Below are positions 1-64,000 of a stretch of 64,000 nucleotides of DNA, piece after piece. The first letter of the stretch is position 1, and each line of letters starts with the position of its first letter. Source of the stretch: a bacterium. GTDB lineage: Bacteria; Zixibacteria; MSB-5A5; GN15; FEB-12. The DNA lies in the NCBI GenBank assembly GCA_043811375.1, contig JBDRNJ010000044.1, positions 4,575 through 68,574 of the forward strand, given 5' to 3'. Under the pieces are notes generated by a model. The model made no database searches and was not told the DNA's origin. It worked only from the letters and a program-made list of their open reading frames with translations. The position numbers and the translations under genes were made by a program.

Positions 1-549
1 CAGCGTCCGTAACATGGATGTGCATTTTGATGGATTTAAAGGGACAGCAAGTAAAATATAGCTATCGTGCTCTTTTGACCGGGATGTTATTTGCAATAAT
101 ATCAGTTATAATTAGTTATTTCTTTTTCTCTTTGTGGGGTCCAGCATCATTGGTATGAAGCTGCTGCTCTGTCAAATCAACTTCATTGTCAGGAGGAGGT
201 TGTTTAAATACAATGGTTTGTTCAGTGCTTTGGCCTTGTTCTTCCTTGTCATTCTCGGTCATAGCCAATCCCTTCGCTTACAGGTTCAGTCTTTGCGCAT
301 AAGTTAAGAGGTAATTTTGTGTGTGTCAAGTATACAATGCCCTAAGATTTTGTAGACAATTTCGCGGTACGATCATATCAATTGATCCTGCTGTGACGAC
401 TCTGTTTCGTCGCCGGAAGGGTTACTCATGACATGGGTTACGTACTCGAAAGTCACGGGTGTGAATTCGAAGTCAGCCAGCAGCAACTGGCCGGTTTTCT
501 TAAACAAAATTAATGACGTCAGCTAGTCGGCACGACCAGCGATTTCCGT

Positions 550-3165
550 TCAAACCGCCGCCGGTACATGTTTTGGCTGTGGATCGACCTCTGCCGCCTT
601 AACCTGGTGTCCGATCCAGCGCATCTTCTCCAGATCGAAATGATCAGCCATGTCCGCATGGCTGGGCAGAATTCGCACCGAATAGCCGAACAACCCGCTC
701 TCATCGCAGGCGATATAGCCTTCGTAACCGCAAGTACCTTCTCCGACAGCACCGCTGCAACTCATACTTTCGATATTGCAATTGGTCAGATTCTGTTCGG
801 TATCGAGCGGGCCGCTGCAAATCTGCACTACCACGTCCTCCGGCGACAACGCCCCCAGGTGAACCTCAGCTTCAACTTTCAGCGCCATGCCTACTTCGGC
901 GTCCCGGTTGGATACACGGGCGCTGGTTATGCTTACGCGTTCCCAGTTGTCACTAATGAACCGCTTCCACTCAGCCAGTTTCCGCGTCCGCTCAAACTGG
1001 TTGTCCGACAGTCGTTCCCAATTCTCATGGGCTTTCATGTAGAACTTCTCAGAGTACTGCCGCACCATCCGGTTGGTGCTGAAAGCCGGCCCCAGTTTGC
1101 GCATGGAACTCTTCATCTTGGCTATCCAGTGACGCGGCAGGCCGTCGCCGGTGCGATCATAGAACAATGGCACCACCTCATGTTCCAGGGTGTCATACAG
1201 CCCGGTACTCTCGACATCGTCCTGGTAATTCGGATCGTCATAGTCTTCGCCGGCGCCGATTGCCCAGCCGGTGTCGGCGTCATACCCTTCACACCACCAG
1301 CCGTCCAGAATGCTCAGGTTCAATCCGCCGTTGGGTATCACTTTCATGCCGCTGGTGCCGCTGGCCTCCATAGGCCGGCGCGGGGTGTTCATCCAGACGT
1401 CGACGCCTTCAACCAGGTAGCGGGCGACGTTGATGTCATAGTTCTCCAGGAACACCATATGCCTGCGAACGTCATCCTGTCGCACAAAGTGAATCAATTC
1501 TCGGATGAGTTCCTTGCCGTGATTATCACGAGGGTGAGCTTTGCCGGCAAAGATAAACTGAACCGGTCTTTGCGAATCCCCCAGCAGTCGTTTGAGCCGA
1601 TCGATGTCCCTGAGTAGAAGAGTCGCTCTCTTGTAGGTGGCAAAACGACGGGCAAAGCCGACCGTCAGCGCCTCCGGGTTGAGTACTTCGTAGGCAATGT
1701 CGATTTCCCTGGCGCTGGCGCCCCGACGTCGGAGTTGCTCGATCAGCCGCCGCCGAGTGAAGGCTACCAGTCTTTCCCGCCTTCGTTCGTGTACACGCCA
1801 CAGTTCGACATCGGGGATGCGATCGACCCGCTCCCATATCGACTGATCGGCTGGCTTCTTCAGCCAGTTCGGTCCCAGGTAGCGCAGCAATAAATCCGAC
1901 ATCTCGCTGGATGTCCAGGAACGGGTGTGGATGCCGTTGGTAACGTGATCGATAGGTATCTCTTCCGCGGGAACATCGGGCCATACGCCACGCCACATCT
2001 CGCGAGATACTTCCCCGTGCAGATGGCTGACTCCGTTGGCCGAAGCGGTTGTCCTCAGTGCCATCAGCGCCATGTTGAACGGCTCATTGCGAACCACCGG
2101 ATTTCTTCTGCCCAGCGCCAGGAAGGAATTCTGGTCAATACCACTGTGCTGAAGAAAATGCCCAATGTACTTCTCTGCCAGTTCGGAATTGAATTCATCT
2201 ATTCCGGCCGGCACCGGTGTGTGCGTGGTGAAGAAAGTACCCGCCTTGACCACTTCCAGCGCTTCCTGGGTGGAAAGGTTGTCTTTGGCTTTGCGGTGTC
2301 GTATCCGTTCCAGTGCCAGAAAAGCGGCATGGCCTTCATTCATGTGACAGACACGGACGTGCAGTCCCAGTTGACGCAATGCCCTCATGCCGCCGATGCC
2401 CAGGATCAGTTCCTGTTGAATGCGCATTTCGCTGTTGCCGCCATAAAGCTGGTAAGTGATTTTGCGATCATTATAGTGATTTTCAGGGATGTTTGTGTCC
2501 ATCAGGTAGAGAGGAATCCGCCCCACCTGTGCCCGCCAGACACGCGCCCGAACCACGCGTTCCGGGAAAGGAACCTCCACCAGCACCGGATTACCGGCAT
2601 CATCTGTTTCCAGTTGAATCGGTAGATTATAGAAATCATTGTTGGGGTATGTCTCCTGTTGCCAGCCATCGGCATTGAGGTATTGCTGAAAATAACCCTG
2701 CTGATACAGCAACCCCACGCCTGCCAGCGGCAAGCCCAGTTCACTGGCCGATTTCAGGTGATCACCCGCCAGAATGCCCAGCCCCCCGGAGTAAATCGGC
2801 AGGCACTCGGTAAGACCGAACTCCATCGAAAAATAAGCGATTTTAGGCGAGTCGAATTGCCCGTACTGACTCTCAAACCAGGTCCGGCCGGTCAGATGTT
2901 CCCGAAGAGCCCGGTGTACTCTCTGCATCTGGTCCATGAATCCTTCATCGCGGACTGCCTGGGCCAGCTTGTCCTGCTTGATCACACCTAACATTTTCAC
3001 CGGATTGTGATTGGTGGAGTTCCACAGGTCCCGATCCAACCTCCGAAACAGGTTGATTGTCTCGTGATTCCAACTCCAATGGAGGTTAAAAGCCAGTTCC
3101 TCGAGGAATTTCAATTCCTCAGGCAGCGTAGCCTGAACCCGGAAGGTATCAAATGATTTCGGCAT
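550..3165 (-). CDS. glgP: alpha-glucan (glycogen/maltodextrin) phosphorylase, GT35 family
   Basis: 871-aa ORF with colinear phosphorylase motifs, including the PLP-lysine region EASGTSGMK and NGGLNLSILDGWW. Confidence 0.9.
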   Translation of the reverse strand: MPKSFDTFRVQATLPEELKFLEELAFNLHWSWNHETINLFRRLDRDLWNSTNHNPVKMLGVIKQDKLAQAVRDEGFMDQMQRVHRALREHLTGRTWFESQYGQFDSPKIAYFSMEFGLTECLPIYSGGLGILAGDHLKSASELGLPLAGVGLLYQQGYFQQYLNADGWQQETYPNNDFYNLPIQLETDDAGNPVLVEVPFPERVVRARVWRAQVGRIPLYLMDTNIPENHYNDRKITYQLYGGNSEMRIQQELILGIGGMRALRQLGLHVRVCHMNEGHAAFLALERIRHRKAKDNLSTQEALEVVKAGTFFTTHTPVPAGIDEFNSELAEKYIGHFLQHSGIDQNSFLALGRRNPVVRNEPFNMALMALRTTASANGVSHLHGEVSREMWRGVWPDVPAEEIPIDHVTNGIHTRSWTSSEMSDLLLRYLGPNWLKKPADQSIWERVDRIPDVELWRVHERRRERLVAFTRRRLIEQLRRRGASAREIDIAYEVLNPEALTVGFARRFATYKRATLLLRDIDRLKRLLGDSQRPVQFIFAGKAHPRDNHGKELIRELIHFVRQDDVRRHMVFLENYDINVARYLVEGVDVWMNTPRRPMEASGTSGMKVIPNGGLNLSILDGWWCEGYDADTGWAIGAGEDYDDPNYQDDVESTGLYDTLEHEVVPLFYDRTGDGLPRHWIAKMKSSMRKLGPAFSTNRMVRQYSEKFYMKAHENWERLSDNQFERTRKLAEWKRFISDNWERVSITSARVSNRDAEVGMALKVEAEVHLGALSPEDVVVQICSGPLDTEQNLTNCNIESMSCSGAVGEGTCGYEGYIACDESGLFGYSVRILPSHADMADHFDLEKMRWIGHQVKAAEVDPQPKHVPAAV

Positions 3166-3232
3166 TAGTGGCTCCTAAAAAAACCGAGCCCGATCGAACA
3201 GTTATGATCGGACTCGGATAATGGCTGGTCGT

Positions 3233-4843
3233 TTATACCAGGGCAGTCGGCCTGGGTCCGGCACTCTTCACTTTCTCGGGTGTCTGATCCTCAAACTGCC
3301 GGAAGTTCTCCGTGAAAAGGCACGCCAGATGTTCTGCCTTCTTGTCGTATGCTTCCTTGTCGGACCAGGTGTTGCGCGGATTGAGAATATCCTGCGGAAC
3401 TCCGGGACACGAGGTCGGTACCTGGACGCCGAAGACCGGGTCCTCTTTGAAGTCGACCTTGTTGAGGGAACCGTCTAAGGTGGCATTGAGAAGTGCCCGC
3501 GTATGCTTGATGCTGATACGTTCACCGACTCCGTACGGTCCGCCGCTCCAGCCGGTATTCACCAGCCAGCAGTTGACCTTGTGTTGCCGAATCCGGTCAG
3601 CCAGCAGTTCGGCGTAGCGGGAAGGATGCAGTACCATGAAAGGCGCCCCAAAGCAGGCTGAGAAAGTCGCTGTCGGCTCGGTCACTCCGGATTCGGTGCC
3701 GGCTACTTTGGCCGTGTAACCGGAAATGAAGTGATACATCGCCTGTTCCGGCGTCAACCGTGAGATCGGCGGCAGTACGCCAAAAGCATCAGCCGTCAGC
3801 ATAATCACGTTCTGCGGGTGTCCGGCCTTGCCTTCTCTTACTACATTGGGGATGTGCCGCAACGGATAGGCAGCGCGGGTGTTCTCAGTCAGAGAATCGT
3901 CGTTTAAGTCGAGTCGACGTGTTACCGGGTCGAAACCGACGTTTTCAAGTAAGGTGCCGAAGCGGCGGGTGGTACTGTATATTTCCGGCTCCGATTCAGG
4001 GGAGAGGTTGATGACCTTGGCGTAACAGCCACCCTCAAAATTAAACACCCCGTCCGGGCTCCAGCCATGTTCGTCGTCGCCGATCAACTGCCGATGAGGA
4101 TCCGCTGACAGTGTCGTTTTTCCGGTGCCCGACAGGCCAAAGAAGAGAGCCACGTCGCCCTTCTGGCCGACGTTGGCGCTACAGTGCATGGAAAGCACGT
4201 TTTCCTGGGGCAACAGGTAGTTAAGCACGGTAAAGATCGACTTCTTGATTTCGCCGCCATAGGCAGTACCGCCGATCAGGACAATTTTACGGCCCAGGTT
4301 GAGCAATATGAAGGCTTCGGAATGAGTGCCGTCCAGTTCCGGGATGGCCTGGAAATTGGGAACATGCAGAATTGTGAACTCCGGCACATGATTCTCCAGT
4401 TCTTCCCAGCGAGTCTGAAGGAACATGGTACGCGCGAATAGATTGTGCCAGGCGGTTTCCGTGACGACACGGACGGGCAGACGGTATTTGGGGTCCCAGC
4501 CAGCGACACAGTCCTGCACGTAAAGATTTCTGCCCTGAAGGTACGCCTGCAGGCGCCGGAACATCATATCGAATTTTTCCTGGGCAAATGGCTTGTTGAC
4601 CTTACCCCACCAGACATTGTCCTGTGAATCGGGTTCCTTAACGATGAACTTGTCCTTGGCGGCCCGCCCGGTGTGCAGGCCGGTACGGACAACAATCGGC
4701 CCCAGGTGAGCCATCATGCCCTCACCGTTACGGATGATTTCCTCGTACAACGTGGGTGTGTTGTAGTTCCAGTGGACCGTCCCGGTATTGGTAATACCGT
4801 GGTTCTCAAGCCCGTAATTGCTGATCAGACGTTTTACCGACAT
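3233..4843 (-). CDS. pckA: phosphoenolpyruvate carboxykinase (ATP)
   Basis: 536-aa ORF with kinase-1a motif GLSGTGKTTLS, IGDDEHGW and typical length. Confidence 0.95.
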   Translation of the reverse strand: MSVKRLISNYGLENHGITNTGTVHWNYNTPTLYEEIIRNGEGMMAHLGPIVVRTGLHTGRAAKDKFIVKEPDSQDNVWWGKVNKPFAQEKFDMMFRRLQAYLQGRNLYVQDCVAGWDPKYRLPVRVVTETAWHNLFARTMFLQTRWEELENHVPEFTILHVPNFQAIPELDGTHSEAFILLNLGRKIVLIGGTAYGGEIKKSIFTVLNYLLPQENVLSMHCSANVGQKGDVALFFGLSGTGKTTLSADPHRQLIGDDEHGWSPDGVFNFEGGCYAKVINLSPESEPEIYSTTRRFGTLLENVGFDPVTRRLDLNDDSLTENTRAAYPLRHIPNVVREGKAGHPQNVIMLTADAFGVLPPISRLTPEQAMYHFISGYTAKVAGTESGVTEPTATFSACFGAPFMVLHPSRYAELLADRIRQHKVNCWLVNTGWSGGPYGVGERISIKHTRALLNATLDGSLNKVDFKEDPVFGVQVPTSCPGVPQDILNPRNTWSDKEAYDKKAEHLACLFTENFRQFEDQTPEKVKSAGPRPTALV

Positions 4844-4872
4844 GTTTGTTCTCCTGTTCCGGCAGGTTGCCT

Positions 4873-4911
4873 AAATGAATATAGTTCCTAATTGCCCAAA
4901 TGAATATAGTT
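4873..4911. promoter_or_regulatory. tandem direct repeat AAATGAATATAGTT x2 in the divergent pckA/fba intergenic region (putative operator)
   Basis: Exact 14-nt copies at 4873-4886 and 4898-4911, 25 bp centre to centre, in an AT-rich stretch between two divergent gluconeogenic genes. Confidence 0.3.
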
Positions 4912-5136
4912 TCTAACTAAGAATAATATCGGCACTAACGAAGAACAATTCATAAATCGCCATTTGCCGGAACTGAGTTGGTTTCAGGTTTGGCTCCAGT
5001 ACAGTCAGCCGGCATACCGCCCCGGGGCCTTAGGTATCGGCCAACGGTGCCGATAACCTATTATGGTGTTAAATCAAGAGATTGGCAGCAATAGTGTCAA
5101 CCGAAAACAGTTAGTCCACCAAGCGCGGGAGTAGTC

Positions 5137-6102
5137 ATGCCCTTAGTCGTGTTGAACGAAGTGTACGCCGATGCCAACAAGAATCGCTACGCGATCGGAC
5201 AGTTTAATGTCAGCAACCTGGAGTTCACACAGGCTGTTCTGAAAGCTGCCGCAGGGATGAAATCACCGCTGATTCTCGGCGTCTCCACCAGCGGCATCAA
5301 GTATGCCGGTCTGCACAATATCGTAGCCCTGATCAAAACTGCTGCTGAGCAAGTCCCGGTCGAGGTGGCACTGCATCTCGATCATGGTCCGACGGTGGAT
5401 GTAGTCTGTGAGTGTATCGATGCTGGCTTCACATCGGTTATGATCGACGGCTCCCATTATCCGCTGGGAGAAAATATACGCATCACCCGCGAAGTAGTCG
5501 ACTATGCCCACCTGCGAGGGGTCACGGTCGAGGCGGAGTTGGGGCGGCTGGGCGGAATCGAGGATGACGTCAGTGTCGATGCTAAAGACGCTTTTCTGAC
5601 AGATCCCGACGAGGCCTGCCGTTTCGTCGAGGAAAGTGGTTGTGACGCGCTGGCGGTTGCCGTCGGGACCAGCCATGGGGCATACAAATTCAAGGACGAG
5701 GCTCGACTTGACTTTGACCGTATCAAGGTCATCAAAGAGCGTCTGGGAATTCCCCTCGTCTTGCACGGAGCCAGTGGCGTTCCTCGGGAACTGACGCAGA
5801 AACTGGTACAGTATGGCGGCAGGATCGCCGACGCCAGGGGGGTTCCGGATGAAGCTTATCAACGGGCAATCGAGTGTGGTATCAACAAGATAAATATCGA
5901 TACCGACCTGCGATTGGCTTACACGGCATCTCTGCGACAGGTGCTGGCCACACAACCGGAACTGTTTGATCCCAGGAAAATCAATCAACCCACCAGATTA
6001 GCTGTGGAGGAAGTTGTCAGGCAAAAGATCAAATTGTTCGGCAGCCAGGGCAAAGCCCGACAGCAGCACCGGGGAGAAATAATCCATGCCGGCAGTGCTT
6101 GA
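5137..6102 (+). CDS. fba: class II fructose-bisphosphate aldolase
   Basis: 321-aa ORF with class II aldolase pattern (HLDHG, GTSHGAYKF, LVLHGASG). Confidence 0.85.
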   Translation: MPLVVLNEVYADANKNRYAIGQFNVSNLEFTQAVLKAAAGMKSPLILGVSTSGIKYAGLHNIVALIKTAAEQVPVEVALHLDHGPTVDVVCECIDAGFTSVMIDGSHYPLGENIRITREVVDYAHLRGVTVEAELGRLGGIEDDVSVDAKDAFLTDPDEACRFVEESGCDALAVAVGTSHGAYKFKDEARLDFDRIKVIKERLGIPLVLHGASGVPRELTQKLVQYGGRIADARGVPDEAYQRAIECGINKINIDTDLRLAYTASLRQVLATQPELFDPRKINQPTRLAVEEVVRQKIKLFGSQGKARQQHRGEIIHAGSA

Positions 6103-6258
6103 GTCTATCGACAGCAACGGAGTTCTTACCGGGACAACGGCCAGCTGAACAAGACTATCATCAAATAACCAGTGGTCGTCTTGCTTTATGAGCGGTCAGG
6201 AATCCTTTCCTGATCGCACCACGTGTAGCCGTCAGCTTATCGATCCCTTATGGGCCGA

Positions 6259-7515
6259 TCAGAAGTAAACCCGAAACGATGTATAGTACATATCCGGGTA
6301 GCCGCCGAACTCCGAACGCCACCTGACTTGATCCGCCTGACTTCCGTTGGTAGATGATCGCGGCGAGCTACCGACGCCGATATAAGCCCCGATAGCTAAA
6401 TAAACATCCTGCGCCAGGCTATAGTCGATACCGGGTACCAGCAGAACGGAGGGGTCCGTCAGGTTTACCAGCGCTTCACCGCCGACCGTCAGCAACGGCG
6501 TGGCCGGTATGGATATCCCGGGGACAAAATAGTGACGGCCCATCAGGAAAGTTCCCCCGTCTGTGTATGCCGCCGTTGACAGGTTATCCAGGTAATCTCT
6601 TGTCCGGCGAGCACCCGGCCCGTTGTAGTGATACTCCGCAAACAGGTAAATACCACCCCAGAGGCTGTAGTCACAACCGACCGATCCGCGGAAGTAATCA
6701 GCGCCATCGTCAACTTCATCTTCATTCAATGCTGCGAGCAGGACCGTGGCGCCTTCCATCCAGAATCCGGCTCCTCCGAAAGGTCGGGTAACATCCCAGC
6801 CTAACAACAGGTGTTCCCGGAACGCCACGGCCATCAGTGACAGATCGGTACGTCCCACGTAGAACTTCGTGCGGGCATACGCAGCACTGCGCGAGAAACG
6901 GCCCTCATCTCCAAACACGTAACCGGCATCAATCTCCGCCATGAATCCTAACGGCACCCGCACACGTACGGCATCCACTCCGACCCGATCCTCCGTGTCC
7001 AGTTCACCATAATTGAAAGGAACGAACACATCAGTGGGGTTTATGGCATGACCCGAACCCCAGGCGATAGCCTGTCTGCCGATGTAGACGTCAAAACCGG
7101 ATGCCTTCACCGTAAGGACCGCCCGGTCGAGATTGTGCATCACGGCAAAGCTGCCGACCGTATCCGAAAGAGCGGGGTAGAGTCGCCGGTCAAGATCGGT
7201 AAGACGGTAGCTGCCCGGTTCCACATTTCCCCGGAAGGACGTTTCATCAAACAGGCCGGGGTCCTGTACCCGGGGAGCGAGATCATAGGCCAGGTTAAAA
7301 TCGATCCGGTTGGACAGTCGCAAACGTCCCTCCAGCCGCAGCCGGTTGTTGACCGACCCTGTCGTCGGCTGGCTGCTTTCAGCCCCGCATCCCTTGCAGG
7401 CGGACTGGTCAAAAGCGACGAAGAAGCTCTTGTAATAACCTTTCACAGTCACCTTGTTGGACGCCGCCACCGGCACTGCCGTACCGGCAACTATAGCGTA
7501 AACTACAGTTGCCAT
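6259..7515 (-). CDS. putative outer-membrane beta-barrel protein, unknown family
   Basis: Signal-peptide-like start MATVVYAIVAGTAVPVAA (the ORF could extend to 7581). Alternating amphipathic beta-strand pattern and a C-terminal ...FRVYF ending in Phe. Last gene of the ABC/LolA-like cluster. Confidence 0.55.
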   Translation of the reverse strand: MATVVYAIVAGTAVPVAASNKVTVKGYYKSFFVAFDQSACKGCGAESSQPTTGSVNNRLRLEGRLRLSNRIDFNLAYDLAPRVQDPGLFDETSFRGNVEPGSYRLTDLDRRLYPALSDTVGSFAVMHNLDRAVLTVKASGFDVYIGRQAIAWGSGHAINPTDVFVPFNYGELDTEDRVGVDAVRVRVPLGFMAEIDAGYVFGDEGRFSRSAAYARTKFYVGRTDLSLMAVAFREHLLLGWDVTRPFGGAGFWMEGATVLLAALNEDEVDDGADYFRGSVGCDYSLWGGIYLFAEYHYNGPGARRTRDYLDNLSTAAYTDGGTFLMGRHYFVPGISIPATPLLTVGGEALVNLTDPSVLLVPGIDYSLAQDVYLAIGAYIGVGSSPRSSTNGSQADQVRWRSEFGGYPDMYYTSFRVYF

Positions 7516-7580
7516 TATAGCTGTGCGTAATAAGTGTCGGAGCAACACCAGCAGTTCCCGTACTGTTGGTTTCAGCAGCA

Positions 7581-8297
7581 TTAGTCGGTTATCTCAGGGC
7601 GAGATTCATCGCCGGCTACCCGACCATCTTCGAGGGTTACCAGCCGTCGAGCGCGTTCCATGATCTTAGTGTCGTGGGTAGAAAAGAGATAGGTGGTGCC
7701 GTGACTCCGATTCAGGTTGCGCATCATCTCAATCAGTTCGATACCGGTTTTGGAATCGAGGTTGGCGGTAGGCTCATCGGCCAGCACCAGGGTCGGGCGG
7801 GAAACCATCGCCCGCGCCACCGCCACCCGCTGCTGCTGCCCGCCGGAGAGTTTCGGGGGCAATCGATGGGCAAATCCTTCCAGCCCCAACTCCGTGAGAA
7901 TCCCCGCCACCCGGGTGTGTCTCTCTTTTTTGGACACGCCTTGCAGCAGCATGATGTACTCGATATTTTCCTGCACCGTTAGCACCGGGATCAGGTTGTA
8001 AGCCTGAAAAATGAACCCGATGTTGTCCCGCCGAAAGTCGGAAAGCTCTTTCCCGCTCATCTCTGACAGAAGTTTATTATTGAGCCGGACTTCACCCTCA
8101 CTGGTTGTGTCGAGACCGGAGATGATATTGAGGAAAGTAGTTTTCCCCGACCCGGAAGGTCCGACTATCGCGGTGAATTCGCCCTTTTGAATCGTCAGGT
8201 CGATACCCCGGAGAGCCCTGACCGGTACACCGTGGTCGGAGTATTCCTTGGTCACGCTTTTGGCAACGATTATATTTTCACCAGTATTGTTATTCAT
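7581..8297 (-). CDS. ABC transporter ATP-binding protein (LolD/MacB type)
   Basis: Walker [10 protein letters not shown], signature LSGGQQQRV and Walker B LVLADEPT. Confidence 0.9.
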
Positions 8298-8307
8298 TTT
8301 CGTTTCC

Positions 8308-9534
8308 TCAAAAGCTGCGCCTCATTGCTTTGACCGGGTTCATCCGGGCTGCATACAGGGCTGGATACAGACCGATCAGGGTGGTTATGACAAAAACCCA
8401 GAGGGGGAAATAGATGTATTGTTCAAACTGCATGACCGGGTAGAGCAATTCCCGAAAAGTCATACCCGCGTATTCGATGCCGGTATAATCGATACCTATC
8501 TGAGTAAAGATGTAGGTTACGATAAAACCGAGAACAACGCCCAGTACGATACTGACCACGCTCAGTGAGGCGGCTTCAAAAAGGATCAGGCGGGCAAGAA
8601 GCATGGGCCGGGTGCCGACGGCGCGCATGACACCGAACTCAAACATCCGTTCGTGCAGCGACATAAAGAGGGTGTTGACAATTCCCACCGCTACGACGAC
8701 AAAAAGAATCAGTCCGACTATCCAGGTAGAGAAGCTTGACAGTTCAAAAGCCGCCTCGAGTTCCGGCAGCAACTCTGTCCATCCTGACGCTTCGTTGTCT
8801 CCTGTTGAATATGAGTCCCAGAAGGGGAGACTTTTGGTTCGACCGTATTCCGTGTCAGTGAATATGATCGCGATTTCGTGGGCTGCTCCCTCAAGGTTGA
8901 GCATATCGCGTGCTTTGTCCAGCCTGACAAAAGCCATCGCTTTGTCCATCTCGCTGACATTGAAGTGATAGATGCCCGAAATACGAAACATCTCCTGCGC
9001 CAGATCACCAGTGTGTGCTTCCGCCGCCGTCAGGACCACGCGATCACCCAACTGAACTTCCAGCAACTCAGCTAATTTGCTGCCTATGAGAATATCACGC
9101 TCATCATCGCCGTCAAAATAGGCACCCTCGATAAGAGCTTCGTCAACCTGTGACAGGTGCCTCTCTGTAGCCGGCTCGATACCAACCATAGATACGGCAC
9201 TCAAATTTGAAGGAGAGTTGATCATGGCGAAGTTCAGAGTCCGGAGTGTGAATCGGTTGACGATAGTCTCCTTCTCCAGTCGAGCCGTAATCTCGTCAAG
9301 ATGCGCTATTGTTTTCTCGACCTCGAAAGTTTCACTGAACCCTTCACGGTGAATTTGTCCCTCCCCTAAAAACGATGCCGTCGCCGAGCGGATCATATTT
9401 CGCTCCATACCGATTATGAGAGCATCGACGTAGATCAGCGCCGCCAATCCGATACCGATAGCGGTCCCTGCAATGAAAGTTCGCCGCTTGTTGCGGAAGA
9501 GGTTTCGCCAGGCAAGTTTCAGGTAGAGCAGCAT
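8308..9534 (-). CDS. ABC transporter permease, FtsX/MacB-LolCE type
   Basis: 408 aa. One N-terminal TM helix, a large periplasmic domain and a C-terminal FtsX-like 3-TM bundle, ending ...ARMNPVKAMR. Confidence 0.85.
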   Translation of the reverse strand: MLLYLKLAWRNLFRNKRRTFIAGTAIGIGLAALIYVDALIIGMERNMIRSATASFLGEGQIHREGFSETFEVEKTIAHLDEITARLEKETIVNRFTLRTLNFAMINSPSNLSAVSMVGIEPATERHLSQVDEALIEGAYFDGDDERDILIGSKLAELLEVQLGDRVVLTAAEAHTGDLAQEMFRISGIYHFNVSEMDKAMAFVRLDKARDMLNLEGAAHEIAIIFTDTEYGRTKSLPFWDSYSTGDNEASGWTELLPELEAAFELSSFSTWIVGLILFVVVAVGIVNTLFMSLHERMFEFGVMRAVGTRPMLLARLILFEAASLSVVSIVLGVVLGFIVTYIFTQIGIDYTGIEYAGMTFRELLYPVMQFEQYIYFPLWVFVITTLIGLYPALYAARMNPVKAMRRSF

Positions 9535-9546
9535 CGCTTTCGTCTC

Positions 9547-10764
9547 CTAATGCATTCTCATCGCCCGTGCCGGCGCGACCCGCGCCGCTTTGGTTGCCGG
9601 GAAAATAGCAACAAACATAGCTGAAATAACAACGCACAGGGCCGGGATATAGAAACTGCGAGCATTAATCTCGGTGTACATTTTGCGGAATTCGACACCG
9701 CCGTACATAAACGGTTTGGGCATGGCCACACCTTGAATCGAAAGTCCATAGTTGATGGCGTAACTCAAACCGACAGCAAGGATAATACTGATGATCGCCA
9801 TAACGAACACTTCCATCAGCACCAGCCCAAAAATCTGCCCCGGTCCGGTGCCGACGGCCCGCAGAACACCATACTCCCGCGTTCGCTCAAGGACCGTCAT
9901 CAGGACTGTGTTCAATACGCCCACCGCAACCACCAGGATGATTATGCCCAGCATTATCCATCCACCCTGCTGATCGGCCTTCATTGCCTGGTAGAACTGT
10001 TTGGCGAACTCCTGCCAGGGGGCAACAGCCAGATCAGGATCGGCAATAACCATTTTTATATCATCTACGAGGTAAGAGATGATATCCAGGTCTTCGCCGA
10101 CGATAGAGATTTCGTGTATTCGTCCCTCTAACACCAAAAGTTCCTGGGCGTCGGCAAGATGCAGGTAAAAAGAGCTTTGATCGGTCATCTTGTTCCCGCT
10201 GGAAACAAGACCAACGATGGTATACAAGTCGTTGGCAATCGAACCGTCCGCACCCTGCGAAACGATAACAGCCTCATCGCCCACATCGGTCTTGAGTATC
10301 TTCGCCAGACCTTCGCCTATCAGCGCTTCATGCGCCGGTTCATCCGAAAACATACGGCCCCGGGCGATCTTTTTATCAAATTGAGTGGCGGTCTGCTCCA
10401 GTTGAGGTTCGATTCCGATAATCCTGGCGCCGGAGCTCTTTTCTCCTACCGAGATCAATCCGGCGGAATAAAGACGCGGCGTCCAGGATTCGACTCCGGC
10501 TACGTCTGCGATGAGCTTGCCTGCCGTCTCGTATTGATCGATTGTCTTGTAAAGCGCCGGATGATCGAGATATCCCCGCTGGTGGATCTGGATATGACCC
10601 ATTTGATTGCGGGTGAACATGTCGATGATGTTGTTGTAGGTGCCGTCTGACCAGGCGATTGATAACGAGGCCAGGGTAAAACCGATTAGCATGGTTAGCA
10701 CGGTCAACAGGGTCCGCCGTTTCTGACGGAAGACGTTGCGAAAGGCTATCTTGACCAGAAGCAT
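9547..10764 (-). CDS. ABC transporter permease, FtsX/MacB-LolCE type
   Basis: 405 aa, paralogous architecture to 8308-9534. C-terminal ...AARVAPARAMR. Confidence 0.85.
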   Translation of the reverse strand: MLLVKIAFRNVFRQKRRTLLTVLTMLIGFTLASLSIAWSDGTYNNIIDMFTRNQMGHIQIHQRGYLDHPALYKTIDQYETAGKLIADVAGVESWTPRLYSAGLISVGEKSSGARIIGIEPQLEQTATQFDKKIARGRMFSDEPAHEALIGEGLAKILKTDVGDEAVIVSQGADGSIANDLYTIVGLVSSGNKMTDQSSFYLHLADAQELLVLEGRIHEISIVGEDLDIISYLVDDIKMVIADPDLAVAPWQEFAKQFYQAMKADQQGGWIMLGIIILVVAVGVLNTVLMTVLERTREYGVLRAVGTGPGQIFGLVLMEVFVMAIISIILAVGLSYAINYGLSIQGVAMPKPFMYGGVEFRKMYTEINARSFYIPALCVVISAMFVAIFPATKAARVAPARAMRMH

Positions 10765-10776
10765 CGCGGATGCTCC

Positions 10777-11553
10777 TTATTCCGACGAACGGAGATTCCT
10801 CAAAGAGAAGATACCATCATCAACTTTGCGGTCGAAGTCGAGCTGCAAATAGCGGATGACAGTCTTGTGCCCCTCTTTGGCCTGGGGAACCATTTCCATT
10901 TCTGCCGGTAAGGTACGTTTGCCGAATGATCTTATGTTCTTGTACCGCATGACACGCATCAGCTTGCCTTTTTCATCGTAGTACTTCTGCCAGACAGGAA
11001 GGTGATCGCTCCTGCGGGCCGCTATCACAATGTTGCCCCAGACAATCGGCAGGTCTTCACGCGGAATGCAGTTGACATAGATCAGGTCATTATCAGCGCT
11101 GTCAACAGTAATCAATTCGTAGGAATAATCCTCGAAAAGGGAAAACTCCTTGACCAGATCGTCATTGGTGAAATCCGAGCCCATCCACGAGCTCATCATC
11201 ATCGACGGCGGAATCTTGATCACTTTGTTGGTCTTGGGCAGGTAGTTCCACATCTCGTTGTCGATACGCAGCGTAGCCACGCCGTTTTCCTTCTGAGGTG
11301 CGGTGATGCGAAGGAAGGTCCTGTCCAGGCCTTCCGTCCAGCATTTCATAGCCAGAGTCCGTTGCCAGCGAGGTGTGACGATTTCCATCTCAATCTCAGA
11401 ATAACTGGAAGAACTGCGATAGAGCTGATCAATGTCCCTGATTATCTGTTTGACATCGTTGATTGTCTCGTCAGTCTGAGTACCTGCCGTCGGCAAGATC
11501 AGGAATACTGTCAGGAAAACGGTAATGCTGCCGATCGATCGTCTCATCAGCAT
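10777..11553 (-). CDS. LolA-like outer-membrane lipoprotein-sorting protein
   Basis: Start chosen at MLMRRSIGS... (AAGAGGA RBS upstream). Signal peptide present. LolA_like pattern ...MWNYLPKTNKVIKIPPSMMMSSWMGSDFTNDDL.... First gene of the ABC cluster. Confidence 0.7.
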   Translation of the reverse strand: MLMRRSIGSITVFLTVFLILPTAGTQTDETINDVKQIIRDIDQLYRSSSSYSEIEMEIVTPRWQRTLAMKCWTEGLDRTFLRITAPQKENGVATLRIDNEMWNYLPKTNKVIKIPPSMMMSSWMGSDFTNDDLVKEFSLFEDYSYELITVDSADNDLIYVNCIPREDLPIVWGNIVIAARRSDHLPVWQKYYDEKGKLMRVMRYKNIRSFGKRTLPAEMEMVPQAKEGHKTVIRYLQLDFDRKVDDGIFSLRNLRSSE

Positions 11554-11581
11554 CGTCCTCTTATCTTCACTTACCCCTACT

Positions 11582-11712
11582 GGGCTTGTTGATAAACATA
11601 ACAAACGTCATAGCGAGGAGCGAAGCGACGTGGCTATCTCGTTGACATTCAATATCCGAGATTGCCACGCTGTCGCTCGCAATGACGAGAACAGGACTTT
11701 TTCAACAAGCCC
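11582..11712. repeat. about 130-bp nested imperfect palindrome (repeat module D)
   Basis: Outer arms GGGCTTGTTGA (11582-11592) / TCAACAAGCCC (11702-11712). Inner arms CGTCATAGCGAG...GTGGCTATCTCG / CGAGATTGCCAC...CTCGCAATGACG. The left inner arm recurs at 34661-34680. Confidence 0.8.
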
Positions 11713-11811
11713 TACTCACTGGGCTCAACGATAATTTATCAACTTAGATTGCACAAGTTTATTTACGACTGAAGGAACGAGTGATTGGAAGAGAATGATT
11801 GCAGTCGGCCC

Positions 11812-13539
11812 CTACCGAATCTCAAACCTGATACCGGCCGTCTCAAACCGGGAGCGGACACTGATCGTATCCGGGTAGCTGGCCGATGTCTCCGCCAGGT
11901 GAAAGGGAGATATTGAGCCAACTCCCCGGGCGCCGTCCAGGTCGGAGTCGACAAATCCGGACAGCAGATACTTGCCCGACGGGACATCAATTGTAAACGC
12001 CCGGTCGGTCACGGACAGATCAAACATCTGGCTCGATCCCACTTTCTTGAAAGACAACACCGCCGGACTGTCCTGCTGCCCCTCGATAGCAATCACCACT
12101 TCCCCGGAGATCGACCCCAGAGTGGAACTGTTCAGGGTGGAGAAAGAGTGCTGTTTGAGACTGTCACCGAGCATATTGCCGGCCGCATCGGCGATCTCAA
12201 ACTCGGCCACCGTCAGTGTGTATGACGTGCCCTCATTCAAATCGGACGGTAGCAGCAGCAGGTGGAAAGGATCGCGCCACATAAGAGTCAGGGGAATGTT
12301 TTGTTCTTTGTCGTCCTGAAGCACAAAAGTTTCGCCGGTTAATCCGGTGGTGTCCAGCGGTTCGGAAAAAACCAGTTGCAGTTCGACATCCTCGACGAAT
12401 CGGGGCGCCGGGTCGGGGTAAAAGCGTTCGATAACGGGAGGCTTCTGGTCGTCTGCGACTGCGGATTCAATCCCGGCGTAGGTCATGGCCGACTGGGTCA
12501 GATCGAACATCAGTTCCAGGTCGTAAACACCCTCAGACAGGCTGTCAAAATGCGCGTGTAGAACCGTTGTTTTCTCGAGGTCACACTCCGGAAACGATCC
12601 GGCCACACTAACCTGACCGCTGTCCGTTTGACTTGACAGCAACAGGTTTGACGGATTCTGACACAGGATATCCAGTTCAATCGACCGCGACATACGGATT
12701 TTCAACAGTCCCCCGGCTGTGAAAGCGGCGGAGATTATTTCGGTAGTGACTGTATCCTGAGTCGTCAGCATCAGTTCCAGGTTGTCTACCGGCACTTTAC
12801 CACCGGGAACAATCGGACGGTCGGGCAGGGCAAACGATTCCCGCGATGGATTAAAACGTTCGTCCCGGTTTTTGTCCTCGAATGCTACCAGGCGGTACTC
12901 GCGAGACGGAAGATACTGAAACGTGAAGCCCCCTTCCTGGTTGGACCTGGTCAGGTAGTCGGGGTACAGTGAATCCAGGATGGTTGTCGTGTCGTCAAAG
13001 ACGGTCGCCCGATATAGTCCCACCATCAGCCCGGCTCGCGGTTTGTCGGCCGCGAATACCCGGCCGGAGACAACACCGGAGTCGATAAAAGCTCCGGTCG
13101 AAAAGGCGATCATTACCGAACTGTCGAGTTTGTTGCCGCGCAGATCGACAATGTCGGCGCTCAGCGACACGATGTAGGTCTCATCGGTGCGGAAAGTGTC
13201 CGGCAGGACGATCTCCAGCCGATCCGATTTCCATTTGAGCCTGGGCTCCTGAAGGGGACGGGGCGATATAAACACAGCCTTGCCGGTGCGTGGACTGACA
13301 ACCCGCTCGGAAAAAAAGAGCTCGATGACTCGATCCGGGGTTACCTCGGTCGCTTTGTCGGCCGGGACCGATCCCATCAGAAGCGGACGCAACTTGTCGG
13401 CTTCGCCTCCGGGTGGGGGAGCCACCTCGGCGCAGGAGATCAAACCGGCGATCAAAGTTGACAAGATTAGAAATAGATATCGGATCGGGTTGCCCCTGTG
13501 CAGCCGTTTAAGGACCGAGTTTTTGCTTGATCTGTTCAT
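11812..13539 (-). CDS. bacterial Ig-like (SbsA/Big_5-type) domain lipoprotein
   Basis: 575 aa with a lipobox-like LISCAE. Ig-like domain starts of the type ...ATEVTPDRVIELFFSERV... and ...FVEDVELQLVFSEPLD.... Function unknown. Confidence 0.55.
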   Translation of the reverse strand: MNRSSKNSVLKRLHRGNPIRYLFLILSTLIAGLISCAEVAPPPGGEADKLRPLLMGSVPADKATEVTPDRVIELFFSERVVSPRTGKAVFISPRPLQEPRLKWKSDRLEIVLPDTFRTDETYIVSLSADIVDLRGNKLDSSVMIAFSTGAFIDSGVVSGRVFAADKPRAGLMVGLYRATVFDDTTTILDSLYPDYLTRSNQEGGFTFQYLPSREYRLVAFEDKNRDERFNPSRESFALPDRPIVPGGKVPVDNLELMLTTQDTVTTEIISAAFTAGGLLKIRMSRSIELDILCQNPSNLLLSSQTDSGQVSVAGSFPECDLEKTTVLHAHFDSLSEGVYDLELMFDLTQSAMTYAGIESAVADDQKPPVIERFYPDPAPRFVEDVELQLVFSEPLDTTGLTGETFVLQDDKEQNIPLTLMWRDPFHLLLLPSDLNEGTSYTLTVAEFEIADAAGNMLGDSLKQHSFSTLNSSTLGSISGEVVIAIEGQQDSPAVLSFKKVGSSQMFDLSVTDRAFTIDVPSGKYLLSGFVDSDLDGARGVGSISPFHLAETSASYPDTISVRSRFETAGIRFEIR

Positions 13540-15211
13540 TATCCGGGTCTAAGTCCAACGCCTTTTGCCACCAGGTGCGAGCCTTATGTGATTCACCCAC
13601 TGCCTGATATACATCTCCCAGATGATCGAAAATTACCGGGTCACTGTCAAGTGTTACCGCTTTTTCAAGGTGGATAAGCGCTTCGGTATAATCACCCAGG
13701 CGATAGTGGACCCACCCGTAGCTGTCAAGATAGGCAGCGTTGTCCGGTTCATGAGACACGGCGCGGGCGATCAACTCGCGAGCATAATTCAGCCGCTCAC
13801 CCCGATCGGCCAGCATGTATCCCAGGTAGTTGAGCGCCTCATCGTAGTCCGGGTGACCCGCGACAAGTTCCTCAAATGTCGCTAACGCTTCGTCAATCCG
13901 ACCGTAGCGCTCGTGGGCGGCGCCCAGCGCCAACAGCAGTCGCGACCGTCCCGTGTCGTCCCGCATATGACTGAGACCGGTCTGGTAGGTCTCTATCTCT
14001 TTATCATGTTGACCCAGTTCCCGGTATACATAGCCCAGGTCAAGCCACGATTCGTACAAGGAGTCGGACAACTGGGTCAGCAATGTGAATTGCTGAAGGG
14101 CTCGATCGAAATTATCACGCCGAACTGCAATGCGGCCCAGATAGAAGTGATTGGCCGGGTGAGGCCGGCCGTTTTCAGCCAGTTGACTGAATATCGAGTC
14201 GGACTGCTGAAGAGAATCCAGCCAGTAGTACAGCATACCCAGCCGCCGGGAGGCACCCTCGTCCAGAGGCGTCAATTCCACCTCGCGCCAGGCGTGATAA
14301 AGAGCCTTATCCAATGAGTCCAGACTTGTATATAGTCCCCGTAAGCACCGATGGGCAACCACATTAGATGGCGCAACATCAACCGCAGCATTAAATACTG
14401 TCAGTGCCGACTCGGGTTGCTGGTTGGCTTCGTACAGATTACCCAAACCGATGAAAGCGGCAATATTGTTCTGACCGCTGTTGATATCGATCGACTTTTG
14501 ATATGACTGCCTGGCCTCTTCGTATCTGCCAGCCTGGGCCTGCAACATACCCAGTTCTCCACTCAGACGGTACTGGTGAGGCCGCAGCCGGGTCAGGTTT
14601 TCGTAGGCCCATATCAGGGAATCGAGGTTGTTCAGGCGGCGGTAGGTGCCGGCCAGGTAGGCGTACGCCCGCGATTGTGTTGAGTCGAGCGCCACCAACT
14701 TCAGGTAACAAATCCGGGCCGAGTCCTCAGCCCCGGTAGCAGAGTATGTAATGGCCCGCAACTGCCAGACGGCCGTATCCTCGGGTATGATGGGTGCCAG
14801 TACCGACAGTCCCCTTTGGTATTCCTGTAGCTTGTGAAGGTGGCCGGCCAGGGAAAACCGAATCTCGTACGAACCGGGGCAATATCGCAGTGCCCTGGAG
14901 TAGTAAGTTGCCGCCTGATAGGGGTTGCCCATCTGCTCATAGAGTACGGCCTGGACATAGTAGGCAAAAGCTTCCGGGCGTATCTGCTCGTCGGCAGGTT
15001 CCGAAGCCCTCTCGGTCGTGGTCTCGATGACGGACATCCTGGTCGGGGTCTCGGCTGCTGTCTGTTTGTGCAGGGTGGAGGAGCAACCGGTTACCAGCAC
15101 CGGCAGCAACATTATACCAACAATTTTCAGCAACTCTCGGATCATGTTCTTTTGTACAAATTCTGGAGAGTTTCGCATCAACGAAAGTGCCGCCGGCCGG
15201 GGAGATTTCAA
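13508..15211 (-). CDS. TPR-repeat lipoprotein
   Basis: Many TPR-like repeats (A..Y...AL...P....A...LG..Y). The more likely start is MIRELLKIVGIMLLPVLVTGCSS at 15145 (lipobox). Overlaps tyrS by 4 nt if it starts at 15211. Confidence 0.75.
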   Translation of the reverse strand: MKSPRPAALSLMRNSPEFVQKNMIRELLKIVGIMLLPVLVTGCSSTLHKQTAAETPTRMSVIETTTERASEPADEQIRPEAFAYYVQAVLYEQMGNPYQAATYYSRALRYCPGSYEIRFSLAGHLHKLQEYQRGLSVLAPIIPEDTAVWQLRAITYSATGAEDSARICYLKLVALDSTQSRAYAYLAGTYRRLNNLDSLIWAYENLTRLRPHQYRLSGELGMLQAQAGRYEEARQSYQKSIDINSGQNNIAAFIGLGNLYEANQQPESALTVFNAAVDVAPSNVVAHRCLRGLYTSLDSLDKALYHAWREVELTPLDEGASRRLGMLYYWLDSLQQSDSIFSQLAENGRPHPANHFYLGRIAVRRDNFDRALQQFTLLTQLSDSLYESWLDLGYVYRELGQHDKEIETYQTGLSHMRDDTGRSRLLLALGAAHERYGRIDEALATFEELVAGHPDYDEALNYLGYMLADRGERLNYARELIARAVSHEPDNAAYLDSYGWVHYRLGDYTEALIHLEKAVTLDSDPVIFDHLGDVYQAVGESHKARTWWQKALDLDPDNEQIKQKLGP

Positions 15212-16485
15212 CCGCGAATCTTGAGAAACCGCCTTTTCCCGACCTTCAGAATCTTATCGCGACCCGCTTCCAGAGCGAATTCGTAGTTAGCATCTGTAAT
15301 CTTCTCACCGTCAAGTAAAACGGCGCCGGCCTCGATAAGTTTCCGCGCCTCGCTGTTGGAGCGCGATAAACCGGCGCGCGCCATCAGGTGCACCAGGTAA
15401 ATTCGACCTGAATTCAGGTCCCAATCCGCAAGCTGATCGCTTCCCGCCTCAGACATGTCGGCGGGCAATTCCTTGTGAGTAAAAACACGTTCAAACTCCA
15501 CACGTGCCGTTTTTCCGGAACCAGGCGAATTGTACATCTCCACCAGCCTTTCGCCCAACTCCTTCTTGATAGACATAGGGTTGATATCGGGCTGGGAAAG
15601 ACGTTTTTTTATCTCCTCCAGTTGCTCCAGAGTGACGTCGGTGGCCATCTCGAAATACGGAGATATCATATCGTCAGTGATTGACATCACTTTGCCGAAG
15701 ATTTCCCGGGGGTCCTCATCAATGCCGATGTAGTTGCCCAGCGACTTGGACATGCGCTTCTCGCCGTCGATTCCCACCAGCACCGGCAGAGTCAGAACCG
15801 CCTGTGGTTCGATACCGTAAGCTTCTTGTATCGTCCTCCCGGCCAGCAGGTTGAACTTCTGTTCGGTGGCGCCGATCTCGACGTTAGCCTTGATAGCTAC
15901 CGAATCATAGGCCTGCATCAGCGGGTAGAACAACTCGTGAATGGAGATAGGAATACCGCGACGCATCCGGGTTTCAAAATCGTCTCTCTCCAGTAACCGG
16001 GCTACCGTGAATCGGGAGGCTAACTTCATGATGTCCGTAAAGGGCATCTCCTTAAACCATTCGCCGTTGAAACGCACTTCCGTCTTTGACTTGTCCAGAA
16101 TCTTGAAAAACTGTTTCTGATAAGTCTCGGCGTTCTTCATGATTCTATCGTATTCCAACTGGGGGCGTGTGGCCGATTGACCGGAAGGATCACCCACCAT
16201 CGCCGTATAGTCGCCGACTATGAGAACGATCTGGTGTCCCAGGTCCTGAAACTGACGGAGTTTGCGGATACCGATAGTATGGCCCAGGTGGATATCGGGA
16301 GCGGTCGGATCGAAGCCCTGTTTGACGCGGAGAGGTACATTATCGGCAATTGATTTTCTTACCAACTCCTCGAATTCGCCCTCAGGCAGGAGATCAACAG
16401 TTCCCCGGGCAATAATTTGCCACTGATGGTCAAACTCGGTCTGGAGTCGACTGTCTTGAGCATCTGGCTTCAACGGCTTCTCCAA
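15208..16485 (-). CDS. tyrS: tyrosine--tRNA ligase
   Basis: Class I HIGH variant DIHLGH, KMSKS as RMSKSLGN, and a C-terminal S4-like domain. Confidence 0.95.
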   Translation of the reverse strand: MEKPLKPDAQDSRLQTEFDHQWQIIARGTVDLLPEGEFEELVRKSIADNVPLRVKQGFDPTAPDIHLGHTIGIRKLRQFQDLGHQIVLIVGDYTAMVGDPSGQSATRPQLEYDRIMKNAETYQKQFFKILDKSKTEVRFNGEWFKEMPFTDIMKLASRFTVARLLERDDFETRMRRGIPISIHELFYPLMQAYDSVAIKANVEIGATEQKFNLLAGRTIQEAYGIEPQAVLTLPVLVGIDGEKRMSKSLGNYIGIDEDPREIFGKVMSITDDMISPYFEMATDVTLEQLEEIKKRLSQPDINPMSIKKELGERLVEMYNSPGSGKTARVEFERVFTHKELPADMSEAGSDQLADWDLNSGRIYLVHLMARAGLSRSNSEARKLIEAGAVLLDGEKITDANYEFALEAGRDKILKVGKRRFLKIRG

Positions 16486-16646
16486 TCGTGCATCCTTATG
16501 GGCATATCGTCATATAACTGATAAAGGTTGACCGGCCTACCATGACCGGAACTTTTATGGTAGTTATAAAACCGTCGGAAAGCAACCGTGAGGTCCACAC
16601 CAGGATTTATATATTGACTTGCCGGTAATGGAGTGACAAAATAGTA

Positions 16647-18806
16647 ATGATGACCATGAAGGTGAACCAGAAACAGTACCGGGCCGGGAAGTTAAGACGG
16701 CTTTTGATAGCACTGGCCATACTCACCCTCGTCCTGGTGATAGTGGTCGGCTATCGTACTTATGTAGTTTATCAGTCAGAGTTGCCGTCGTTTGAGCAAC
16801 TGCACAATATCGAACCCAGCCTCAAGACAAAGCTGTATGATCGCAACGGTGTTCTGCTCAAAGAGTTCTTCAGCGAGAACCGAGTCCTGACGCCCTATTG
16901 CGATCTGCCGCCCCACCTGGTCGAAATGCTGCTGGCTTCTGAGGACCGCGAGTTTTTCGATCACTGGGGAATCAACATGCGCCGCGTGTTCATGGTTGCT
17001 GTGTCGAACGTTCTCAAATGGGAAAAGGCGGCCGGAGCCTCCACCATCACGCAGCAACTGGCCCGCATGTTGTTCCTTACCAGAAAGCGCACATTTGAAA
17101 GGAAAATCAAAGAGGGACTGACGGCCATCAAGCTGGAGAGGACGTACTCCAAGGAAGAAATCATTGAGATGTACCTCAACCAGTACTACTTCGGTCGCGG
17201 CGCCTACGGTGTCGCGGCGGTGGCCCGGGTTTTCTTTTCGAAATCGGTGGCGGAACTCAACATCAGCGATTGCGCCATCCTGATCGGACTGCTCAAGGGC
17301 CCCAACGTCAACTCGCCGTTTACAAACCCCGAGAAATGTCTCAAGGCGCGCAACCGGGTTCTCTATTCCTATTACTCCGCCGCCGGGCTTACTCGTCGGT
17401 TGTACGACTCCCTCAGCCGGGAACCGGTGCAGATATCTCCCCCCGAGGAGAAAATCGGTATCGCTCCCTTTTATACGGAGTACATAAGGCAGTATATCTA
17501 TGATCGGTACGGTGAAAGCACCCTGTATTCCGGTGGCCTCAAGGTGTTTACATCACTGGATGTCGATCTGCAAAGAGCTGCCGAAGATGCTGTCTACAAG
17601 AAAGTCGACTCCTTGCGGGCGCGAATTGAACGTACCTACTCTGTCGACAACCCTCACTACAGCGAGATATTGCCGGATACCGTCGACGAAGTCGGCCAGC
17701 CGATCCGGGCTCACAAGAAAATACAGGGTGCCTTTATCGCCATCGATAATGCCAACGGCGACATCCTGGCCATGGTGGGCGGGCGATCATTTGAGGAAAC
17801 CAAATTCAACCGGTCGGTGCAGGCGCCACGGCAGCCGGGATCGGCCTTTAAGCCGTTTGTCTACACGGCCTGTATCGACAATGGTTTCCGAACCACCGAC
17901 ATTATCGATGACAACCCGATTGTTTTGGACATTCCCGGGACCAAACAGTGGCGACCGCACAATTTCGACAACAAGTTCATGGGTCCGATTACGCTGCGCG
18001 ACGGTCTGAGACTGTCGAGGAACCTGGTAGCGATCAGGTTGCTTTTGAAAATCCAGCCGCAGCAAGCTATTTTCTATGCGCGCAAGATGGGGATAACCAC
18101 GCCTTTGCCGGAAGTTGCTTCACTGGCGATTGGAGTCGGTGAGGTCAAGCTGCTGGAACTGGTCTCGGCTTTTTCCACTTTCCCCAACCAGGGCATTCAT
18201 ATTCCCTACCGTTCGATTCACAAGATAATCGATCGCTATGGCCGGGTTCTTGAAGACAACAGCGCCGTGGAAAAAGAGGAGGTGCTGTCGGCTAAAACGG
18301 CTTTCATTATGGTCGATATGATGCAGTCGGTGGTTAAAGCCGGCACCGGTCAGGGATCACAATGGATCGGGGGAGGATTCAAGCGACCGGCCGGGGGCAA
18401 GACCGGGACTACTAACAATTTCTGCGACAACTGGTTTATCGGTTATTCACCCCAGATTACAGCCGGTACCTGGATTGGATTCGATGACAAGACTTCAATC
18501 GGCAGAGGTCACGATGGTGCCAGAAACGGCGTACCGATCTGGACCGAGTTCATGATACGCGCTCATGACTCACTGCCGTTGCTTGAGTTTGAGGAACCTG
18601 ACGGAATAGTACATGCCATCGTTTGCCTGGAGTCCGGGGAGCTGGCCACCCAGCGCTGTCTGAATATTCGCAACGAGGTCTTCACCGAAGAAAGCCAGCC
18701 AACAACGGCCTGCCACCTGCACCCGGCCAGGGGGTTGCGGCTTTCAAATTCGTCACGAAATAACCAGCCGGCGCCACAGGATACTACCGGCCGCCGCCAT
18801 TTTTAG
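16647..18806 (+). CDS. mrcA: penicillin-binding protein 1A (GT51 transglycosylase + transpeptidase)
   Basis: EDREFFDHWG and GASTITQQLAR (GT51 motifs). SAFKPF (SxxK), SRN and KTGT (transpeptidase motifs). Confidence 0.9.
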   Translation: MMTMKVNQKQYRAGKLRRLLIALAILTLVLVIVVGYRTYVVYQSELPSFEQLHNIEPSLKTKLYDRNGVLLKEFFSENRVLTPYCDLPPHLVEMLLASEDREFFDHWGINMRRVFMVAVSNVLKWEKAAGASTITQQLARMLFLTRKRTFERKIKEGLTAIKLERTYSKEEIIEMYLNQYYFGRGAYGVAAVARVFFSKSVAELNISDCAILIGLLKGPNVNSPFTNPEKCLKARNRVLYSYYSAAGLTRRLYDSLSREPVQISPPEEKIGIAPFYTEYIRQYIYDRYGESTLYSGGLKVFTSLDVDLQRAAEDAVYKKVDSLRARIERTYSVDNPHYSEILPDTVDEVGQPIRAHKKIQGAFIAIDNANGDILAMVGGRSFEETKFNRSVQAPRQPGSAFKPFVYTACIDNGFRTTDIIDDNPIVLDIPGTKQWRPHNFDNKFMGPITLRDGLRLSRNLVAIRLLLKIQPQQAIFYARKMGITTPLPEVASLAIGVGEVKLLELVSAFSTFPNQGIHIPYRSIHKIIDRYGRVLEDNSAVEKEEVLSAKTAFIMVDMMQSVVKAGTGQGSQWIGGGFKRPAGGKTGTTNNFCDNWFIGYSPQITAGTWIGFDDKTSIGRGHDGARNGVPIWTEFMIRAHDSLPLLEFEEPDGIVHAIVCLESGELATQRCLNIRNEVFTEESQPTTACHLHPARGLRLSNSSRNNQPAPQDTTGRRHF

Positions 18807-18813
18807 CTGGGGT

Positions 18814-18955
18814 CCTGTAGGTCGGCGTTCCGAGTGAGTCCGGCATCAGACGGACGAATGAGAAACCCGACATTTCCCTGGTGGGATGGGATCTTGTCAG
18901 GCTATTGTCGGGTTTCACGGTCGCCAGGGGCTCCCTGGGAACACCGACCTACAGG
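18814..18955. repeat. about 140-bp nested hairpin element (repeat module F)
   Basis: Outer arms CCTGTAGGTCGGCGTTCC (18814-18831) / GGAACACCGACCTACAGG (18938-18955), 17 of 18 complementary. Inner arms GAGAAACCCGACA (18860-18872) / TGTCGGGTTTCAC (18906-18918). Starts 8 nt after the PBP1A stop. A half copy lies at about 34960-35005. Confidence 0.8.
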
Positions 18956-18971
18956 AACTGTCGGGCCGGGT

Positions 18972-19147
18972 GAGGCTGTCCCAAAAGGTAATTATTCTAA
19001 CGCGCGTAGAGCGGGGGCTTGTCTCCCGCCAATAAAAGTGGCGATGCCACCGGCGGAAATAAAGCCCGCCGCTACGCGGGTTTACCGAGTGACGATTTAT
19101 TAGATGTAACGTTAAGTGTACCCAAAGCTGACTTGTGGGACAGCCTC
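18972..19147. mobile_element. 176-bp MITE-like element, copy A1
   Basis: Perfect 12-bp terminal inverted repeats GAGGCTGTCCCA...TGGGACAGCCTC. 167 of 176 nt identical to 34730-34905. No coding capacity. Confidence 0.75.
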
Positions 19148-19232
19148 GAGTCACCCGACAGCACACCACCGTCGGTGGTGGCGGTAAGTCGGTTGCAACA
19201 TTAGAAACTCTGAGGGTTATACAAATACAAAG

Positions 19233-19253
19233 CGACGAGGCCGAAACCTCGCC
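19233..19253 (-). terminator. hairpin downstream of the OmpA-family gene
   Basis: On the minus strand, CGAGG-TTTCGG-CCTCG is followed by TCGCTTTGTATTTG, which is only moderately T-rich. Confidence 0.4.
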
Positions 19254-19295
19254 GCTTGGCTATTTGGATTCTCGATGTGAAATCTTAGGGAGTTG

Positions 19296-19895
19296 TTACA
19301 ACTGCCCCCATACCTTCATTACCACCCGACGGTTCTGTGATGCCGCCTGGCGCTCGTCGGGCATGGCTACCGGTTTTTCTTCGCCGTGTGAAATAATGAA
19401 CAACCTGTACAGCGATACCCCAAAACGCTCGAAGAGATACCGTTTGGCGGCACCGGCTCGCTTCTCGCCCAACAGCAGGTTGTAGCTGGAATTTCCGGTA
19501 CGATCGGTGTGACCGGCGATCTCAATAACGGAACCGGGATGCTGTTCCATTGTCTGCCCGGCCTCATCGAGGGTGGTTGCCGCTACGTCGGTGATATCAT
19601 AGCTGTCGAAATCGAATTTGATCTCACCCGACCAGATAATCTGGTAGTTCTCATACCCTTTGGCCTCATTGATAGCCAGATCGGTCTTGTCCGACAGTTC
19701 ACGGGCCAGCGACTGCAGCCTGGCGATTTCAGTGGCGTTGCCGTCGGTCTGGTCCTTCAGTGTGGTGAGCTTGGCATCAGTTCGAGTCTCCGACTGATTG
19801 ATCTGCTCCTCCACGAAGGCTTTGTTCACGCCGCAGCCGGTGGCAAGCAAAGCCAACCCGACTATTACAACCAGAGTTTTTTTCATGGTCCACAT
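19296..19895 (-). CDS. OmpA-family peptidoglycan-binding lipoprotein
   Basis: Lipobox LLATGCG, a coiled-coil-like N-terminal half, and an OmpA_C motif IEIAGHTDRTGNSSYNLLLGEKRA. Confidence 0.8.
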   Translation of the reverse strand: MWTMKKTLVVIVGLALLATGCGVNKAFVEEQINQSETRTDAKLTTLKDQTDGNATEIARLQSLARELSDKTDLAINEAKGYENYQIIWSGEIKFDFDSYDITDVAATTLDEAGQTMEQHPGSVIEIAGHTDRTGNSSYNLLLGEKRAGAAKRYLFERFGVSLYRLFIISHGEEKPVAMPDERQAASQNRRVVMKVWGQL

Positions 19896-19996
19896 ATCCT
19901 TTCTAAGGTCACACCTTATTTAATCGGCTTGCTGATTCAGAGGCCCAATTTATACGACCGACGCCGACAGGCAACAAAAAAATTGATACTCTCCGT

Positions 19997-20851
19997 CTAT
20001 TGTTTGATTGCTCCGGCTGTGATTCCTGCAACAATTTGCTTCTGCATCAGGATAAACAGTATCAGCACCGGGATAACGGCTATTGCAGAGCCGGCCATCA
20101 GGTGTTGCCAGTCAATCGCCTGGTGACCCTGGTACATTGCCAGACCGACCGGCAAAGTGCGCACTTCCTCGCTGGATGTCAGGATATAGGGAAATAGAAA
20201 AGAATTCCAATTGGTGAAAAACACCTGAATAGCCAGCACCGCCAGGGCCGGACGGCATAACGGCATGACGATCCTGAACAGTATTCGCAGTTCCCCGGCG
20301 CCATCCAGGCGCGCCGCTTCTTCCATCGCCGGGGGGACAGATTCAAGGTACTGTTTGACCAGGAATATCCCTATCGGGTTGACCAGCCAGGGCAGAATAA
20401 GAGCCCAATAACTGTCGTACAAACCGCTTTTAACCATCAGGATGTACAACGGGATAATCAGCACGTGGGCCGGTATCATCAGCACTGCGATAACACTCAG
20501 GAAAAGAACCTTGTGGTACAGGTACCGGTAGCGAGCCAGCGCGTAGGCGACCATAAAGCAGAACAAGATGTTTCCCACCGTAACAACGATTCCGACAAAA
20601 AGCGAGTTAAACAGGTAGCGCCCCATACTGTGGAGGGAGAACAGATCGCTGTAGTTAGCCAGGGTAAACTCTGTGCTGACAATCTGTCCCATGCTGATAT
20701 CGGCGCTGGGATCCATCAGAGACACTCGAAACATCCATGCCAGCGGGAAAACCATTACCGCCAACAGGCCGACCAACAGGATGAACCTGAGAGACCCCAG
20801 GAGGCGATAGCCTACCACAGCGGCTGCCTCCTTTTCAAGAGTAAAAACCAC
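19997..20851 (-). CDS. carbohydrate ABC transporter permease (MalG-like)
   Basis: 6-TM binding-protein-dependent permease with EAA loop ...EEAARLDGAGELRILFRIVMP. Confidence 0.85.
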   Translation of the reverse strand: MVFTLEKEAAAVVGYRLLGSLRFILLVGLLAVMVFPLAWMFRVSLMDPSADISMGQIVSTEFTLANYSDLFSLHSMGRYLFNSLFVGIVVTVGNILFCFMVAYALARYRYLYHKVLFLSVIAVLMIPAHVLIIPLYILMVKSGLYDSYWALILPWLVNPIGIFLVKQYLESVPPAMEEAARLDGAGELRILFRIVMPLCRPALAVLAIQVFFTNWNSFLFPYILTSSEEVRTLPVGLAMYQGHQAIDWQHLMAGSAIAVIPVLILFILMQKQIVAGITAGAIKQ

Positions 20852-21681
20852 AGTATCGAGATTATGGCGATAATGACAAACAGGATGTAGGCTGCCGCCG
20901 ATGCATAACCGCTTTCAAAACCGGTAGTCAAACCGGTTTCGTATACAAAATAGACGGCGGTGGCAGTGTCGAACTTGCCTTTGGTCATTACGAAGATCTC
21001 TACAAAAACCTGAAAAGACTTGATGGAATTGATAACCAGTATGAACAAAGCTATCGGCCTTAACATCGGCAGAGTAATGGAAAACAACCGTCGCAGTGCT
21101 GAGGCTCCATGTATTTCTGCTGCCTCGTACAACTCCGGGGGGATCGCTTTCAGCCCGGCCAGGAAAATCAACATGTAGTAGCCGACCGACATCCATACGT
21201 CCATGGCCATGATCGAATAAAGAGCGCTGCCGCTGTCATATAAAAATCCGTTGACCGGCGGGGTCACGCCGACCAGGCGGGCCAGCAGTGCCACGTAGCC
21301 GCCTCGCTGGTACAGGTTGGTGAAAATCAGGGCAATTACGACCATCGAAGTCAGCGACGGCAGGAAATAGGCGGCGCGGAAAAGCCCCCGTCCCTTAAAC
21401 CGCCGGTTGACCAGCAGAGCCATGCCCAGCGCCACGACTGTCGTGACCGGAATCGTCCCCAGTACAAATATGAAGGTGTTCTTAAGAGCACCGATGAAGT
21501 CCCGGTCGCTCAACAGAGCCTGGAAATTCGACCAGCCCACCCACTGGTAATCCTTGACCAGCAGGCGGAAATCTGTAAATCCCATCAGCAGTGATACGAT
21601 CAGGGGCAGCAGCCAGAATGCCGCCAGAGTAGCCAGCCAGGGGATGGTTAAAGCCAGAACCGTTAATCGCGTGGCTCTCAT
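20812..21681 (-). CDS. carbohydrate ABC transporter permease (MalF-like)
   Basis: EAA loop ...YEAAEIHGASALRRLFSITLP. Confidence 0.85.
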   Translation of the reverse strand: MRATRLTVLALTIPWLATLAAFWLLPLIVSLLMGFTDFRLLVKDYQWVGWSNFQALLSDRDFIGALKNTFIFVLGTIPVTTVVALGMALLVNRRFKGRGLFRAAYFLPSLTSMVVIALIFTNLYQRGGYVALLARLVGVTPPVNGFLYDSGSALYSIMAMDVWMSVGYYMLIFLAGLKAIPPELYEAAEIHGASALRRLFSITLPMLRPIALFILVINSIKSFQVFVEIFVMTKGKFDTATAVYFVYETGLTTGFESGYASAAAYILFVIIAIISILWFLLLKRRQPLW

Positions 21682-22892
21682 TTTTCCATAAGCTCAGTGA
21701 TTTTCCGGCTCGCCTCCAATAGCGAGTGGGCTATCGGTCCCGATTCGAACAAAGCCTTTTCGACCGCCTCCTCAATGGCATCCTCCATATAAGCCCAGTT
21801 GGGGTCAACCGGCGGATGTTCTGACAACGTGATTTGTTTGATGAACGTCTGCAAATGTATATTGGAGGTGAAATAGGAATCCGCCTGCGCTTTGATGCTT
21901 GATGGGTTGGCTGAGTGATTGGCGCGGCAGAAACGAAGCTGGTTCTCCGGCGATGTGATGAAACCGATCAGCTTCAGAGCGGCTTCTTTGTGTTCGGAAG
22001 CTTCGTTTATCGCCAGGAATTCGCCTCCCTGAAACGAACGTCCCGGAAAACCACGTCCCGGGAAAAGTGTCGTGACCAGATTAATCTGACTGTGTTCGGC
22101 TTCAATCCGTTTCAAGAGCCAGTCGCCGGATATGATAAAACCGATGCGGCCCTGAAGGAAGGCATCTTCTATACCGCGCTGATTGGCCACATAGCCACAT
22201 GAGTCATGTAGTGCTTTATAGAGGGCCAGCGAGTGGATACCTTTCTGGGATGTAAGGAGACAGAAGCGACCGTCTTCAGAGAACAGATCAGCCCCGTAGG
22301 ACCAGAAGAAAGGGAGGAACTTCTTGTACAAACGGTGCTTTTCGGCAGTATTGGAACCCCAGCCGTAGATTTCCGGACCCAGTCGATTGATTTTCATTGC
22401 TGCATACTTGAGATCATCCAGCGTTATGGGTACCCAGGAAGTGTCCATTCCAGCTTGCGTTAGAAGATCACGGTTGCCAAATAGAACCCTGGTCCCCAGA
22501 ATCCACGGTCTGGCGTACACTTTCCCCTGGTAGGCAGCCATACCCCAACCCTGAAATTCGCTGCTGTCGGAGGCAATGTCGGATGATATATCGGCCAGGT
22601 GACCGGTGGCCGCAAACTGAGCGATCCAGTCGGAACCGAGCTCAAGTATGTCCGGGCCGGTGCCGGACGCCAGGGCAATGACTATCTTCTCGTGTCCGTT
22701 GGCCCAGGTAAGATCAGTCAGTTTGACCTTGATATCGGGATGGGCTTGCTCAAATTCCGTCACCATAGACGCTATCACCGGCTTGATATCGGGATCTGTC
22801 CAGAATTGCCACCAGTGAATTGTTGTTGCCGCTCGGGTTGTCGGCGACAGGATGACAAGTATCGTTGCCGCCAGGATCACTAACGCTCTCAT
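21678..22892 (-). CDS. ABC transporter extracellular solute-binding protein (sugar family)
   Basis: Start trimmed to MRALVILAATILVILS (signal peptide); the longer ORF to 23099 overlaps the divergent operon. Family-1 SBP-like sequence. 4-nt overlap with the next permease. Confidence 0.8.
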   Translation of the reverse strand: MRALVILAATILVILSPTTRAATTIHWWQFWTDPDIKPVIASMVTEFEQAHPDIKVKLTDLTWANGHEKIVIALASGTGPDILELGSDWIAQFAATGHLADISSDIASDSSEFQGWGMAAYQGKVYARPWILGTRVLFGNRDLLTQAGMDTSWVPITLDDLKYAAMKINRLGPEIYGWGSNTAEKHRLYKKFLPFFWSYGADLFSEDGRFCLLTSQKGIHSLALYKALHDSCGYVANQRGIEDAFLQGRIGFIISGDWLLKRIEAEHSQINLVTTLFPGRGFPGRSFQGGEFLAINEASEHKEAALKLIGFITSPENQLRFCRANHSANPSSIKAQADSYFTSNIHLQTFIKQITLSEHPPVDPNWAYMEDAIEEAVEKALFESGPIAHSLLEASRKITELMEK

Positions 22893-23005
22893 AACACCTC
22901 TTCTGTCCAAAGTCGTTTCTTTGATTATAAGCAGAATTGCTCCGGTTGGGGTCAAGAAAAATCTTTTAGTTGATTGTGACGACATATCGATGTTTTTCGA
23001 CTGGT

Positions 23006-23830
23006 ATGCTGTGGCATTTGATGGCTGTGGCCGCTCCCGTTGATCCGGGCTGGCTTGATCTCGACCGGTTACCGACGCTGATAGCGGCCCTGATTTCAAT
23101 TTTAATCATCCTCTACGTAACTTACTACCGGTCACGTCGGGGCGATTTCAAAATGCGAGAGATTCACGGTTTGAAGGCGGTCGAGGAAGCTATCGGTCGG
23201 GCTACGGAGATGGCCCGTCCGGTTCTGTATACTCCCGGATGGGGTGGTGATATTCAGCGCCCAACTACCATTGCCTCCATGAACTTTCTCAGCCACGTGG
23301 CCGACCAGACCGCCGGGTATGATTGCCGCCTGGTTTATCCCACTCACGACCCGGTCATCATGACGGTAGCTCAAGAAGTCGTACGCGAAAGCTATCTGAA
23401 AGCCGGTTACCCGGATCGCTTCCGACCGGATGACATCGCCTATGTCACATCGTCGCAATTCGGATACGCCGCCGCCGTCGACGGCATGATCACCCGCTTG
23501 CAGCCGGCCTCGATTTTCCTGCTGGGGACATTTGAAGCCGAATCGCTGATTCTGGCTGAAACCGGAAACTCCATTGGTGCCATTCAGATCGCCGGTACCG
23601 ACTCCACGATTCAATTGGCCTTTTTTATTGTTGCCTGCGATTACACGCTCATCGGCGAGGAACTCTTTGCCGCCTCGGGGTACCTGTCGCAGGATCAGTC
23701 CATTCTGGCTTCAGTGCGCGCCCAGGACATCTTTAAGGTATTTATCGCGTTATATATCTTGCTGGCCGTGGCCTGGTGCACGGTTGAAGTGATCAGTGGC
23801 CGGGCTGTCAGTGACTGGTGGAGGTTCTGA
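23006..23830 (+). CDS. uncharacterised bitopic membrane protein (TM - about 190-aa globular domain - TM), operon gene 1
   Basis: ORF 22970-23830; the start is uncertain (ATG at 23006 or 23021). TM helices LPTLIAALISILIILYVTYY and IFKVFIALYILLAVAW. No motif I can assign. Confidence 0.6.
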   Translation: MLWHLMAVAAPVDPGWLDLDRLPTLIAALISILIILYVTYYRSRRGDFKMREIHGLKAVEEAIGRATEMARPVLYTPGWGGDIQRPTTIASMNFLSHVADQTAGYDCRLVYPTHDPVIMTVAQEVVRESYLKAGYPDRFRPDDIAYVTSSQFGYAAAVDGMITRLQPASIFLLGTFEAESLILAETGNSIGAIQIAGTDSTIQLAFFIVACDYTLIGEELFAASGYLSQDQSILASVRAQDIFKVFIALYILLAVAWCTVEVISGRAVSDWWRF

Positions 23831-24450
23831 TGGACCGCAAGGTTGCTTTGGGTGTCTGCTTTGTATTCGGAGTAATTATGTTTACTCAGTATTTCTCGCA
23901 GCACCCGACGACGCGGTTCGTCAATCAGACGGTCCTTCACTACTGGCAGATTATCTTTGCCTTCGCACTGTTGCTGGGCGTGGTCAGCGTTATCAGGAAC
24001 AATGTGAAGCAACTGCGCCGGGGACAGGACCGCCTTAATCGGGTGGTCATACTGGCCGGGTTGACGGCGATGCCGCTGCTGGCTCTGATTTGGGGTATCC
24101 GGGCCGATACGCCGTTCATGTGGATGTTTGAGAATGTCCAGGCGCCGATGCAGTCCACCGTCTTTGCCCTGCTGGCCTTTTTTGTAGCCTCGGCCTCTTT
24201 TCGTGGTTTCCGTGCTCGCTCGTTTCCGGCTACGGTGCTGCTGCTGTCGGCTCTGATCATCTTACTCAGCCGCAGCGCAGTGGGCTCCGCCGTGTACTCA
24301 GGCCTGCCTGATCTGGCCGACTGGATTCGCAACTATCCCTCAATGTCGGCCCGGCGGGCCATTCTGATCGGTATCGGCCTCGGTTCGGTGACCACCTCGT
24401 TACGGGTAATTCTGGGCATTGAACGCACCTGGCTGGGAGGGAAAAGATGA
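23830..24450 (+). CDS. uncharacterised about 6-TM membrane protein, operon gene 2
   Basis: ATG at 23830 overlaps the gene-1 stop (TGATG), with GGTGGAGG 5-6 nt upstream. About six hydrophobic helices. Confidence 0.6.
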   Translation: MDRKVALGVCFVFGVIMFTQYFSQHPTTRFVNQTVLHYWQIIFAFALLLGVVSVIRNNVKQLRRGQDRLNRVVILAGLTAMPLLALIWGIRADTPFMWMFENVQAPMQSTVFALLAFFVASASFRGFRARSFPATVLLLSALIILLSRSAVGSAVYSGLPDLADWIRNYPSMSARRAILIGIGLGSVTTSLRVILGIERTWLGGKR

Positions 24451-25256
24451 AACGACCGGCAACTCGCCACTGGATCTTTTTGGGACTGTTTGTCTGTATT
24501 GCCGTCGTGATGATGCTTGATATCCAACTGGAGATGCCGGTATCCGACCAGACTCGACGAGTTTACAACTTCATCGACTCCCTGCCGCCCGGTTCGGCCC
24601 TGATGATTTCTTTCGATCATGAAGCCTCATCGTTGCCGGAGATACACCCCATTGGACAGGCGTTGCTGCGCCATGCCTTTGCCCGGGGCCATCGGTTGAT
24701 CGGCGTAGCGCTGCTGGCCGAAGGTACCGTTATCGGCTACCGCTTAATGCAAAACACCGCCGCCGAGTATGATCGCCGGTATGGCCGCGACTTCGTCTAC
24801 CTGGGCTTCAAGCCACAGTATATTGCCGCTATTCTGGCTATGGGAGAGTCCATCCCGGAGACCTTCCCTCAGGATTACTGCGGACGACCGTACCACGAAT
24901 ATGAAATTCTCAAAGATATCGCCAACTACGATGACCTGGCTGCGGTTATCTCCATCACCGATGGTTCACTCACCACGCACTGGATGGAGTATGGCGGCAG
25001 TCGCTATGGAGTGCGCGTCCTGTCTGGCATGACGGCCGCCATGATGACTACTTTCGACCCCTATGTCGCTTCCGGCCAGATGTACGGCCTGGTTGGCGGC
25101 CTGCGCGGCGCGGCTGAATATGAACAACTGATTCAACGCAGCGGGGGAGGGGCGCGCGGTATGCTGGCCCAGACCACTGCCCATCTGTACGTGATCGCCC
25201 TGGTGCTGGTGGGTAACTTTATTTATTTCAGAAACCGGCGCCGGAAGTCAACATGA
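24447..25256 (+). CDS. uncharacterised bitopic membrane protein (TM - about 200-aa globular domain - TM), operon gene 3
   Basis: ATGA overlap with gene 2, GGGAGGG RBS. Same architecture as gene 1 with patchy colinear similarity to it. Confidence 0.6.
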   Translation: MKRPATRHWIFLGLFVCIAVVMMLDIQLEMPVSDQTRRVYNFIDSLPPGSALMISFDHEASSLPEIHPIGQALLRHAFARGHRLIGVALLAEGTVIGYRLMQNTAAEYDRRYGRDFVYLGFKPQYIAAILAMGESIPETFPQDYCGRPYHEYEILKDIANYDDLAAVISITDGSLTTHWMEYGGSRYGVRVLSGMTAAMMTTFDPYVASGQMYGLVGGLRGAAEYEQLIQRSGGGARGMLAQTTAHLYVIALVLVGNFIYFRNRRRKST

Positions 25257-25870
25257 GTGATCCTTCAACTATAGTGGCCGGGCTGTTGACGATTGCCATC
25301 CTGTCATTCCTGTATCGGGACAACCCGGTCTACAAGTTGGCCGAGTCATTGCTGATTGGTGTCTCAATCGGTTACACGCTGGTGGTAGTCTGGACCGGTA
25401 CCATCATGGACCTGCTGTTGACACCACTGGTGCAGGACAGCCGTCCGGCTCTTGTTGTACCGTTGTTGCTGGGCCTGCTGATGTTCAGTCGCTTCCTGCG
25501 TCAGACGGCTTTCCTGTCACGGATACCGATCGCCGTCATGATCGGTTCCGGCGCCGGGGTGGCGATCCCGGTCATGCTCGAAGCCCGCACACTGAAACAG
25601 ATGTCGGCCACGGTAGCGCCATTGATTTCTGAGTCGGGCCTGCCGGACCTGTCGGCCATAGTCGTCGTGGTGGGTGTGTTAACCACTCTATCGTACTTCT
25701 ATTTCAGCCGCGAACACCGGGGGGTACTGGGCGTATCGGCCGGAATCGGCACTTACTTTCTGATGATATTCTTTGGCGCCACCTTTGGGTACACCGTGAT
25801 GTCGCGCATGTCCACCTTCATCGGCCGGATGGAATTCCTGCTGACCGATTTCCTGCGACTGACCGGCTGA
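25253..25870 (+). CDS. uncharacterised about 6-TM membrane protein, operon gene 4
   Basis: ATGA overlap with gene 3. About six hydrophobic helices. Confidence 0.6.
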   Translation: MSDPSTIVAGLLTIAILSFLYRDNPVYKLAESLLIGVSIGYTLVVVWTGTIMDLLLTPLVQDSRPALVVPLLLGLLMFSRFLRQTAFLSRIPIAVMIGSGAGVAIPVMLEARTLKQMSATVAPLISESGLPDLSAIVVVVGVLTTLSYFYFSREHRGVLGVSAGIGTYFLMIFFGATFGYTVMSRMSTFIGRMEFLLTDFLRLTG

Positions 25871-25897
25871 AGGCATCAGGGAGATATGTAACCGGTG

Positions 25898-26023
25898 ATG
25901 TGCCCTCGCTGTAAATCGGCCATGCACGAACAGAAACGATCGTTTCACAAACAACGAAAATGGGTTTGTCCCAAATGCGGGCGCGTGCGTTTTCAGGAGG
26001 TGAAACCGACACGTAAAAAGTGA
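25898..26023 (+). CDS. 41-aa zinc-ribbon micro-protein (CPRC...CPKC)
   Basis: Not in the ORF track because it is under 60 aa. Translation: MCPRCKSAMHEQKRSFHKQRKWVCPKCGRVRFQEVKPTRKK. Two CxxC pairs and a basic tail, 28 nt downstream of operon gene 4. The RBS is weak (AGGGAG 15 nt upstream). Confidence 0.45.
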   Translation: MCPRCKSAMHEQKRSFHKQRKWVCPKCGRVRFQEVKPTRKK

Positions 26024-26135
26024 CATGCACGCATATTATGGTAGATTGATTACTCCAATCCACGCAGGGGAGGGGCTTGTTGAAAAAGCTTTTTTATCAT
26101 ATACGGCGGGTGGCACTCCCAAACTCGTTTTTTAT

Positions 26136-26303
26136 GTTTCGTCAGGTCTTGACACCGACGAAGTCGGGGGTGTGACCTGACGACCATCCCACAAGTCTGG
26201 GTTTTCCCAAAGGAAATAAATAAATGTGGCGATGTCACCTGTCGGGTCACACCTCGCCAGGAGGCGATCCAAGACCCAACCGAACATACAGATTGCAACA
26301 CGG
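26136..26303. repeat. intergenic repeat family B, copy B1
   Basis: Shares blocks GTGTGA(C/T)CTGACGACCATCCCACAAGTC(T/C)GGGTTT, ATAAATGTGGCGATG(T/C)CACC(T/G)GTCGGGTCACA and CCCAACCGAACA with 44681-44954. Confidence 0.75.
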
Positions 26304-26373
26304 CCTCTCCGCTCAGAGTGACGGCTTTCACAGATCATTATACTAACGATGATGTAGTAACATTATTTGTGAG

Positions 26374-27063
26374 TCAGGACCGGATCAACCGACAGAACAG
26401 ACTCGACTTGTCAACTTCGCTGATAGTCACCTGCGCCGGAAGGTCATCCGTCAGCGACTGAAATTGTTGCCCTGACACCGTTGAGGCCGTGAAACCATCT
26501 CGGCAGACAATGACGCCTTCACCGGTGTTCTCCTCGTCAATGATGCCCACCAGCCCGGCTTCTGACTGCAACCGGAACCAGTTCAGTCGCGGCTGCCAGA
26601 ACCTGGGCGAGTAGCTTGAAAACAGTACCATTCCGCCGGGTTTGGTGACACGCAGGCTCTGATGCAACAATTCTTTCTTGCTGACACCGAAAACGGCTAT
26701 CCCGTTCTGGATACAGACGACACAGTCGAAAACGGCGTCGGCAAAACCGGGTCGCGTGGCATCCATGGCCAGCAGATGGATATGTGGCATATCCGCCAGT
26801 GCCTGCCGGGCCAGTTGCAGGCTGGTCAGAGAGGTGTCGATACCGACCACCTCCCCGGCTTTTTGGTTTAGTTGCTTCAGGACGCGACCATAGCCGCAGC
26901 CCAGTTCCAGTACGGTATCATCGCTGTCAACATACTGTAGAACGTAATCGATCTCAGCCTGAAGGTACTGCTGAACTCGGGGTGGTGCGATTTCATAACA
27001 TTGGCGAAGTTTATCGGCAGCCAGCTTGTCATCGTAGTATCCGTTCATGTGCGCGACCCGCAA
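26374..27063 (-). CDS. class I SAM-dependent methyltransferase
   Basis: Motif I VLELGCGYG, then the acidic residue VVGIDTS and a Rossmann-fold pattern. Substrate unknown. Confidence 0.8.
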   Translation of the reverse strand: MRVAHMNGYYDDKLAADKLRQCYEIAPPRVQQYLQAEIDYVLQYVDSDDTVLELGCGYGRVLKQLNQKAGEVVGIDTSLTSLQLARQALADMPHIHLLAMDATRPGFADAVFDCVVCIQNGIAVFGVSKKELLHQSLRVTKPGGMVLFSSYSPRFWQPRLNWFRLQSEAGLVGIIDEENTGEGVIVCRDGFTASTVSGQQFQSLTDDLPAQVTISEVDKSSLFCRLIRS

Positions 27064-27083
27064 TTAAGACTATAATAAGGAAA

Positions 27084-27117
27084 AGGTGTCGACCACACCG
27101 GCCGACACCTTATTTTT
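27084..27117 (-). terminator. hairpin with flanking T/A tracts downstream of the peptidase gene
   Basis: AGGTGTCG (27084-27091) / CGACACCT (27103-27110), flanked by AAAA on one side and TTATTTTT on the other. Confidence 0.5.
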
Positions 27118-27139
27118 CTGTTGAGAATGCGTCAAACCG

Positions 27140-28960
27140 TCAGGAACATCCACAAGGCTCAGGGCCGCCCGCAAAGAGGTATTGAACCAGGTAGGAAATA
27201 TCCCCGACGTTAACATCACCACCGCAGTCGACATCAGCCGCTTCCAGCGGTGCCGACGGCAGGCCGCCGTTAAACAAATACTCCACCAGGTGAGTTATGT
27301 CACCCACCGTGACATCTGAATCACCATCACAGTCACCACGAGGAAAACAAATGGTAAGAGCGCTGTTATTTACTCGCGGTTCATAAGTAGCATACATACC
27401 GCCAAACTGAGGAGCGTAACTGTCGTAGCCTTCTACCCGAATATGGGTAGTGTCGTCGTATCCCGCCGTACCGGGAAGAGTGAAAAACAGGTTGGCAACG
27501 GCTCCTTCTCCAGCCGGAAGATGCGGCGACGTCCCGGAATAGGAACTGACCAGCTTAATTGTCTGCTTTTTGCCGGCCGGGTCATAGTGAATGTATGTTT
27601 GCACTTCAAAGTAATCCGCTCGACAACCCACGGTTGAGAAGGAATCCAGCGTGACATCCAGATCGCCCGAATACTCTATGGGGATTTTGATGGTGCTGAT
27701 GGGCACGTAGTTATGCACATATACCGGCATCATAACAGCAGTGCTGCGACTACCTTCGGTGGAGACAGGTCTTAGAGAATCGGCCAGCGCTTTGATGAAA
27801 TTGGGCTTTTGCCGGGAGCGAATATCACCACCGGCGTTGATTTCCAGCGTCACCGGAAACAGTCCGGGGTCCGAGAAAGTATGCATCGGCGATTGCTCGT
27901 ATGCCGAGTTACCATCCCCGAAATCCCAGGTCCAGGTGTCTACAACCAGACCCGATATGCCGGTGAAATTGACATCAAACGGCACCCAGCCGATTGTCGT
28001 GTCAGCCTCAAAAGCGACACCGCCCTGGTAGTTGACGTAGCTGGCGGCGTAACCGATCTTCGAGCAACCGTAGGGAATACGCATGTAGCCAGCCTCGCCC
28101 CAGCTGGAGCCCCATGAATTGCGCATAAACCAGACTCCGCTCGGTCCCTGACTGTCGTCCCAGCCAACGATCACCACACCATGATTGACGCTGCCGAACT
28201 CCGAACAACCGTTGAACACACCGCCTCCATAGGCTTGGAAAGAGCTATTGACATAGACCGCCACCGTAATCGGGCCGTAGTCCAGAACGGCCTGCTTGAT
28301 CTGCGCCGTGGAGGGAACACCGGATGAGGAACCGACATAAGCCCAGGACTCTATATGATAAGGATGCTCATAAGGGCAGCCGCAGGAACCGTTTGTAGCC
28401 GTATACGGGAATTCAGCCTCCATAACGGCTCCGGAACTGTCACAGGGGTCAGTCTCAGCCAGGTGGTAGTCATGCGCCCACCAGCCACCACCACAGTCCC
28501 AGCCATGATGGTTGCAGCTAACCAGCCATTGTTCCGAGAGGTCCTCGGTCAAGCGGTCGCGAATCTTGATATTGCATTCAAGAGCTCCCACTGTGGCAAA
28601 CGCCCAGCAACTGCCGCAGCCGCCCTGGTTTCTGACCGGAGGCATATCAGTCGAATCTCGCCAGTCGAAATATGACGGCAAGTCCAGTCTTGGTGCTATG
28701 GGATCAAAGCGCGCCGTTGCCTGCCAGTTCTCCGGCTCCTTCAGACCGCACAGTTCATCCAGGGAATAAGATGTGGCCGGGTTGGCGGAGACCGTGAAGG
28801 TCCAGCCATCCTCCTCGGCCTGTTGTTGCAGAGCGGAGATATCATCGGCGGTTAACTGCGCCATTGACGGGACGGCAATTAACAGCCCGACTATCAGGGT
28901 GATTCCCGGCACGAAGCCGAACAGATTTCGCCCGGAGTTCGTTGATGTCGTTCTTGCCAT
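27140..28960 (-). CDS. secreted papain-like (C1) cysteine peptidase with PKD and dockerin-like C-terminal modules
   Basis: Start trimmed to MARTTSTNSG... (GAGAGGA RBS, signal peptide). Catalytic QGGCGSCWAF, VNHGVVIVGWD and NSWGSSWGEAGY. PKD-like WDFGDGNS. Two dockerin-like repeats DCDGDSDVTVGDITHLVEYLF and DVDCGGDVNVGDISYLVQYLF. Confidence 0.85.
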   Translation of the reverse strand: MARTTSTNSGRNLFGFVPGITLIVGLLIAVPSMAQLTADDISALQQQAEEDGWTFTVSANPATSYSLDELCGLKEPENWQATARFDPIAPRLDLPSYFDWRDSTDMPPVRNQGGCGSCWAFATVGALECNIKIRDRLTEDLSEQWLVSCNHHGWDCGGGWWAHDYHLAETDPCDSSGAVMEAEFPYTATNGSCGCPYEHPYHIESWAYVGSSSGVPSTAQIKQAVLDYGPITVAVYVNSSFQAYGGGVFNGCSEFGSVNHGVVIVGWDDSQGPSGVWFMRNSWGSSWGEAGYMRIPYGCSKIGYAASYVNYQGGVAFEADTTIGWVPFDVNFTGISGLVVDTWTWDFGDGNSAYEQSPMHTFSDPGLFPVTLEINAGGDIRSRQKPNFIKALADSLRPVSTEGSRSTAVMMPVYVHNYVPISTIKIPIEYSGDLDVTLDSFSTVGCRADYFEVQTYIHYDPAGKKQTIKLVSSYSGTSPHLPAGEGAVANLFFTLPGTAGYDDTTHIRVEGYDSYAPQFGGMYATYEPRVNNSALTICFPRGDCDGDSDVTVGDITHLVEYLFNGGLPSAPLEAADVDCGGDVNVGDISYLVQYLFAGGPEPCGCS

Positions 28961-29242
28961 GGCAGATTCCTCTCGATAGTACAAGCGGCAGAAGCAAACG
29001 GCCGGGAAGCATATCATGCTGATGCAATTCCTGCTCCGCGGCCTGCGGGAACACGGATATGTCTTGACGCGGCTTCCGCCTCGTTTATCCTCTCTCTTTT
29101 TGAATATACTCTTTTGCCCGGTTTTGTCCACAAAAAACTTGGCACCGCCGGCGGGAATAACCGGGATGTTATCACAGGCGGGAGTTCTAAGGGAAAGAAT
29201 CGTTTGTTGCCCGACGACCGGTCATCACCGTAGATTCCGACT

Positions 29243-30373
29243 ATGATAGCCGATTACCTGAGTTGGTACAAAGACCTGGAAATGGAATTATGGGGCCAAC
29301 CGGGCATACACCCGCTGCTTTCCAGCTCCGTCAGCGAACCGACCTCGATGCTACAGAACGACATCAGGAAGTTCGCCGATGAATGTCACTTGCGCCTGGA
29401 CCTCTCCAATGCCTGGGGTCATCCGTTGCTGGTCGAACAGATCGCGAACAGTTATGGTGTCACCTCACGAAACGTCGTGCTTACCTACGGTGTCTCCAAT
29501 GGCATTTATCTGTTGTACCGAGCGTTGCTCACGCCGGGAGATCACGTCGTGGTCGAGTCGCCAGTATACGGGCCGCTGGTAACTGTGGCAACGGTCGGCG
29601 GAGCTCATATCGATTTTCTGCCGAGGTCGTCGCCTGACTATCGGCTGGATCTTGACCGCATGGCTCGGGTTGTCAAACCGAAGACCAGGCTGTTGATCAT
29701 AAGCAATCTCCACAACCCCACCGGTGCGCTGCTGAGCAATGATGAACTGACCGAACTGGCCGCACGCGCCAGGACAATCAACCCCGCCATCATGATTGTC
29801 GTCGATGAGGTATACCATGATTTTATTCTTGGTCAACAACCTCCCGCGGCAACACTGGACGATTGCTTTCTTTCTCTCAACAGCCTGACCAAAGTCTACG
29901 GCCTGGGCTGTATCCACTACGGTTGGATACTGGCGCCGGCGGCGATAGCAGATAGAATCAGACAGATACATATGACTGTACAGGGTTCCGGATCGAAGAT
30001 GGTTGAGGGTGTGACATCCGTCATTTTTGAACATCTGGACGCATATCTACACCGATCTCTTCAGCTTGTAGGCACCAACCGGGAACTGGTGCGCCAGTGC
30101 CTGGCACCTCTTATGATAGATGGTCTGTTATCCGGACGGATACCGACCGAAGGTTGCATCTGCTTTCCGAAGGTCCAGAATGTCTCCGACACGACCGTTC
30201 TTGCATCTGAGATGGCTGATAAATTCGGTGTATACGTTGTTCCCGGCAAATTCTTCGGAGAGTCGGACTGCGTGCGTATCGGGTTTGGAGACGAGACAGA
30301 ACGACTGCGGGTCAGCCTGGAGAGATTCACCCGGGCAGTCCGGGAACTCATCCGGCAACACCCCAGAGGTTGA
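29243..30373 (+). CDS. PLP-dependent aminotransferase, class I/II
   Basis: Fold-type I pattern (NLHNPTG, VDEVY, PLP-lysine SLTKVYGLG). Specificity unknown. Confidence 0.8.
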   Translation: MIADYLSWYKDLEMELWGQPGIHPLLSSSVSEPTSMLQNDIRKFADECHLRLDLSNAWGHPLLVEQIANSYGVTSRNVVLTYGVSNGIYLLYRALLTPGDHVVVESPVYGPLVTVATVGGAHIDFLPRSSPDYRLDLDRMARVVKPKTRLLIISNLHNPTGALLSNDELTELAARARTINPAIMIVVDEVYHDFILGQQPPAATLDDCFLSLNSLTKVYGLGCIHYGWILAPAAIADRIRQIHMTVQGSGSKMVEGVTSVIFEHLDAYLHRSLQLVGTNRELVRQCLAPLMIDGLLSGRIPTEGCICFPKVQNVSDTTVLASEMADKFGVYVVPGKFFGESDCVRIGFGDETERLRVSLERFTRAVRELIRQHPRG

Positions 30374-30403
30374 TAACAAGATTAATAAAAGGGTCGATGA
30401 CCC

Positions 30404-31618
30404 TCACATTCGAAACAGTACCGATTCCTTCTCAAACCATTTCCGAGAAAACAGCAGGCTGAGCCCCGCCAGCACAGTATTCGACACCAGCGCCAGCAGG
30501 ACAAAGTGCCACTCCACTGTCCCCGAAACCGCATCCTTAATGATCAGGCTGACGTTGACCACCGGGATTAAAGCCGTCTCGTAGCCCAACTCAACACCGG
30601 GCAGGAAAGATGCAAATGCGGGCAGGATTATGGCGAAGTTAAGCGCCGTCACATAGCTCTGCGCCTCTTTGAATGATCGGGCAAAAATCGAGACCGACAG
30701 CAGGATTCCAGCGAAGATACCCGCCAACGGCAGAATGGTCAGAAGAACCAGGAGCACCGTCTGGGGATCGAACTCAATCGCCAGCATCTGGCCCGCCCCC
30801 TTGAGAAGATCCTCGACCATATACTTCATTGAAAAGGTCAGGCTTCCCATCGATAGAAAGGCTGCCACGATCCCGGTTGTAAGCACAACCAGGTACTTGC
30901 CGACAACGAACTCCCCCCTGGATGCCGGTGAGACCAGCAGCGTTTCCAGTGTGCCCCGTTCCTTTTCTCCGGCCGCCAGGTCGATAGCCGGATACATAGC
31001 CCCCATGAAACACATGATAATGATCAGATACGGCAGGATCAGGCCCAGCTCCTTGCCGATCATTTTCTGCATCGGCGCCACGTTCTTATAATCGACAGAA
31101 AACGGAGTCAGCACCGCGATAGAGATGTCACGCTGTGCCAGTCGATAGTGGACAGTCTGATCCTTAAACTCGATCAGTATTTTTTCAACCCTGTCTTTGG
31201 CGAACTCAGACTTGATTTCAGCGCCGTCGTAGAGCACTTCAATCTCGGCTGGCTTCTCTTGCGCCAGATTGGAATCGAAGTCTGCGGAGGCAATAACCAG
31301 GACATCGATATTGCCCTGCCGCAGTTCCTCGGTCAGGTCCACCGCCTCATAATCGTCTTCTGTCCGTAACGTTAATCCGGATGCCTGAGTGAATTGATCC
31401 TGCAACTCTCCGGGCAGGAAAGCCAGCCCCTCAATCACGACCACCGACATCTCCTCCTTCACCTTGGTGATCTGGCTCACCATCAGTTTGGACATGCCCA
31501 TCATCAGCAGCGGAACAGCGACCACCGGGATAAGGAGCATAAAGATCAATGTGCGTCGATCGCGGAGAGTATCGGTCATTTCCTTTTTGAAAATGATAGC
31601 TACTTTGGACAGTTGCAT
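30404..31618 (-). CDS. ABC-2 type transporter permease (NatB-like)
   Basis: 404 aa. One N-terminal TM helix, an extracytoplasmic domain and a C-terminal 5-TM ABC-2 bundle. Adjacent to its ATPase. Confidence 0.8.
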   Translation of the reverse strand: MQLSKVAIIFKKEMTDTLRDRRTLIFMLLIPVVAVPLLMMGMSKLMVSQITKVKEEMSVVVIEGLAFLPGELQDQFTQASGLTLRTEDDYEAVDLTEELRQGNIDVLVIASADFDSNLAQEKPAEIEVLYDGAEIKSEFAKDRVEKILIEFKDQTVHYRLAQRDISIAVLTPFSVDYKNVAPMQKMIGKELGLILPYLIIIMCFMGAMYPAIDLAAGEKERGTLETLLVSPASRGEFVVGKYLVVLTTGIVAAFLSMGSLTFSMKYMVEDLLKGAGQMLAIEFDPQTVLLVLLTILPLAGIFAGILLSVSIFARSFKEAQSYVTALNFAIILPAFASFLPGVELGYETALIPVVNVSLIIKDAVSGTVEWHFVLLALVSNTVLAGLSLLFSRKWFEKESVLFRM

Positions 31619-31620
31619 TG

Positions 31621-32352
31621 TTACTCTCCCACGATCTTGATAAAGGCGCTTTCCAGGTTGTCGGTATCGGTCTGCTGCAGCATTTGCTGCACCGTGCCTT
31701 CGGCATAAAGGCGGCCCTGGTGAATTATCCCCACTTTATCGCACAGGCGCATGGCTTCACTCATGATGTGCGTGGAGAATATCACCGTCTTGTCCTCATC
31801 GGCACACCGCTGGATAAACTCGACAATTGTGCGTGAACTCATAACATCGAGTCCTGTGGTTGGTTCGTCGAAAACCATCACCGGTGGATCGTGTATGACT
31901 GATCGCGCAATCGACACTTTCTGTTTCATACCGGAGGAGAGCTTCTCGTTGCGGGAATCGGCGAAATTTCGCATATCCAGCATCTCAAACAATTTCTCCG
32001 TTCTTTCCTTTATTCGGTCGGGTGTCATTCCGTACAGTCGGCCAAAATACCGAACCATCTCTCGCGCCGTCAGGCGACCGTAGAGACCGGTGTTGCCGGA
32101 AAGAAAACCGATACGGGCGCGCACCTGCTGTGGCTCATCTGTTACATCGATACCGTCAATGACGGCCGTCCCCGAGGTCGGTTTCAAGGCTGTGGACAAC
32201 ATACGCAACGTGGTTGTCTTGCCGGCGCCGTTGGGACCGAGCAAACCGTAGATTTCCCCCGGACGACAATTGAATGTCACCCCGTCGACCGCCCGCACTT
32301 CACCTCTCTTCTTGTCCTTGAAAATCTTGGTGAGTTCACTGGCTTGTATCAT
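31621..32352 (-). CDS. ABC transporter ATP-binding protein (NatA-like)
   Basis: Walker [10 protein letters not shown], signature LSSGMKQKV and Walker B VMVFDEPT. Confidence 0.9.
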
Positions 32353-32436
32353 TTCATAACCTCAACAATTGCGGTCAATTTATGCAGTGGATGCAGTTAA
32401 CTCAACCATTATTGCAATGGAAATCGTCGGCTGCTT

Positions 32437-34518
32437 TCACTGATTACGCTTACCATTAAGATGTTGTTTCAACTGCGGGTGGTCTTTCTGCATTCCCATA
32501 ACATATCCCGGGTCCAGACCCTTCTTGACGGCGTACTCGTAAGCCCGGGCGGCATGGTAATAGGCCTGTCGTTCAAGGTAAGCGTCCCCGGCCTGTCGGA
32601 AGTAGTCATAGGCTACTGCCGAACCGGTAAATATTCGCGTGACATACTCCAGAGAGCGGTCAAACTCGCCCCGCCGGACACAAATGGAGGCCAGTCCGGC
32701 CAGGGCATTGTGTTCGTTACTGTCGATTACCAGCGTCTTAAGAAACAGTATTTCGGCGCGCTCGTCCTGTTGCAGGCGCATGTAGATCGTGGCCAGGTTG
32801 TTCATAGTGGAAGCGTTATACGGATTGAGGCCGTCGGCGATTCTTGTCATTACCAGAGCGCTGTCAAGATTCCCCTGCTTCAGATAGCAGACTCCCAGGT
32901 TGGTGTGAGCATCGTACGACAGGGGATTATGAGCGAGTGTCTGTTGGAAATATGCCATTGCTTCAGTGTACCTGCCTTGACTGACCAACCGGCGACCCTG
33001 GCGACTAAGCCGGACTTCCGGAAAATCAGCCTCGATACGATCTTCTTCTTTTCGAGCGGCTGCGTGGTTGCCTTGTTGCTCGTGGTAGTTGACCAGCAGT
33101 CGGCGGGCATTGCGATTCCGAATCATATCCATAATGAGATAATCCTCGAAATGAGCCAGCCCGATTCGGTCAACCGTCTGTGCGGCAACACGGGGACCGA
33201 GCACCAGCAGTCCCAACGCAATCGCCGGCACCACGACCGAAAGCGCTACTCGCGAATCGCGATTGCTGGTCAGAGCATAATGATAATAGAAAACTGCCAG
33301 CGGCACTCCGACGACAGAGAAGAGGTCCCAGTTGCGGGGCATACCGATTCCGGGATTGAGAACGAACACTGCTCCCATAGTCGACAATGACAACACCAGC
33401 AGAAAGCGGTGCTCCGGTCGGGCAAACCACTCCCTGGCGGGTGTGAGGACCAGCGCCGTCACCAGTACCGGTAGTCCCGGGAGCAGGATAAGACACAGGT
33501 TGGCGATATCAACCAGGTGTTTCCCCGAGAAGAGCCAGTCGCTTTCGATGGTGAAGCGATCCGGGAACGGTGGCAGCAGGGCAAATGTGAAAAAGAAATA
33601 GTGCGTGTACAGGTAGTAATACACGCCCGCCGACAGCATCAGCAACCCGGCAGCAAGCAGAACCCTGATCCTGACGTTTCGACCAAACAACCACTTGGCA
33701 GGGCGGGAATCTCTGAACAAAAGGTAGATCAGACCGGGCAGCAACGTTACCGCAAACAGATGGAAGAAAAGTGCTGGTAGTACCGGCACCACTGCCCACC
33801 AGCGTGACAACCTGCCTTTGACAATAGCCACCCCGATCAGAGTGAACTGCATCACCGCCACGAGAAACAGGGCATAATTTTCAACATAACCAAAGAACAG
33901 CAGCATATACCCACTCGATGCCAAACCCAGCAGGAAAAGGAATCGCTGAAGGTAACCATCGAAGAGACGGTACGACCAATATGCCACTCCCATCAGCATC
34001 AGAACACCTGACACTATCGAAATAATCTGAAAGGTCAGCAACGCATCAGCCTCTCCATCACTTCCTAACAGGTAATACAGTGTTTGGTTGACAAATGAAG
34101 TTCCCATGTCCCAGACCTTTACCGAGGGTGCGCCTTCGGCCAGACGGGCCAGTAACTGGTAGCCGTCGCCGAGAAAATGCGTCGTGGCGCGAAAAATCAC
34201 GAACATGAGCAGGAAGACAGCAACAGTAATAACAGCCGGCAGCAGGAAGCGCTGTGACGAATCACTTCCGGCGCGCTTGCGTTTGTCATGTCTGGTTGGT
34301 TGCTTTAACAGTCGGGACAGTAGCGGGGGGAGGATCAGCCCCAGCACCAACAAGCCATACTTGGCTGCAACCGGCAGATAGGCCCACCAGTTGAGTCCCC
34401 AGATTCTAACTTCCGGGAAAAATGAAGCAAAAAGCAGCAGACCAAGCATGAGATAATAGACGGCAAACAAGTACTGTTGACGATGTTTGTCGGCAGAGTA
34501 TGTGTTACGTACGTTCAC
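32437..34518 (-). CDS. polytopic membrane protein (GT-C-like N-terminal region) with C-terminal TPR repeats
   Basis: 693 aa. About 11 predicted TM helices over the first roughly 440 aa, then TPR repeats. The architecture resembles TPR-fused GT-C glycosyltransferases. No catalytic motif verified. Confidence 0.55.
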   Translation of the reverse strand: MNVRNTYSADKHRQQYLFAVYYLMLGLLLFASFFPEVRIWGLNWWAYLPVAAKYGLLVLGLILPPLLSRLLKQPTRHDKRKRAGSDSSQRFLLPAVITVAVFLLMFVIFRATTHFLGDGYQLLARLAEGAPSVKVWDMGTSFVNQTLYYLLGSDGEADALLTFQIISIVSGVLMLMGVAYWSYRLFDGYLQRFLFLLGLASSGYMLLFFGYVENYALFLVAVMQFTLIGVAIVKGRLSRWWAVVPVLPALFFHLFAVTLLPGLIYLLFRDSRPAKWLFGRNVRIRVLLAAGLLMLSAGVYYYLYTHYFFFTFALLPPFPDRFTIESDWLFSGKHLVDIANLCLILLPGLPVLVTALVLTPAREWFARPEHRFLLVLSLSTMGAVFVLNPGIGMPRNWDLFSVVGVPLAVFYYHYALTSNRDSRVALSVVVPAIALGLLVLGPRVAAQTVDRIGLAHFEDYLIMDMIRNRNARRLLVNYHEQQGNHAAARKEEDRIEADFPEVRLSRQGRRLVSQGRYTEAMAYFQQTLAHNPLSYDAHTNLGVCYLKQGNLDSALVMTRIADGLNPYNASTMNNLATIYMRLQQDERAEILFLKTLVIDSNEHNALAGLASICVRRGEFDRSLEYVTRIFTGSAVAYDYFRQAGDAYLERQAYYHAARAYEYAVKKGLDPGYVMGMQKDHPQLKQHLNGKRNQ

Positions 34519-34660
34519 GGCGATTCAATGTGCCTTCATCCGGGTCGTGTTAGTCACAACTTGTATTTCCATCTTGCCGGGCAGCTTTTCCCGAGACCTG
34601 CCGACTGCTGCTTGATATTATGAGAAAGACTACCGGGTAGCAAGACTAAAACCCGACGAT

Positions 34661-34729
34661 GCGACGTGGCTATCTCATTGAGTGCGCGGCGTATGTCCAC
34701 ATGCGCCGCGTTCTGTCGGCAGATGTGGA
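34661..34729. repeat. repeat module C, copy C1 (left part, interrupted by element A2)
   Basis: GCGACGTGGCTATCTCATTGA (same as the module D left arm), then GTGCGCGGCGTATGTCCACATGCGCCGCGTTCTGTCGGCAGATGTG. The right remainder TGGACATCT follows at 34906-34914. Homologous to 63661-63739. Confidence 0.8.
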
Positions 34730-34905
34730 GAGGTTGTTCCAAAAGGTAATTATTCTAACGCGCGTAGAGCGGGGGCTTGTCTCCCGCCAATAAAAGTGGC
34801 GATGCTACCGGCGGACATAAAGCCCGCCGCTACGCGGGTTTACCGGGTGACGATTTATTAGATGCAACATTAAATGCACCCAAAGCTGACTTGTGGGACA
34901 GCCTC
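34730..34905. mobile_element. 176-bp MITE-like element, copy A2 (inserted into repeat C1)
   Basis: 167 of 176 nt identical to A1. TIRs GAGGTTGTTCCA...TGGGACAGCCTC. Flanked by TG/TG. Removing it restores the 10-bp hairpin arms ATGTCCACAT/ATGTGGACAT seen intact in C2. Confidence 0.8.
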
Positions 34906-35010
34906 TGGACATCTACCGGCCACAGAGAAGCATACCGCTCTATTCTGTAGACAGATGCAGGTCGGGTTCCGGCGGCAAACCGCACTTATGAGAAACCCGA
35001 CACATTCAGC

Positions 35011-35060
35011 TTTTATGTAGTTGCGGCAGGTCTTGCTCGCTGGGCGAGTGTGACCTGTCG
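35011..35060. repeat. partial copy of repeat family B (5' part)
   Basis: TTTATGT..CAGGTCTTG....GTGTGACCTG.CG aligns with 26131-26180. Confidence 0.5.
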
Positions 35061-35076
35061 CATGAGTAAAGAATAC

Positions 35077-35908
35077 CTACTTAAGCAGCATCATCTTTTT
35101 GGCGGTGCGGAAGTACTTCGTCTCGATTCGGTAGAAGTAGACGCCGGTCGGGGAGGGGTTGCCCTCAGCATCGGTGCCGTCCCACGAAGTGGCGTGATCA
35201 CCGGCAGATTGGGTCTCGTCGACAAGCGTAGTTACATGCCGACCGAGCAGATCATAAACGACCACCCGAACGTGTGTCCGGGCACCCAGAGTATACTCGA
35301 TCTCAGTGGTTGGGTTAAACGGGTTGGGGGTAGTTAGCGCTCAGCTCATAAGATTCCGGTGCAATCCGGTCACCGTCAGCGGCATCGGCAGGTGAACCGG
35401 GATGGTACTGCAAGTCAAAAACCGAACGGTACAGAATGAATTCCTTTTCCGGATTGGACAAAGTTATTTCGAGATTGCCGTTTTCGAGAGGAGACCCTAC
35501 GACGTCCATGTAGTCATTACCATCCGGATCCAGCACAAAGTGGCGCTTGACCACGTTCTCCAGATTGATGGTGTCAACCGTCAACTCGATATCATCGTGG
35601 GAGTAGCTGCGCAGATATAGTTTCAGCCGGGCTGTTCTCACTGAACCGTCAGGCAGCAGCGGCGGGTAGATATCCAGCACCGAATGGGAGTACGTAATAT
35701 CGTGGGTGGGGACTCCGAACCCGGGATTACCTTCGAGTGTCTCCTGCCACAACACCGAACCGCCATCAGAAACGTCGATAGTGATCCGATAGGTGGCGAC
35801 ATCGGTTATCGCCTCCTGGAAAAACACCTCGGCCGACGCCGACATAGCACCGGCGGCTATCAGAACCGGCAACATCAGGACCAACAAATAGAGCTTTGAT
35901 CGGGACAC
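35077..35908 (-). pseudogene. secreted protein with T9SS type-A C-terminal sorting domain, disrupted by a +1 frameshift
   Basis: ORFs 35315-35908 and 35077-35265 are two pieces of one gene. The upstream piece ends ...LSANYPQPV*. Removing one C from the C5 run (G5 at 35326-35330 on the plus strand) gives the canonical NYPNPFNPTTEIEYTL...VYDLLGRHV...GVYFYRI...KKMMLLK. The 832-nt span is 3n+1. Confidence 0.8.
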
Positions 35909-36347
35909 ACATCACCTCCGTTTACATGCAGTCATGCAAGCCTCGTGCCTGTTCTTGGAATAGATTACTACTATATCTGCCATGGGATTACCGATACCCC
36001 ACGGTAAGTATTCCACCAACAATCTGAAATGGTTTGCACTGATAACGTCGAGCTTGCAGAGTCATTATCTATGGTGGGAGTCCATAGATCAGCAGCCTGC
36101 CTGTCGGAAGCCGGCACCATAAGGCCAATTTTCCTGTAACAACACTATTGTTAACGGATTTACACCATGGCGGGATAACCGGTGTGACTCTGTAAACCAC
36201 AGGGTAACAGCTTGTTGTGAGGCTACAAACAACGGTGTAGTTTTCGCTTGCTAAATGTTTCACAAGGCAATATATTCCCGCCCAATTTCTGGGAACGTGA
36301 TTGAAATGACAAAACAACATAACTAACTCTAACAGGAGAAGCTGTTG

Positions 36348-38330
<1,983 letters not shown>

Positions 38331-38358
38331 TTAAGATAGTCACAGCGACTGATTATAG

Positions 38359-38393
38359 CAGGGACATGGCCTGTAAACATGTCCCTGTTTTTT
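38359..38393 (+). terminator. rho-independent terminator of hppA
   Basis: CAGGGACATG (38359-38368) / CATGTCCCTG (38378-38387), followed by TTTTTT. Confidence 0.8.
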
Positions 38394-38692
38394 ATCGAAA
38401 GCGATCGAATACGAAACCGGTCACTGGGTATAATTGTGTAGAACCAGGTCACAGCAATGAAACATTAGCCTGGTATGTTCGTTTATTGTGACCATGAAGG
38501 AGACATAGATGGAGCCGGAAATAAGTGTATCTAACGCGCCACACGCGATTGGCAGGAGGTTTTCAATTGTCACGGTCACCTGTGCAACAAAGGATATCTA
38601 TTCTCGGTCAGATATATTGAGAATGATGGCAATATTGTACATCATTGCGATGATAACGATGAGCAGATTGCTTTCTTAGAGGAGTGTATTAT

Positions 38693-40105
38693 ATGAAGTG
38701 TTTGGTCAAAGCTGGTCTCACGGCTGTATTGGTGGTTCTGACTGCTTCCATGGCCTTCAGCGAACCACTGACCCTTGATGATTGCATCGAACTGGCTCTG
38801 AAAAACCGAGCATCCATTATAGCCGCACGCGGCGAGGAAACATTAGCCAAATGGGGTACGCGAACCGCTCTGGGGGCATTTCTGCCGCGGGTTAACGCTT
38901 CTTATTCCCATTCCAAGACTAAAGATGCCGACATCAAGTCAGATGACCTGGAGCCTTCAGCGTGGGGTGTGTTCTATGATACAGCGATATTCCTGAACAT
39001 GGACAGCAGTGTGGCTGACAGCTTTCTGGTTGAATACCAAAGTCCGGTAGCGTATGAGGTGGTCCAAAAGATGTATGGAGACCAAGACAGGGTGGGCAAG
39101 TCTTACGGGGTGGACGCTCGCATGTCGCTGTTTGATCTGGCCAACTGGTTCAATTATGCGGGTGCCAAGGCTGGTCGGGCCAAGGCTCATCTCGATGTAA
39201 TAGCCTCTGAGCAGGCTCTGATATACTCCGTCAAGGTGTCGTATTATGCCTACCTGGCCACCATAGAGAACGTGGCTGTTCAGGAACAGGCGGTCGAACG
39301 GAGCGAGGAACAACTCAAGTTGATCAACTCGAAGTTTGAACTCGGATCGGCATCGAAATCCGATGTGCTTAAGCAGAAAGTGCAGTTCGGCAACGATAAA
39401 CTGACTCTGTTATCCGCTCAGAATGCGGTTACCTCGACCAGGGCCGGTCTGGCCTATACGATCGGGATTAACCCCGCCAGTGATGTCGAGTTCTCCACAG
39501 ATTACACTATTCGTGAATTCAGCGGCACTCTAGATGAAGCCATTACCTTTGGCATAGAGCATGAGCCCGGTCTGCTGGCTTCCCATAAGAGCCTGGATAT
39601 GGCCCGGCATTCAGTCCGGTCGCGCTGGTCGGAGTACATGCCGAAGCTTGCCGGATGGGCTTCTATCGGTTGGTCGGACGGCACCAGGGGTGATACCGTT
39701 ACTTTCAATTTCTCTTCCAAGTCAACCACTATCGGTCTCCAGGTGACCTACAACATATTCGACGGCTTCTGGCGCGAGCGGAACCTGAGCACTGCCAGGG
39801 TCCGCCAGAACACCGCCCGGGCCGAACTGGCCGATATGCGCAACCGGGTGAGTCGAGATATCAACACCGCCTACCTGGATATCAAGCAACTGCGCGAAAA
39901 AAAGAACGTGGCCCGGGAAACGGTCGAGGCAGCCGGGGAAGACCTCAAAATTACACAGGAAAAATACTCTCTCGGTGCGGCCACTATCCTTGATTTGCTG
40001 GACGCTCAAGTGTCCCTGAAAGAAGCTCAGGTCTCAATGATCAGTACCGATTTCGACCTGAACCTGGCTGTTGCCAAGCTGGAACATGCCATGGGAAAAA
40101 TGTGA
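38693..40105 (+). CDS. TolC-family outer-membrane efflux protein
   Basis: Signal peptide, the opening LTLDDCIELALKNRASI typical of OEP family proteins, and two OEP repeats. AGGAG 9 nt upstream of the ATG at 38693. Confidence 0.85.
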   Translation: MKCLVKAGLTAVLVVLTASMAFSEPLTLDDCIELALKNRASIIAARGEETLAKWGTRTALGAFLPRVNASYSHSKTKDADIKSDDLEPSAWGVFYDTAIFLNMDSSVADSFLVEYQSPVAYEVVQKMYGDQDRVGKSYGVDARMSLFDLANWFNYAGAKAGRAKAHLDVIASEQALIYSVKVSYYAYLATIENVAVQEQAVERSEEQLKLINSKFELGSASKSDVLKQKVQFGNDKLTLLSAQNAVTSTRAGLAYTIGINPASDVEFSTDYTIREFSGTLDEAITFGIEHEPGLLASHKSLDMARHSVRSRWSEYMPKLAGWASIGWSDGTRGDTVTFNFSSKSTTIGLQVTYNIFDGFWRERNLSTARVRQNTARAELADMRNRVSRDINTAYLDIKQLREKKNVARETVEAAGEDLKITQEKYSLGAATILDLLDAQVSLKEAQVSMISTDFDLNLAVAKLEHAMGKM

Positions 40106-40148
40106 TCGTTTAGGATATAGTAAGCCTTAAGGTAAGGATACATAGAGA

Positions 40149-41462
40149 ATGACAAAGAAAAAGAAATTACTGCTGATCATCGGTGGCGGTGTCCTGCTGG
40201 TTGTCATTGTAGTGCTCAATCTTACAATGAGCACTTCCCACAGCACTTCGGTGCAGGCGGAGACGACCCGGATGCGCGACATCGTGGAAACTGTATCGGC
40301 CTCGGGCCGCATACAGCCACAGACGAAAGTTGACATTACCTCGGAGATCAACGGCGAGATAATCGGGCTGTATGCCCGCGAGGGAGACCAGGTGCAAAGC
40401 GGCAATTTGCTGGTCGTGCTGGACACCGTGCAATTGCGTTCCGACGTTGACCAGGCCCGTTATGCCGTCAATGAGATCAACGCTCGTCTGGAGGGCGCCG
40501 AGACTCAACTTGGCCAGGCACGAGAAGAATTCGAACGTCAGCAGCGCCTCTTCGAGGGGAACCTGACTTCAGAAACTGTCTTCAACAACGCCAACTATAG
40601 CTACCTGAACACCAAATCTACTTTCGAAGCCACCAAAGCACAGGCGCAGCAGTTTCAGGCGCGTTACGAAAAACAACTCGATTACCTCAGTAAGGCCAAG
40701 ATAGTCGCGCCCATGAGCGGTATTATCACTTACGTGGACTGCGAAGTGGGCGAGATTGCCGCCGCGCAAACAGCGTTCACTCAGGGCAAAACGCTTTTGA
40801 CCATTGCCAACCTTGATGTCTTTGAGGTCGAGGTTGAGGTCGATGAAACGGAAATCACCAAGATTGAACTGTCGCAGGAAGCCGAAATCGAGGTCGATGC
40901 CTTCCCGGACACCACTTTCCCGGGCGAAGTCGTGGAAATCGGCAACACCGCCATATTGTCCGGTCTTGGCTCCCAGGATCAATCGACCAACTTCCGCGTC
41001 AAGGTGATCTTCAAAGACCCCAACGTCAAGATTCGACCGGGCATGTCGGCCACCGTCGATATCACAACCGCTCATCGCGATAAGGCATTATCGATTCCAT
41101 ACAGCGCCGTTGTCGTGCGTTCTTTCAACCTTGATTCGCTGGAGCGCGCTCGAACCGCTGAGGAGACAGCCGACAGTTCTCCCGGAGTCAGCGAGGTACA
41201 TGCGGCCGAACAGTCTGAGGAAGATACTGTCACCTTTGACGAAGAAACTGAACGCGAGGAACTCAAGGGCGTCTTTGTGATCAGGGAGGGCAAGGTCAGT
41301 TTCGTCGAAATCGAAACCGGCGTGGCCGACCAGAAGAATATCGAGGTCACCTCCGGTCTGACCGAGGGTGATTCGGTCGTCTCTGGTCCCTACCGGGTGT
41401 TGAGAACAATAAAGGATGATGACGACGTGACCATCATTAAAAAGCATGGAGGAAATCAATAG
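40149..41462 (+). CDS. efflux periplasmic adaptor (HlyD/MacA-type membrane fusion protein)
   Basis: N-terminal TM helix, then lipoyl, coiled-coil and beta-barrel pattern (...[12 protein letters not shown]..., ...[11 protein letters not shown]...). Confidence 0.85.
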
Positions 41463-41464
41463 CG

Positions 41465-42169
41465 ATGGCTATGATTGAAACCAATGACCTGTGGAAGACC
41501 TACGAGATGGGTGCCGAAACGGTACACGCTCTTCGAGGAGTAACGATCAGCATTGACAAGGGTGAATATGTAGCCATCATGGGTCCCTCCGGGTCCGGGA
41601 AATCGACTCTGATGAATCTGGTGGGTTGTCTCGACACCCCCAGCAAGGGCGAGTACTACCTCAACAGTAAACGGGTCAGCCACATGGACGACGATGAACT
41701 GGCCAATATCCGCAACCGCGAAATTGGGTTTGTTTTCCAGACCTTCAACCTGTTGCCTCGGGCTACGGCTCTTCACAATGTGGAACTGCCCCTGGTGTAC
41801 AATGGTTCGGCCGCCGGTACCCGCCGAACACAGGCCGAATCAGCATTGCAGAAAGTGGGGCTGGGCGATCGTATGCTTCACAAACCCAGTGAATTGTCGG
41901 GCGGTCAGCGACAACGCGTAGCCGTGGCCAGGGCACTGGTCAACAATCCGTCGCTTATACTGGCTGACGAACCGACCGGCAATCTGGACAGCAAAACCTC
42001 GGTGGAGATCATGAAGCTCCTGAGTCAGCTTCATGAAATAGGAAACACTATCATTGTAGTCACTCACGAGGAGAGCATCGCTCGGCGAGCCAATCGTGTA
42101 CTGTCAATCCTTGATGGCGAGATCGCCTCTGACGAGCGGACATCTTCCGGGTCAGCGGTTATGGAGTAA
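41465..42169 (+). CDS. ABC transporter ATP-binding protein (MacB-type, stand-alone)
   Basis: Walker [10 protein letters not shown], signature [15 protein letters not shown] and Walker [13 protein letters not shown]. Confidence 0.9.
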
Positions 42170-42177
42170 CCGAAGTT

Positions 42178-43401
42178 ATGGTTTCCCTTGCCTTGGTGAA
42201 GATTGCCTTTAGTGCCCTGTTGGCCAACAAACTGCGATCAGGGCTGACACTCCTGGGTGTGCTGATCGGCGTTACTTCGGTGATGACGATTATCTCGGCT
42301 CTGGAGGGAATGATGCAGGGCATTGAGGATGATCTGAGCCGACTGGGGCCGTCGACGTTCATTGTGTCCCGTTTTGGTGGTGTCATTACATCCGAAGAGC
42401 AGTACCTGGAAATGATCAAACGCAAGCACCTCAAATTGAGCACCATGAAGTACATCGAGGAGGGTTGCGACTTGTGTGAGAAGGTCTGCCCACGCGCAGG
42501 CACCTATCAACGCATAAAATACCGCGATCGAGCACTTAGAAGTGTGCCCGTCAGGGCTGCATCGGCGGATTTCATTGACATCATTGATATCAACGTGGCC
42601 CAGGGCAGGTTCTACAGCCGCGAGGACGACCTCCATCGAAGGCAGGTCGTGTTTATTGGTGACCTGATTCGCGAGGAGTTCTTCGAGGGGGTCGATCCTC
42701 TCGGGAAAGAAATAAACATCAGCGGCCGCAAGTATACCGTTATCGGTGTCGCCAAAAAGAGAGGATCAACCTTCGGCCAAAACGATGATAATTTTGTGAT
42801 GGTACCGTTTTCCGCCTTTGTCAAGCAATTCGGTGAACCCCGCCGCAGCCTGCGCTTTATTGTCAAGGCGATCTCGGTCGAAAAACTTGAGGAAGCGATG
42901 GATCAGGTGCGGATGGTGATGCGCGCAAAGCGTCATGTTCCGTTCGACAAACCTGATGATTTCTCTTTGGTTACAGCCGACAATGTCCTGGAAGCGCTCA
43001 ACACTTTTACGCGTATATTCCGTCTGGCCCTGGTGGGTATCTCGTCAATCTCACTGGTTGTCGGCGGGATCGTGGTCATGAACATCATGATGGTCTCGGT
43101 CACCGAACGGACCCGCGAGATCGGCATCAGGAAATCGGTTGGCGCCAGGCGGAGACACATACTGTTGCAGTTTCTCTTTGAGGCGCTGATGACAACGTTA
43201 ACCGGGGGCATAATAGGCATCGCGCTTGGTTTTCTGGTTGCCAAGTGGCTGGTAGGTATGATCGATGCCGAAATATCTGTCTCGGTCTTTGCCATTACCG
43301 CCGGGCTGAGTATATCCGTAGGTATCGGAGTCATTTTCGGTATCTATCCCGCCATGAAGGCGGCTCGGTTGGATCCCATCAAAGCGCTTAGTTATGAATA
43401 A
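42178..43401 (+). CDS. ABC transporter permease, MacB/FtsX type
   Basis: MacB_PCD-like periplasmic domain plus FtsX C-terminal bundle (...TREIGIRKSVGARRRHIL...). Confidence 0.85.
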   Translation: MVSLALVKIAFSALLANKLRSGLTLLGVLIGVTSVMTIISALEGMMQGIEDDLSRLGPSTFIVSRFGGVITSEEQYLEMIKRKHLKLSTMKYIEEGCDLCEKVCPRAGTYQRIKYRDRALRSVPVRAASADFIDIIDINVAQGRFYSREDDLHRRQVVFIGDLIREEFFEGVDPLGKEINISGRKYTVIGVAKKRGSTFGQNDDNFVMVPFSAFVKQFGEPRRSLRFIVKAISVEKLEEAMDQVRMVMRAKRHVPFDKPDDFSLVTADNVLEALNTFTRIFRLALVGISSISLVVGGIVVMNIMMVSVTERTREIGIRKSVGARRRHILLQFLFEALMTTLTGGIIGIALGFLVAKWLVGMIDAEISVSVFAITAGLSISVGIGVIFGIYPAMKAARLDPIKALSYE

Positions 43402-43413
43402 CGGGGTTTCGCT

Positions 43414-44664
43414 ATGTTTCTGACAACTGTAGAAATCAGGGATTCCATCCTGATGGCACTGGATTCCCTGCGTTCCAACAAGCTGCGCTCCTTTCTCACC
43501 ATCCTCGGGGTGACGATCGGTGTGGGTGCGGTCATCAGCCTGGCATCCGTTATCGGTGGGTTGGACGGCGCCATGAACCAGGAAATTGACAAGCTGGGTT
43601 CCAATGCCATTTATATTACCAAGTTTCCTTTCGATGTCGACTACGACGGACTTACCGATGAGGAACGCAACCGGCGTCCCATAACCTCCGGTGAAGCGGA
43701 TGCGATCAATGCCGATTGTCCCACCGTTGACGGAGTGTCGCCACAAAATTACTATTTCCGTCCCGGCGGCAATGAGATCAAGTACAAGAATCGCAAAGCC
43801 CCCCGGGCTTACGTGCTGGGTACCTGGCCTGACTACCTGAGTGTCAATAACAGTTCCATTGAGGTCGGACGCTTCATTACCGACAACGATGAGCGATTCC
43901 GGCGCATGGTTTGTGTTCTGGGATCGGAGGTGGCTCAGGCGTTGTTTGAAGACGAGGACCCGGTCGACAAGGAAATCCGGGTCAACTCAGTCAAGTTCAC
44001 CGTGATCGGGGTCCTGGAAAAGCGCGAGTCAAATTTTGACGCCGATGATGAAAACAAATACGTGACCATACCACTGTCGGTATTCCAGAATATCTATCAC
44101 TGGGAAGAAGAGCTCTTCCTGGTAGCGCGTGCCCGCAACTATGAGGAGATTGACAAGGCCAAAGAAGAGATCATCAACGCGCTGCGCGTTTATCGCAAAG
44201 TGCCGTTCAACAAAGCCAACAACTTCGCCCTCTCCACGCAGGATACTTTCAAGGATTTCATCGGCAATATCACCAAGTATATCTATATGGCCATGATTAC
44301 CATCACCTCGGTGGGGCTGATGGTGGGCGGGATCGGAGTGATGAACATCATGCTGGTATCGGTGACGGAAAGGACAAGGGAAATCGGTGTCCGCAAGGCT
44401 ATCGGCGCCAAGCGAGCCAACATCCTGTCGCAATTCCTGACCGAAGCTATGACTCTCTCAGGTACCGGCGGAATTATAGGCATCATCGCCGGGGTGGGCG
44501 TTGGGATGCTGGCCAATATGCTCATCGGCTTTCCGCTCTCGGTCTCCCCGTTCTGGATTACCCTGGGTTTTGTGGTTGCGGTTTCAGTGGGATTGATCTC
44601 GGGAATCTATCCGGCCATGAAAGCCGCTCGGCTGGATCCGATTGAAGCTCTGAGATACGAGTAG
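43414..44664 (+). CDS. ABC transporter permease, MacB/FtsX type
   Basis: Paralogue of 42178-43401 (...TREIGVRKAIGAKRANIL...). Confidence 0.85.
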   Translation: MFLTTVEIRDSILMALDSLRSNKLRSFLTILGVTIGVGAVISLASVIGGLDGAMNQEIDKLGSNAIYITKFPFDVDYDGLTDEERNRRPITSGEADAINADCPTVDGVSPQNYYFRPGGNEIKYKNRKAPRAYVLGTWPDYLSVNNSSIEVGRFITDNDERFRRMVCVLGSEVAQALFEDEDPVDKEIRVNSVKFTVIGVLEKRESNFDADDENKYVTIPLSVFQNIYHWEEELFLVARARNYEEIDKAKEEIINALRVYRKVPFNKANNFALSTQDTFKDFIGNITKYIYMAMITITSVGLMVGGIGVMNIMLVSVTERTREIGVRKAIGAKRANILSQFLTEAMTLSGTGGIIGIIAGVGVGMLANMLIGFPLSVSPFWITLGFVVAVSVGLISGIYPAMKAARLDPIEALRYE

Positions 44665-44680
44665 ACCCCAAAACAAGAGC

Positions 44681-44954
44681 CTGTGTCATTATAAAGTTTC
44701 CTCAGGTCTGCAACCGACGAAATCAGTAGTGAGCGACTAAGTCGGGAGTGTGATCTGACGACCATCCCACAAGTCCGGGTTTCTTGCGCCGTCACGAATC
44801 CTTTCGTAACGGCTACATTTTGTGCGCTCAGGAGAGGATTCCTGGCCGCACGTAAAATATGGCAATGCCGATAAATGTGGCGATGCCACCGGTCGGGTCA
44901 CAACTCGCACCGAGGTGAGCCAGATCCCAACCGAACAAACGGATTGTGACACAG
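44681..44954. repeat. intergenic repeat family B, copy B2 (expanded)
   Basis: Same conserved blocks as B1, plus an 18-nt and a roughly 85-nt internal insertion. Ends are inverted: CTGTGTCA (44681-44688) / TGACACAG (44946-44953). Confidence 0.75.
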
Positions 44955-45054
44955 TCTGCAAATTGGGGGCAAAATATTTTTGTAATTGCGACAGGGGTAG
45001 TGCGTCTGTAGATTGGAAATGCTTGGTCAGCGGTTGATCAGGAAGTGCTTTACT

Positions 45055-46380
45055 ATGAATAAATCTGCTCTTCACATATCCCGGCTGATGTGGCTTCTGT
45101 TCCTGCTGCCATCTCTGTTGCAAGGTCAGTTGTCCTCCGGAGAGGGTCGCTCGCAATCGGCCGGATTACTGGTCGATTATGCCTCCTTTGCCTCTGACAG
45201 CGCCGGGGATATCCGCCTGGAGTTATATTGCCGCCTTCCCAATAAAGCGCTGCAGTTTCAGAAAACAGAAACCGGCTTCGTGGCTCGTTACGAGTTGGCC
45301 GTCTCAGTGAAGGGTGACCGGGACCGGCAACTGGCGGTCGCTTCAAAAGCGGGGGAGATCCACGCCACCAGTGAACAGCAAGCCATGTCGGCTGTTGACT
45401 TCCGTATCAGACAGTTCAACTTTGATTTGCCGCCCGGCAAATATCGAGCCGTCATCAGACTCACCGACGAAAATTCCTCCCTCACCCGAACCAACGATCT
45501 GGATGTGAAATTGCGTGATTTCGACAGCGAATCACCCGGTCTGTCCGATATAGAACTGGTTCGGTTTTCAGAACCGTCGAACCAGGATACCGGCAGTTTC
45601 ACCAAGGGAGACTTGACGGTAATTCCATCGGTAACCGGCAACTACGGGGGAGATGCCGGTCGACCGCTGCAGTTTTATCTGGAGGTATACCAGGGTCAAG
45701 GCAAATCGGAGCGGGCTCGCATCGAGACCATCCTGCGACCCGGGAAGGGAAGAATGATCTACCGGGATTCGACCACCGTGGAGTTCGACACACCGCTGAT
45801 ACGGCAGATACGGCAGGTGTCCCTGACCGACTTTCCTCCCGGAGACTATGAACTGGTGGTATTGCTGAAGGGACGCCGGGGAAAGAAACTGGCCGTTCGC
45901 TACAAGGATTTTCACATTGCCTGGTCGGTCGAGGCGGCTCTGCGACATGACTTCCAGGCAGCCGTGGATCAACTGAGTTATATCGCCTCCAACGAGGAAA
46001 TTCAGGAACTGAAACGCCCAAAGACTTTCGAGGACCGATTACAGGCCTTCCAGGAGTTCTGGCTCAAACACGATCCCACACCGGAAACGCCGGAAAACGA
46101 ACTGAAATCCTCGTTTTATCACCGGATAACGATAGCCAACCAGCGGTTCACTGCCATGGGTCGCTCCGGTTGGCAGACAGATCGCGGACGTATCTATATT
46201 CAGTACGGTGAGCCTGATCAAATCGAAGACAACCCGATCGCTCTCAGCGGACCCCCTTATCAGTACTGGCATTACTACCGTCACGGTTCCTACCGTAAGT
46301 TTACTTTTGTGGACGAACATGAAGATGGAGACTACCGACTGCTGTTCCCATACGACGGTCTCCATCAACGACCGAATTGA
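45055..46380 (+). CDS. GWxTD domain-containing secreted protein
   Basis: Signal peptide MNKSALHISRLMWLLFLLPSLLQGQ. C-terminal GWQTDRGRIYIQYGEPDQIE motif. Confidence 0.8.
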   Translation: MNKSALHISRLMWLLFLLPSLLQGQLSSGEGRSQSAGLLVDYASFASDSAGDIRLELYCRLPNKALQFQKTETGFVARYELAVSVKGDRDRQLAVASKAGEIHATSEQQAMSAVDFRIRQFNFDLPPGKYRAVIRLTDENSSLTRTNDLDVKLRDFDSESPGLSDIELVRFSEPSNQDTGSFTKGDLTVIPSVTGNYGGDAGRPLQFYLEVYQGQGKSERARIETILRPGKGRMIYRDSTTVEFDTPLIRQIRQVSLTDFPPGDYELVVLLKGRRGKKLAVRYKDFHIAWSVEAALRHDFQAAVDQLSYIASNEEIQELKRPKTFEDRLQAFQEFWLKHDPTPETPENELKSSFYHRITIANQRFTAMGRSGWQTDRGRIYIQYGEPDQIEDNPIALSGPPYQYWHYYRHGSYRKFTFVDEHEDGDYRLLFPYDGLHQRPN

Positions 46381-46396
46381 GATAAAAGGAATTACC

Positions 46397-47845
46397 ATGT
46401 TATTAGTGCGTATAGCTGCCGTGATCCTCATTGGGTGCGGTCTGGCAGGTTCGGTATCGACCGAAACAGCTGCCTCCGACATTGATTCTCAACTGACCAT
46501 CTATGCCGGGGTTATCACCTACCCCAATCCTGACTATGATTCGCTGACTTTAGTTGAGATTTCCTTCTCGCTCAATCGCCATCAGTTGACCTTCTACCGG
46601 CAGGACTCCAGTCAGTCGGACCTGTATGCCTACATCCACGCTCGCTTGGATTTCTATGATACAACCGGAGCAGAGGTTGATTCCGTAAGCACCTTTTTCT
46701 CGGTCAGAGTCGACTCGCGGGAAGAAGCAGCTCAACCGGGTTACCGGGTCTTTAACCGCTTGGTGCGTTTCTTTCGGCCGGGTCGTTACTCAGCGCATCT
46801 GACGGTAACCAACGTGGCCGACGACCGCCGGGGGGAAGTTGCCCTGGATGATTTTGACGTGGAACCGGCCGACACAGAGAGACTCACTTTAGGAGGTGTC
46901 AGTCTGGCCTACAACGTTGATTTCGTCGGTGACGACTACCTGGGAACGAATGCTCGGTTGATCAAGAACGGTTATCTGGTGATTCAGAATCCGGCTGCCT
47001 TATACAGTCCCGAAGAAGATACCGTCGCCTGGGTCTATGGTGAGTTGTACAATCTGGACTACGCCCCGGAGAATCCTTCCAGCTACGAGTTGTCGTATGC
47101 CGTTTTGAATTCCGACTCCAGCCTGTATCTCAACCTGGGCAGCGTGGCGGTAGTGAAACCGGGGCGCACGGCGGTAATTACCGAATCGATAGATATCGTT
47201 GGCTGGCCTGCCGGGCGCTACTACCTGCGTCTGGCCGCTCGTGATCAGACTACCGGTGAGACGGACACAACCCTGGTTTCGTTTATCATACTGCTGTCGC
47301 GGGAAGCTATGCTGGCATCACTCAAACCGCACAGCAGTGACCCTTATGACACCCTCAGCCTCGAAGTTAAGATCCAATTGGCTACACACTTCCTGACGCC
47401 GGAGGAGAAAATAACCCTGAAGCGTCTGACCAACCTCGGCAAAGTTAATTTCCTTAAGCAATTCTGGAGAGAACGTGACGAAACTCCCGCCACTGATATC
47501 AATGAGTACCGTCTCGAATTGATCGAACGCTTCGAATATTGTAATCGGCGTTTCTCCAACTACGAAGACCGATCGGACGGCTGGTCTACCGACCGCGGCC
47601 GCATATATATTGTATATGGCCCCTGGGAAGAGATCGAAGACAAGCAGTCACCACTGGTGGACGACGCCTATCAGATTTGGTACTATCACTCCCTCAGGGA
47701 AGGCAAGTACTTCGTCTTTCAGGACATCACCGGCAGCTTCGACTACCGCCTGGTACACTCTAACGTATATGGCGAGATCTACTCCCGGGGATGGCAGGAC
47801 ATCATAGACCGGGGACTGGAGTCGGATCGGCCGCTGGACTATTGA
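46397..47845 (+). CDS. GWxTD domain-containing secreted protein (paralogue)
   Basis: Start at MLLVRIAAVILIGCGLAGS (AAAGGA RBS). C-terminal GWSTDRGRIYIVYGPWEEIE motif. Confidence 0.8.
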   Translation: MLLVRIAAVILIGCGLAGSVSTETAASDIDSQLTIYAGVITYPNPDYDSLTLVEISFSLNRHQLTFYRQDSSQSDLYAYIHARLDFYDTTGAEVDSVSTFFSVRVDSREEAAQPGYRVFNRLVRFFRPGRYSAHLTVTNVADDRRGEVALDDFDVEPADTERLTLGGVSLAYNVDFVGDDYLGTNARLIKNGYLVIQNPAALYSPEEDTVAWVYGELYNLDYAPENPSSYELSYAVLNSDSSLYLNLGSVAVVKPGRTAVITESIDIVGWPAGRYYLRLAARDQTTGETDTTLVSFIILLSREAMLASLKPHSSDPYDTLSLEVKIQLATHFLTPEEKITLKRLTNLGKVNFLKQFWRERDETPATDINEYRLELIERFEYCNRRFSNYEDRSDGWSTDRGRIYIVYGPWEEIEDKQSPLVDDAYQIWYYHSLREGKYFVFQDITGSFDYRLVHSNVYGEIYSRGWQDIIDRGLESDRPLDY

Positions 47846-47861
47846 GATTGCTGAACCGGAT

Positions 47862-47892
47862 AAAAAAAAGCCGCCCGATGGCGGCCTTTTTA
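47862..47892. terminator. bidirectional rho-independent terminator between convergent genes
   Basis: A8 tract, then GCCGCC-CGAT-GGCGGC, then CTTTTT. Confidence 0.75.
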
Positions 47893-47908
47893 TTGACGTT
47901 ATTGGTTA

Positions 47909-48670
47909 CTAAGGAGTACCCTTCTTAACCTGGCCCGGTTTCGGCGGTGGCGTGGATTTGGCTATATGAAGCGACCGCTTGACCGGTATCGTAAACCGGG
48001 ACACTTCCTTGTCTTCGGCTCCCACAACTTCGATCGTAACCGACTTCTCAAACGAGTCGCCGAATGTCGCTTCTAACAATTTCAGACGCCCTTGTCCGCT
48101 CTTGCCCGGTTTGATTGACTTCGGTACCTCGATTTCGAACAAACCCTCGGGCATACCAACCACCGACAATTCCAGCTTCTGATCGGATACGTTGGCTATT
48201 TCAAATTTCTTGTCCTTAATGATCTTTTCGCTGAACTGGGACAAGTCCAGTTTGTATGGTTGGATAACGATCGGATAGGTCGAATCCGGTCGCTCTGTTA
48301 TGTGTGAGATAATCTCGACTCTCTTGTCGGGCGGTCCTTCGTTTGTTTGAATCTGTGGCCGCTTGGTTATGCGCTTTTTATATTTCTTCGTATGAAAGAT
48401 TATCTCCAGCCGGGTGCTGTCACCGACAGCAAGCACGTTGTTTTCCAACGGTGCTTTGGTGCAGCCTCACCCAGGTTTGATGGTCAGAATCCGGAGGGTG
48501 TCGTCGCCTTCCGAGTGCAGCCAGAAAACATGGCTCACAACCGCGTTCTGGGGCACAAACCCGAAATCAAAGGACGAAATCGGGATCGTCAGCCGGGGTG
48601 CAGTGTGCCCTGTGGCCACCAACAGCAGCAGCAGAACCACCGCAATAATCAGAAGCTTCAGACTATTCAT
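47909..48670 (-). CDS. DUF1573 protein with a single in-frame TGA at the CGCT-motif cysteine (candidate selenoprotein, or nonsense pseudogene)
   Basis: ORFs 48467-48670 and 47909-48448 are in the same frame. Read-through gives FDFGFVPQNAVVSHVFWLHSEGDDTLRILTIKPG[TGA]GCTKAPLENNVLAVGDSTRLEIIF, the DUF1573 signature with TGA in place of the first Cys of SCGCT. Confidence 0.6.
48433..48454 (-). promoter_or_regulatory. SECIS-like hairpin candidate downstream of the in-frame UGA
   Basis: mRNA reads UGA, 12 nt, then GCAC(C)GUUG-GAAAA-CAACGUGC. That is 8 bp with one bulged C and a 5-nt loop starting with G. Confidence 0.25.
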
Positions 48671-48733
48671 AGGAAACGTTATTCCTTTCTCTCAATTCGA
48701 TCATGTTCTATACTCTATTTTCGCCAGATCAGG

Positions 48734-49435
48734 TTATTCTTTTACTAGGTAAAATTTCCTCTCAACCGGAATTGTAAAATGAGTCTTGGGCTTGTCCGAT
48801 ACCAGCAGGGTTATCGAAGTCTTAAACTCAGTATCAGCATACTCCGGTTTCAGTTTAATCCAGCCGGTATCCTGGGTGTTGGCTCGGATACTGTCAGGTA
48901 TGGATATCACGCATTGCTCCGGCAGGTCTGAAATCAAAGTTACCGTCAGATCAAACTTGGAATGATTGGTGAAAACGAAACTGAGACTGTCAATATCCTT
49001 ACGCTCAGATTTAGCAAACAGAAAACGGTAGGGTGTTGATGAAATCGGACGAATCGAATCCGGGTACATAAGGACAACACCCTTCAGGTGCAGTCGCAGA
49101 GGATCAGGACCACCGTTGGTAAAGATTCTGGCGATACGGTTTATGCCGCCCCGGTGCTTCTCGATATCCCAATGGATGCTCACCTTCATGCTGTCACCGG
49201 GTGCGATCTGCTCCCGCTCCAGAGGCATTACGGCACAGGCACAACCGGTCTTGACCTCCTTGATCACCACCGTGTCAGTTCCGATTGACTTAAACCAGAA
49301 ACTGTGTACCAGACGGGCTCGTTGAGGTGTATAGCCAAAGTCATACATCGGCGTTGAACATGCCAACTGAGGTTGCGAACAAACATCGGCGGCGGCCACC
49401 AGAGTTACGGCCAGAATAATCAAAATATTTTTCAT
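48734..49435 (-). CDS. DUF1573 domain-containing secreted protein
   Basis: Signal peptide. YDFGYTPQRARLVHSFWFKSIGTDTVVIKEVKTGCACAV matches the DUF1573 pattern, with CAC in the CxC position. Confidence 0.8.
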   Translation of the reverse strand: MKNILIILAVTLVAAADVCSQPQLACSTPMYDFGYTPQRARLVHSFWFKSIGTDTVVIKEVKTGCACAVMPLEREQIAPGDSMKVSIHWDIEKHRGGINRIARIFTNGGPDPLRLHLKGVVLMYPDSIRPISSTPYRFLFAKSERKDIDSLSFVFTNHSKFDLTVTLISDLPEQCVISIPDSIRANTQDTGWIKLKPEYADTEFKTSITLLVSDKPKTHFTIPVERKFYLVKE

Positions 49436-49668
49436 GCTACACTTATAGCTAATGGTTTTCTCATTCGTTCCCGAACACTGCTAAATATATATGCAAAACA
49501 GACGGTATAGTCAAGCCACTTGTGAACTCTTCCATAGTGACGGAGCCTTCTAAGCTACAGCCTGACCGGCAATTGCTGCATTCGACAGAGCCTGAAATAC
49601 TTTATGTTTCTGCCGCCCACAGCAATGGGAATTGGAGTCGGTGTGCCCGAGCCGGGTCTGAACGGTCC

Positions 49669-50233
49669 TCAGCCAGGACAGCCGGCCGGTGGTGGGCCGC
49701 CGGTGAAAAGGTAGTCAACCAGCCGAGTAATATCGGCAACATCAATGGAGCTACTGTCGTCAGCATCGCCTTCCTCAGGACAGGGAGGAGGAAATCCACC
49801 CTGGAAGATATAATCGACAAGGTACGTCAGGTCCCCCACGTTGATGGCGCCGTCACTATCGGCATCACCGGTCGTGGGCGAAGGGGGAAAAGATCATGTC
49901 GGCCAGTGTGCTGACATTTATGTCGTGGCCCGTCCCTCCCGGGGAATTGACGGCAACGAATTCCCAGCCGGAAATCAGAGTGCCGCTGGTATCGAAGGTC
50001 ATTTGAAACTCCATGATGTCGGGGCGGTCAAGTATCAGCCACGGGTTGAATCCGGCGATGGAGTCGGAATAGTTCTTCATGTAAATCGGGATTTCAACTC
50101 CCTGTTCTCCCGTCAGGGCGGTGATATCCTCAACAATAACTTCAAGAAGCAGACTGTCCTGGGCGTGAGTCACTGATGCAATCATAATGACTGCCATAAT
50201 TGCCGCCGCAAGTGTCGACAAACGATATTTCAT
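49669..50233 (-). pseudogene. cohesin-like + dockerin-like secreted protein, disrupted by a +1 frameshift
   Basis: ORF 49865-50233 (signal peptide, cohesin-like GEQGVEIPIYMKNYSDSIAGFNPWLILDRPDIMEF) ends ...MIFSPFAHDR*. The next frame reads (F)PPSPTTGDADSDGAINVGDLTYLVDYIF...GDADDSSSIDVADITRLVDYLFTGGPPPAGCPG*, which is two dockerin-like repeats. The shift lies in a T4C5 run (GGGGGAAAA at 49883-49891 on the plus strand). The 565-nt span is 3n+1. Confidence 0.7.
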
Positions 50234-50344
50234 CTGCTGTTCCTTCCTGAGTTACCGGAATATTGATATAGCGCCTTTAGTGAGACACAAAGAAATTGTA
50301 CGTCTGACAGTATTCATATATAATAGTATAACGATTCAGTCAGA

Positions 50345-52054
50345 TCAGTCAGAGTCTGTCACAATTCGCCGTCGTCGGAACCATACCAGACAGACCAATG
50401 TCAGGCTCGAAATCACGATTCCGACAACCAGACCGGGCGGGCGATATCGAAGTACCACCTGTTGGTGCCCCTGCTCAAAGGGGAAGGCTATCAGGTTGTT
50501 TTCCTCGCGAAGCGGTCGACCGTCAGTTGCTTGCCAGCCCGGATCATAGCCCATGCTGATAGCCATTTCTCCCGAACTGTGGCCTTCGATTTCGTAGGTG
50601 ATTTTATTGGGAGTGTAGTCTCGGTGTTTTATATCGGCCTGACCGGTCAGGACGTTCTCCATCATTACACTATCATCAGGTGTGACCAGCGCCCGGCTGG
50701 GGGGGGTGGCTGAAAGCCAGTTGGAAATCAGCGAACCGCGATTGGCCAAGTAGTATTCGTAAGTCATACCAACACGATCAATAATATGTCCGAAAACCGG
50801 TGATCGTTGAATGTCCTTTGGTTCATGTCGGAAGGCTTGGTTCATGATCGGCCATGCCATCACCAGGTTGGTGGTGATTATGACTGTCGCAACTGTTATA
50901 AGGATAGCACCCGAAAGCCGGGGCCAACGGAATTGACGAACTTTTTGCCAGGTCCAGTCAAGGCCAAACCCACCCAGAATGGACATTGCCAGCAATACGA
51001 ACTGGAATGATCGTCCGGTACAACGCGCTGACGAAAAACCAGGTAAGTGTGAAAGCAATCGCCAGGGTGAGTACGCGCCAAAGTCTCCCAGCCCCAGCAG
51101 TAAAAAAAACACTGCTATCACCAGCCAGACCCATCTTCGCCGGAATACAGCCAGAAGAGCGATTATGGCAAAAATTACCAGCAGGGGAGAAATGTAGCTG
51201 CCGTATTCATGCCAGCGCCAGAACTGTTCGGGGAAGTTGCGGATGAACAGTGAATGGTCCAGACCGAAAAATATCGACCACAGCGCCGATATCGGAATCG
51301 ATTCACCAGCCCTGCCCTTCCATTCGATCTGCATCATGTACAAAACCATCGGGACAAATTTCACTGCTGCCAGTCCGATCCCGCCCAGTATCGAGAAAAA
51401 CAGGCTGCCCAGTTCATTGATTGAACGGTTCTGTACGAACCGCAGCCCAAACAGCACGGCTGAAAAAGTGAGTGTATATAATAGTGGAATGGCCGCCCCG
51501 TTACCCAGTATCATCAGGGCCAATACCAGTGATGCCATGGCTATATCGCCTTTTCGGTCGACTGAAGTTATGATGAAATAAAGAAACCAGGGCAGAAAAC
51601 AGAAGTGTGTAAATGGAGTATGTCCTTCAGTGAAATGCATTGCGAAGTGAACTGAGCCAAAATAAGCTACAGTAGTCACCAGAGCCACCCATTTCGATAT
51701 CCCAAATTTTGTGGCCAGACGGTGACTACCCCAGAAACCGAGGAAATAACATACCAGAACCTGCAACTTAAGCCCTACTACAGCTCCGAAGATCAGGTAC
51801 AGCAACAGAAAAGGCGAAAGAACGGCGACCTCGGGGTGATGAAACAGGATATTTCCACCTCCAAGGTACGGGTTCCAAAAGGGGAATTGCCCATAATGCA
51901 ACAGACTGCTAACCGGGACAGCGGCAATAGTCGTAAACAGGTCCCAGTCACGTATACCCCAGTAGTCATATTTGAGGAGATAGGGCAGGGTATAATAGAC
52001 CGACAACAGCAAAAAAATCGACGGAAACAGGACTTTTGACTTTATTATCGTCAT
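50345..52054 (-). CDS. polytopic membrane protein, GT-C-like (function unknown)
   Basis: 569 aa, more than 10 TM helices, then a roughly 170-aa C-terminal extracytoplasmic domain and a final TM helix. No catalytic motif verified. Confidence 0.5.
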   Translation of the reverse strand: MTIIKSKVLFPSIFLLLSVYYTLPYLLKYDYWGIRDWDLFTTIAAVPVSSLLHYGQFPFWNPYLGGGNILFHHPEVAVLSPFLLLYLIFGAVVGLKLQVLVCYFLGFWGSHRLATKFGISKWVALVTTVAYFGSVHFAMHFTEGHTPFTHFCFLPWFLYFIITSVDRKGDIAMASLVLALMILGNGAAIPLLYTLTFSAVLFGLRFVQNRSINELGSLFFSILGGIGLAAVKFVPMVLYMMQIEWKGRAGESIPISALWSIFFGLDHSLFIRNFPEQFWRWHEYGSYISPLLVIFAIIALLAVFRRRWVWLVIAVFFLLLGLGDFGAYSPWRLLSHLPGFSSARCTGRSFQFVLLAMSILGGFGLDWTWQKVRQFRWPRLSGAILITVATVIITTNLVMAWPIMNQAFRHEPKDIQRSPVFGHIIDRVGMTYEYYLANRGSLISNWLSATPPSRALVTPDDSVMMENVLTGQADIKHRDYTPNKITYEIEGHSSGEMAISMGYDPGWQATDGRPLREENNLIAFPFEQGHQQVVLRYRPPGLVVGIVISSLTLVCLVWFRRRRIVTDSD

Positions 52055-52098
52055 TCTCTATGATAGTTTTTCAAACTACAATGCGTTCCATCTACTTA

Positions 52099-53214
52099 AT
52101 GAGTCATTCTTACGTTAAAAGCAAACGCTTTCTGCTACCCACTTTGTTGTGGCTGTTGTTTGTGGTCGGCAGCGTCACTCTGCTGCAGACGGGGAAATCC
52201 AAATACCACACTCTGGCCGGGCAACTCTTTCAGTGGGACGGTCAGCACTATCTCACTATCGCTCGTGACGGCTATGAGAAATTCCCCTGTCCCTGGAACG
52301 ACGAAAACATCTGCGGCAATATCGGCTGGTTTCCATTCTATCCCATCCTCGGGCGCATGGTCCAACAGGTTGTCGGTCTGCTCGGCGGGGACACCCGACT
52401 GGCCATGATCGCCGCCGGCTGGCTGGCCTTATGGCTGGCCCTGCTGGTCATGTACCGGCTGGTCGAAAGGCGTTTCGGCAGTCGATCGGCATTACTGTCG
52501 CTGGTGGCGATACTGCTTTTTCCGACCTCCTTTTACTTCCTGACCGGCTTTCCGTATTCGGTCTATCTGTTGCTGTCGGTGTTGGTGATGTATTTTCTTG
52601 ACCGGGAGAAGTTCCTGCCGGTGGCAATCCTTACCGGTTTGCTGGCGGTGACGTATCCTTCGGGAGTGGTAATCGGTCTGCCGGTTCTGTATATCCTGGT
52701 TACCAGGTGGCGGGAGTTGACTGCCAACCATCGACTGACCCTGTTTTTGGCACTGGCCGGCATCGCCCTGGCTCTTTTCCTGTACTGCGGTTATTACTGG
52801 TGGCGGTTTGATGATTTCTTTCTTTACCAGCGTTTCCAGGCCCAGAGCTACTATGCTCACCACCTGACACTACCCCTGTTGCCGATCGCAAATTCGCTGA
52901 TCGAACAGCCCTGGCAGGACCCGGAGTTTGTGATGCTGCTGTTTATAGTAGTAGCTGTTGTTGTTTTCTACACACGCCGAATTCCGGTCGCATGGCAATT
53001 GTACCTGTTTGGCGTGCTGCTCTTTACGCCCACTTTCGGGACGACTACGTGCTATTACCGCCACATCGTTGTGGCGTGGCCACTCTTTGTTATGATTGGC
53101 GTATCGATCGATTCCGGCCGCCGCCGGTGGCTGTGGGTTCCCTACGCTGTGATTTCGGTGTGTCTGATGGTGATGGTTTTTCTCAGGTACTTCAAGGCCG
53201 GGCAACTGATGTAG
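52099..53214 (+). CDS. GT-C family membrane glycosyltransferase-like protein (PIG-V/mannosyltransferase-like)
   Basis: Multi-TM protein. N-terminal loop motif QWDGQHYLTIARDGYE resembles the WD..HY..IA..GY loop of PIG-V-type GT-C enzymes. Start uncertain (52081 or 52099). Confidence 0.5.
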   Translation: MSHSYVKSKRFLLPTLLWLLFVVGSVTLLQTGKSKYHTLAGQLFQWDGQHYLTIARDGYEKFPCPWNDENICGNIGWFPFYPILGRMVQQVVGLLGGDTRLAMIAAGWLALWLALLVMYRLVERRFGSRSALLSLVAILLFPTSFYFLTGFPYSVYLLLSVLVMYFLDREKFLPVAILTGLLAVTYPSGVVIGLPVLYILVTRWRELTANHRLTLFLALAGIALALFLYCGYYWWRFDDFFLYQRFQAQSYYAHHLTLPLLPIANSLIEQPWQDPEFVMLLFIVVAVVVFYTRRIPVAWQLYLFGVLLFTPTFGTTTCYYRHIVVAWPLFVMIGVSIDSGRRRWLWVPYAVISVCLMVMVFLRYFKAGQLM

Positions 53215-53267
53215 AAAGTCCAACCCGCTGTCAGGGCTGCGATATTCGCACTGACCGTCTGGTTCGC

Positions 53268-53750
53268 CTACGTCTTCCTCAGCCGGAAATGGTAGATCCA
53301 GTTTTCCTTCGGGGGGTCCAAATAGACTGTGTCAGGTCCGAGTAAGAGACTGTCACCAAGAAACACCGCTTTGAGTTTCCCCTGTGGTATCCGAATCGTG
53401 TCGCAGTTGCCACTGCTGAAAGAGGTCGGTGTCAGACTCAGTGAGTTCGTCCCGAAACCGGTCGCTACACCTCCGGAGTTGCACAGGTTGCTCATGTTGA
53501 TGTCATGGTTAAGGCTGTAACTGCTGCCCTCGATGGTTAATGTAACCTGATCGGTATCGGGGTAGACGTGCGGTTCTCGTTGCTCGATGTTGGCTAAAGC
53601 CAGTTCTCCGGAAAACACCTCAATCTCCGGCGGGATTATTTCATCGTCCCCGCAACTGAACGTCATCAGTCCGCATAGCAGAATAATGCCGACCGCAGCG
53701 ACGATTCTAATTCGCTGCTTATGCCGGTCACTGTCTAATTTGATCGTCAT
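53268..53750 (-). CDS. small lipoprotein, unknown family (tandem paralogue 2)
   Basis: Lipobox MTFSCG. Shares FSGE..., TIEGS.Y.L, C.SGG...FGTN, C D..R.PQG, F.GDSL.LGP.TV with 53747-54175. Confidence 0.6.
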   Translation of the reverse strand: MTIKLDSDRHKQRIRIVAAVGIILLCGLMTFSCGDDEIIPPEIEVFSGELALANIEQREPHVYPDTDQVTLTIEGSSYSLNHDINMSNLCNSGGVATGFGTNSLSLTPTSFSSGNCDTIRIPQGKLKAVFLGDSLLLGPDTVYLDPPKENWIYHFRLRKT

Positions 53751-54175
53751 TTTTTTAGCCTGAAAGTAAAGCCCAGCGAATCGCCCGTAATGTCATAAAC
53801 AACCGTTTTTGGACCCAGTATCAGACTGTCGCCCCTGAAAGCTGCGGAAAACTCGCCTTGAGGCAGACGGACCGAATCGCAGCCGCCACCAGGCGCATAG
53901 TAGATCTGCGTCAACCTTATCATGTTGGTGCCAAAGTTGCCGATTTCACCACCCGACGAGCAGATGCCGCTGTTGTGGGTAGTCAGAGTCAGGTGATACT
54001 GAGTTCCCTCGATCGTAAAAACGACCGTATCGATTACGGCCGGGGTACCACTATAGAATTCATCAATCTCCATTTCGCCGGAGTATTTCTCCAGCGGTGG
54101 CGGTTCTTCACGGTCTTCGTCGCATCCTAAAGCCACCGCCAGGCCCAGCATCAAAAACCAGGGGGCAATTCTCAT
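53747..54175 (-). CDS. small lipoprotein, unknown family (tandem paralogue 1)
   Basis: Lipobox AVALGC. 4-nt overlap with the downstream paralogue. Confidence 0.6.
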   Translation of the reverse strand: MRIAPWFLMLGLAVALGCDEDREEPPPLEKYSGEMEIDEFYSGTPAVIDTVVFTIEGTQYHLTLTTHNSGICSSGGEIGNFGTNMIRLTQIYYAPGGGCDSVRLPQGEFSAAFRGDSLILGPKTVVYDITGDSLGFTFRLKK

Positions 54176-54261
54176 ACTAACTTCTCCACCTCGACATCCA
54201 TTCTAACCAACGCTCGCTACCAGAGTTTCGTTTAACCCTTAGTGGGCCGGCAGCAATGGTT

Positions 54262-55938
54262 TTACCGCGAGGTTCCCATGACATCGGTAGCGTCAGTCAC
54301 GTTGGTGGACCGTTCACCGGCTTTCTCCAGGTTATAGCCGACAGCCGCCCTGACGAACTCTCTGAACAGGGGATGCGGTCGGGTCGGTCGGGATTTCAAT
54401 TCCGGATGGAACTGGGCCGCTACGAACCAGCGATGCGACGGCACCTCCACTATTTCCACCAGGCGGCCATCCGGTGACAGGCCCGAAAGCACCAAACCCT
54501 TTTCGGTGAGCATGTCCCGGTAGGCATTGTTGACTTCATAGCGATGGCGATGTCGTTCCGAAATCTCGCGGCAGCCGTATGCCTCAAATGACTTGGAGCT
54601 TTCATCCAGAATACAGGGATAAGCACCCAGGCGCATGGTGCCGCCCAGATCGGTTACCGTCTCCTGGTCGGCCATCAGGTGAATCACGGTATGTTTGAGG
54701 TCACGATAAAACTCGTAGCTGTGGGCGTCCGGCAACTGGCAGACGTTGCGCGCGAACTCAATCACGGCGCACTGCATACCCAGACAGATGCCCAGGAAGG
54801 GGATGTTGTTTTCCCGCACGTAGCGGATGGCGTCTATCTTGCCCTCGACTCCTCGTTCACCGAACCCACCCGGAATAAGCAGCCCGTCTACGTCGTGCAG
54901 AAGTTTTTCCGCTCCGCCGTGTTTGATCTCCTCGGAACTGACCCAGATCAGGCGAACTTCCGCTTCACTGGAAACCCCTCCGTGTACGAAGGCTTCGATG
55001 ATCGATTTGTAGGCATCCTTGAGCATTACATACTTGCCGCAAATGGCGATATTCACCCGGTGTTTGGGGAAGTTGATTTTTTCAACCATCTGCTCCCAAT
55101 CCGACAAATCCGGCTGTGGAATCTGCCAGCCGAAGTGGTCGCAGACGATGTCATCCAGCTTCTGTTCGTGGAACTTCAGCGGGACTTCATAGATTGTGGC
55201 TACGTCCTTAGCGGCGATTACCGACGATGTGGGCACCGAACAGAACAGGCTGATCTTCTGCCGCAGTTCATTCGATACCGGTTTGGCGGAGCGGCACAGC
55301 AGCATATCCGGCTGAATGCCGATTTCACGCAGTGCCCGCACCGAATGCTGGGTCGGCTTGGTCTTGAATTCGCCCGCCGTGGGGATAAACGGCACCAGCG
55401 TTACATGAACATACATGGCGTTGTTGCGGCCGTTCTCCAGTCCCATCTGGCGGATAGCCTCCATGAACGGCAGCGACTCGATATCGCCCACGGTTCCCCC
55501 GATTTCAGCTACCACCACATCGGGTTTGAAATCAGAGTTCTGCAATCTCTTGATGCGGTTCTTGATTTCTTCGGTGACATGAGGTATCACCTGCACGGTA
55601 GCGCCCAGGTAATCACCACGCCGCTCCCGGGTTATAATGGTGTGATATATCTGTCCGGTGGTAACGTTATTGTCGGCCGTCAGGGATTGGTCGAGGAAAC
55701 GCTCGTAATGTCCCAGATCGAGGTCGGTCTCGGAACCGTCATCCAGAACGAATACCTCCCCATGCTGGAACGGGTTCATGGTGCCGGGGTCGACGTTCAG
55801 ATACGGGTCCAGTTTGACGTTGCACACTTTCAACCCCCGCTTCTGCAGCAATAGACCGATGGAGGCCGAGGCGATACCTTTGCCCAGCGCCGATACCACC
55901 CCGCCGGTAACGAATATGTACTTGGTGCCGTCAGACAT
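54262..55938 (-). CDS. pyrG: CTP synthase
   Basis: N-terminal GGVVSALGKGI and GATase GICLGMQ. Typical length. Confidence 0.95.
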   Translation of the reverse strand: MSDGTKYIFVTGGVVSALGKGIASASIGLLLQKRGLKVCNVKLDPYLNVDPGTMNPFQHGEVFVLDDGSETDLDLGHYERFLDQSLTADNNVTTGQIYHTIITRERRGDYLGATVQVIPHVTEEIKNRIKRLQNSDFKPDVVVAEIGGTVGDIESLPFMEAIRQMGLENGRNNAMYVHVTLVPFIPTAGEFKTKPTQHSVRALREIGIQPDMLLCRSAKPVSNELRQKISLFCSVPTSSVIAAKDVATIYEVPLKFHEQKLDDIVCDHFGWQIPQPDLSDWEQMVEKINFPKHRVNIAICGKYVMLKDAYKSIIEAFVHGGVSSEAEVRLIWVSSEEIKHGGAEKLLHDVDGLLIPGGFGERGVEGKIDAIRYVRENNIPFLGICLGMQCAVIEFARNVCQLPDAHSYEFYRDLKHTVIHLMADQETVTDLGGTMRLGAYPCILDESSKSFEAYGCREISERHRHRYEVNNAYRDMLTEKGLVLSGLSPDGRLVEIVEVPSHRWFVAAQFHPELKSRPTRPHPLFREFVRAAVGYNLEKAGERSTNVTDATDVMGTSR

Positions 55939-55946
55939 GATTCTCC

Positions 55947-56690
55947 CTACCTGTATAACTTTTCAAGCTTTCTCAAATCCCGGGGCGTGTCCACCGACAC
56001 GGAGCGTCCGGTCGTGGGAAACACCATCATTGTTTCTCCGTATTCCAGTATTCGCAATTGCTCCAGTGACTCGGCTTTCTCCAGCCGTGTCCGGCGCCGC
56101 CGAGCGAATCGGGCCAGTCCCCGTCGACGGAATAAATAGACTCCGATATGCGCCAGAAACGCAAACTGTTTCACCTGACTGCCTTTTCCGGACCGCTGCA
56201 AATGGGGGATAGGCAGGCGCGAGAACCACAGCGCCCGGCCGTCATCGGCGGTGACCACCTTGACGACATTAGGGTCCTGAAGTTCACTATCGGAACGAAG
56301 TCGCCGGGCCAGCGTGGCGTACTCGATATGAGGGTCGGCTTTCATACGGGCCACGGCTCGGTCGACAACGGCCGCCTTCAAACCGAGATTGTCGGCCTGG
56401 AAGTTAACGATTATGTCGACCTTAAGTCTCCTGAGCAACTCAGCTACTCGGTCCGACCCGGTTCGATGCCGAGCAGAGGTCATAGCAGCTTCGCCACCGA
56501 AATCCGTAACCGTCCGATATACCAACTTACTGTCAGTGGCCACAATCACTCGACTGAGGCATTTTGCCTTTTTTAGTTCCCGGTAGACGTGTGAAATCAG
56601 CGGTCTGCCATGGAAGGGGTATAACACCTTGCGCGGAAAACGCTGAGAGTTAAGTCGGGCCGGAATGACCGCGATAGCCGCGTCAGTCAT
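55947..56690 (-). CDS. kdsB: 3-deoxy-manno-octulosonate cytidylyltransferase
   Basis: AVIPARLNSQRFPRKVL...ATDS pattern, 247 aa. Confidence 0.85.
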   Translation of the reverse strand: MTDAAIAVIPARLNSQRFPRKVLYPFHGRPLISHVYRELKKAKCLSRVIVATDSKLVYRTVTDFGGEAAMTSARHRTGSDRVAELLRRLKVDIIVNFQADNLGLKAAVVDRAVARMKADPHIEYATLARRLRSDSELQDPNVVKVVTADDGRALWFSRLPIPHLQRSGKGSQVKQFAFLAHIGVYLFRRRGLARFARRRRTRLEKAESLEQLRILEYGETMMVFPTTGRSVSVDTPRDLRKLEKLYR

Positions 56691-56984
56691 CAGCCGGCCA
56701 CCTCATGGTCTGAACCTGGCCGGAGTTCTCGACCGGTGTGGCCGATATCTTCCGATACGTGCGGCATAGGAGAAGATAGACGGTTTTGAAACTGGTGTCA
56801 ACAATATTTGAAACTTTCCCGTAACGTTGGTCGGACGGACACAAACGACGGCAGGATAGGGCTAAAGATCACCGGTCAGACGCCGATACGACTTACAGAT
56901 GTGTCATAATGAAACAGTCCCGGTCCCGGTGACGGACCTGCGATTATTGCTGTCACCGGATGACGGGGCGAGATATCCGGAGAT

Positions 56985-58394
56985 ATGCCGATGAACATTC
57001 TCCAGCCGGAAGCCAATCAGACAATGGCTGTATTGATAATAGACGACGGCAGCAGCAAGCGTTCTCTGTCGCTGGATACCGGCGAGAGGAAATACCGTGC
57101 CCGGGTTGCGGATTCGGTCGGGTCGGCGCTGGTTATTCTGGCACAGGAACAGTTTGAGATTGTGCTCATCGAAAACGTTCCGGATAACATATCCATCAGG
57201 GAAAGTATCGTTCGTCTCCGCCTGGTTTCCCCCTACACCGAAATTATAGTGGTCACCGATTCTGCTGACGAGCAGGCGATGGCCGACTTCATTGAAGTCG
57301 GTGCCTGCGACTGTCTGGTCAGACCTTGTCTGGCGCGGCACCTGTTGGCCAGACTGGGGTGCGCTGCCGAACGCTCCCGTATGCGACGAGAGTTGACGGC
57401 CCGTCGTGAGGAAATCGCCATGAGTTGCGCACTGGACAACCTGGTGGGGACTTCCGAGGCCATGCGCCGATTGCAGGCAACTATTAAGAGAATCGCGTCG
57501 ACCGATATCCCGATATTCATCAGCGGATCGCCGGGCACGGGCAAGAGCCTGTTAGCCAGGATCATTCACTATCACTCATATCTTCGTCGAGGACCGCTGG
57601 TAACGGTTGATTGTGCTGCCGATTACCCGGAATTGCTGGAAATGACGTTTTTTGGCGACTCCACCATCAGCCGACAGCGACTTCCCAACGGCCAGAAACC
57701 AGCGATTGAAAAAGCCGATAACGGTACCCTGGTTCTTGAAGCTATAGACCGGATGCCGCCCCAACTGCAGTCCCGGTTTATGGGATTTCTCCAGGACTTC
57801 AAAATCCCCGTGAGCAGGGACGGCGCGACGCGGAAAGTCGACCTTCGCACTATTGCAGTGTCGCGACTCATACCGTCTCAACTGGCCGAGCAGGGATTTA
57901 AGGAAAATCTGCTGAATCGTATGAGTGTCATGGAATTGGTGGTCCCACCCCTGGCCGATCGGACCGAAGATATCGAGCTGCTCACCGATTACTTTATACG
58001 CCGTTTCCTCGGTGACAAGCGGCCACTGATAGTGAGCCCCGAAGCCCTGCAGAAGCTGTGCCGTTATCAATGGCCGGGGAATGTCACGGAGTTGGAAAGC
58101 ACTCTCAAGAACGCTCTGGCCAGGTCCGATCAGGAGAGGCTCGAGGCAGACCATATTCTTATCGCTGGTTCCTCACTTCCTCCGGCGGTGGCGCCGGTTG
58201 TTCCTGATCGACTTCTGGAGGAGAATCAACAAGCGGTCATAAATAAATCTCTCATCGACAACGATTGGAATTTCACTCGCACAGCTCAAGCTCTGGGAAT
58301 CGGGAGAACCACTCTCTGGCGCAAAGTGAAAAAATATCAGCTCAGGCAAACGGCATCTGTAAATCCGGGAGACGATGATGCGGGAACTGGATAG
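56985..58394 (+). CDS. NtrC-family (receiver - AAA+ - Fis HTH) regulator with degenerate receiver, GAFTGA and Walker B
   Basis: Walker A GSPGTGKS and C-terminal Fis-type HTH RTAQALGIGRTTLWRKVKKY. The GAFTGA position reads STISRQ, the Walker B position reads TLVLEAID, and the receiver phospho-site position reads LIENVPD. Confidence 0.75.
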   Translation: MPMNILQPEANQTMAVLIIDDGSSKRSLSLDTGERKYRARVADSVGSALVILAQEQFEIVLIENVPDNISIRESIVRLRLVSPYTEIIVVTDSADEQAMADFIEVGACDCLVRPCLARHLLARLGCAAERSRMRRELTARREEIAMSCALDNLVGTSEAMRRLQATIKRIASTDIPIFISGSPGTGKSLLARIIHYHSYLRRGPLVTVDCAADYPELLEMTFFGDSTISRQRLPNGQKPAIEKADNGTLVLEAIDRMPPQLQSRFMGFLQDFKIPVSRDGATRKVDLRTIAVSRLIPSQLAEQGFKENLLNRMSVMELVVPPLADRTEDIELLTDYFIRRFLGDKRPLIVSPEALQKLCRYQWPGNVTELESTLKNALARSDQERLEADHILIAGSSLPPAVAPVVPDRLLEENQQAVINKSLIDNDWNFTRTAQALGIGRTTLWRKVKKYQLRQTASVNPGDDDAGTG

Positions 58395-58920
58395 CCGGCT
58401 GCCGGCCGATGATATGGAATGCAAATCGGTTGACAGTCAGAAATTCAACCTAAAGGAACTGGCCCGACGTGGCGAAAGTCTTTCAGTAATCTTTTTTGAA
58501 CTGACCCGCTATCTTACCGAAACCTACGCCATCGACAAAGGTGTGTTGATTCTCAGGCAGGAACAACCATGTCGGCTTTCGGCCGTTTCTACCTGGAAAG
58601 ACGGGCTGGGTTGCGACGGTCTGGAACTCAGACTGCCGTCTGATTCCTCTCTATTTGAGCAAGTGGCACAGCATGGGCAGGTGTACACTGAGCAGTTCTG
58701 TGGAGCCTTCAGCGGTAATTTCTATGAGCATCGACTGCTGCTGAATAAAGATTCCCGGTCATTCGTGGTGCAGCCTTTGAGGTCGGAGGGTTGCGTGGTC
58801 GGTCTGCTGGCATACAGTTCGGAGAATGTTGCCGCATTCACCATGTTTGAAGAAGGCGCTCTGGACGATTTTGCCGCCGAACTCGGTTTCGTTATAGCCT
58901 CTGGCCGGATCCATCTTTGA
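58375..58920 (+). CDS. GAF-like domain protein (hypothetical)
   Basis: 181 aa, overlaps the regulator gene by 20 nt. The GAF-like call rests only on size and hydrophobic pattern. Confidence 0.4.
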   Translation: MMRELDSRLPADDMECKSVDSQKFNLKELARRGESLSVIFFELTRYLTETYAIDKGVLILRQEQPCRLSAVSTWKDGLGCDGLELRLPSDSSLFEQVAQHGQVYTEQFCGAFSGNFYEHRLLLNKDSRSFVVQPLRSEGCVVGLLAYSSENVAAFTMFEEGALDDFAAELGFVIASGRIHL

Positions 58921-59128
58921 TTTGCCCGACAAACAATACGCAGGCGCCACTGCTTTTCGTCACTTTTTCTTACACCGATTCGATAACTCATTGATCCTGA
59001 CGACATTACCGGATTGGCCCGACTGTGGTTTTTGAAATTTTGGTCTTGCAGACGGTACGTTAGCTGACTATATTGCGCCCCGAAAAAAATTGAAATAACC
59101 GACAAACCAAATATTGGAGGAAACTGTA

Positions 59129-59329
59129 ATGGCGATGTTCATAACCGACGAATGCACTGCCTGCGGTCTGTGTATTCCCGAGTGCCCCACCGAATCCATT
59201 GAGGAGGGTGACATTTACATCATCGATCCCGAAACCTGCAACGAATGTGAAGACGAAGATGAGGGGCCGCACTGCGTAGAAGTCTGTCCCATTGATGACT
59301 GTATCATCAAGGCCGACAAACCAGATTGA
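59129..59329 (+). CDS. 4Fe-4S dicluster ferredoxin (YfhL-like)
   Basis: CTACGLCIPECP and CNEC...CVEVCP cysteine motifs. GGAGG 8 nt upstream of the ATG at 59129. Confidence 0.85.
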   Translation: MAMFITDECTACGLCIPECPTESIEEGDIYIIDPETCNECEDEDEGPHCVEVCPIDDCIIKADKPD

Positions 59330-59349
59330 CAATTGGGAATTCTGAAAAT

Positions 59350-59374
59350 GCCGCCTTCACCGGCGGCTTTTTTT
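59350..59374 (+). terminator. rho-independent terminator of the ferredoxin gene
   Basis: GCCGCC-TTCACC-GGCGGC followed by T7. Confidence 0.85.
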
Positions 59375-59698
59375 ATGCGGTGATTTTTCTCGTGGGTCGG
59401 TTCGGTACCGTCAACTACCGGCAAGCGGATTGGTGATAGGGCTGTCCCATAAGCAGGTTCGAGTAATCAATATTGGTGGGATACGAACCGCTATTTACGT
59501 TTACTATAATCATAACCATTTAAGACAACCTTGCAGATGACTTGATAAAAAAAGAGGGCGCTCCTCTGGTTGGGTAGAGGGGGCTAGGAAACTACCCAGG
59601 GACAGCAGAGAGTCACCCTCGACAAAGGTAATTTGTACTATGTTTGTCTATATGTCAAGTCTTTTTTCTTGGGGTTTCCCCGGAACTTGGAAATCGGC

Positions 59699-60418
59699 TC
59701 AATAGCGAGCCACTGTGACAGGTATTGTCACTCGCGTCGGCCTTGTCTGACCCTCCTTGGTGATCTGCAGCGTCAGACTGGAATGATGACTACCCCTGGC
59801 CAGATCGGACCGCGGGGTTACCTCGAGTTGAACTGCCTTGTCCCTGGCAGCCCGATCCTTGCGAAAATTCACGGTAAACGATGTATCAGCCTGCTCAAGG
59901 ACAGAAACCTGGATTTCCTTGAAGGATGTATTGTTGATAGAAATCTTCTTGGAGTTGTGAGAGGGCAGGAAGAACAGGGCTGCCGGTTTCGGTTGGAGAT
60001 CCCGGTACCACTGACCGATGATAGCTGTATAGGCGTATTCAATTGTGGGTACTGATGGTCGATCAAGGGTTACCGTAAACGTATGCTTGGTCAATCCATA
60101 GAAATCCTTGGTATTGAATGTCAGGCGGAAGAAGGTAGTATCACCCGGCTCGATTTCCCGTTTTAGTATCGTTACCGAGGAACAGTCACAGGATGAAACG
60201 GCATCGATAATCCTCAGACGGCTGTCGGTGCGGTTAACCAGTGGAAACAGATGGTAAACGGTGTAGTCGATACCGATGTGGCCGAATTCATATTCCAACT
60301 CCTCCGGCAGTACCCCAAAATCCCCTACAACTACATTTACCTCTTGTCCCCGGATGTGCCCGGGCGCTATCAAGGTGAATGCCATCAAGAACACCAACCA
60401 TCGACAATTAGCTCTCAT
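59699..60418 (-). CDS. DUF1573 domain-containing secreted protein
   Basis: Signal peptide. EYEFGHIGIDYTVYHLFPLVNRTDSRLRIIDAVSSCDCS matches the DUF1573 pattern (CDC). ATGA overlap with the upstream cysteine-synthase-like gene. Confidence 0.75.
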   Translation of the reverse strand: MRANCRWLVFLMAFTLIAPGHIRGQEVNVVVGDFGVLPEELEYEFGHIGIDYTVYHLFPLVNRTDSRLRIIDAVSSCDCSSVTILKREIEPGDTTFFRLTFNTKDFYGLTKHTFTVTLDRPSVPTIEYAYTAIIGQWYRDLQPKPAALFFLPSHNSKKISINNTSFKEIQVSVLEQADTSFTVNFRKDRAARDKAVQLEVTPRSDLARGSHHSSLTLQITKEGQTRPTRVTIPVTVARY

Positions 60419-61446
60419 GAACAGTGACCAACCTCCTTCTCCGACGGCAGAAAACCATGTTTCCGCATCCAGTTATCATTGTAGCACTTACTGAGATAGC
60501 GTATGCCGGCGTCGCCAAAGATGCCGACTATTACCGCTTCAGGTCCGGATTTGACGGCCACTTTCTCCATAGCCCAGGCCACGGATCCGGAAGAGCCGCC
60601 CCCGCAAATGCCTTCACGGGAAGCAATTAACCGAGCCCGTTGAAACGAATCGGCGTCGGATACGGTAATTACTTCATCTACCAATTCGCGATGCAGTGCC
60701 TCGGTAATCACATCTGAACCGATTCCTTCAACCTGGTACTGGTGTCCTTCGACGGTTTTACTGTTTTTGATATACTCAGTAAATACCGACCCTTCCGGGT
60801 CAACAGCTATTGTCCTAATGGCCGGGTTTTTCTCCTTCAGGAATCGAGCGGCTCCTGAAAAAGTACCGCCGGTCCCGATACCGGCTACGAAGTGTGTGAT
60901 CGTGCCATCGGTATCGTCCCAGATTTCCGGCCCGGTGGTCAGGTAGTGGGCTTGAACATTATCCTGATTGTTATACTGATCGATATCGAAATAGCCCTTT
61001 TCGGCAGCCAGTCGGCGGGCCACAATCCAGAATCCTTCCGGATCGTCATGCCTGTCGGTGGTGGGAGTGACAATTACCTCGGCGCCATAGGACTTGATCA
61101 GATCGATTTTCTCCTGGCTGGTTTTGTCCGGAGTGGTAATAACGGCTTTCAGGCCAAGTGTGGTTGCCACCATCGCCATCGCCACACCGGTGTTGCCGGA
61201 AGTATTGTCGACAATAGTGTCACCCGGTTTCAGGCGTCCCTCAGCGATCGCCTGGCTGACAATATGGTAAACCATACGATCCTTCAGCGAACCGGTCGGG
61301 CTCATAAACTCCAGTTTCACAAATGCCTCAGGCCCGTTATCCGGAATGCCGGTTCTCAGCCGCACCAGGGGCGTGTGGCCTATGAGCTCAAGTATGTTAT
61401 CATGTGTTCGCATGGGCTGTATTTCGCTTTGCCGCAGTTTAGGCAA
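60415..61446 (-). CDS. PLP-dependent cysteine synthase / cystathionine beta-synthase family protein
   Basis: PLP-lysine motif SPTGSLKDR and phosphate loop GIGTGGTFSG. 343 aa. Confidence 0.85.
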   Translation of the reverse strand: MPKLRQSEIQPMRTHDNILELIGHTPLVRLRTGIPDNGPEAFVKLEFMSPTGSLKDRMVYHIVSQAIAEGRLKPGDTIVDNTSGNTGVAMAMVATTLGLKAVITTPDKTSQEKIDLIKSYGAEVIVTPTTDRHDDPEGFWIVARRLAAEKGYFDIDQYNNQDNVQAHYLTTGPEIWDDTDGTITHFVAGIGTGGTFSGAARFLKEKNPAIRTIAVDPEGSVFTEYIKNSKTVEGHQYQVEGIGSDVITEALHRELVDEVITVSDADSFQRARLIASREGICGGGSSGSVAWAMEKVAVKSGPEAVIVGIFGDAGIRYLSKCYNDNWMRKHGFLPSEKEVGHCS

Positions 61447-61611
61447 TTGTTATACAATGTTCAACCACATATTCCCTAAAAAAACGGCTCGCTTTTAGTT
61501 GACACTACCTATCAGGTTGGTGTTTATATGCTCCCGAATCGTCGTCATTGGGTCATTGGCGGCGGGATTGGAAAGAACAAAGTCTCTATCGTACAGAAAC
61601 GTGGAGGTCGG

Positions 61612-62082
61612 ATGAATATCTATAAGCTGTTGGTTCTGTTGGTGGTTCTGTTGCTGATGGGTCTCGGCTGCTCGCGTAAGCAGGAAGAGGCATCCCAGTT
61701 GGAGCAGGAAATGCTGGGTGGCGACGATACCACCGCTGATATGTTGGCGGCCGAATCACTTGCCGCCGACAGCTACGCAGCCGACATGGATGCCGGGGCT
61801 ATCCCGGTCGAGGAAGAACCGCAGGTTGAATTACAGCTAACTGAGGCGGCCGGCTATTTCGTCCAGATGGCGGCCTGTGAATCATCGGAGTATGCCCGCT
61901 ACCTGGCCGACAAATACGTTGCCCGGGGGTATGAGCCATACGTGACTACAACTACCTTAGACGGCCAGAAATACTACCGGGTTCGCATCGGTGGGCTGGA
62001 AACGCTGCAACAGGCCAAAGAACTGAAGGCTGAACTGACCGATAAGTACTCGATCGACGCCTGGATCAACAAAACGGACTAG
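61612..62082 (+). CDS. SPOR domain-containing lipoprotein
   Basis: Start at MNIYKLLVLLVVLLLMGLGCS (GGAGG RBS, lipobox). C-terminal SPOR-like region YFVQMAACESSEYARYLADKYVARGYEPYV...YYRVRIGGLETLQQAKELKAEL. Confidence 0.75.
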   Translation: MNIYKLLVLLVVLLLMGLGCSRKQEEASQLEQEMLGGDDTTADMLAAESLAADSYAADMDAGAIPVEEEPQVELQLTEAAGYFVQMAACESSEYARYLADKYVARGYEPYVTTTTLDGQKYYRVRIGGLETLQQAKELKAELTDKYSIDAWINKTD

Positions 62083-62292
62083 GAGGATCGCCTGGGCTCC
62101 TTCGGGGCATTCAGGGTGTTACCGGGATGCTGCGGCGTGTCGAGGGGGCGCGCACCACGTCTTCAGTGTGGCTGTGCGTAGCTTTAGCCCGGATTTCCCA
62201 TTTGAATCGGGGTTCTGGGATTGAGATGCGTTATTATATGGTGTATGGAAAGGATTTAACGGACATTTTGTCATCGCAAGTGGGAGAACCCA

Positions 62293-62424
62293 ATGGGTGA
62301 AGGATGCAAGGACGCTCTCAGGCTCAATTTTGATCGCAAATTGAAGCTCGAATTTCATCGAACTAAAGTTACCAGTGATGCCGGTTTGCTGGCCTACCGA
62401 GAGCTTGATGAAGTCTTGGGGTAG
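62293..62424 (+). pseudogene. N-terminal fragment of an IS1380-family transposase
   Basis: [43 protein letters not shown] resembles the conserved N-terminus of IS1380-type DDE transposases. Weak continuation in another frame to about 62500 ([20 protein letters not shown]), then homology ends. No DDE domain is present. Confidence 0.6.
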
Positions 62425-62776
62425 ACGAGGGGATGGCAGTGGTTGAGATCAGTGACAATCGGATTGGCCGCTTGAAATCAGTCCCCGTTAGTATAAGTTG
62501 ATATGGAAAGACATAGTCTTCTGTGGGGACAGAAAGCGAGGGTATGCCCAAAAACAGCTTCAGGAGAATTGGCGACTGCAAAACGCCGTCATTTTTGTGC
62601 TCATGGAACGGATCACTCTGGGAAGCGAAAAGATTATTGATAATTCGAAGAGACTTTTGTATTTTTTAGATGTTGAAAGGGACAAATTATGTTTTCGAAA
62701 ATTTCATCTGGGAAATCTCGGTTTAGGATAGGTCGCTGAGATTTCCCGTAGTAAAACTATGGATGAGCAGACCCTG

Positions 62777-62824
62777 ACAGGGTGTTGAATAAGTGTTCAG
62801 TCATACTCAATGGCTGGCACACTC
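62777..62824. repeat. 48-nt direct repeat E, copy 1
   Basis: ACAGGGTGTTGAATAAGTGTTCAGTCATACTCAATGGCTGGCACACTC. 40 of 48 nt identical to 63869-63916. Confidence 0.8.
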
Positions 62825-62859
62825 TATATTTACGTCAGATGAAGTGAAAGGAGTATCGG

Positions 62860-63600
62860 ATGAAGACACATCTTACCATCTGTATCCTGGTGTTGATTCT
62901 TTGTTCGGCTATCGCTATTGCCGGTGACTCCACAGAGCAGTCGGCACTCGAACCGTCAATTACGGTGAACGAAGTCCTAAAGCGGTATATCGATGCCGTG
63001 GGCGGTCGGGATGCTATCGAGAAACTCACTACTCGAGTGTCAAGCGGGCGACTGATTACCAATCTTCCGTCGAGAGAACCTCCCGTGTATGATTCCACTT
63101 CCTTTGAAACTTACGCCGGACTGCTTCATCGGTACCTGATGATCTCAACTACTCCTGATGGTGTCGAGCGGGCCGGATTCGATGGTAAAATCGGCTGGCG
63201 GCAAAATGCCGACGGGATCAAACGCGACGAACAGCCGTTGAGATCAAAGCCGGCCTGGCTTTTTGACCCGCAGGGTGCCTTGCACATCACGGACTATTTT
63301 CCGGACCTGACTGTAACCGGAATGGAGCAAATCTTCAACCGGCCTGTCTACCTGTTGGAATCGAAGGACCTTGAGCAAGCACAATACGGGCTTTACTTCG
63401 ATGTCGCCAGCGGTCTGCTGCTCCGTATCGGTTACTACTGGGACCTGCAGGATTACCGGACAGTGGATGATGTATTGATCCCTCACCGGGTAGTCACCAG
63501 CCGCAAGGGAGGATCGAGCACCTACCATTTCGACGAGGTGAAGCATAACGTGGCCCTGAATGATTCTCTGTTTGTTATGCCGACCGAACCGAAACAGTAA
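62860..63600 (+). CDS. hypothetical secreted protein
   Basis: 246 aa with a signal peptide MKTHLTICILVLILCSAIAIAG. No assignable motif. Bracketed by the E repeats. Confidence 0.55.
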   Translation: MKTHLTICILVLILCSAIAIAGDSTEQSALEPSITVNEVLKRYIDAVGGRDAIEKLTTRVSSGRLITNLPSREPPVYDSTSFETYAGLLHRYLMISTTPDGVERAGFDGKIGWRQNADGIKRDEQPLRSKPAWLFDPQGALHITDYFPDLTVTGMEQIFNRPVYLLESKDLEQAQYGLYFDVASGLLLRIGYYWDLQDYRTVDDVLIPHRVVTSRKGGSSTYHFDEVKHNVALNDSLFVMPTEPKQ

Positions 63601-63660
63601 AAGTAGAATCTTTTTAACCGCAATTGCCATATCTACAGGATTTGGAGACGTGAAGGCCAA

Positions 63661-63739
63661 AGCGAAGCTAATCGTGGCTGTTATATGGGTGTGCGGCGTA
63701 TGTCCACATGCACCGTGATTTGCCGGCAAATGTGGACAT
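63661..63739. repeat. repeat module C, copy C2 (intact hairpin)
   Basis: GTGTGCGGCGTATGTCCACATGCACCGTGATTTGCCGGCAAATGTGGACAT. Perfect 10-bp arms ATGTCCACAT (63700-63709) / ATGTGGACAT (63730-63739). Confidence 0.8.
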
Positions 63740-63868
63740 CTGCCTATCACAGGGATGGAACATAGAGATCACCACGCCCGCCTTCTGAGAGGACGAGGTG
63801 ATGAGGTTGAGTTATTTAGTAACGATGATTTGCCGCTCTGAGGTTTCCACACCCAAAAGTTATCTCTA

Positions 63869-63916
63869 ACAGGGTGTTGAAAAAGTGTTCTATCATGCTC
63901 AATTGCCAACACACTC
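63869..63916. repeat. 48-nt direct repeat E, copy 2
   Basis: ACAGGGTGTTGAAAAAGTGTTCTATCATGCTCAATTGCCAACACACTC, followed by the hairpin TCCCCGC-GAAA-GCGGGGA (63921-63938). Confidence 0.8.
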
Positions 63917-64000
63917 GTCATCCCCGCGAAAGCGGGGAGGTGGATTCAAATTTGAAGTGCAACATGTTATTCCAAAATATCTCTGCTGGTGTTAGAAAGT

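Follow-up and report, generated by a model that had tools for sequence, protein, structure and literature searches.

Several bacterial inner-membrane machines are built on plans that recall the four-gene locus described here. In the Rnf and Na+-NQR redox ion pumps, a bitopic subunit of about 260 aa, with a periplasmic domain, lies between two subunits of about 200 aa that have six transmembrane (TM) helices each. Type I ABC importers (MalFGK2-MalE) combine two subunits of about six helices with a periplasm-facing alpha/beta domain. In FtsEX/MacB and MreBCD, which are small complexes of the inner membrane, a cytoplasmic ATPase is connected to domains in the periplasm, the ATPase of MreBCD having an actin fold. 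DUF6754 (PF20539) is a Pfam domain without known function. The locus, taken together with its counterparts in other lineages, resembles each of the three machine types in these respects, and its first product is a clear member of DUF6754 with the motifs that are invariant throughout that family.

The locus lies in a window of 64,000 nucleotides from a Zixibacteria genome, by which the whole analysed stretch of DNA is meant. The features discussed below are:

19997-22892, minus strand: sugar-type ABC importer without an ATPase (Pfam SBP_bac_1 and, twice, BPD_transp_1)
20812-21681 and 19997-20851, minus strand: the two importer permeases (BPD_transp_1)
21678-22892, minus strand: the solute-binding protein, with a likely start ATG at 22892, the signal peptide beginning at that Met
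22893-23005: divergent intergenic region of 113 bp between the likely start of the binding-protein gene and the P1 start
23006-23830, plus strand: P1, 274 aa, minimal DUF6754 form
23830-24450, plus strand: P2, 206 aa, six TM helices
24447-25256, plus strand: P3, 269 aa, bitopic with a periplasmic domain
25253-25870, plus strand: P4, 205 aa, about six TM helices
25898-26023, plus strand: ZR, 41 aa, CxxC...CxxC zinc-ribbon protein with a basic tail

The positions given for the four plus-strand genes in the initial annotation agree with both the ORF list and the sequence, and its view of them as a single operon of membrane proteins is supported by overlapping stop/start junctions (TGATG at P1/P2, ATGA at P2/P3 and again at P3/P4) as well as by a gene order kept far outside this genome. 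The GGAGG-like sites reported at two internal starts were also seen, as GGAGG 8 nt 5' of the P2 start and GGGAGGG 5' of the P3 start. P1 to P4 are kept at 49-81% identity in 80 other genomes and are therefore true genes rather than chance ORFs. A sigma-70 consensus scan of positions 22893-23005 gave no match, this consensus being uninformative for the phylum, and promoter and terminator consensus scans, Rfam and a tRNA scan returned nothing relevant.

A DUF6754 cassette is defined here as neighbouring homologues of P1, P2, P3 and P4 that share a strand and follow one another in this order, and the window holds one. The expectation that the cluster would be conserved in relatives was borne out, with the order P1-P2-P3-P4 kept in all those of the 80 Zixibacteria loci that are sufficiently long. 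In diverse loci from metagenomic sequences and MAGs, P2, P3 and P4 follow P1 in order in 60 of the 63 cases where at least 2.6 kb of downstream sequence made P1 testable. Complete cassettes number 75 and are spread over 58 of these diverse loci; 14 loci carry two or three complete ones in tandem. The order persists across lineages at 30-58% protein identity, and one of the cassette-bearing lineages is labelled Planctomycetota, so that the arrangement is maintained in at least two bacterial phyla. The P1 profile matches 2205 clusters at 50% identity, and PLSDB contains no copies of the cassette on plasmids of cultured bacteria.

None of the four proteins had been placed in a family in the initial annotation. 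For P1 this no longer stands, because it matches DUF6754 at E 4.3e-96 (321.4 bits, cutoff 27), the match covering positions 4-250 of the 257 in the model. The claim does hold to the extent that none of the four belongs to a characterised transporter, enzyme, secretion or signalling family, and profile searches of all four gave no confident match to one. P1 is 65-78% identical in the 80 Zixibacteria loci, and its identity is put at 70-80% within the phylum and about 50% between phyla. Family-averaged hydropathy and K/R bias predict an N-terminus outside, TM1, an alpha/beta domain of about 200 aa and TM2, the domain being placed in the cytoplasm because a K/R cluster lies just after TM1. The window P1 has all four DUF6754 motifs (GRATEMG, AESL.LAE, AGT and QL.FF..CDY.LIGEE..AA), which are fully or almost fully invariant among 40 diverse representatives as well as among 112 sequences drawn from the diverse loci and the window. 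Residues E68, E179, E185, C211, D212, E218 and E219 are invariant in the alignment of diverse representatives, and E177 is so among Zixibacteria sequences; the invariant residues sit in the soluble domain, outside the TM helices. An AF2 model (mean pLDDT 68) has two TM helices enclosing a (beta-alpha)5 pattern, although its least confident parts are the invariant motifs. In fold it bears only a weak resemblance to FtsY, RecA and KaiC (best E 0.02, TM-score about 0.25).

The window P1 is a minimal form that lacks the periplasmic N-terminal extension of other lineages. Most P1 proteins outside Zixibacteria carry signal-peptide-bearing N-terminal extensions of 100-1000 aa, among whose domains are PQQ_2 beta-propellers (7/61), fn3 (1/61) and coiled coils. 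A literature search found no paper that mentions DUF6754, PF20539 or PF13941, and the query 'GlmL membrane' gave noise only. Pfam records the bare domain only; the search found no paper on its three partner families, on the fixed four-gene arrangement, on tandem arrays or on the ATPase link described below.

The unusual conservation of P1, with its invariant acidic residues and C211, would suit a membrane-bound enzyme in which this residue set is the active site for a lipid-linked or membrane-delivered substrate, with P2 to P4 as anchor and channel, and many enzymes have a (beta-alpha)5 fold. However, P1 matched no enzyme family in Pfam, NCBIfam or PDB, and no biosynthetic genes are consistently adjacent, which leaves an enzymatic role improbable.

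The remaining three proteins, P2 to P4, gave no match in Pfam, NCBIfam, PADLOC or PDB sequences. Hydropathy bears out the proposed six or so TM helices of P2 and P4, giving six for each, and the helix pattern of the P2 AF2 model agrees. Both termini of P2 are predicted to lie inside, and the protein carries an invariant, basic cytoplasmic loop (LLAFF.ASAS.R.FRAR) that is a candidate coupling element. No Pfam family is common to 54 diverse P2 members and a PDB profile search was empty; a Foldseek search of PDB with the AF2 model (pLDDT 65) gave nothing below E 0.8, the model being too poor to exclude a known fold. P3 is predicted to have its N-terminus inside; its TM1 would lead into a periplasmic domain of about 210 aa, which is followed by a TM2 with conserved Q242, H246 and N257. 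None of 58 diverse P3 members matches any Pfam family, and the best PDB profile match has an E-value of 0.6. The orientation of P4 is ambiguous by charge bias, with a slight bias opposite to that of P2 (7.0 against 5.0 K/R residues). Its invariant motifs are FLYKDNP, YFFFSKEH and FGA.FGYTVM.R; 47 diverse members share no Pfam family, and the PDB profile search was likewise empty.

The initial annotation had seen in the locus a duplicated module of one bitopic and one six-TM protein, on the strength of patchy colinear similarity between P1 and P3. That similarity is absent from BLASTP and from local and global profile-profile alignments. The proposed HMM-HMM comparison was run with hhalign on diverse profiles of 150-190 sequences per family and gave a probability of only 6.5% for P1/P3 and 2.7% for P2/P4, while Zixibacteria-only profiles gave 0.4% and 5%, respectively. 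By comparison, RsxA/RsxE, a true inverted paralogue pair used as a control, scored 98.8% from two single sequences. Across all of these tests (BLASTP, local and global hhalign, shallow and deep profiles, and reversed-profile and RsxA/RsxE controls) the idea that P1 and P3, or P2 and P4, are paralogues is rejected at the level of sequence, since BLASTP was empty, hhalign values were low and global alignment pairs TM anchors only.

What P1 and P3 do share, as hydropathy confirmed, is two TM helices flanking a domain of about 200 aa. The resemblance appears to be one of layout only. The domains are predicted to face opposite sides of the membrane, P1 the cytoplasm and P3 the periplasm. The same features could be taken as the trace of an ancient duplication, possibly with inverted topology, that has diverged past sequence recognition: each alpha/beta-looking domain between TM helices is followed by a six-TM protein of about 205 aa, P1 and P3 have opposite faces, and P2 is clearly N-in, with P4 showing its slight opposite bias. 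But the deep-profile values are low even though the control pair is readily detected, the aligned stretch consists of a TM anchor and basic tail only, and the two pairs have no motif in common, making such a history quite unlikely.

In other lineages the cassette has companions of a different kind. A GlmL/MutL-type ATPase (PF13941, E 2e-129) and a 375-aa barrel-sandwich/KOW protein adjoin it in about 27 of 85 loci. The end of the 375-aa gene is usually a few bases at most from where P1 starts. Both genes are absent from the window and from all 80 Zixibacteria loci, which leaves the energising step unexplained for the system studied here. Pfam matches of the 375-aa partner are to Biotin_lipoyl (12/25), RnfC_N (10/25) and NQRA_N (5/25), and its barrel-sandwich domain is regarded as generic because Biotin_lipoyl is the top match. 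A role as a biotin or lipoyl carrier was rejected, as the place of the modifiable Lys at the hairpin tip (MKM or DKA motif) is taken by a nearly invariant Asn in an hhalign comparison with the E. coli BCCP domain, which is indicative only. A defence system was likewise rejected: PADLOC models matched none of P1 to P4, nor the 375-aa partner or the ATPase, and ZR has only a chance-level zinc-ribbon match (E 0.0095).

The RnfC_N and NQRA_N matches, together with similar subunit sizes and order, are what would speak for a redox ion pump of the Rnf/Na+-NQR kind, in which P2 and P4 would correspond to RnfA/E (NqrE/D), P3 to RnfG (NqrC) and the 375-aa partner to NqrA/RnfC. However, when the four profiles were compared by hhalign with the E. 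coli proteins RsxA, B, C, D, G and E, the probability was at most 0.5% (P3 against RsxG, 0.1%). There is no Pfam Rnf-Nqr match, with searches extending to E 1 for the window proteins and to E 0.01 for 47-54 diverse members of the P2 and P4 families, and no FMN-binding match, the 58 diverse P3 members included. P2 and P4 contain no invariant Cys and, unlike their would-be counterparts, do not appear to be mutual paralogues, and P1 has no equivalent in those pumps. An Rnf/Na+-NQR identity is therefore ruled out at the level of sequence, and overall has almost nothing left to recommend it.

The likeness to type I ABC importers extends to the conserved cytoplasmic loop on one membrane subunit of the cassette. 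The cassette differs from them in that its periplasmic domain is anchored by two TM helices, no ABC ATPase is present, and a fourth subunit carries a cytoplasmic alpha/beta domain, the P1 sequence having no Walker A motif (GxxxxGK[ST]). P1 to P4 have no ABC_tran, BPD_transp_1 or ABC2_membrane match in Pfam or NCBIfam.

A genuine ABC importer does lie beside the cassette, and its description as divergent, sugar-type and without its own ATPase gene proved correct, with SBP_bac_1 and two BPD_transp_1 proteins and no ATPase gene. The binding-protein gene adjoins the cassette in 79 of 80 Zixibacteria loci and in a deeper relative (locus L166), and in 0 of 85 diverse loci. The cassette might thus be an accessory or energising partner of the adjacent importer, the two forming one uptake system in Zixibacteria. 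In favour of this, the divergent arrangement survives in those 79 loci although binding-protein identity falls to as low as 49%, it is kept in the deeper relative, and the importer lacks a dedicated ATPase gene. On the other hand, this importer accompanies the cassette in none of the other 85 loci, P1 lacks ABC ATPase motifs, and sugar ABC importers that depend on an ATPase encoded elsewhere are well known. There is accordingly little reason to expect a single uptake system, and the importer is a companion only in the Zixibacteria-type lineage, outside the conserved core. ZR is similarly placed. The 41-codon ORF is real, being kept in 53 Zixibacteria loci with differences at codon positions 1/2/3 of 449/262/1077, and it is under purifying selection. 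It gives only sub-threshold zinc-ribbon matches in Pfam and NCBIfam and was found in 0 of 85 non-Zixibacteria loci, and so is a lineage-specific downstream companion, also outside the conserved core.

The recurrent association with an actin-fold ATPase brings the cassette closer to FtsEX/MacB and MreBCD, although there is no subunit homology with these and the ATPase is missing at the Zixibacteria locus. GlmL-type ATPases are not known as cytoskeletal or transport ATPases. Together with the hypervariable periplasmic N-terminus of P1, built from typical interaction modules (BamB-like beta-propellers, fn3, coiled coils), this association could indicate an envelope scaffold or mechanotransducer that carries no substrate and, like FtsEX, Tol-Pal or MreBCD, connects periplasmic domains with a cytoplasmic module, relaying conformational work or a signal from one to the other; the module would be the P1 domain, joined by the ASKHA ATPase where present. 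Nearby envelope genes point the same way, namely OmpA-like and PBP1A genes in the window, peptidoglycan-recycling enzymes in L166, and ExbB/ExbD in 5-6 loci, where they are separate genes several kb from the cassette. Yet these neighbours are not kept across lineages, and an envelope-gene neighbourhood was rejected as a general theme because it is not conserved beyond single lineages. Moreover, the Zixibacteria P1 has no periplasmic domain and is nevertheless the most strongly conserved version, and Pfam scans revealed no FtsX, MreC/D or TolQ/R homology, nor any match of the cassette proteins to MotA/ExbB/TolQ stators. Variable periplasmic protein-interaction domains would be no less at home in a scaffold or sensor than in a transporter; even so, a scaffold, while the likeliest of the alternatives, is on the whole unlikely.

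The favoured reading is that P1 to P4 are subunits of one obligate inner-membrane complex, most plausibly a transporter-like translocator, and it is put forward tentatively. Translocation is the most likely of the inferred readings, at modest confidence, and no ligand or nucleotide motif in support of transport was found. Also counting against it are the missing Walker A motif and weak fold matches of P1, the poor P2 model, and the lack of the ATPase and adaptor genes throughout the Zixibacteria loci. Two unrelated six-helix proteins, P2 and P4, would form a 12-helix membrane core, with P3 supplying a membrane-anchored alpha/beta domain on the periplasmic face and P1 a cytoplasmic domain of (beta-alpha)5 type, the most conserved part, with its invariant Glu/Asp-rich set and one Cys. 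What crosses the inner membrane by way of the complex would be a substrate or a conformational signal, with the P1 domain as the coupling or energising module. Where they are encoded directly upstream, the GlmL-type ASKHA ATPase and the barrel-sandwich/KOW adaptor may dock onto P1. In other lineages the variable P1 N-terminus (beta-propeller, fn3 or coiled coil) may give specificity, and the Zixibacteria P1 would have lost this periplasmic domain or never had it. The moderate AF2 confidence of single subunits (68 for P1, 65 for P2) is as expected if folding needs partners. More broadly, and with still greater caution, the cassette may represent an unrecognised class of four-subunit inner-membrane machine, present in at least two phyla, often in tandem, with interchangeable periplasmic heads on P1, energised, where these are encoded alongside, by the GlmL-type actin-fold ATPase and the barrel-sandwich/KOW adaptor, and distinct from ABC, P-type, Rnf/Nqr and Exb/Tol modules.

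The P2 to P4 families are absent from Pfam, and that of P1 has no more than a DUF label. Even so, an entire candidate phylum keeps the cassette without exception, at 50-80% identity, and conservation with tandem amplification of this kind usually marks a core membrane function. Defining that function would clear many 'hypothetical membrane protein' labels in uncultured Zixibacteria, in one Planctomycetota-labelled lineage and in unassigned lineages. It could also bring to light a new mechanism by which a cytoplasmic module is coupled to the periplasm, and the link to the GlmL-type ATPase would give a poorly understood ATPase family a second, membrane-associated context.

Four overlapping forward-strand genes encode the membrane proteins P1 to P4, which are translationally coupled and co-inherited and behave as one unit, the DUF6754 cassette, across large evolutionary distances. 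The coordinates and overlaps proposed in the initial annotation (TGATG at P1/P2, ATGA at P2/P3 and P3/P4) were verified in the sequence, and GGAGG-type sites precede the P2 and P3 starts. Hydropathy agrees with the proposed layouts, i.e. a domain of ~200 aa between two TM helices in each of P1 and P3, and six TM helices apiece in P2 and P4.

Genes of the cassette locus (P1 to P4 by ORF reading)
21678-23099, reverse strand: longest ORF of a solute-binding protein, with a TTG start at 23099 that overlaps the P1 start
23006-23830, forward strand: P1
23830-24450, forward strand: P2
24447-25256, forward strand: P3
25253-25870, forward strand: P4
25898-26023, forward strand: ZR, a 41-codon zinc-ribbon micro-ORF with a CxxC...CxxC pattern
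26374-27063, reverse strand: class I SAM methyltransferase, 229 aa, convergent with the cassette
27140-29131, reverse strand: large secreted cysteine peptidase of the papain family (C1), carrying a PKD domain and C-terminal type I dockerin (listed ORF 663 aa)

The divergent genes encode an SBP_bac_1 solute-binding protein and two BPD_transp_1 permeases and, as originally noted, no ATPase gene accompanies these importer genes at the locus. Since the signal peptide of the binding protein starts at the ATG at 22892, likely the true start, the divergent spacer is 113 bp. A methyltransferase likewise of 229 aa lies directly upstream of the cassette in one non-Zixibacteria locus (L084, 1772-2461). 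As the other 80 Zixibacteria loci lack it, the adjacency is probably coincidence. The whole 64-kb window contains no tRNA genes and no Rfam families at gathering threshold.

At least 8000 proteins are closely related to P1, and a scan in which each species was represented by one genome located relatives in 275 genomes, from which the best 80 loci were taken, almost all labelled as Zixibacteria-type MAGs and a few labelled with other taxa or with none. The divergent binding protein followed by P1-P2-P3-P4 is kept in every sufficiently long locus of these 80, confirming the cluster in related genomes, with identities of 65-78% (P1), 53-77% (P2), 49-76% (P3) and 63-81% (P4); OmpA-like and permease genes are syntenic too. 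ZR was found in 53 of these best 80 loci, with the consensus CP[RK]CK..M.E.KR[ST]FHK[QK]RKW[VI]CPKCG.VRFQ and substitutions skewed to the third codon position (449/262/1077 for positions 1/2/3). The ORF first spotted as missing from the gene track is therefore a real gene, and it is under purifying selection. Its CxxC...W.CxxC pattern resembles the N-terminal zinc ribbons of IS1/IS1595 and TnpB types, at sub-threshold level only.

ZR was never found beside the cassette in other lineages; it and the ABC importer are companions of the cassette in the Zixibacteria-type lineage alone, and the importer recurs in the deeper relative L166. That the cassette serves as partner of this adjacent importer, constant in the one lineage, is improbable. 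L166 is the closest relative with an N-terminal extension on P1, and its divergent importer and cassette pair (1940-15155) sits amid peptidoglycan-recycling enzymes (NlpC/P60, S66 LD-carboxypeptidase, MR_MLE epimerase, Amidase_3 and S11 DD-carboxypeptidase).

P1 belongs to Pfam DUF6754 as a full-length member (E 4e-96); this domain has no known function, and DUF6754 or PF20539 was not mentioned in the literature searched. The initial view that none of the four products belongs to a family thus fails for P1 and stands for P2, P3 and P4, which have no meaningful match in Pfam or NCBIfam and whose diverse homologues (54, 58 and 47 members, scanned singly) have no Pfam family in common. Profiles of all four families matched no PDB chain, and PADLOC was negative.

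An exhaustive profile search placed P1 homologues in 2205 clusters at 50% identity. Most representatives are 330-1270 aa long and have DUF6754 at the C-terminus, behind a signal peptide and 100-1000 aa of variable sequence. Of 61 long members, 7 have PQQ_2/BamB-like beta-propellers and one has fn3; others carry coiled coils or unassigned beta-rich repeats. Gene-context look-ups and a metagenome scan provided 87 further loci (L081-L167), of which 85 (L081-L165) are counted here. Homologues of all four proteins occur there in the same order at 30-58% identity; of the 63 P1 genes whose locus extends far enough downstream, 60 are followed by P2, P3 and P4, the three exceptions being additional P1 paralogues adjoining a complete cassette. 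Complete cassettes number 75 in 58 loci, with two or three head to tail in 14 (L100, L101, L105, L107, L118, L121, L125, L128, L134, L144, L146, L151, L152 and L160). Since order is kept in these distant loci and NCBI gives proteins of the L082 lineage the name 'Planctomycetota bacterium', the cassette is an ancient and fixed unit that spans more than one phylum; the window carries its minimal form.

Several tandem arrays end in a cassette with a short P1 (~298 aa) resembling the Zixibacteria form, and those of L105, L121 and L160 have one GlmL-type ATPase and adaptor pair before the first cassette. Signs of turnover include a second, orphan DUF6754 gene (937 aa) adjoining a phage-type integrase (L084/L085, 8001-10814), a tandem pair of P4 genes with 75% identity (L083, 13348-14835) and a 113-aa ORF whose final 30 residues match the P4 C-terminus (L081, 7551-7892), probably a remnant of another cassette.

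Clustering of neighbouring ORFs identified four recurrent partners, c2, c4, c9 and c10, in ~27 of the 85 non-Zixibacteria loci, usually arranged c10-c9-c4-c2-P1.

Examples of the partner block (~24 other loci carry it)
L083, 3062-7978
L106, 3622-7571
L108, 1261-5052

c4 is a GlmL/MutL-type ASKHA ATPase of ~614 aa (PF13941 at E 2e-129; below cutoff for the NCBIfam GlmL models). c9 and c10 are small membrane proteins, one bPH-like through a weak bacterial PH-domain match and the other of 123 aa. c2 is a soluble protein of ~375 aa whose gene stops a few bases short of P1; it has a KOW motif and a barrel-sandwich hybrid domain, for which 12 of 25 members match Biotin_lipoyl, 10 match RnfC_N and 5 match NQRA_N. 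A role for c2 as biotinyl carrier was rejected on an indicative alignment in which the biotinyl-lysine position is Asn. All four partners are absent from the window and from the 80 Zixibacteria loci. HMM-HMM comparison of the four cassette profiles with the E. coli Rsx proteins (at most 0.5% probability) essentially excludes an Rnf/Nqr-like pump.

The cassette had been described as a duplicated two-gene module, with patchy colinear similarity between products 1 and 3, which did not hold up. BLASTP found neither P1 similar to P3 nor P2 similar to P4, and HMM-HMM probabilities were 0.4% and 5% with Zixibacteria-only profiles and 6.5% and 2.7% with deep profiles (150-190 sequences, distant lineages included), against 98.8% in the same program for single sequences of E. 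coli RsxA and RsxE, a genuine paralogue pair with inverted topology. In local and in global mode alike, the best match of P1 to P3 is confined to the N-terminal P1 anchor, which pairs with the C-terminal P3 anchor. The two halves have a layout in common, with no ancestry detectable at sequence level. An ancient inverted duplication recognisable in structure only has a low probability, and would be compatible with any other reading.

Charge bias sets the P1 and P3 domains apart. Every lineage has a strongly basic loop after P1 TM1, and in long homologues TM1 is preceded by a signal peptide and an extracytoplasmic domain, so the conserved P1 domain is predicted to be cytoplasmic; both P3 termini are basic, so its domain is predicted to be periplasmic. 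An envelope scaffold or mechanotransducer, with such extracytoplasmic heads on P1, is a somewhat unlikely alternative.

The AF2 model of P1 (30 sequences, pLDDT 68) shows a TM helix on either side of a (beta-alpha)5 domain. The N-terminal half of the model is confident, and confidence is lowest at the motifs that are invariant (residues 78-87, 176-188 and 197-216). Foldseek gave it only weak, generic alpha/beta matches in the PDB (FtsY, RecA and KaiC; best E 0.02, TM-score ~0.25), and the low-confidence P2 model (119 sequences, pLDDT 65, pTM 0.42) had no PDB match below E 0.8; neither search identifies a fold. That such conserved proteins are modelled poorly as single chains fits an obligate assembly. 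In such an assembly P2 and P4 would form a 12-helix core, and P3 would bring in an alpha/beta domain on the periplasmic side, together with a TM helix whose Q, H and N residues are conserved. That the complex is a membrane enzyme is unlikely. The leading reading, a tentative one, is a translocation machine, a transporter-like complex of unspecified substrate. P1 would add to the assembly a conserved acidic domain on the cytoplasmic side, for which the invariant basic loop of P2 is a possible docking site, as are the c2 adaptor and c4 ATPase in other lineages.

Follow-up and report, generated by a model that had tools for sequence, protein, structure and literature searches.

How did one short repeat come to lie within the hairpin of another, and what kind of element does this? 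The 64-kb stretch of DNA analysed here (the window) holds two copies of a 176-bp element bounded by TIRs (A1 and A2) and two copies of an intergenic repeat (C1 and C2). The initial annotation had placed A2 inside C1, and direct reading together with repeat finding bears this out (Table 1). The explanation that we favor, at a probability of roughly 0.8, is that A is a non-autonomous deletion derivative of an IS1182-family insertion sequence (IS) that inserts at the dyads of palindromes by a 4-bp stagger, in an uncultured host related to the Zixibacteria. The anatomy of the element, the duplication, the paralogous empty sites, the homology of the ends of A to those of ISs and the palindrome-centred position of the targets are matters of direct observation.

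Table 1. Features of the nested locus, its relatives in the window, and perfect duplications flanking elements with A-type termini. Positions without a contig name are counted from the first letter of the window.
Feature	Position	Strand	Description	Basis
A2	34730-34905	+	176-bp MITE	direct reading, repeat finding, TIR check, alignment
A2 left TIR	34730-34741		GAGGTTGTTCCA; 10/12 match, 2 mismatches (both transitions)	
A2 right TIR	34894-34905		TGGGACAGCCTC; 12/12	
A1	18972-19147	+	second 176-bp MITE copy; 12/12 TIRs	
Four-helix core of A2	34761-34836	+	CGCGTAG / GCGGGGG-CTTGT-CTCCCGC / GTGGC-GAT-GCCAC / CGGCGG..CCGCCG / CTACGCG	
Four-helix core of A1	19003-19078			
C1 left part	34655-34729	+	left 75 nt of the ~100-nt intergenic repeat C: H1 plus left arm and loop of H2	aligns to C2 63662-63736 and L121:1553-1627
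H1	34685-34710	+	uninterrupted local palindrome CGCGGCGTATG-TCCA-CATGCGCCGCG	DNA fold of reconstituted C1, direct reading
H2 left arm	34712-34725	+	..GGCAGATG	8/10 flanking positions complementary across the duplication
TSD copy 1	34726-34729	+	TGGA, the 4-nt loop of H2	
TSD copy 2	34906-34909	+	TGGA	
H2 right arm	34910-34926		CATCTACC...	
C1 right part	34910-34930	+	H2 right arm plus CACAGAG tail	aligns to C2 63737-63757 and L121:1808-1828
C2	63662-63762	+	repeat C copy without insert	direct reading, repeat finding, alignment, fold
Empty H2 in C2	63725-63744		GGCAAATG-TGGA-CATCTGCC	
Perfect 4-bp duplication, A2			TGGA	
Perfect 4-bp duplication, L121 copy			TGGA	
Perfect 4-bp duplication, L024			AGGG	
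Perfect 4-bp duplication, L025			GAGA	
Perfect 4-bp duplication, L045			TGAA	
Perfect 4-bp duplication, L118			TCAA	
Perfect 4-bp duplication	L124:3083-3301		AGGG	

The two copies of A within the 64-kb window are 94.9% identical by alignment, and the 12-bp TIR, GAGGCTGTCCCA, is perfect in A1. The only open reading frames in A, on either strand, are overlapping, spurious ones of at most 62 amino acids, and none is a transposase ORF. Short, lacking an ORF, bounded by TIRs and a TSD, present at multiple unrelated loci and carrying ends homologous to those of ISs, A has the attributes of a MITE. That A is mobile and MITE-like had been proposed at the outset and is now well founded: A and C occur separately, the junction carries a duplication, and the termini match those of autonomous IS1182-family elements. 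Membership of the IS200/IS605-derived palindrome-associated elements, which have subterminal hairpins but neither TIRs nor target duplications, was ruled out by the TIRs and the 4-bp duplication.

Together, the window and the metagenome contigs contain two copies of A in the former, five in contigs of project SDBU01 and one, diverged, in L068. (Contigs and loci other than the window are designated by L numbers.) A pattern made from the core of A, run against metagenomes in a single scan, returned four contigs, all belonging to SDBU01. L121 has a full-length copy at 89% identity, and four more variant or truncated copies are spread across L121-L124. Copies of A type that stand without C are A1, L121:10740-10945 and those in L123 and L124, while the copies in L122 and L068 are truncated or decayed. 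A1 and A2 are 95% identical and the L121 copy 89%, and therefore A has moved within this lineage; mutations in the TIRs of both A2 and the L121 copy suggest that the copies are now decaying. A further candidate at 59438-59612 comprises two putative decayed TIRs at a distance of 175 bp. Its left end (AGGGCTGTCCCATAAG) agrees with the IS consensus at 15/16 positions; it was not accepted as a third copy, given its poor right end (CCCAGGGACAGCAG), the lack of a duplication and the lack of internal similarity to A.

Repeat C was described as intact in C2, with arms ATGTCCACAT (63700-63709) and ATGTGGACAT (63730-63739), and direct reading agrees. Removal of A2 together with one TGGA leaves GGCAGATGTGGACATCTACC, the counterpart of GGCAAATGTGGACATCTGCC in C2, and the two are collinear on both sides of the junction, which in the window reads ...GGCAGATGTGGA/GAGGTT...CAGCCTC/TGGACATCT (slashes mark the ends of the element). 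To the right of the junction the match between C1 and C2 continues for ~22 nt (TGGACATCTaCCggcCACAGaG versus TGGACATCTgCCtatCACAGgG), and the 66-nt cores of the two copies are ~82% identical. C2 can indeed be read as an empty site, in the form of a paralogous, unoccupied copy. The duplication, by contrast, is not the 2-bp TG first suggested: the left junction (34720-34729) reads CAGATGTGGA and not ...CAGATGTG, and the duplicated unit is the 4-bp TGGA.

The claim that excision restores a hairpin needs amending. Collinearity with C2 is restored, but folding as DNA shows that the structure hit is better described as the local palindrome H2. Reconstituted C1, folded as single-stranded DNA, forms the adjacent hairpins H1 and H2 (-20.6 kcal/mol), and the C unit of L121 adopts the same two-hairpin fold (-22.8 kcal/mol); the long-range pairing of ATGTCCACAT with ATGTGGACAT is the minimum-energy fold only in C2, which is the more degraded copy. 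Such pairing is possible owing to the relatedness of H1 and H2, two palindromes inverted relative to each other and built on a common 10-nt core, ATGTGGACAT. The insertion point of A2 coincides with the 4-nt loop of H2, and it is this loop that is duplicated.

All copies of C are intergenic (the 64 kb contain two, and a few H2 units occur on other contigs), and, as short imperfect extragenic palindromes arranged in an inverted doublet (H1, H2), they display a trait of REP sequences. The left edge of C (34657-34681; 63664-63690) begins with CGATGCGACGTGGCTATCTC and is akin to an inverted-repeat element at 11607-11690, GTCATAGCGAGGAGCGAAGCGACGTGGCTATCTC...GAGATTGCCACGCTGTCGCTCGCAATGACG. In Ignavibacteria (L006) and Dysgonomonas (L018, L106) there are TIR-bounded elements filled with units of a similar kind ('GTCATTGCGAGCGAAGCGAAGCAATCTC').

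Might the likeness between the halves of C1 and C2 reflect coincidence, recombination or an assembly error instead of transposition? C is present just twice in the window, the sequence comes from a metagenome-assembled genome and a neighboring gene contains a frameshift (35266-35320). Yet the same junction recurs in an independently assembled metagenome, the two copies are collinear on either side of it, and neither a duplication nor family-wide insertion at palindrome centres is a product of misassembly. The initial annotation had itself reckoned with a coincidental resemblance between C1 and C2; the same C::A junction in an unrelated contig (L121:1553-1833), together with unoccupied palindromes elsewhere, contradicts it. 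We regard explanations of this type as barely credible.

Unoccupied H2 units are found in the window (63725-63744), at L121:1512-1531 (a perfect palindrome), at L068:3647-3666 and twice in L047, where a compensatory change (GACG...CGTC in place of GATG...CATC) preserves the palindrome. All empty sites for A2 (C2; L121:1512; L047, two; L068:3647) are paralogous. The TPR protein encoded beside A2 has many Zixibacteria homologues at 40-45% identity; the gene of its nearest relative (58% protein identity) has PrpD directly upstream and so provides no orthologous empty site.

Where C and A occur together, they could be travelling together. According to this alternative, the left part of C, A and the right part of C make up a ~274-bp composite that propagates as a unit, perhaps from one ancestral insertion, and the 'empty' palindromes are separate relatives or the outcome of precise loss. 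Positions 34655-34928 of the window align end to end with L121:1553-1826 at 86.5%, with the junction TGGA/.../TGGACATCTGCC reproduced, and the two contigs bearing the composite have no detectable genes in common, the loci being non-syntenic. In addition, the C core and A have diverged equally between the window and L121 (~89% each), whereas C1 and C2 are just ~82% identical, which fits a shared composite ancestor. Against this, A is found without C, and C or H2 without A; the junction carries a direct 4-bp duplication; other MITEs with the same TIRs lie in like palindromes (L025, L047, L058); and A1 and A2 are closer to each other (95%) than either is to the L121 copy (89%). Spread as a unit would, moreover, only make the insertion event older, not remove it. 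Given the presence of other MITEs in the same kind of palindrome, repeated independent hits on the loop are to be expected. We therefore hold propagation of the composite to be possible but doubtful: judging from the alignments, a C::A composite may stem from one old insertion and have spread as a unit, and repeated hits on the same loop would fit the target rule equally well.

This target rule emerges from comparison of the elements with A-type termini. Perfect 4-bp duplications flank A2 and a number of these elements (Table 1); by chance a perfect 4-bp match has a probability of 1/256 per element. A1 had been noted as flanked by GT and GA, with no clean duplication. Read as 4-bp units, GGGT (18968-18971) and GAGT (19148-19151), the flanks are largely rescued as a duplication, although the match remains imperfect at 3/4. 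A1 also occupies the centre of a palindrome, CTGTCGGG (18958-18965) ... CCCGACAG (19154-19161), of which no unoccupied version (TGTCGGG..CCCGACA) was present among the sequences examined. One way to quantify the symmetry is to count complementary positions about the dyad in the flanks outside the 4-bp duplication. Over 12 elements, not all of them independent (A2 and the L121 copy may share one event), 80 of 120 positions are complementary, compared to 30.1 ± 4.9 for random positions drawn from the same sequences (maximum 49 in 2000 samplings). A1 and A2 each contribute 8/10.

Autonomous ISs occupy sites of the same nature. In L128 and L132 the arrangement is GTCAGGAA-TCCT/IS/TCCT-TTCCTGAC, and in L138 and L139 it is GGGTCGAC-CGACG/IS/GACG-TGTCGACCC; the IS of L136 has GGGA on both sides (GGGA/IS/GGGACGTACGCCGCGCACAAAGAG) and lies in an H2-type site with a tail like that of C1 and L025. 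Sister MITEs in L025, L047 and L058, which have the same TIRs and unrelated interiors, are likewise located in this type of palindrome. Landing in hairpins is a rule for this transposon lineage and not an accident of A2. Several metagenomic IS copies (L133-L135, L137, L140, L143, L144) have non-matching flanks, which could arise from chimeric short contigs, from recombination between copies, or from duplication-free insertion of the sort described for IS1272. The window contains, at 6195-6214, an unoccupied palindrome, GTCAGGAA-TCCT-TTCCTGAT, that equals the site occupied in L128 and L132 (GTCAGGAATCCT/IS/TCCTTTCCTGAC); a related palindrome at 44811-44832, GTCACGAA-TCCT-TTCGTAAC, shows a compensating G→C / C→G change.

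Candidate relatives of an autonomous partner, which the initial annotation proposed to look for, are 1.5-kb IS1182-family ISs in Zixibacteria-like metagenome contigs; the 64-kb window contains no transposase with A-type termini. A Zixibacteria MAG (L085) carries a 1525-bp IS with A-type termini; its transposase, of 480 aa, scores 359.5 bits on NF033551, the NCBIfam model of the IS1182 family (cut-off 270), and contains the Pfam domains DUF772, DDE_Tnp_1 and DDE_Tnp_1_6. A protein search with this transposase led to relatives of 63-70% identity, which carry PF05598, PF01609 and PF13751 and reside in ISs of 1495-1539 bp with TIRs of the form GAGG(C/T)TGTCCCATAAG... The ISs in L128-L135 have right ends that agree with the last 27 nt of A1 (150-176) at 89-93%, and the last 19 nt of A1 (158-176) match L136 at 19/19. 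By the homology of its ends to IS1182-type ISs, A is best classified, as far as sequence comparison goes, as a MITE of an IS1182-type insertion sequence. Small elements that have the TIR of A and unrelated interiors are also present in Zixibacteria-like MAGs.

A scan of genome contigs with the TIR 16-mer was too unspecific for general use and helped just with the Zixibacteria-like loci and an IS of the Opitutales. Most matches are hairpins resembling intrinsic terminators (GAGGCTGTCCCAAAAGGGACAGCCTC with a T-run after it) from Bacillota and Bacteroidota. Terminator-like hairpins of the form AAAA-GAGGCTGTCCCAAAAGGGACAGCCTC-TTTT, in which the 12-mer makes up the stem (L014, L054, L063, L088, L101, L110 and many others), are effectively two abutting TIRs; they may be minimal relics of IS1182-type elements reduced to their TIRs, or the likeness may be coincidental. 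The Opitutales IS was rejected as cognate to A: its 15-bp terminus is identical, but its transposase is ISNCY/IS5-like and its duplications span 6-7 bp, with TA at the end. The length of a duplication is thus not set by the terminus alone.

The interior of A has no counterpart in the IS interiors with which it was compared, and its conserved core is not IS-derived. The core is a junction of four local helices (Table 1). In an alignment of eight sequences 93% of cells are paired, four pairs are altered on both sides, and there are compensatory changes and strand-consistent G·U pairs; all shuffles had a lower covariation score than the real alignment, in a sample that is small (8) and partly chosen by the search pattern. 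A single long hairpin, the minimum-free-energy fold, was set aside, as it fits the C:G→T:A and G:C→A:T double changes worse than the four local helices do. Rfam gave no match at the gathering threshold over the whole window and none at E<=5 over 34500-35350, and ARAGORN found no tRNA or tmRNA.

Another way to view the core is as a pair of units in inverted orientation, in each of which a GC-rich hairpin comes after GTAG (GTAG-A-GCGGGGGCTTGTCTCCCGC, with GTAG-CGGCGGGCTTTATTTCCGCCG on the opposite strand); the two can pair as one long hairpin and look like a REPIN doublet. These units raise the question of whether A is a REPIN-type element moved by a REP-associated tyrosine (HUH) transposase and not by a DDE enzyme, and the closest relative does have a gene for a transposase of that class on its contig (L125:3010-3609; NF047646, 95 bits, cut-off 80). 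HUH/Y1 transposition, though, gives neither TIRs nor target duplications, both of which A possesses; the termini of A are homologous to the ends of IS1182-type ISs, and the window contains no tyrosine transposase (RAYT) gene in its 64 kb. The GTAG-hairpin units belong to the core of A, and C is without GTAG. We consider mobilization by an HUH enzyme very improbable; the furthest one could go is to regard the core as a REPIN-like passenger of the MITE.

The course of events under the preferred reading, that A is an IS1182-type MITE, can be sketched as follows. A transposase, most probably of IS1182 type and supplied in trans, would bind the GAGGCTGTCCCA(A/C)AAG termini and direct integration to the dyad centre of short palindromic (REP-like) intergenic repeats; recognition of the target would be by structure or by symmetry. 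Strand transfers staggered by 4 bp would then duplicate the central 4 nt, that is, the hairpin loop. Insertion of A2 into the TGGA loop of H2 in C1 (GGCAGATG-TGGA-CATCTACC) would have split that palindrome, and the long-range arm as well, with C2 as the paralogue of C1 that stayed unoccupied; A1 would have entered the centre of a different palindrome. A broader scheme, in which nested repeats are built by two systems (IS1182-type, 'safe-harbour' targeting of dyads with duplication of the loop, and a MITE core acting as RNA or as a REPIN captured from RAYT activity, combined with propagation of C::A units between genomes), strikes us as unlikely.

The surroundings of the nested locus offer several further observations. 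Across A2 from the TPR gene lies a gene that ends in a type-IX-secretion C-terminal domain, and in three contigs a gene with this domain at its end is situated just upstream of an IS1182-type element or the C::A composite (L121:7-1353, L085:1936-2169 and window 35077-35908). The adjacency may be due to chance, if such genes are numerous, or the palindromes may be a mark of the 3' ends of such genes. In the window this gene, which lies downstream of A2 on the minus strand, appears to be frameshifted within 35266-35320: the ORF at 35315-35908 ends ...NYPQPV*, and the type-IX-secretion domain is read on in a different frame as far as 35077 (FNPTTEIEYTL...VYDLLGR...GVYFYRIETKYF...LLK). A single surplus base in CCGGTTTAAC would explain the shift, whether as a pseudogene or as an assembly error.

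Other repeats are also present. A second family (D3 + D2) at 26156-26306 and 44734-44957 has TIR-like ends, the left end GACCATCCCACAAGTC and the right ends GATTGCAACACGGCCTC and GATTGTGACACAGTCTG, with which CTGACTTGTGACACAGCCTC at L125:3781-3800 may be compared; it is probably a decayed sister MITE. Its copy at 44734-44957 has ~73 nt of extra sequence between the halves (within 44783-44870), another nested insertion, and the family shares with the core of A the motif ATAAA(A/T)GTGGCGATG(C/T)CACC. Directly upstream of A1, a 144-bp imperfect palindrome (18813-18956; 65% self-complementary) holds GAAACCCGACA...TGTCGGGTTTC modules that recur at 34960-35000 and at the Zixibacteria locus L024. In L125 (SDBT01000968.1), from the closest relative of the window organism, the tyrosine transposase gene is flanked by palindromic modules of the types seen between the genes of the window (GTCGGGTCACAC..., CCCACCC..GGGTGGG). 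Finally, a 780-bp non-coding stretch includes a 43-aa ORF (62293-62424) with a weak match to the N-terminus of the IS1380 family (E=0.09). By this similarity it may be a transposase remnant; with only a weak IS1380 N-terminal match and no relation to A, it was dismissed as the transposase of A.

The significance of the nested A2/C1 insertion is largely descriptive, and no general principle is changed by it. It documents an IS1182-derived MITE family, with its autonomous relatives and its palindrome target rule, in uncultured Zixibacteria-like sediment bacteria, the mobile DNA of which is essentially undescribed. It also supplies natural examples of an IS1182-type element that keeps the stem-loop and duplicates only the loop, which complement the replacement reported for IS1272 and may aid the understanding of target choice. 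For annotators, it accounts for the mosaic of nested palindromes that makes up intergenic regions in these genomes, and for the frequent ending of contigs at such repeats.

Among known systems, bacterial MITEs such as Correia/NEMIS and Nezha are small and non-coding, have TIRs that match those of ISs, duplicate their target, occur in multiple intergenic copies and fold strongly. A resembles them in being small and non-coding and in its TIRs, duplication, intergenic copies and strong fold. It differs in that its interior is an unrelated, conserved four-helix core and not simply a deleted IS, that its sister MITEs share termini only, and that insertion is strictly at palindrome centres. A second comparison is with ISs that target REP sequences and come from other families, IS110 and IS3 among them. 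Like these, A uses dispersed extragenic palindromes as landing sites, with nested repeats as the result; unlike these, which are autonomous and found in Proteobacteria, the present case involves an IS1182-type MITE and new families of palindromes. ISs for which REP sequences are targets include ISPpu9, ISPpu10, ISPa11, ISPsy8, ISRm19, ISRm22 and IS1397 (Tobes & Pareja 2006, PMC1525189).

The palindromes themselves invite comparison with the REP/BIME/REPIN sequences and their RAYTs (PMC3116915, PMC3333891, PMC2817692). Repeat C, too, is an inverted doublet of related imperfect extragenic palindromes, compensatory changes keep H2 palindromic across genomes, and the nearest relative has a RAYT gene. 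C nevertheless differs in having no GTAG motif and no RAYT gene in the window, and we call it no more than 'REP-like'.

The closest parallel is IS1272, an IS1182-family element of staphylococci, which targets inverted-repeat or stem-loop structures of varied sequence (PMC5678879); palindrome targeting by some IS1182 members is attributed to Siguier et al. as cited in the same work. The autonomous relatives of A share with this family a transposase with DUF772, DDE_Tnp_1 and DDE_Tnp_1_6, TIRs and stem-loop targets. A itself is without a transposase, and its hosts are uncultured Zixibacteria-like bacteria, not Firmicutes. IS1272 is reported to replace the target stem-loop, with no duplication, but the model proposed for it includes a path ('pathway c') in which joining at the loop duplicates the loop only (PMC5678879). 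In the case of A the palindrome is kept and the central 4 nt are duplicated, the outcome of 'pathway c'. A is thus a further IS1182-type case of a preference already published for IS1272, and, since stem-loop targeting by the IS1182 family is known, the nested insertion of A2 in C1 is explained by known behavior.

Follow-up and report, generated by a model that had tools for sequence, protein, structure and literature searches.

Results

A DUF1573 gene with an in-frame TGA

We analysed a 64-kb stretch of DNA from a metagenome-assembled genome, referred to here as the window. On its minus strand lies a gene of 253 codons (47909-48670), one of them very probably a selenocysteine (Sec) codon, which starts with ATG and ends with TAG (47911-47909). 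The ORF 48670-48467 on this strand stops at a TGA (48469-48467), beyond which the frame stays open up to the TAG and holds no other stop. An earlier interpretation made from the DNA letters (the sequence-only reading) had described two minus-strand ORFs, 48467-48670 and 47909-48448, as lying in one frame and parted only by the TGA at 48467-48469, and had recognized the listed start of the lower ORF as a TTG Leu codon; we confirm both statements. The locus comprises the following features:

47909..48670, minus strand: complete DUF1573 gene, very probably for a selenoprotein; single frame, DUF1573 domain spanning the TGA, full-length read-through orthologues
48467..48469, minus strand: TGA, very probably the Sec-UGA codon for residue 68; Cys at the aligned position of the paralogues, TGA in 65/98 family members
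48599..48670, minus strand: predicted N-terminal signal peptide (MNSLKLLIIAVVLLLLLVATGHTA); hydrophobic core behind a basic n-region
48458..48465, minus strand: putative 5' strand of an alternative long-range helix (columns 5-12); pairs with 48416-48424
48433..48454, minus strand: candidate SECIS hairpin 1; fold energy, covariation, stronger in Sec forms, fits the bSECIS constraints
48416..48430, minus strand: hairpin 2; fold energy, specificity for TGA forms, frozen synonymous sites
47862..47885, minus strand: intrinsic terminator, common to the convergent GWxTD gene; read directly from the sequence

The read-through product runs ...LRILTIKPG-[TGA]-GCTKAPLENNVLAVGDSTRLEIIF..., with the local context PG-[TGA]-GCT, and would thus contain a U-G-C motif (48461-48469, minus strand) in which Sec comes first. 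When Cys was substituted for the stop, the product matched DUF1573 (PF07610) from residue 32 to 120 (E = 2.8e-20, 72.6 bits against a gathering threshold of 26.1), so that the DUF1573 signature previously read across the TGA is indeed one PF07610 domain spanning the stop. Both paralogues in the window, 48734-49435 and 59699-60418, are DUF1573 proteins as well, and their residue in the aligned column is Cys (KTGCACA and SSCDCS, respectively), as the sequence-only reading had noted. In GenBank the gene is cut into MFH1373773.1 (ABII79_08265, 67 aa) and MFH1373772.1 (ABII79_08260, 175 aa), both annotated as "hypothetical protein".

In the closest relatives, the syntenic neighbourhood consists of a Peptidase_C1 gene, an FAD oxidase gene, a DUF1573 gene of the CAC form, the DUF1573 gene of the Sec form, two convergent GWxTD genes and a MacB-type ABC transporter. 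The two GWxTD genes in the window were considered as disrupted genes, which we rejected; they lie side by side as two separate genes, just as they do in the nearest relative, L084. The terminator at 47862-47885 reads GCCGCC-AUCG-GGCGGC followed by U8 on the minus strand, and a scan lists the same stem on the plus strand. A further neighbouring gene, at 49669-50233 on the minus strand, carries a frameshift at a T4C5 run.

Conservation of the TGA across relatives

DNA was fetched from 88 loci, comprising 38 loci of species-representative genomes, 45 metagenome loci and five loci around the closest relatives. Nearly all of the 38 species-representative loci, which come from 33 distinct assemblies, are labelled Zixibacteria, or "Ignavibacteriales" in MAG catalogues. 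The sequence-only reading had suggested examining the aligned codon in orthologues, and TGA was found there alongside the Cys codons: among the 98 motif-matching family members in these loci, 65 have TGA, 27 TGC and 6 TGT, and none has TAA or TAG. The 33 members with TGC or TGT are paralogues. At least one TGA form is present in 30 of the 33 species-representative assemblies, mostly Zixibacteria. Among the large Zixibacteria contigs with TGA forms are CAVQCT010000002.1, JAWLBI010000001.1 and CAWDXE010000007.1; the region fetched from CP070824.1 yielded a Cys form only. The TGA at the conserved column is thus far beyond chance, with the same codon in 65 members from other assemblies.

The same pattern is reflected in protein databases. 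The closest homologues there (62-73% identity) are without exception about 175 aa long as called and start just past the TGA; those at about 50% identity span the full length and contain PGCGCT. Paralogues show CGC, CAC or CSC at the Sec site. Two database proteins, P0002 and P0015, have W at this position, probably owing to a gene caller that used code 4. The 67-aa and 175-aa fragments recur, identical or at least 90% identical, on independent ENA, Logan and NCBI contigs, which rules out a local assembly error.

In a crude NJ tree, Sec and Cys forms are interleaved, with about 15 changes by parsimony, and several tandem Sec/Cys pairs are sisters. Judged from this tree, such interleaving is the usual pattern of repeated Sec/Cys exchange.

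Selection on both sides of the TGA

Codon alignments were built from 60 distinct full-length read-through genes, all of which (60/60) keep the TGA in its column. Synonymous divergence among these forms is frequently saturated, and dN/dS was determined from the 91 pairs with unsaturated dS. The median was 0.18 upstream of the TGA (mature part) and 0.33 downstream. For the window gene and its nearest relative L084, dN/dS was 0.227/1.08 = 0.21 upstream and 0.172/2.25 = 0.08 downstream, so that the coding constraint, whose continuation past the TGA had been named as a point to check, does continue there. Purifying selection acts both upstream and downstream of the TGA. Preservation of coding in both halves at saturated synonymous divergence is incompatible with a pseudogene.

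A variable and an invariant hairpin downstream of the UGA

RNA columns are counted from the U of the UGA as column 1. Hairpin 1, GCAC(C)GUUG-GAAAA-CAACGUGC, occupies columns 16-37 with 8 bp and a bulged C; it begins 12 nt past the UGA, and its loop begins 21 nt past it. The segment GCACCGUUGGAAAACAACGUGC folds into this hairpin at -8.3 kcal/mol (z = -2.7), an energy equalled by 2 of 200 shuffles. The bSECIS model specifies a loop of 3-9 nt, an upper stem of 4-16 bp and a G within the first two loop positions (PMC13188914), together with a UGA-to-loop distance of 16-37 nt and an MFE of at most -7.5 kcal/mol (PMC13188914, a 2026 review, Fig. 2 legend). Hairpin 1 of the window passes every one of these constraints (loop GAAAA, 8 bp plus bulge, 21 nt, -8.3 kcal/mol). 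The proposal that the structure at 48433-48454, 12 nt after the UGA, resembles a bacterial SECIS element therefore stands, both in its fold and in its dimensions.

Across the 60 distinct sequences, pair 18-35 of hairpin 1 is UA in 30, AU in 10, GC in 10 and GU in 6, and unpaired in 4; pair 21-32 occurs as UA (23), GC (7), UG (2) and GU (1). The covariation score was reached by none of 500 shuffles, and every slid register scored lower. Compensatory change is confined to these two pairs, and the register shifts in some sequences, which explains why RNAalifold alone did not recover the hairpin. Column 18 falls on the synonymous position of an Ala codon, and column 35 on the middle base of a codon for Glu, Val or Ala, depending on the sequence. 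The RNA pairing thus co-determines an amino acid of the protein. The loop sequence is not conserved, and 51 of 61 Sec forms have a G within its first two positions. Sec forms fold considerably more stably here than Cys forms (mean MFE -10.3 versus -4.6 kcal/mol, p = 4e-9).

Hairpin 2, GCUGUC-GGU-GACAGC, begins exactly 36 nt past the UGA and covers columns 40-54; in the window an extra U-A pair lengthens it to 48415-48431. This second hairpin had also been noted from the sequence, and it turns out to be a nucleotide-invariant element, unlike hairpin 1. Its fold in UGCUGUCGGUGACAGCA has an energy of -8.4 kcal/mol (z = -3.8), which none of 200 shuffles equalled. The exact hairpin, with a GGU or GGC loop, is present in 61 of the 65 TGA forms and in none of the 33 Cys forms (Fisher p = 5e-22); L068 is a TGA form without it. 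Of all hairpin 2 cells, 99.2% are paired. Third-codon positions in this element are 88-100% fixed in Sec forms, as compared with 45-82% identity at the third-codon sites of the same peptide positions in Cys paralogues of the same genomes, where Pro or Ala often replaces Val. The mean MFE differs accordingly (Sec forms -8.5, Cys forms -2.5 kcal/mol, p = 3e-13). Compared with the bSECIS constraints, the GGU loop, the 6-7 bp and the -8.4 kcal/mol pass, but the UGA-to-loop distance of 42 nt fails the range of 16-37. Hairpin 1 thus combines compensatory changes with a specificity for TGA forms that it shares with hairpin 2, which upholds the earlier use of the downstream hairpins as support for Sec.

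In the free 60-nt RNA (MFE -22.6 kcal/mol), columns 5-12 (GCUGCACC) pair with columns 46-54 (GGUGACAGC). The latter segment, 48416-48424, is the 3' arm plus loop of hairpin 2, and its pairing with 48458-48465 encloses hairpin 1, so that the long-range helix and hairpin 2 are mutually exclusive. Across 34 sequences, 95% of the helix cells are paired and compensatory changes are absent, and the encoded protein fixes most of the bases involved. A lower stem beside the UGA is plausible. We take hairpin 2 as real, because the frozen synonymous sites in columns 40-45 are explicable only by this hairpin. With the UGA in its A site, a ribosome covers the dozen or so nucleotides that follow, and would therefore have to melt the lower stem, which frees the strand for hairpin 2.

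Genetic code and search for Sec machinery

Among the genuine stops of the window TGA is used most often, ending 21 of 45 well-supported genes, which indicates the standard code without reassignment. A scan of the window for further in-frame TGAs between long open frames gave just noise besides 48467-48469. The 64-kb window and about 450 kb of related loci yielded neither selA, selB or selD nor tRNA-Sec, an absence that is expected by chance. ARAGORN searches of the window and of 38 loci gave no tRNA-Sec, and Pfam searches of 28 further window proteins yielded no SelA, SelB or SelD. Likewise, tblastn with approximate E. coli SelA, SelB and SelD queries gave no match in the window and the fetched loci. 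For the TGA region, Rfam returned no SECIS or other family, whether gathering thresholds or E <= 10 was applied.

Protein features

The predicted signal peptide suggests that the protein is exported; once it is cleaved off, the full-length product would have a mass of about 25 kDa. A structural model was calculated with AlphaFold for the Cys homologue P0003, which is 58% identical to the window protein (97 sequences, mean pLDDT 93.8). In this model, an N-terminal helix (residues 3-21) precedes two Ig-like beta-sandwich domains. Foldseek against the PDB retrieved generic HYDIN/ASH-type Ig domains and the Porphyromonas protein 2qsv (function unknown), which provide no functional clue, and a sequence search of the PDB matched no relative.

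Discussion

Selenocysteine as the best explanation of the TGA

Our data point with high confidence to the TGA at 48467-48469 as a selenocysteine codon. The candidate Sec site of UxC type that had been proposed from the sequence is supported by conservation of the TGA, constraint on both sides of it, hairpins that are specific to the TGA forms, and covariation in hairpin 1. Several other explanations have to be weighed against this.

The sequence-only reading had itself offered a simple TGC/TGT-to-TGA nonsense mutation as an alternative, which would make the gene a pseudogene and the third disrupted secreted-protein gene in the area. The frameshift in the neighbouring gene at 49669-50233 (minus strand) and the two fragments in GenBank would fit such decay, but the GWxTD genes that were supposedly disrupted are an adjacent pair of genes, as in L084, and the TGA recurs in 65 members and 30 species-level genomes, with dN/dS well below 1 on either side and with hairpins downstream that belong to the TGA form. 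The conservation data thus refute a nonsense mutation, and we regard it as highly improbable. Nor are the other TGA loci copies of one contaminant, since they share just 45-73% identity. An assembly or sequencing error that turned a true TGC or TGT into TGA could be suspected in a metagenome-assembled genome; it would, however, have had to arise alike in four independent ENA, Logan and NCBI contigs, which carry an identical or at least 90%-identical 67-aa ORF with the same end, and in dozens of more distant assemblies, and its probability is accordingly next to nil. The same minute probability applies to a genome-wide reassignment of TGA to Trp or Gly (codes 4 and 25). The W in P0002 and P0015 would agree with this, but TGA terminates 21 of the 45 well-supported window genes and is internal to no other real gene of the window, and neither Trp nor Gly suits a column that is otherwise Cys.

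Recoding without Sec deserves somewhat more attention, although we consider it quite unlikely. Here, a near-cognate Trp or Cys would be inserted at the UGA, or termination and reinitiation would yield two products of 67 aa and about 180 aa. Downstream RNA structures can stimulate read-through in other systems; the window and the fetched loci yielded no Sec machinery, and hairpin 2 lies beyond the canonical SECIS spacing. However, TGA is the sole stop codon at this position, TAA and TAG being absent, and the repeated interconversion of Sec and Cys in the tree is the classic pattern of selenoproteins, in a family that is already curated as a selenoprotein family. A split gene is further disfavoured by the position of the TGA, on the Cys of a CxC motif within a single beta-sandwich domain that would be unable to fold as two chains.

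A proposed mechanism of Sec insertion

With selenocysteine as the preferred reading of the TGA, gene 47909-48670 (minus strand) would encode a 253-residue exported protein composed of a signal peptide and two Ig-like domains, the first of which is DUF1573, and the UGA at 48467-48469 would be read as Sec at residue 68. Insertion of Sec may be directed by RNA structure in the coding sequence just 3' of the UGA. Hairpin 1, in which the sequence varies and the pairing is kept, occupies the position of the minimal E. coli fdhF SECIS. As long as the mRNA is free, hairpin 2 could instead lend its 3' arm to pairing with the codons right after the UGA, which would enclose hairpin 1, until a ribosome on the UGA melts this lower stem and allows hairpin 2 to form. 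The product would then contain U-G-C where its paralogues have C-G-C, and could thereby hold a redox-active or metal-binding centre outside the cytoplasm. In this scheme, export of the protein, its dependence on SelB, the structural switch and the motif chemistry are what we infer from sequence and predicted folds.

SelB might contact either of the two hairpins: position favours hairpin 1, and the sequence invariance together with the GGU loop favours hairpin 2. If hairpin 1 is taken as folded out of the way, 12 + 2 + 6 = 20 nt lead from the UGA to the GGU loop, which is a canonical distance. On the most far-reaching reading, the signal would be a distinct class of bacterial SECIS elements, with a covarying proximal hairpin that acts as structured spacer (path of about 20 nt), an invariant distal GGU hairpin as the SelB contact and a ribosome-dependent switch of the 3' arm; it would also mark the Zixibacteria as a Sec-using lineage. 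We put this idea forward tentatively and think it rather doubtful.

Relation to known systems

The E. coli fdhF SECIS begins 11 nt after the UGA. Hairpin 1, at 12 nt, resembles it and other canonical bacterial SECIS elements as a stem-loop within the coding sequence right after the UGA. A possible lower stem beside the UGA that is melted by the ribosome is a further likeness, as described in the review cited above (PMC13188914). Different from canonical elements is the second, invariant GGU-triloop hairpin, which follows hairpin 1 after 2 nt, has its loop 42 nt from the UGA and is as tightly tied to the TGA as hairpin 1.

DUF1573 domain-containing proteins (PF07610, motif UGC) are listed as a prokaryotic selenoprotein family in two reviews (PMC9312934, PMC13188914), both of which cite Zhang & Gladyshev 2007 (PMC1976440). 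The DUF1573 selenoprotein appears to be the "OS_HP2" of that study, found in the delta-1 and delta-4 Olavius symbionts (PMC1976440); like the rest of the family it is a computational prediction only, made for deltaproteobacterial symbionts, and Cys homologues were then unknown (PMC1976440). Examples of true OS_HP2 sequences are MDJ0815992.1 and CAB1076174.1. The window protein is similar to OS_HP2 in combining PF07610 with a U-G-C motif that has Sec first, the motif being compared by its published description. In contrast, the clade found here occurs in Zixibacteria-type MAGs, with many Cys paralogues that are often arranged in tandem. The only NCBIfam match is NF041425, "OS_HP2 family (seleno)protein", with 66.1 bits against a cut-off of 100 bits (profile positions 2-84 of 98). 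By NCBI's definition the protein is therefore not a member of NF041425, but belongs to a related, separate clade, which scores too low for this cut-off and probably for that reason went unannotated. Our literature searches that combined Zixibacteria or Zixiibacteriota with selenocysteine or selenoprotein retrieved no paper linking them.

CxC redox motifs include the tripeptide CGC, a disulfide-isomerase mimic. The protein described here shares with them two chalcogen residues separated by one Gly, in a predicted exported protein, the first residue being Sec in this case. The U-G-C motif suggests a selenenylsulfide/selenolate centre outside the cytoplasm that may be redox-active or bind a metal. 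To our knowledge, no catalytic activity, partner protein or metal has been described for any DUF1573 protein.

Implications

The gene is a member, or a clade, of a known and computationally predicted kind of selenoprotein that is missed by current annotation models. Both the family and the recoding mechanism are already known, and our findings hence open no new category. The only aspect that may be new is the bipartite, perhaps switching SECIS, with an invariant hairpin outside the accepted spacing. The DUF1573 set could show whether a second hairpin beyond 16-37 nt is functional. About 60 natural Sec variants, together with tandem Cys paralogues of near-identical peptide sequence, represent a natural experiment that separates RNA constraint from protein constraint. 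Our data furthermore imply that many Zixibacteria-type bacteria of sediments and groundwater use selenocysteine. Their widespread gene is systematically mis-called as 67 aa plus 175 aa in GenBank and in large protein collections, and the signature TGA-N36-GCTGTCGGYGACAG would recover such mis-called genes.

Coupling of RNA structure and protein sequence downstream of the selenocysteine codon

We found a clear case in which the choice of an amino acid in the selenocysteine (Sec) form of the DUF1573 protein is dictated by the structure of its RNA. The residue 11 positions after Sec, which is Glu, Val or Ala, varies in step with the synonymous site of an Ala codon that lies 5 positions after Sec. 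The reason is that the bases concerned, columns 18 and 35 counted from the U of the UGA (48452 and 48435 in the window), pair with each other in hairpin 1.

Local duplication and variant forms

In many genomes, the gene occurs in tandem copies within 1-2 kb, either as a Sec and a Cys form or as two Sec forms (loci L011, L012, L015, L017-L021, L024, L025, L031, L041, L044 and L069). In some cases these copies are each other's closest relatives, a sequence relationship that suggests repeated local duplication with exchange between Sec and Cys.

Some family members depart from the common form. The divergent TGA form at L068:1782-1856 (44% identity) lacks hairpin 2 and carries a different hairpin, GCGAG-GAAA-CUCGU, at roughly the same distance, which may represent a replacement of the element rather than its loss. 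The orthologue on the small contig JBHIDM010000444.1 (L088:780-1060) lacks the ...PG-TGA-G... codons themselves through a deletion whose length is not a multiple of three, and retains both hairpins downstream of it; either the gene has recently become a pseudogene or the contig is misassembled here. This deletion also explains the odd start, MWCTK, of the database protein P0062. Two further database proteins of the family, P0002 and P0015, read PGWGCT, with Trp in the Sec column; a gene caller has presumably applied genetic code 4 to their short contigs.

Other genes in the window

Three other features of the window were noted:
27140-29131, minus strand: protease of the papain family (Peptidase_C1) that also carries PKD and dockerin domains
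45013-47845, plus strand: two adjacent GWxTD-domain genes, seen as two overlapping long ORFs
49669-50233, minus strand: secreted cohesin/dockerin-like gene, in two frames

The GWxTD ORFs do not represent a single disrupted gene, since the same pair is present as separate genes of 444-480 aa in L084, the window's nearest relative, and in the related locus L086; their overlap arises because the ORF list uses the earliest possible start. The cohesin/dockerin-like gene breaks its frame at a T4C5 run (ttttccccc, about 49880-49888), directly followed by a dockerin-type Ca-binding repeat, GDADSDGAINVGDLTYLVDYIF. The split looks like the result of a homopolymer indel, introduced in assembly or present as a true frameshift in the genome; TGA recoding does not occur at this site.

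An association with Peptidase_C1 recurs: in both L084 and L086, a Peptidase_C1 gene lies two genes upstream of the Sec-form DUF1573 gene.
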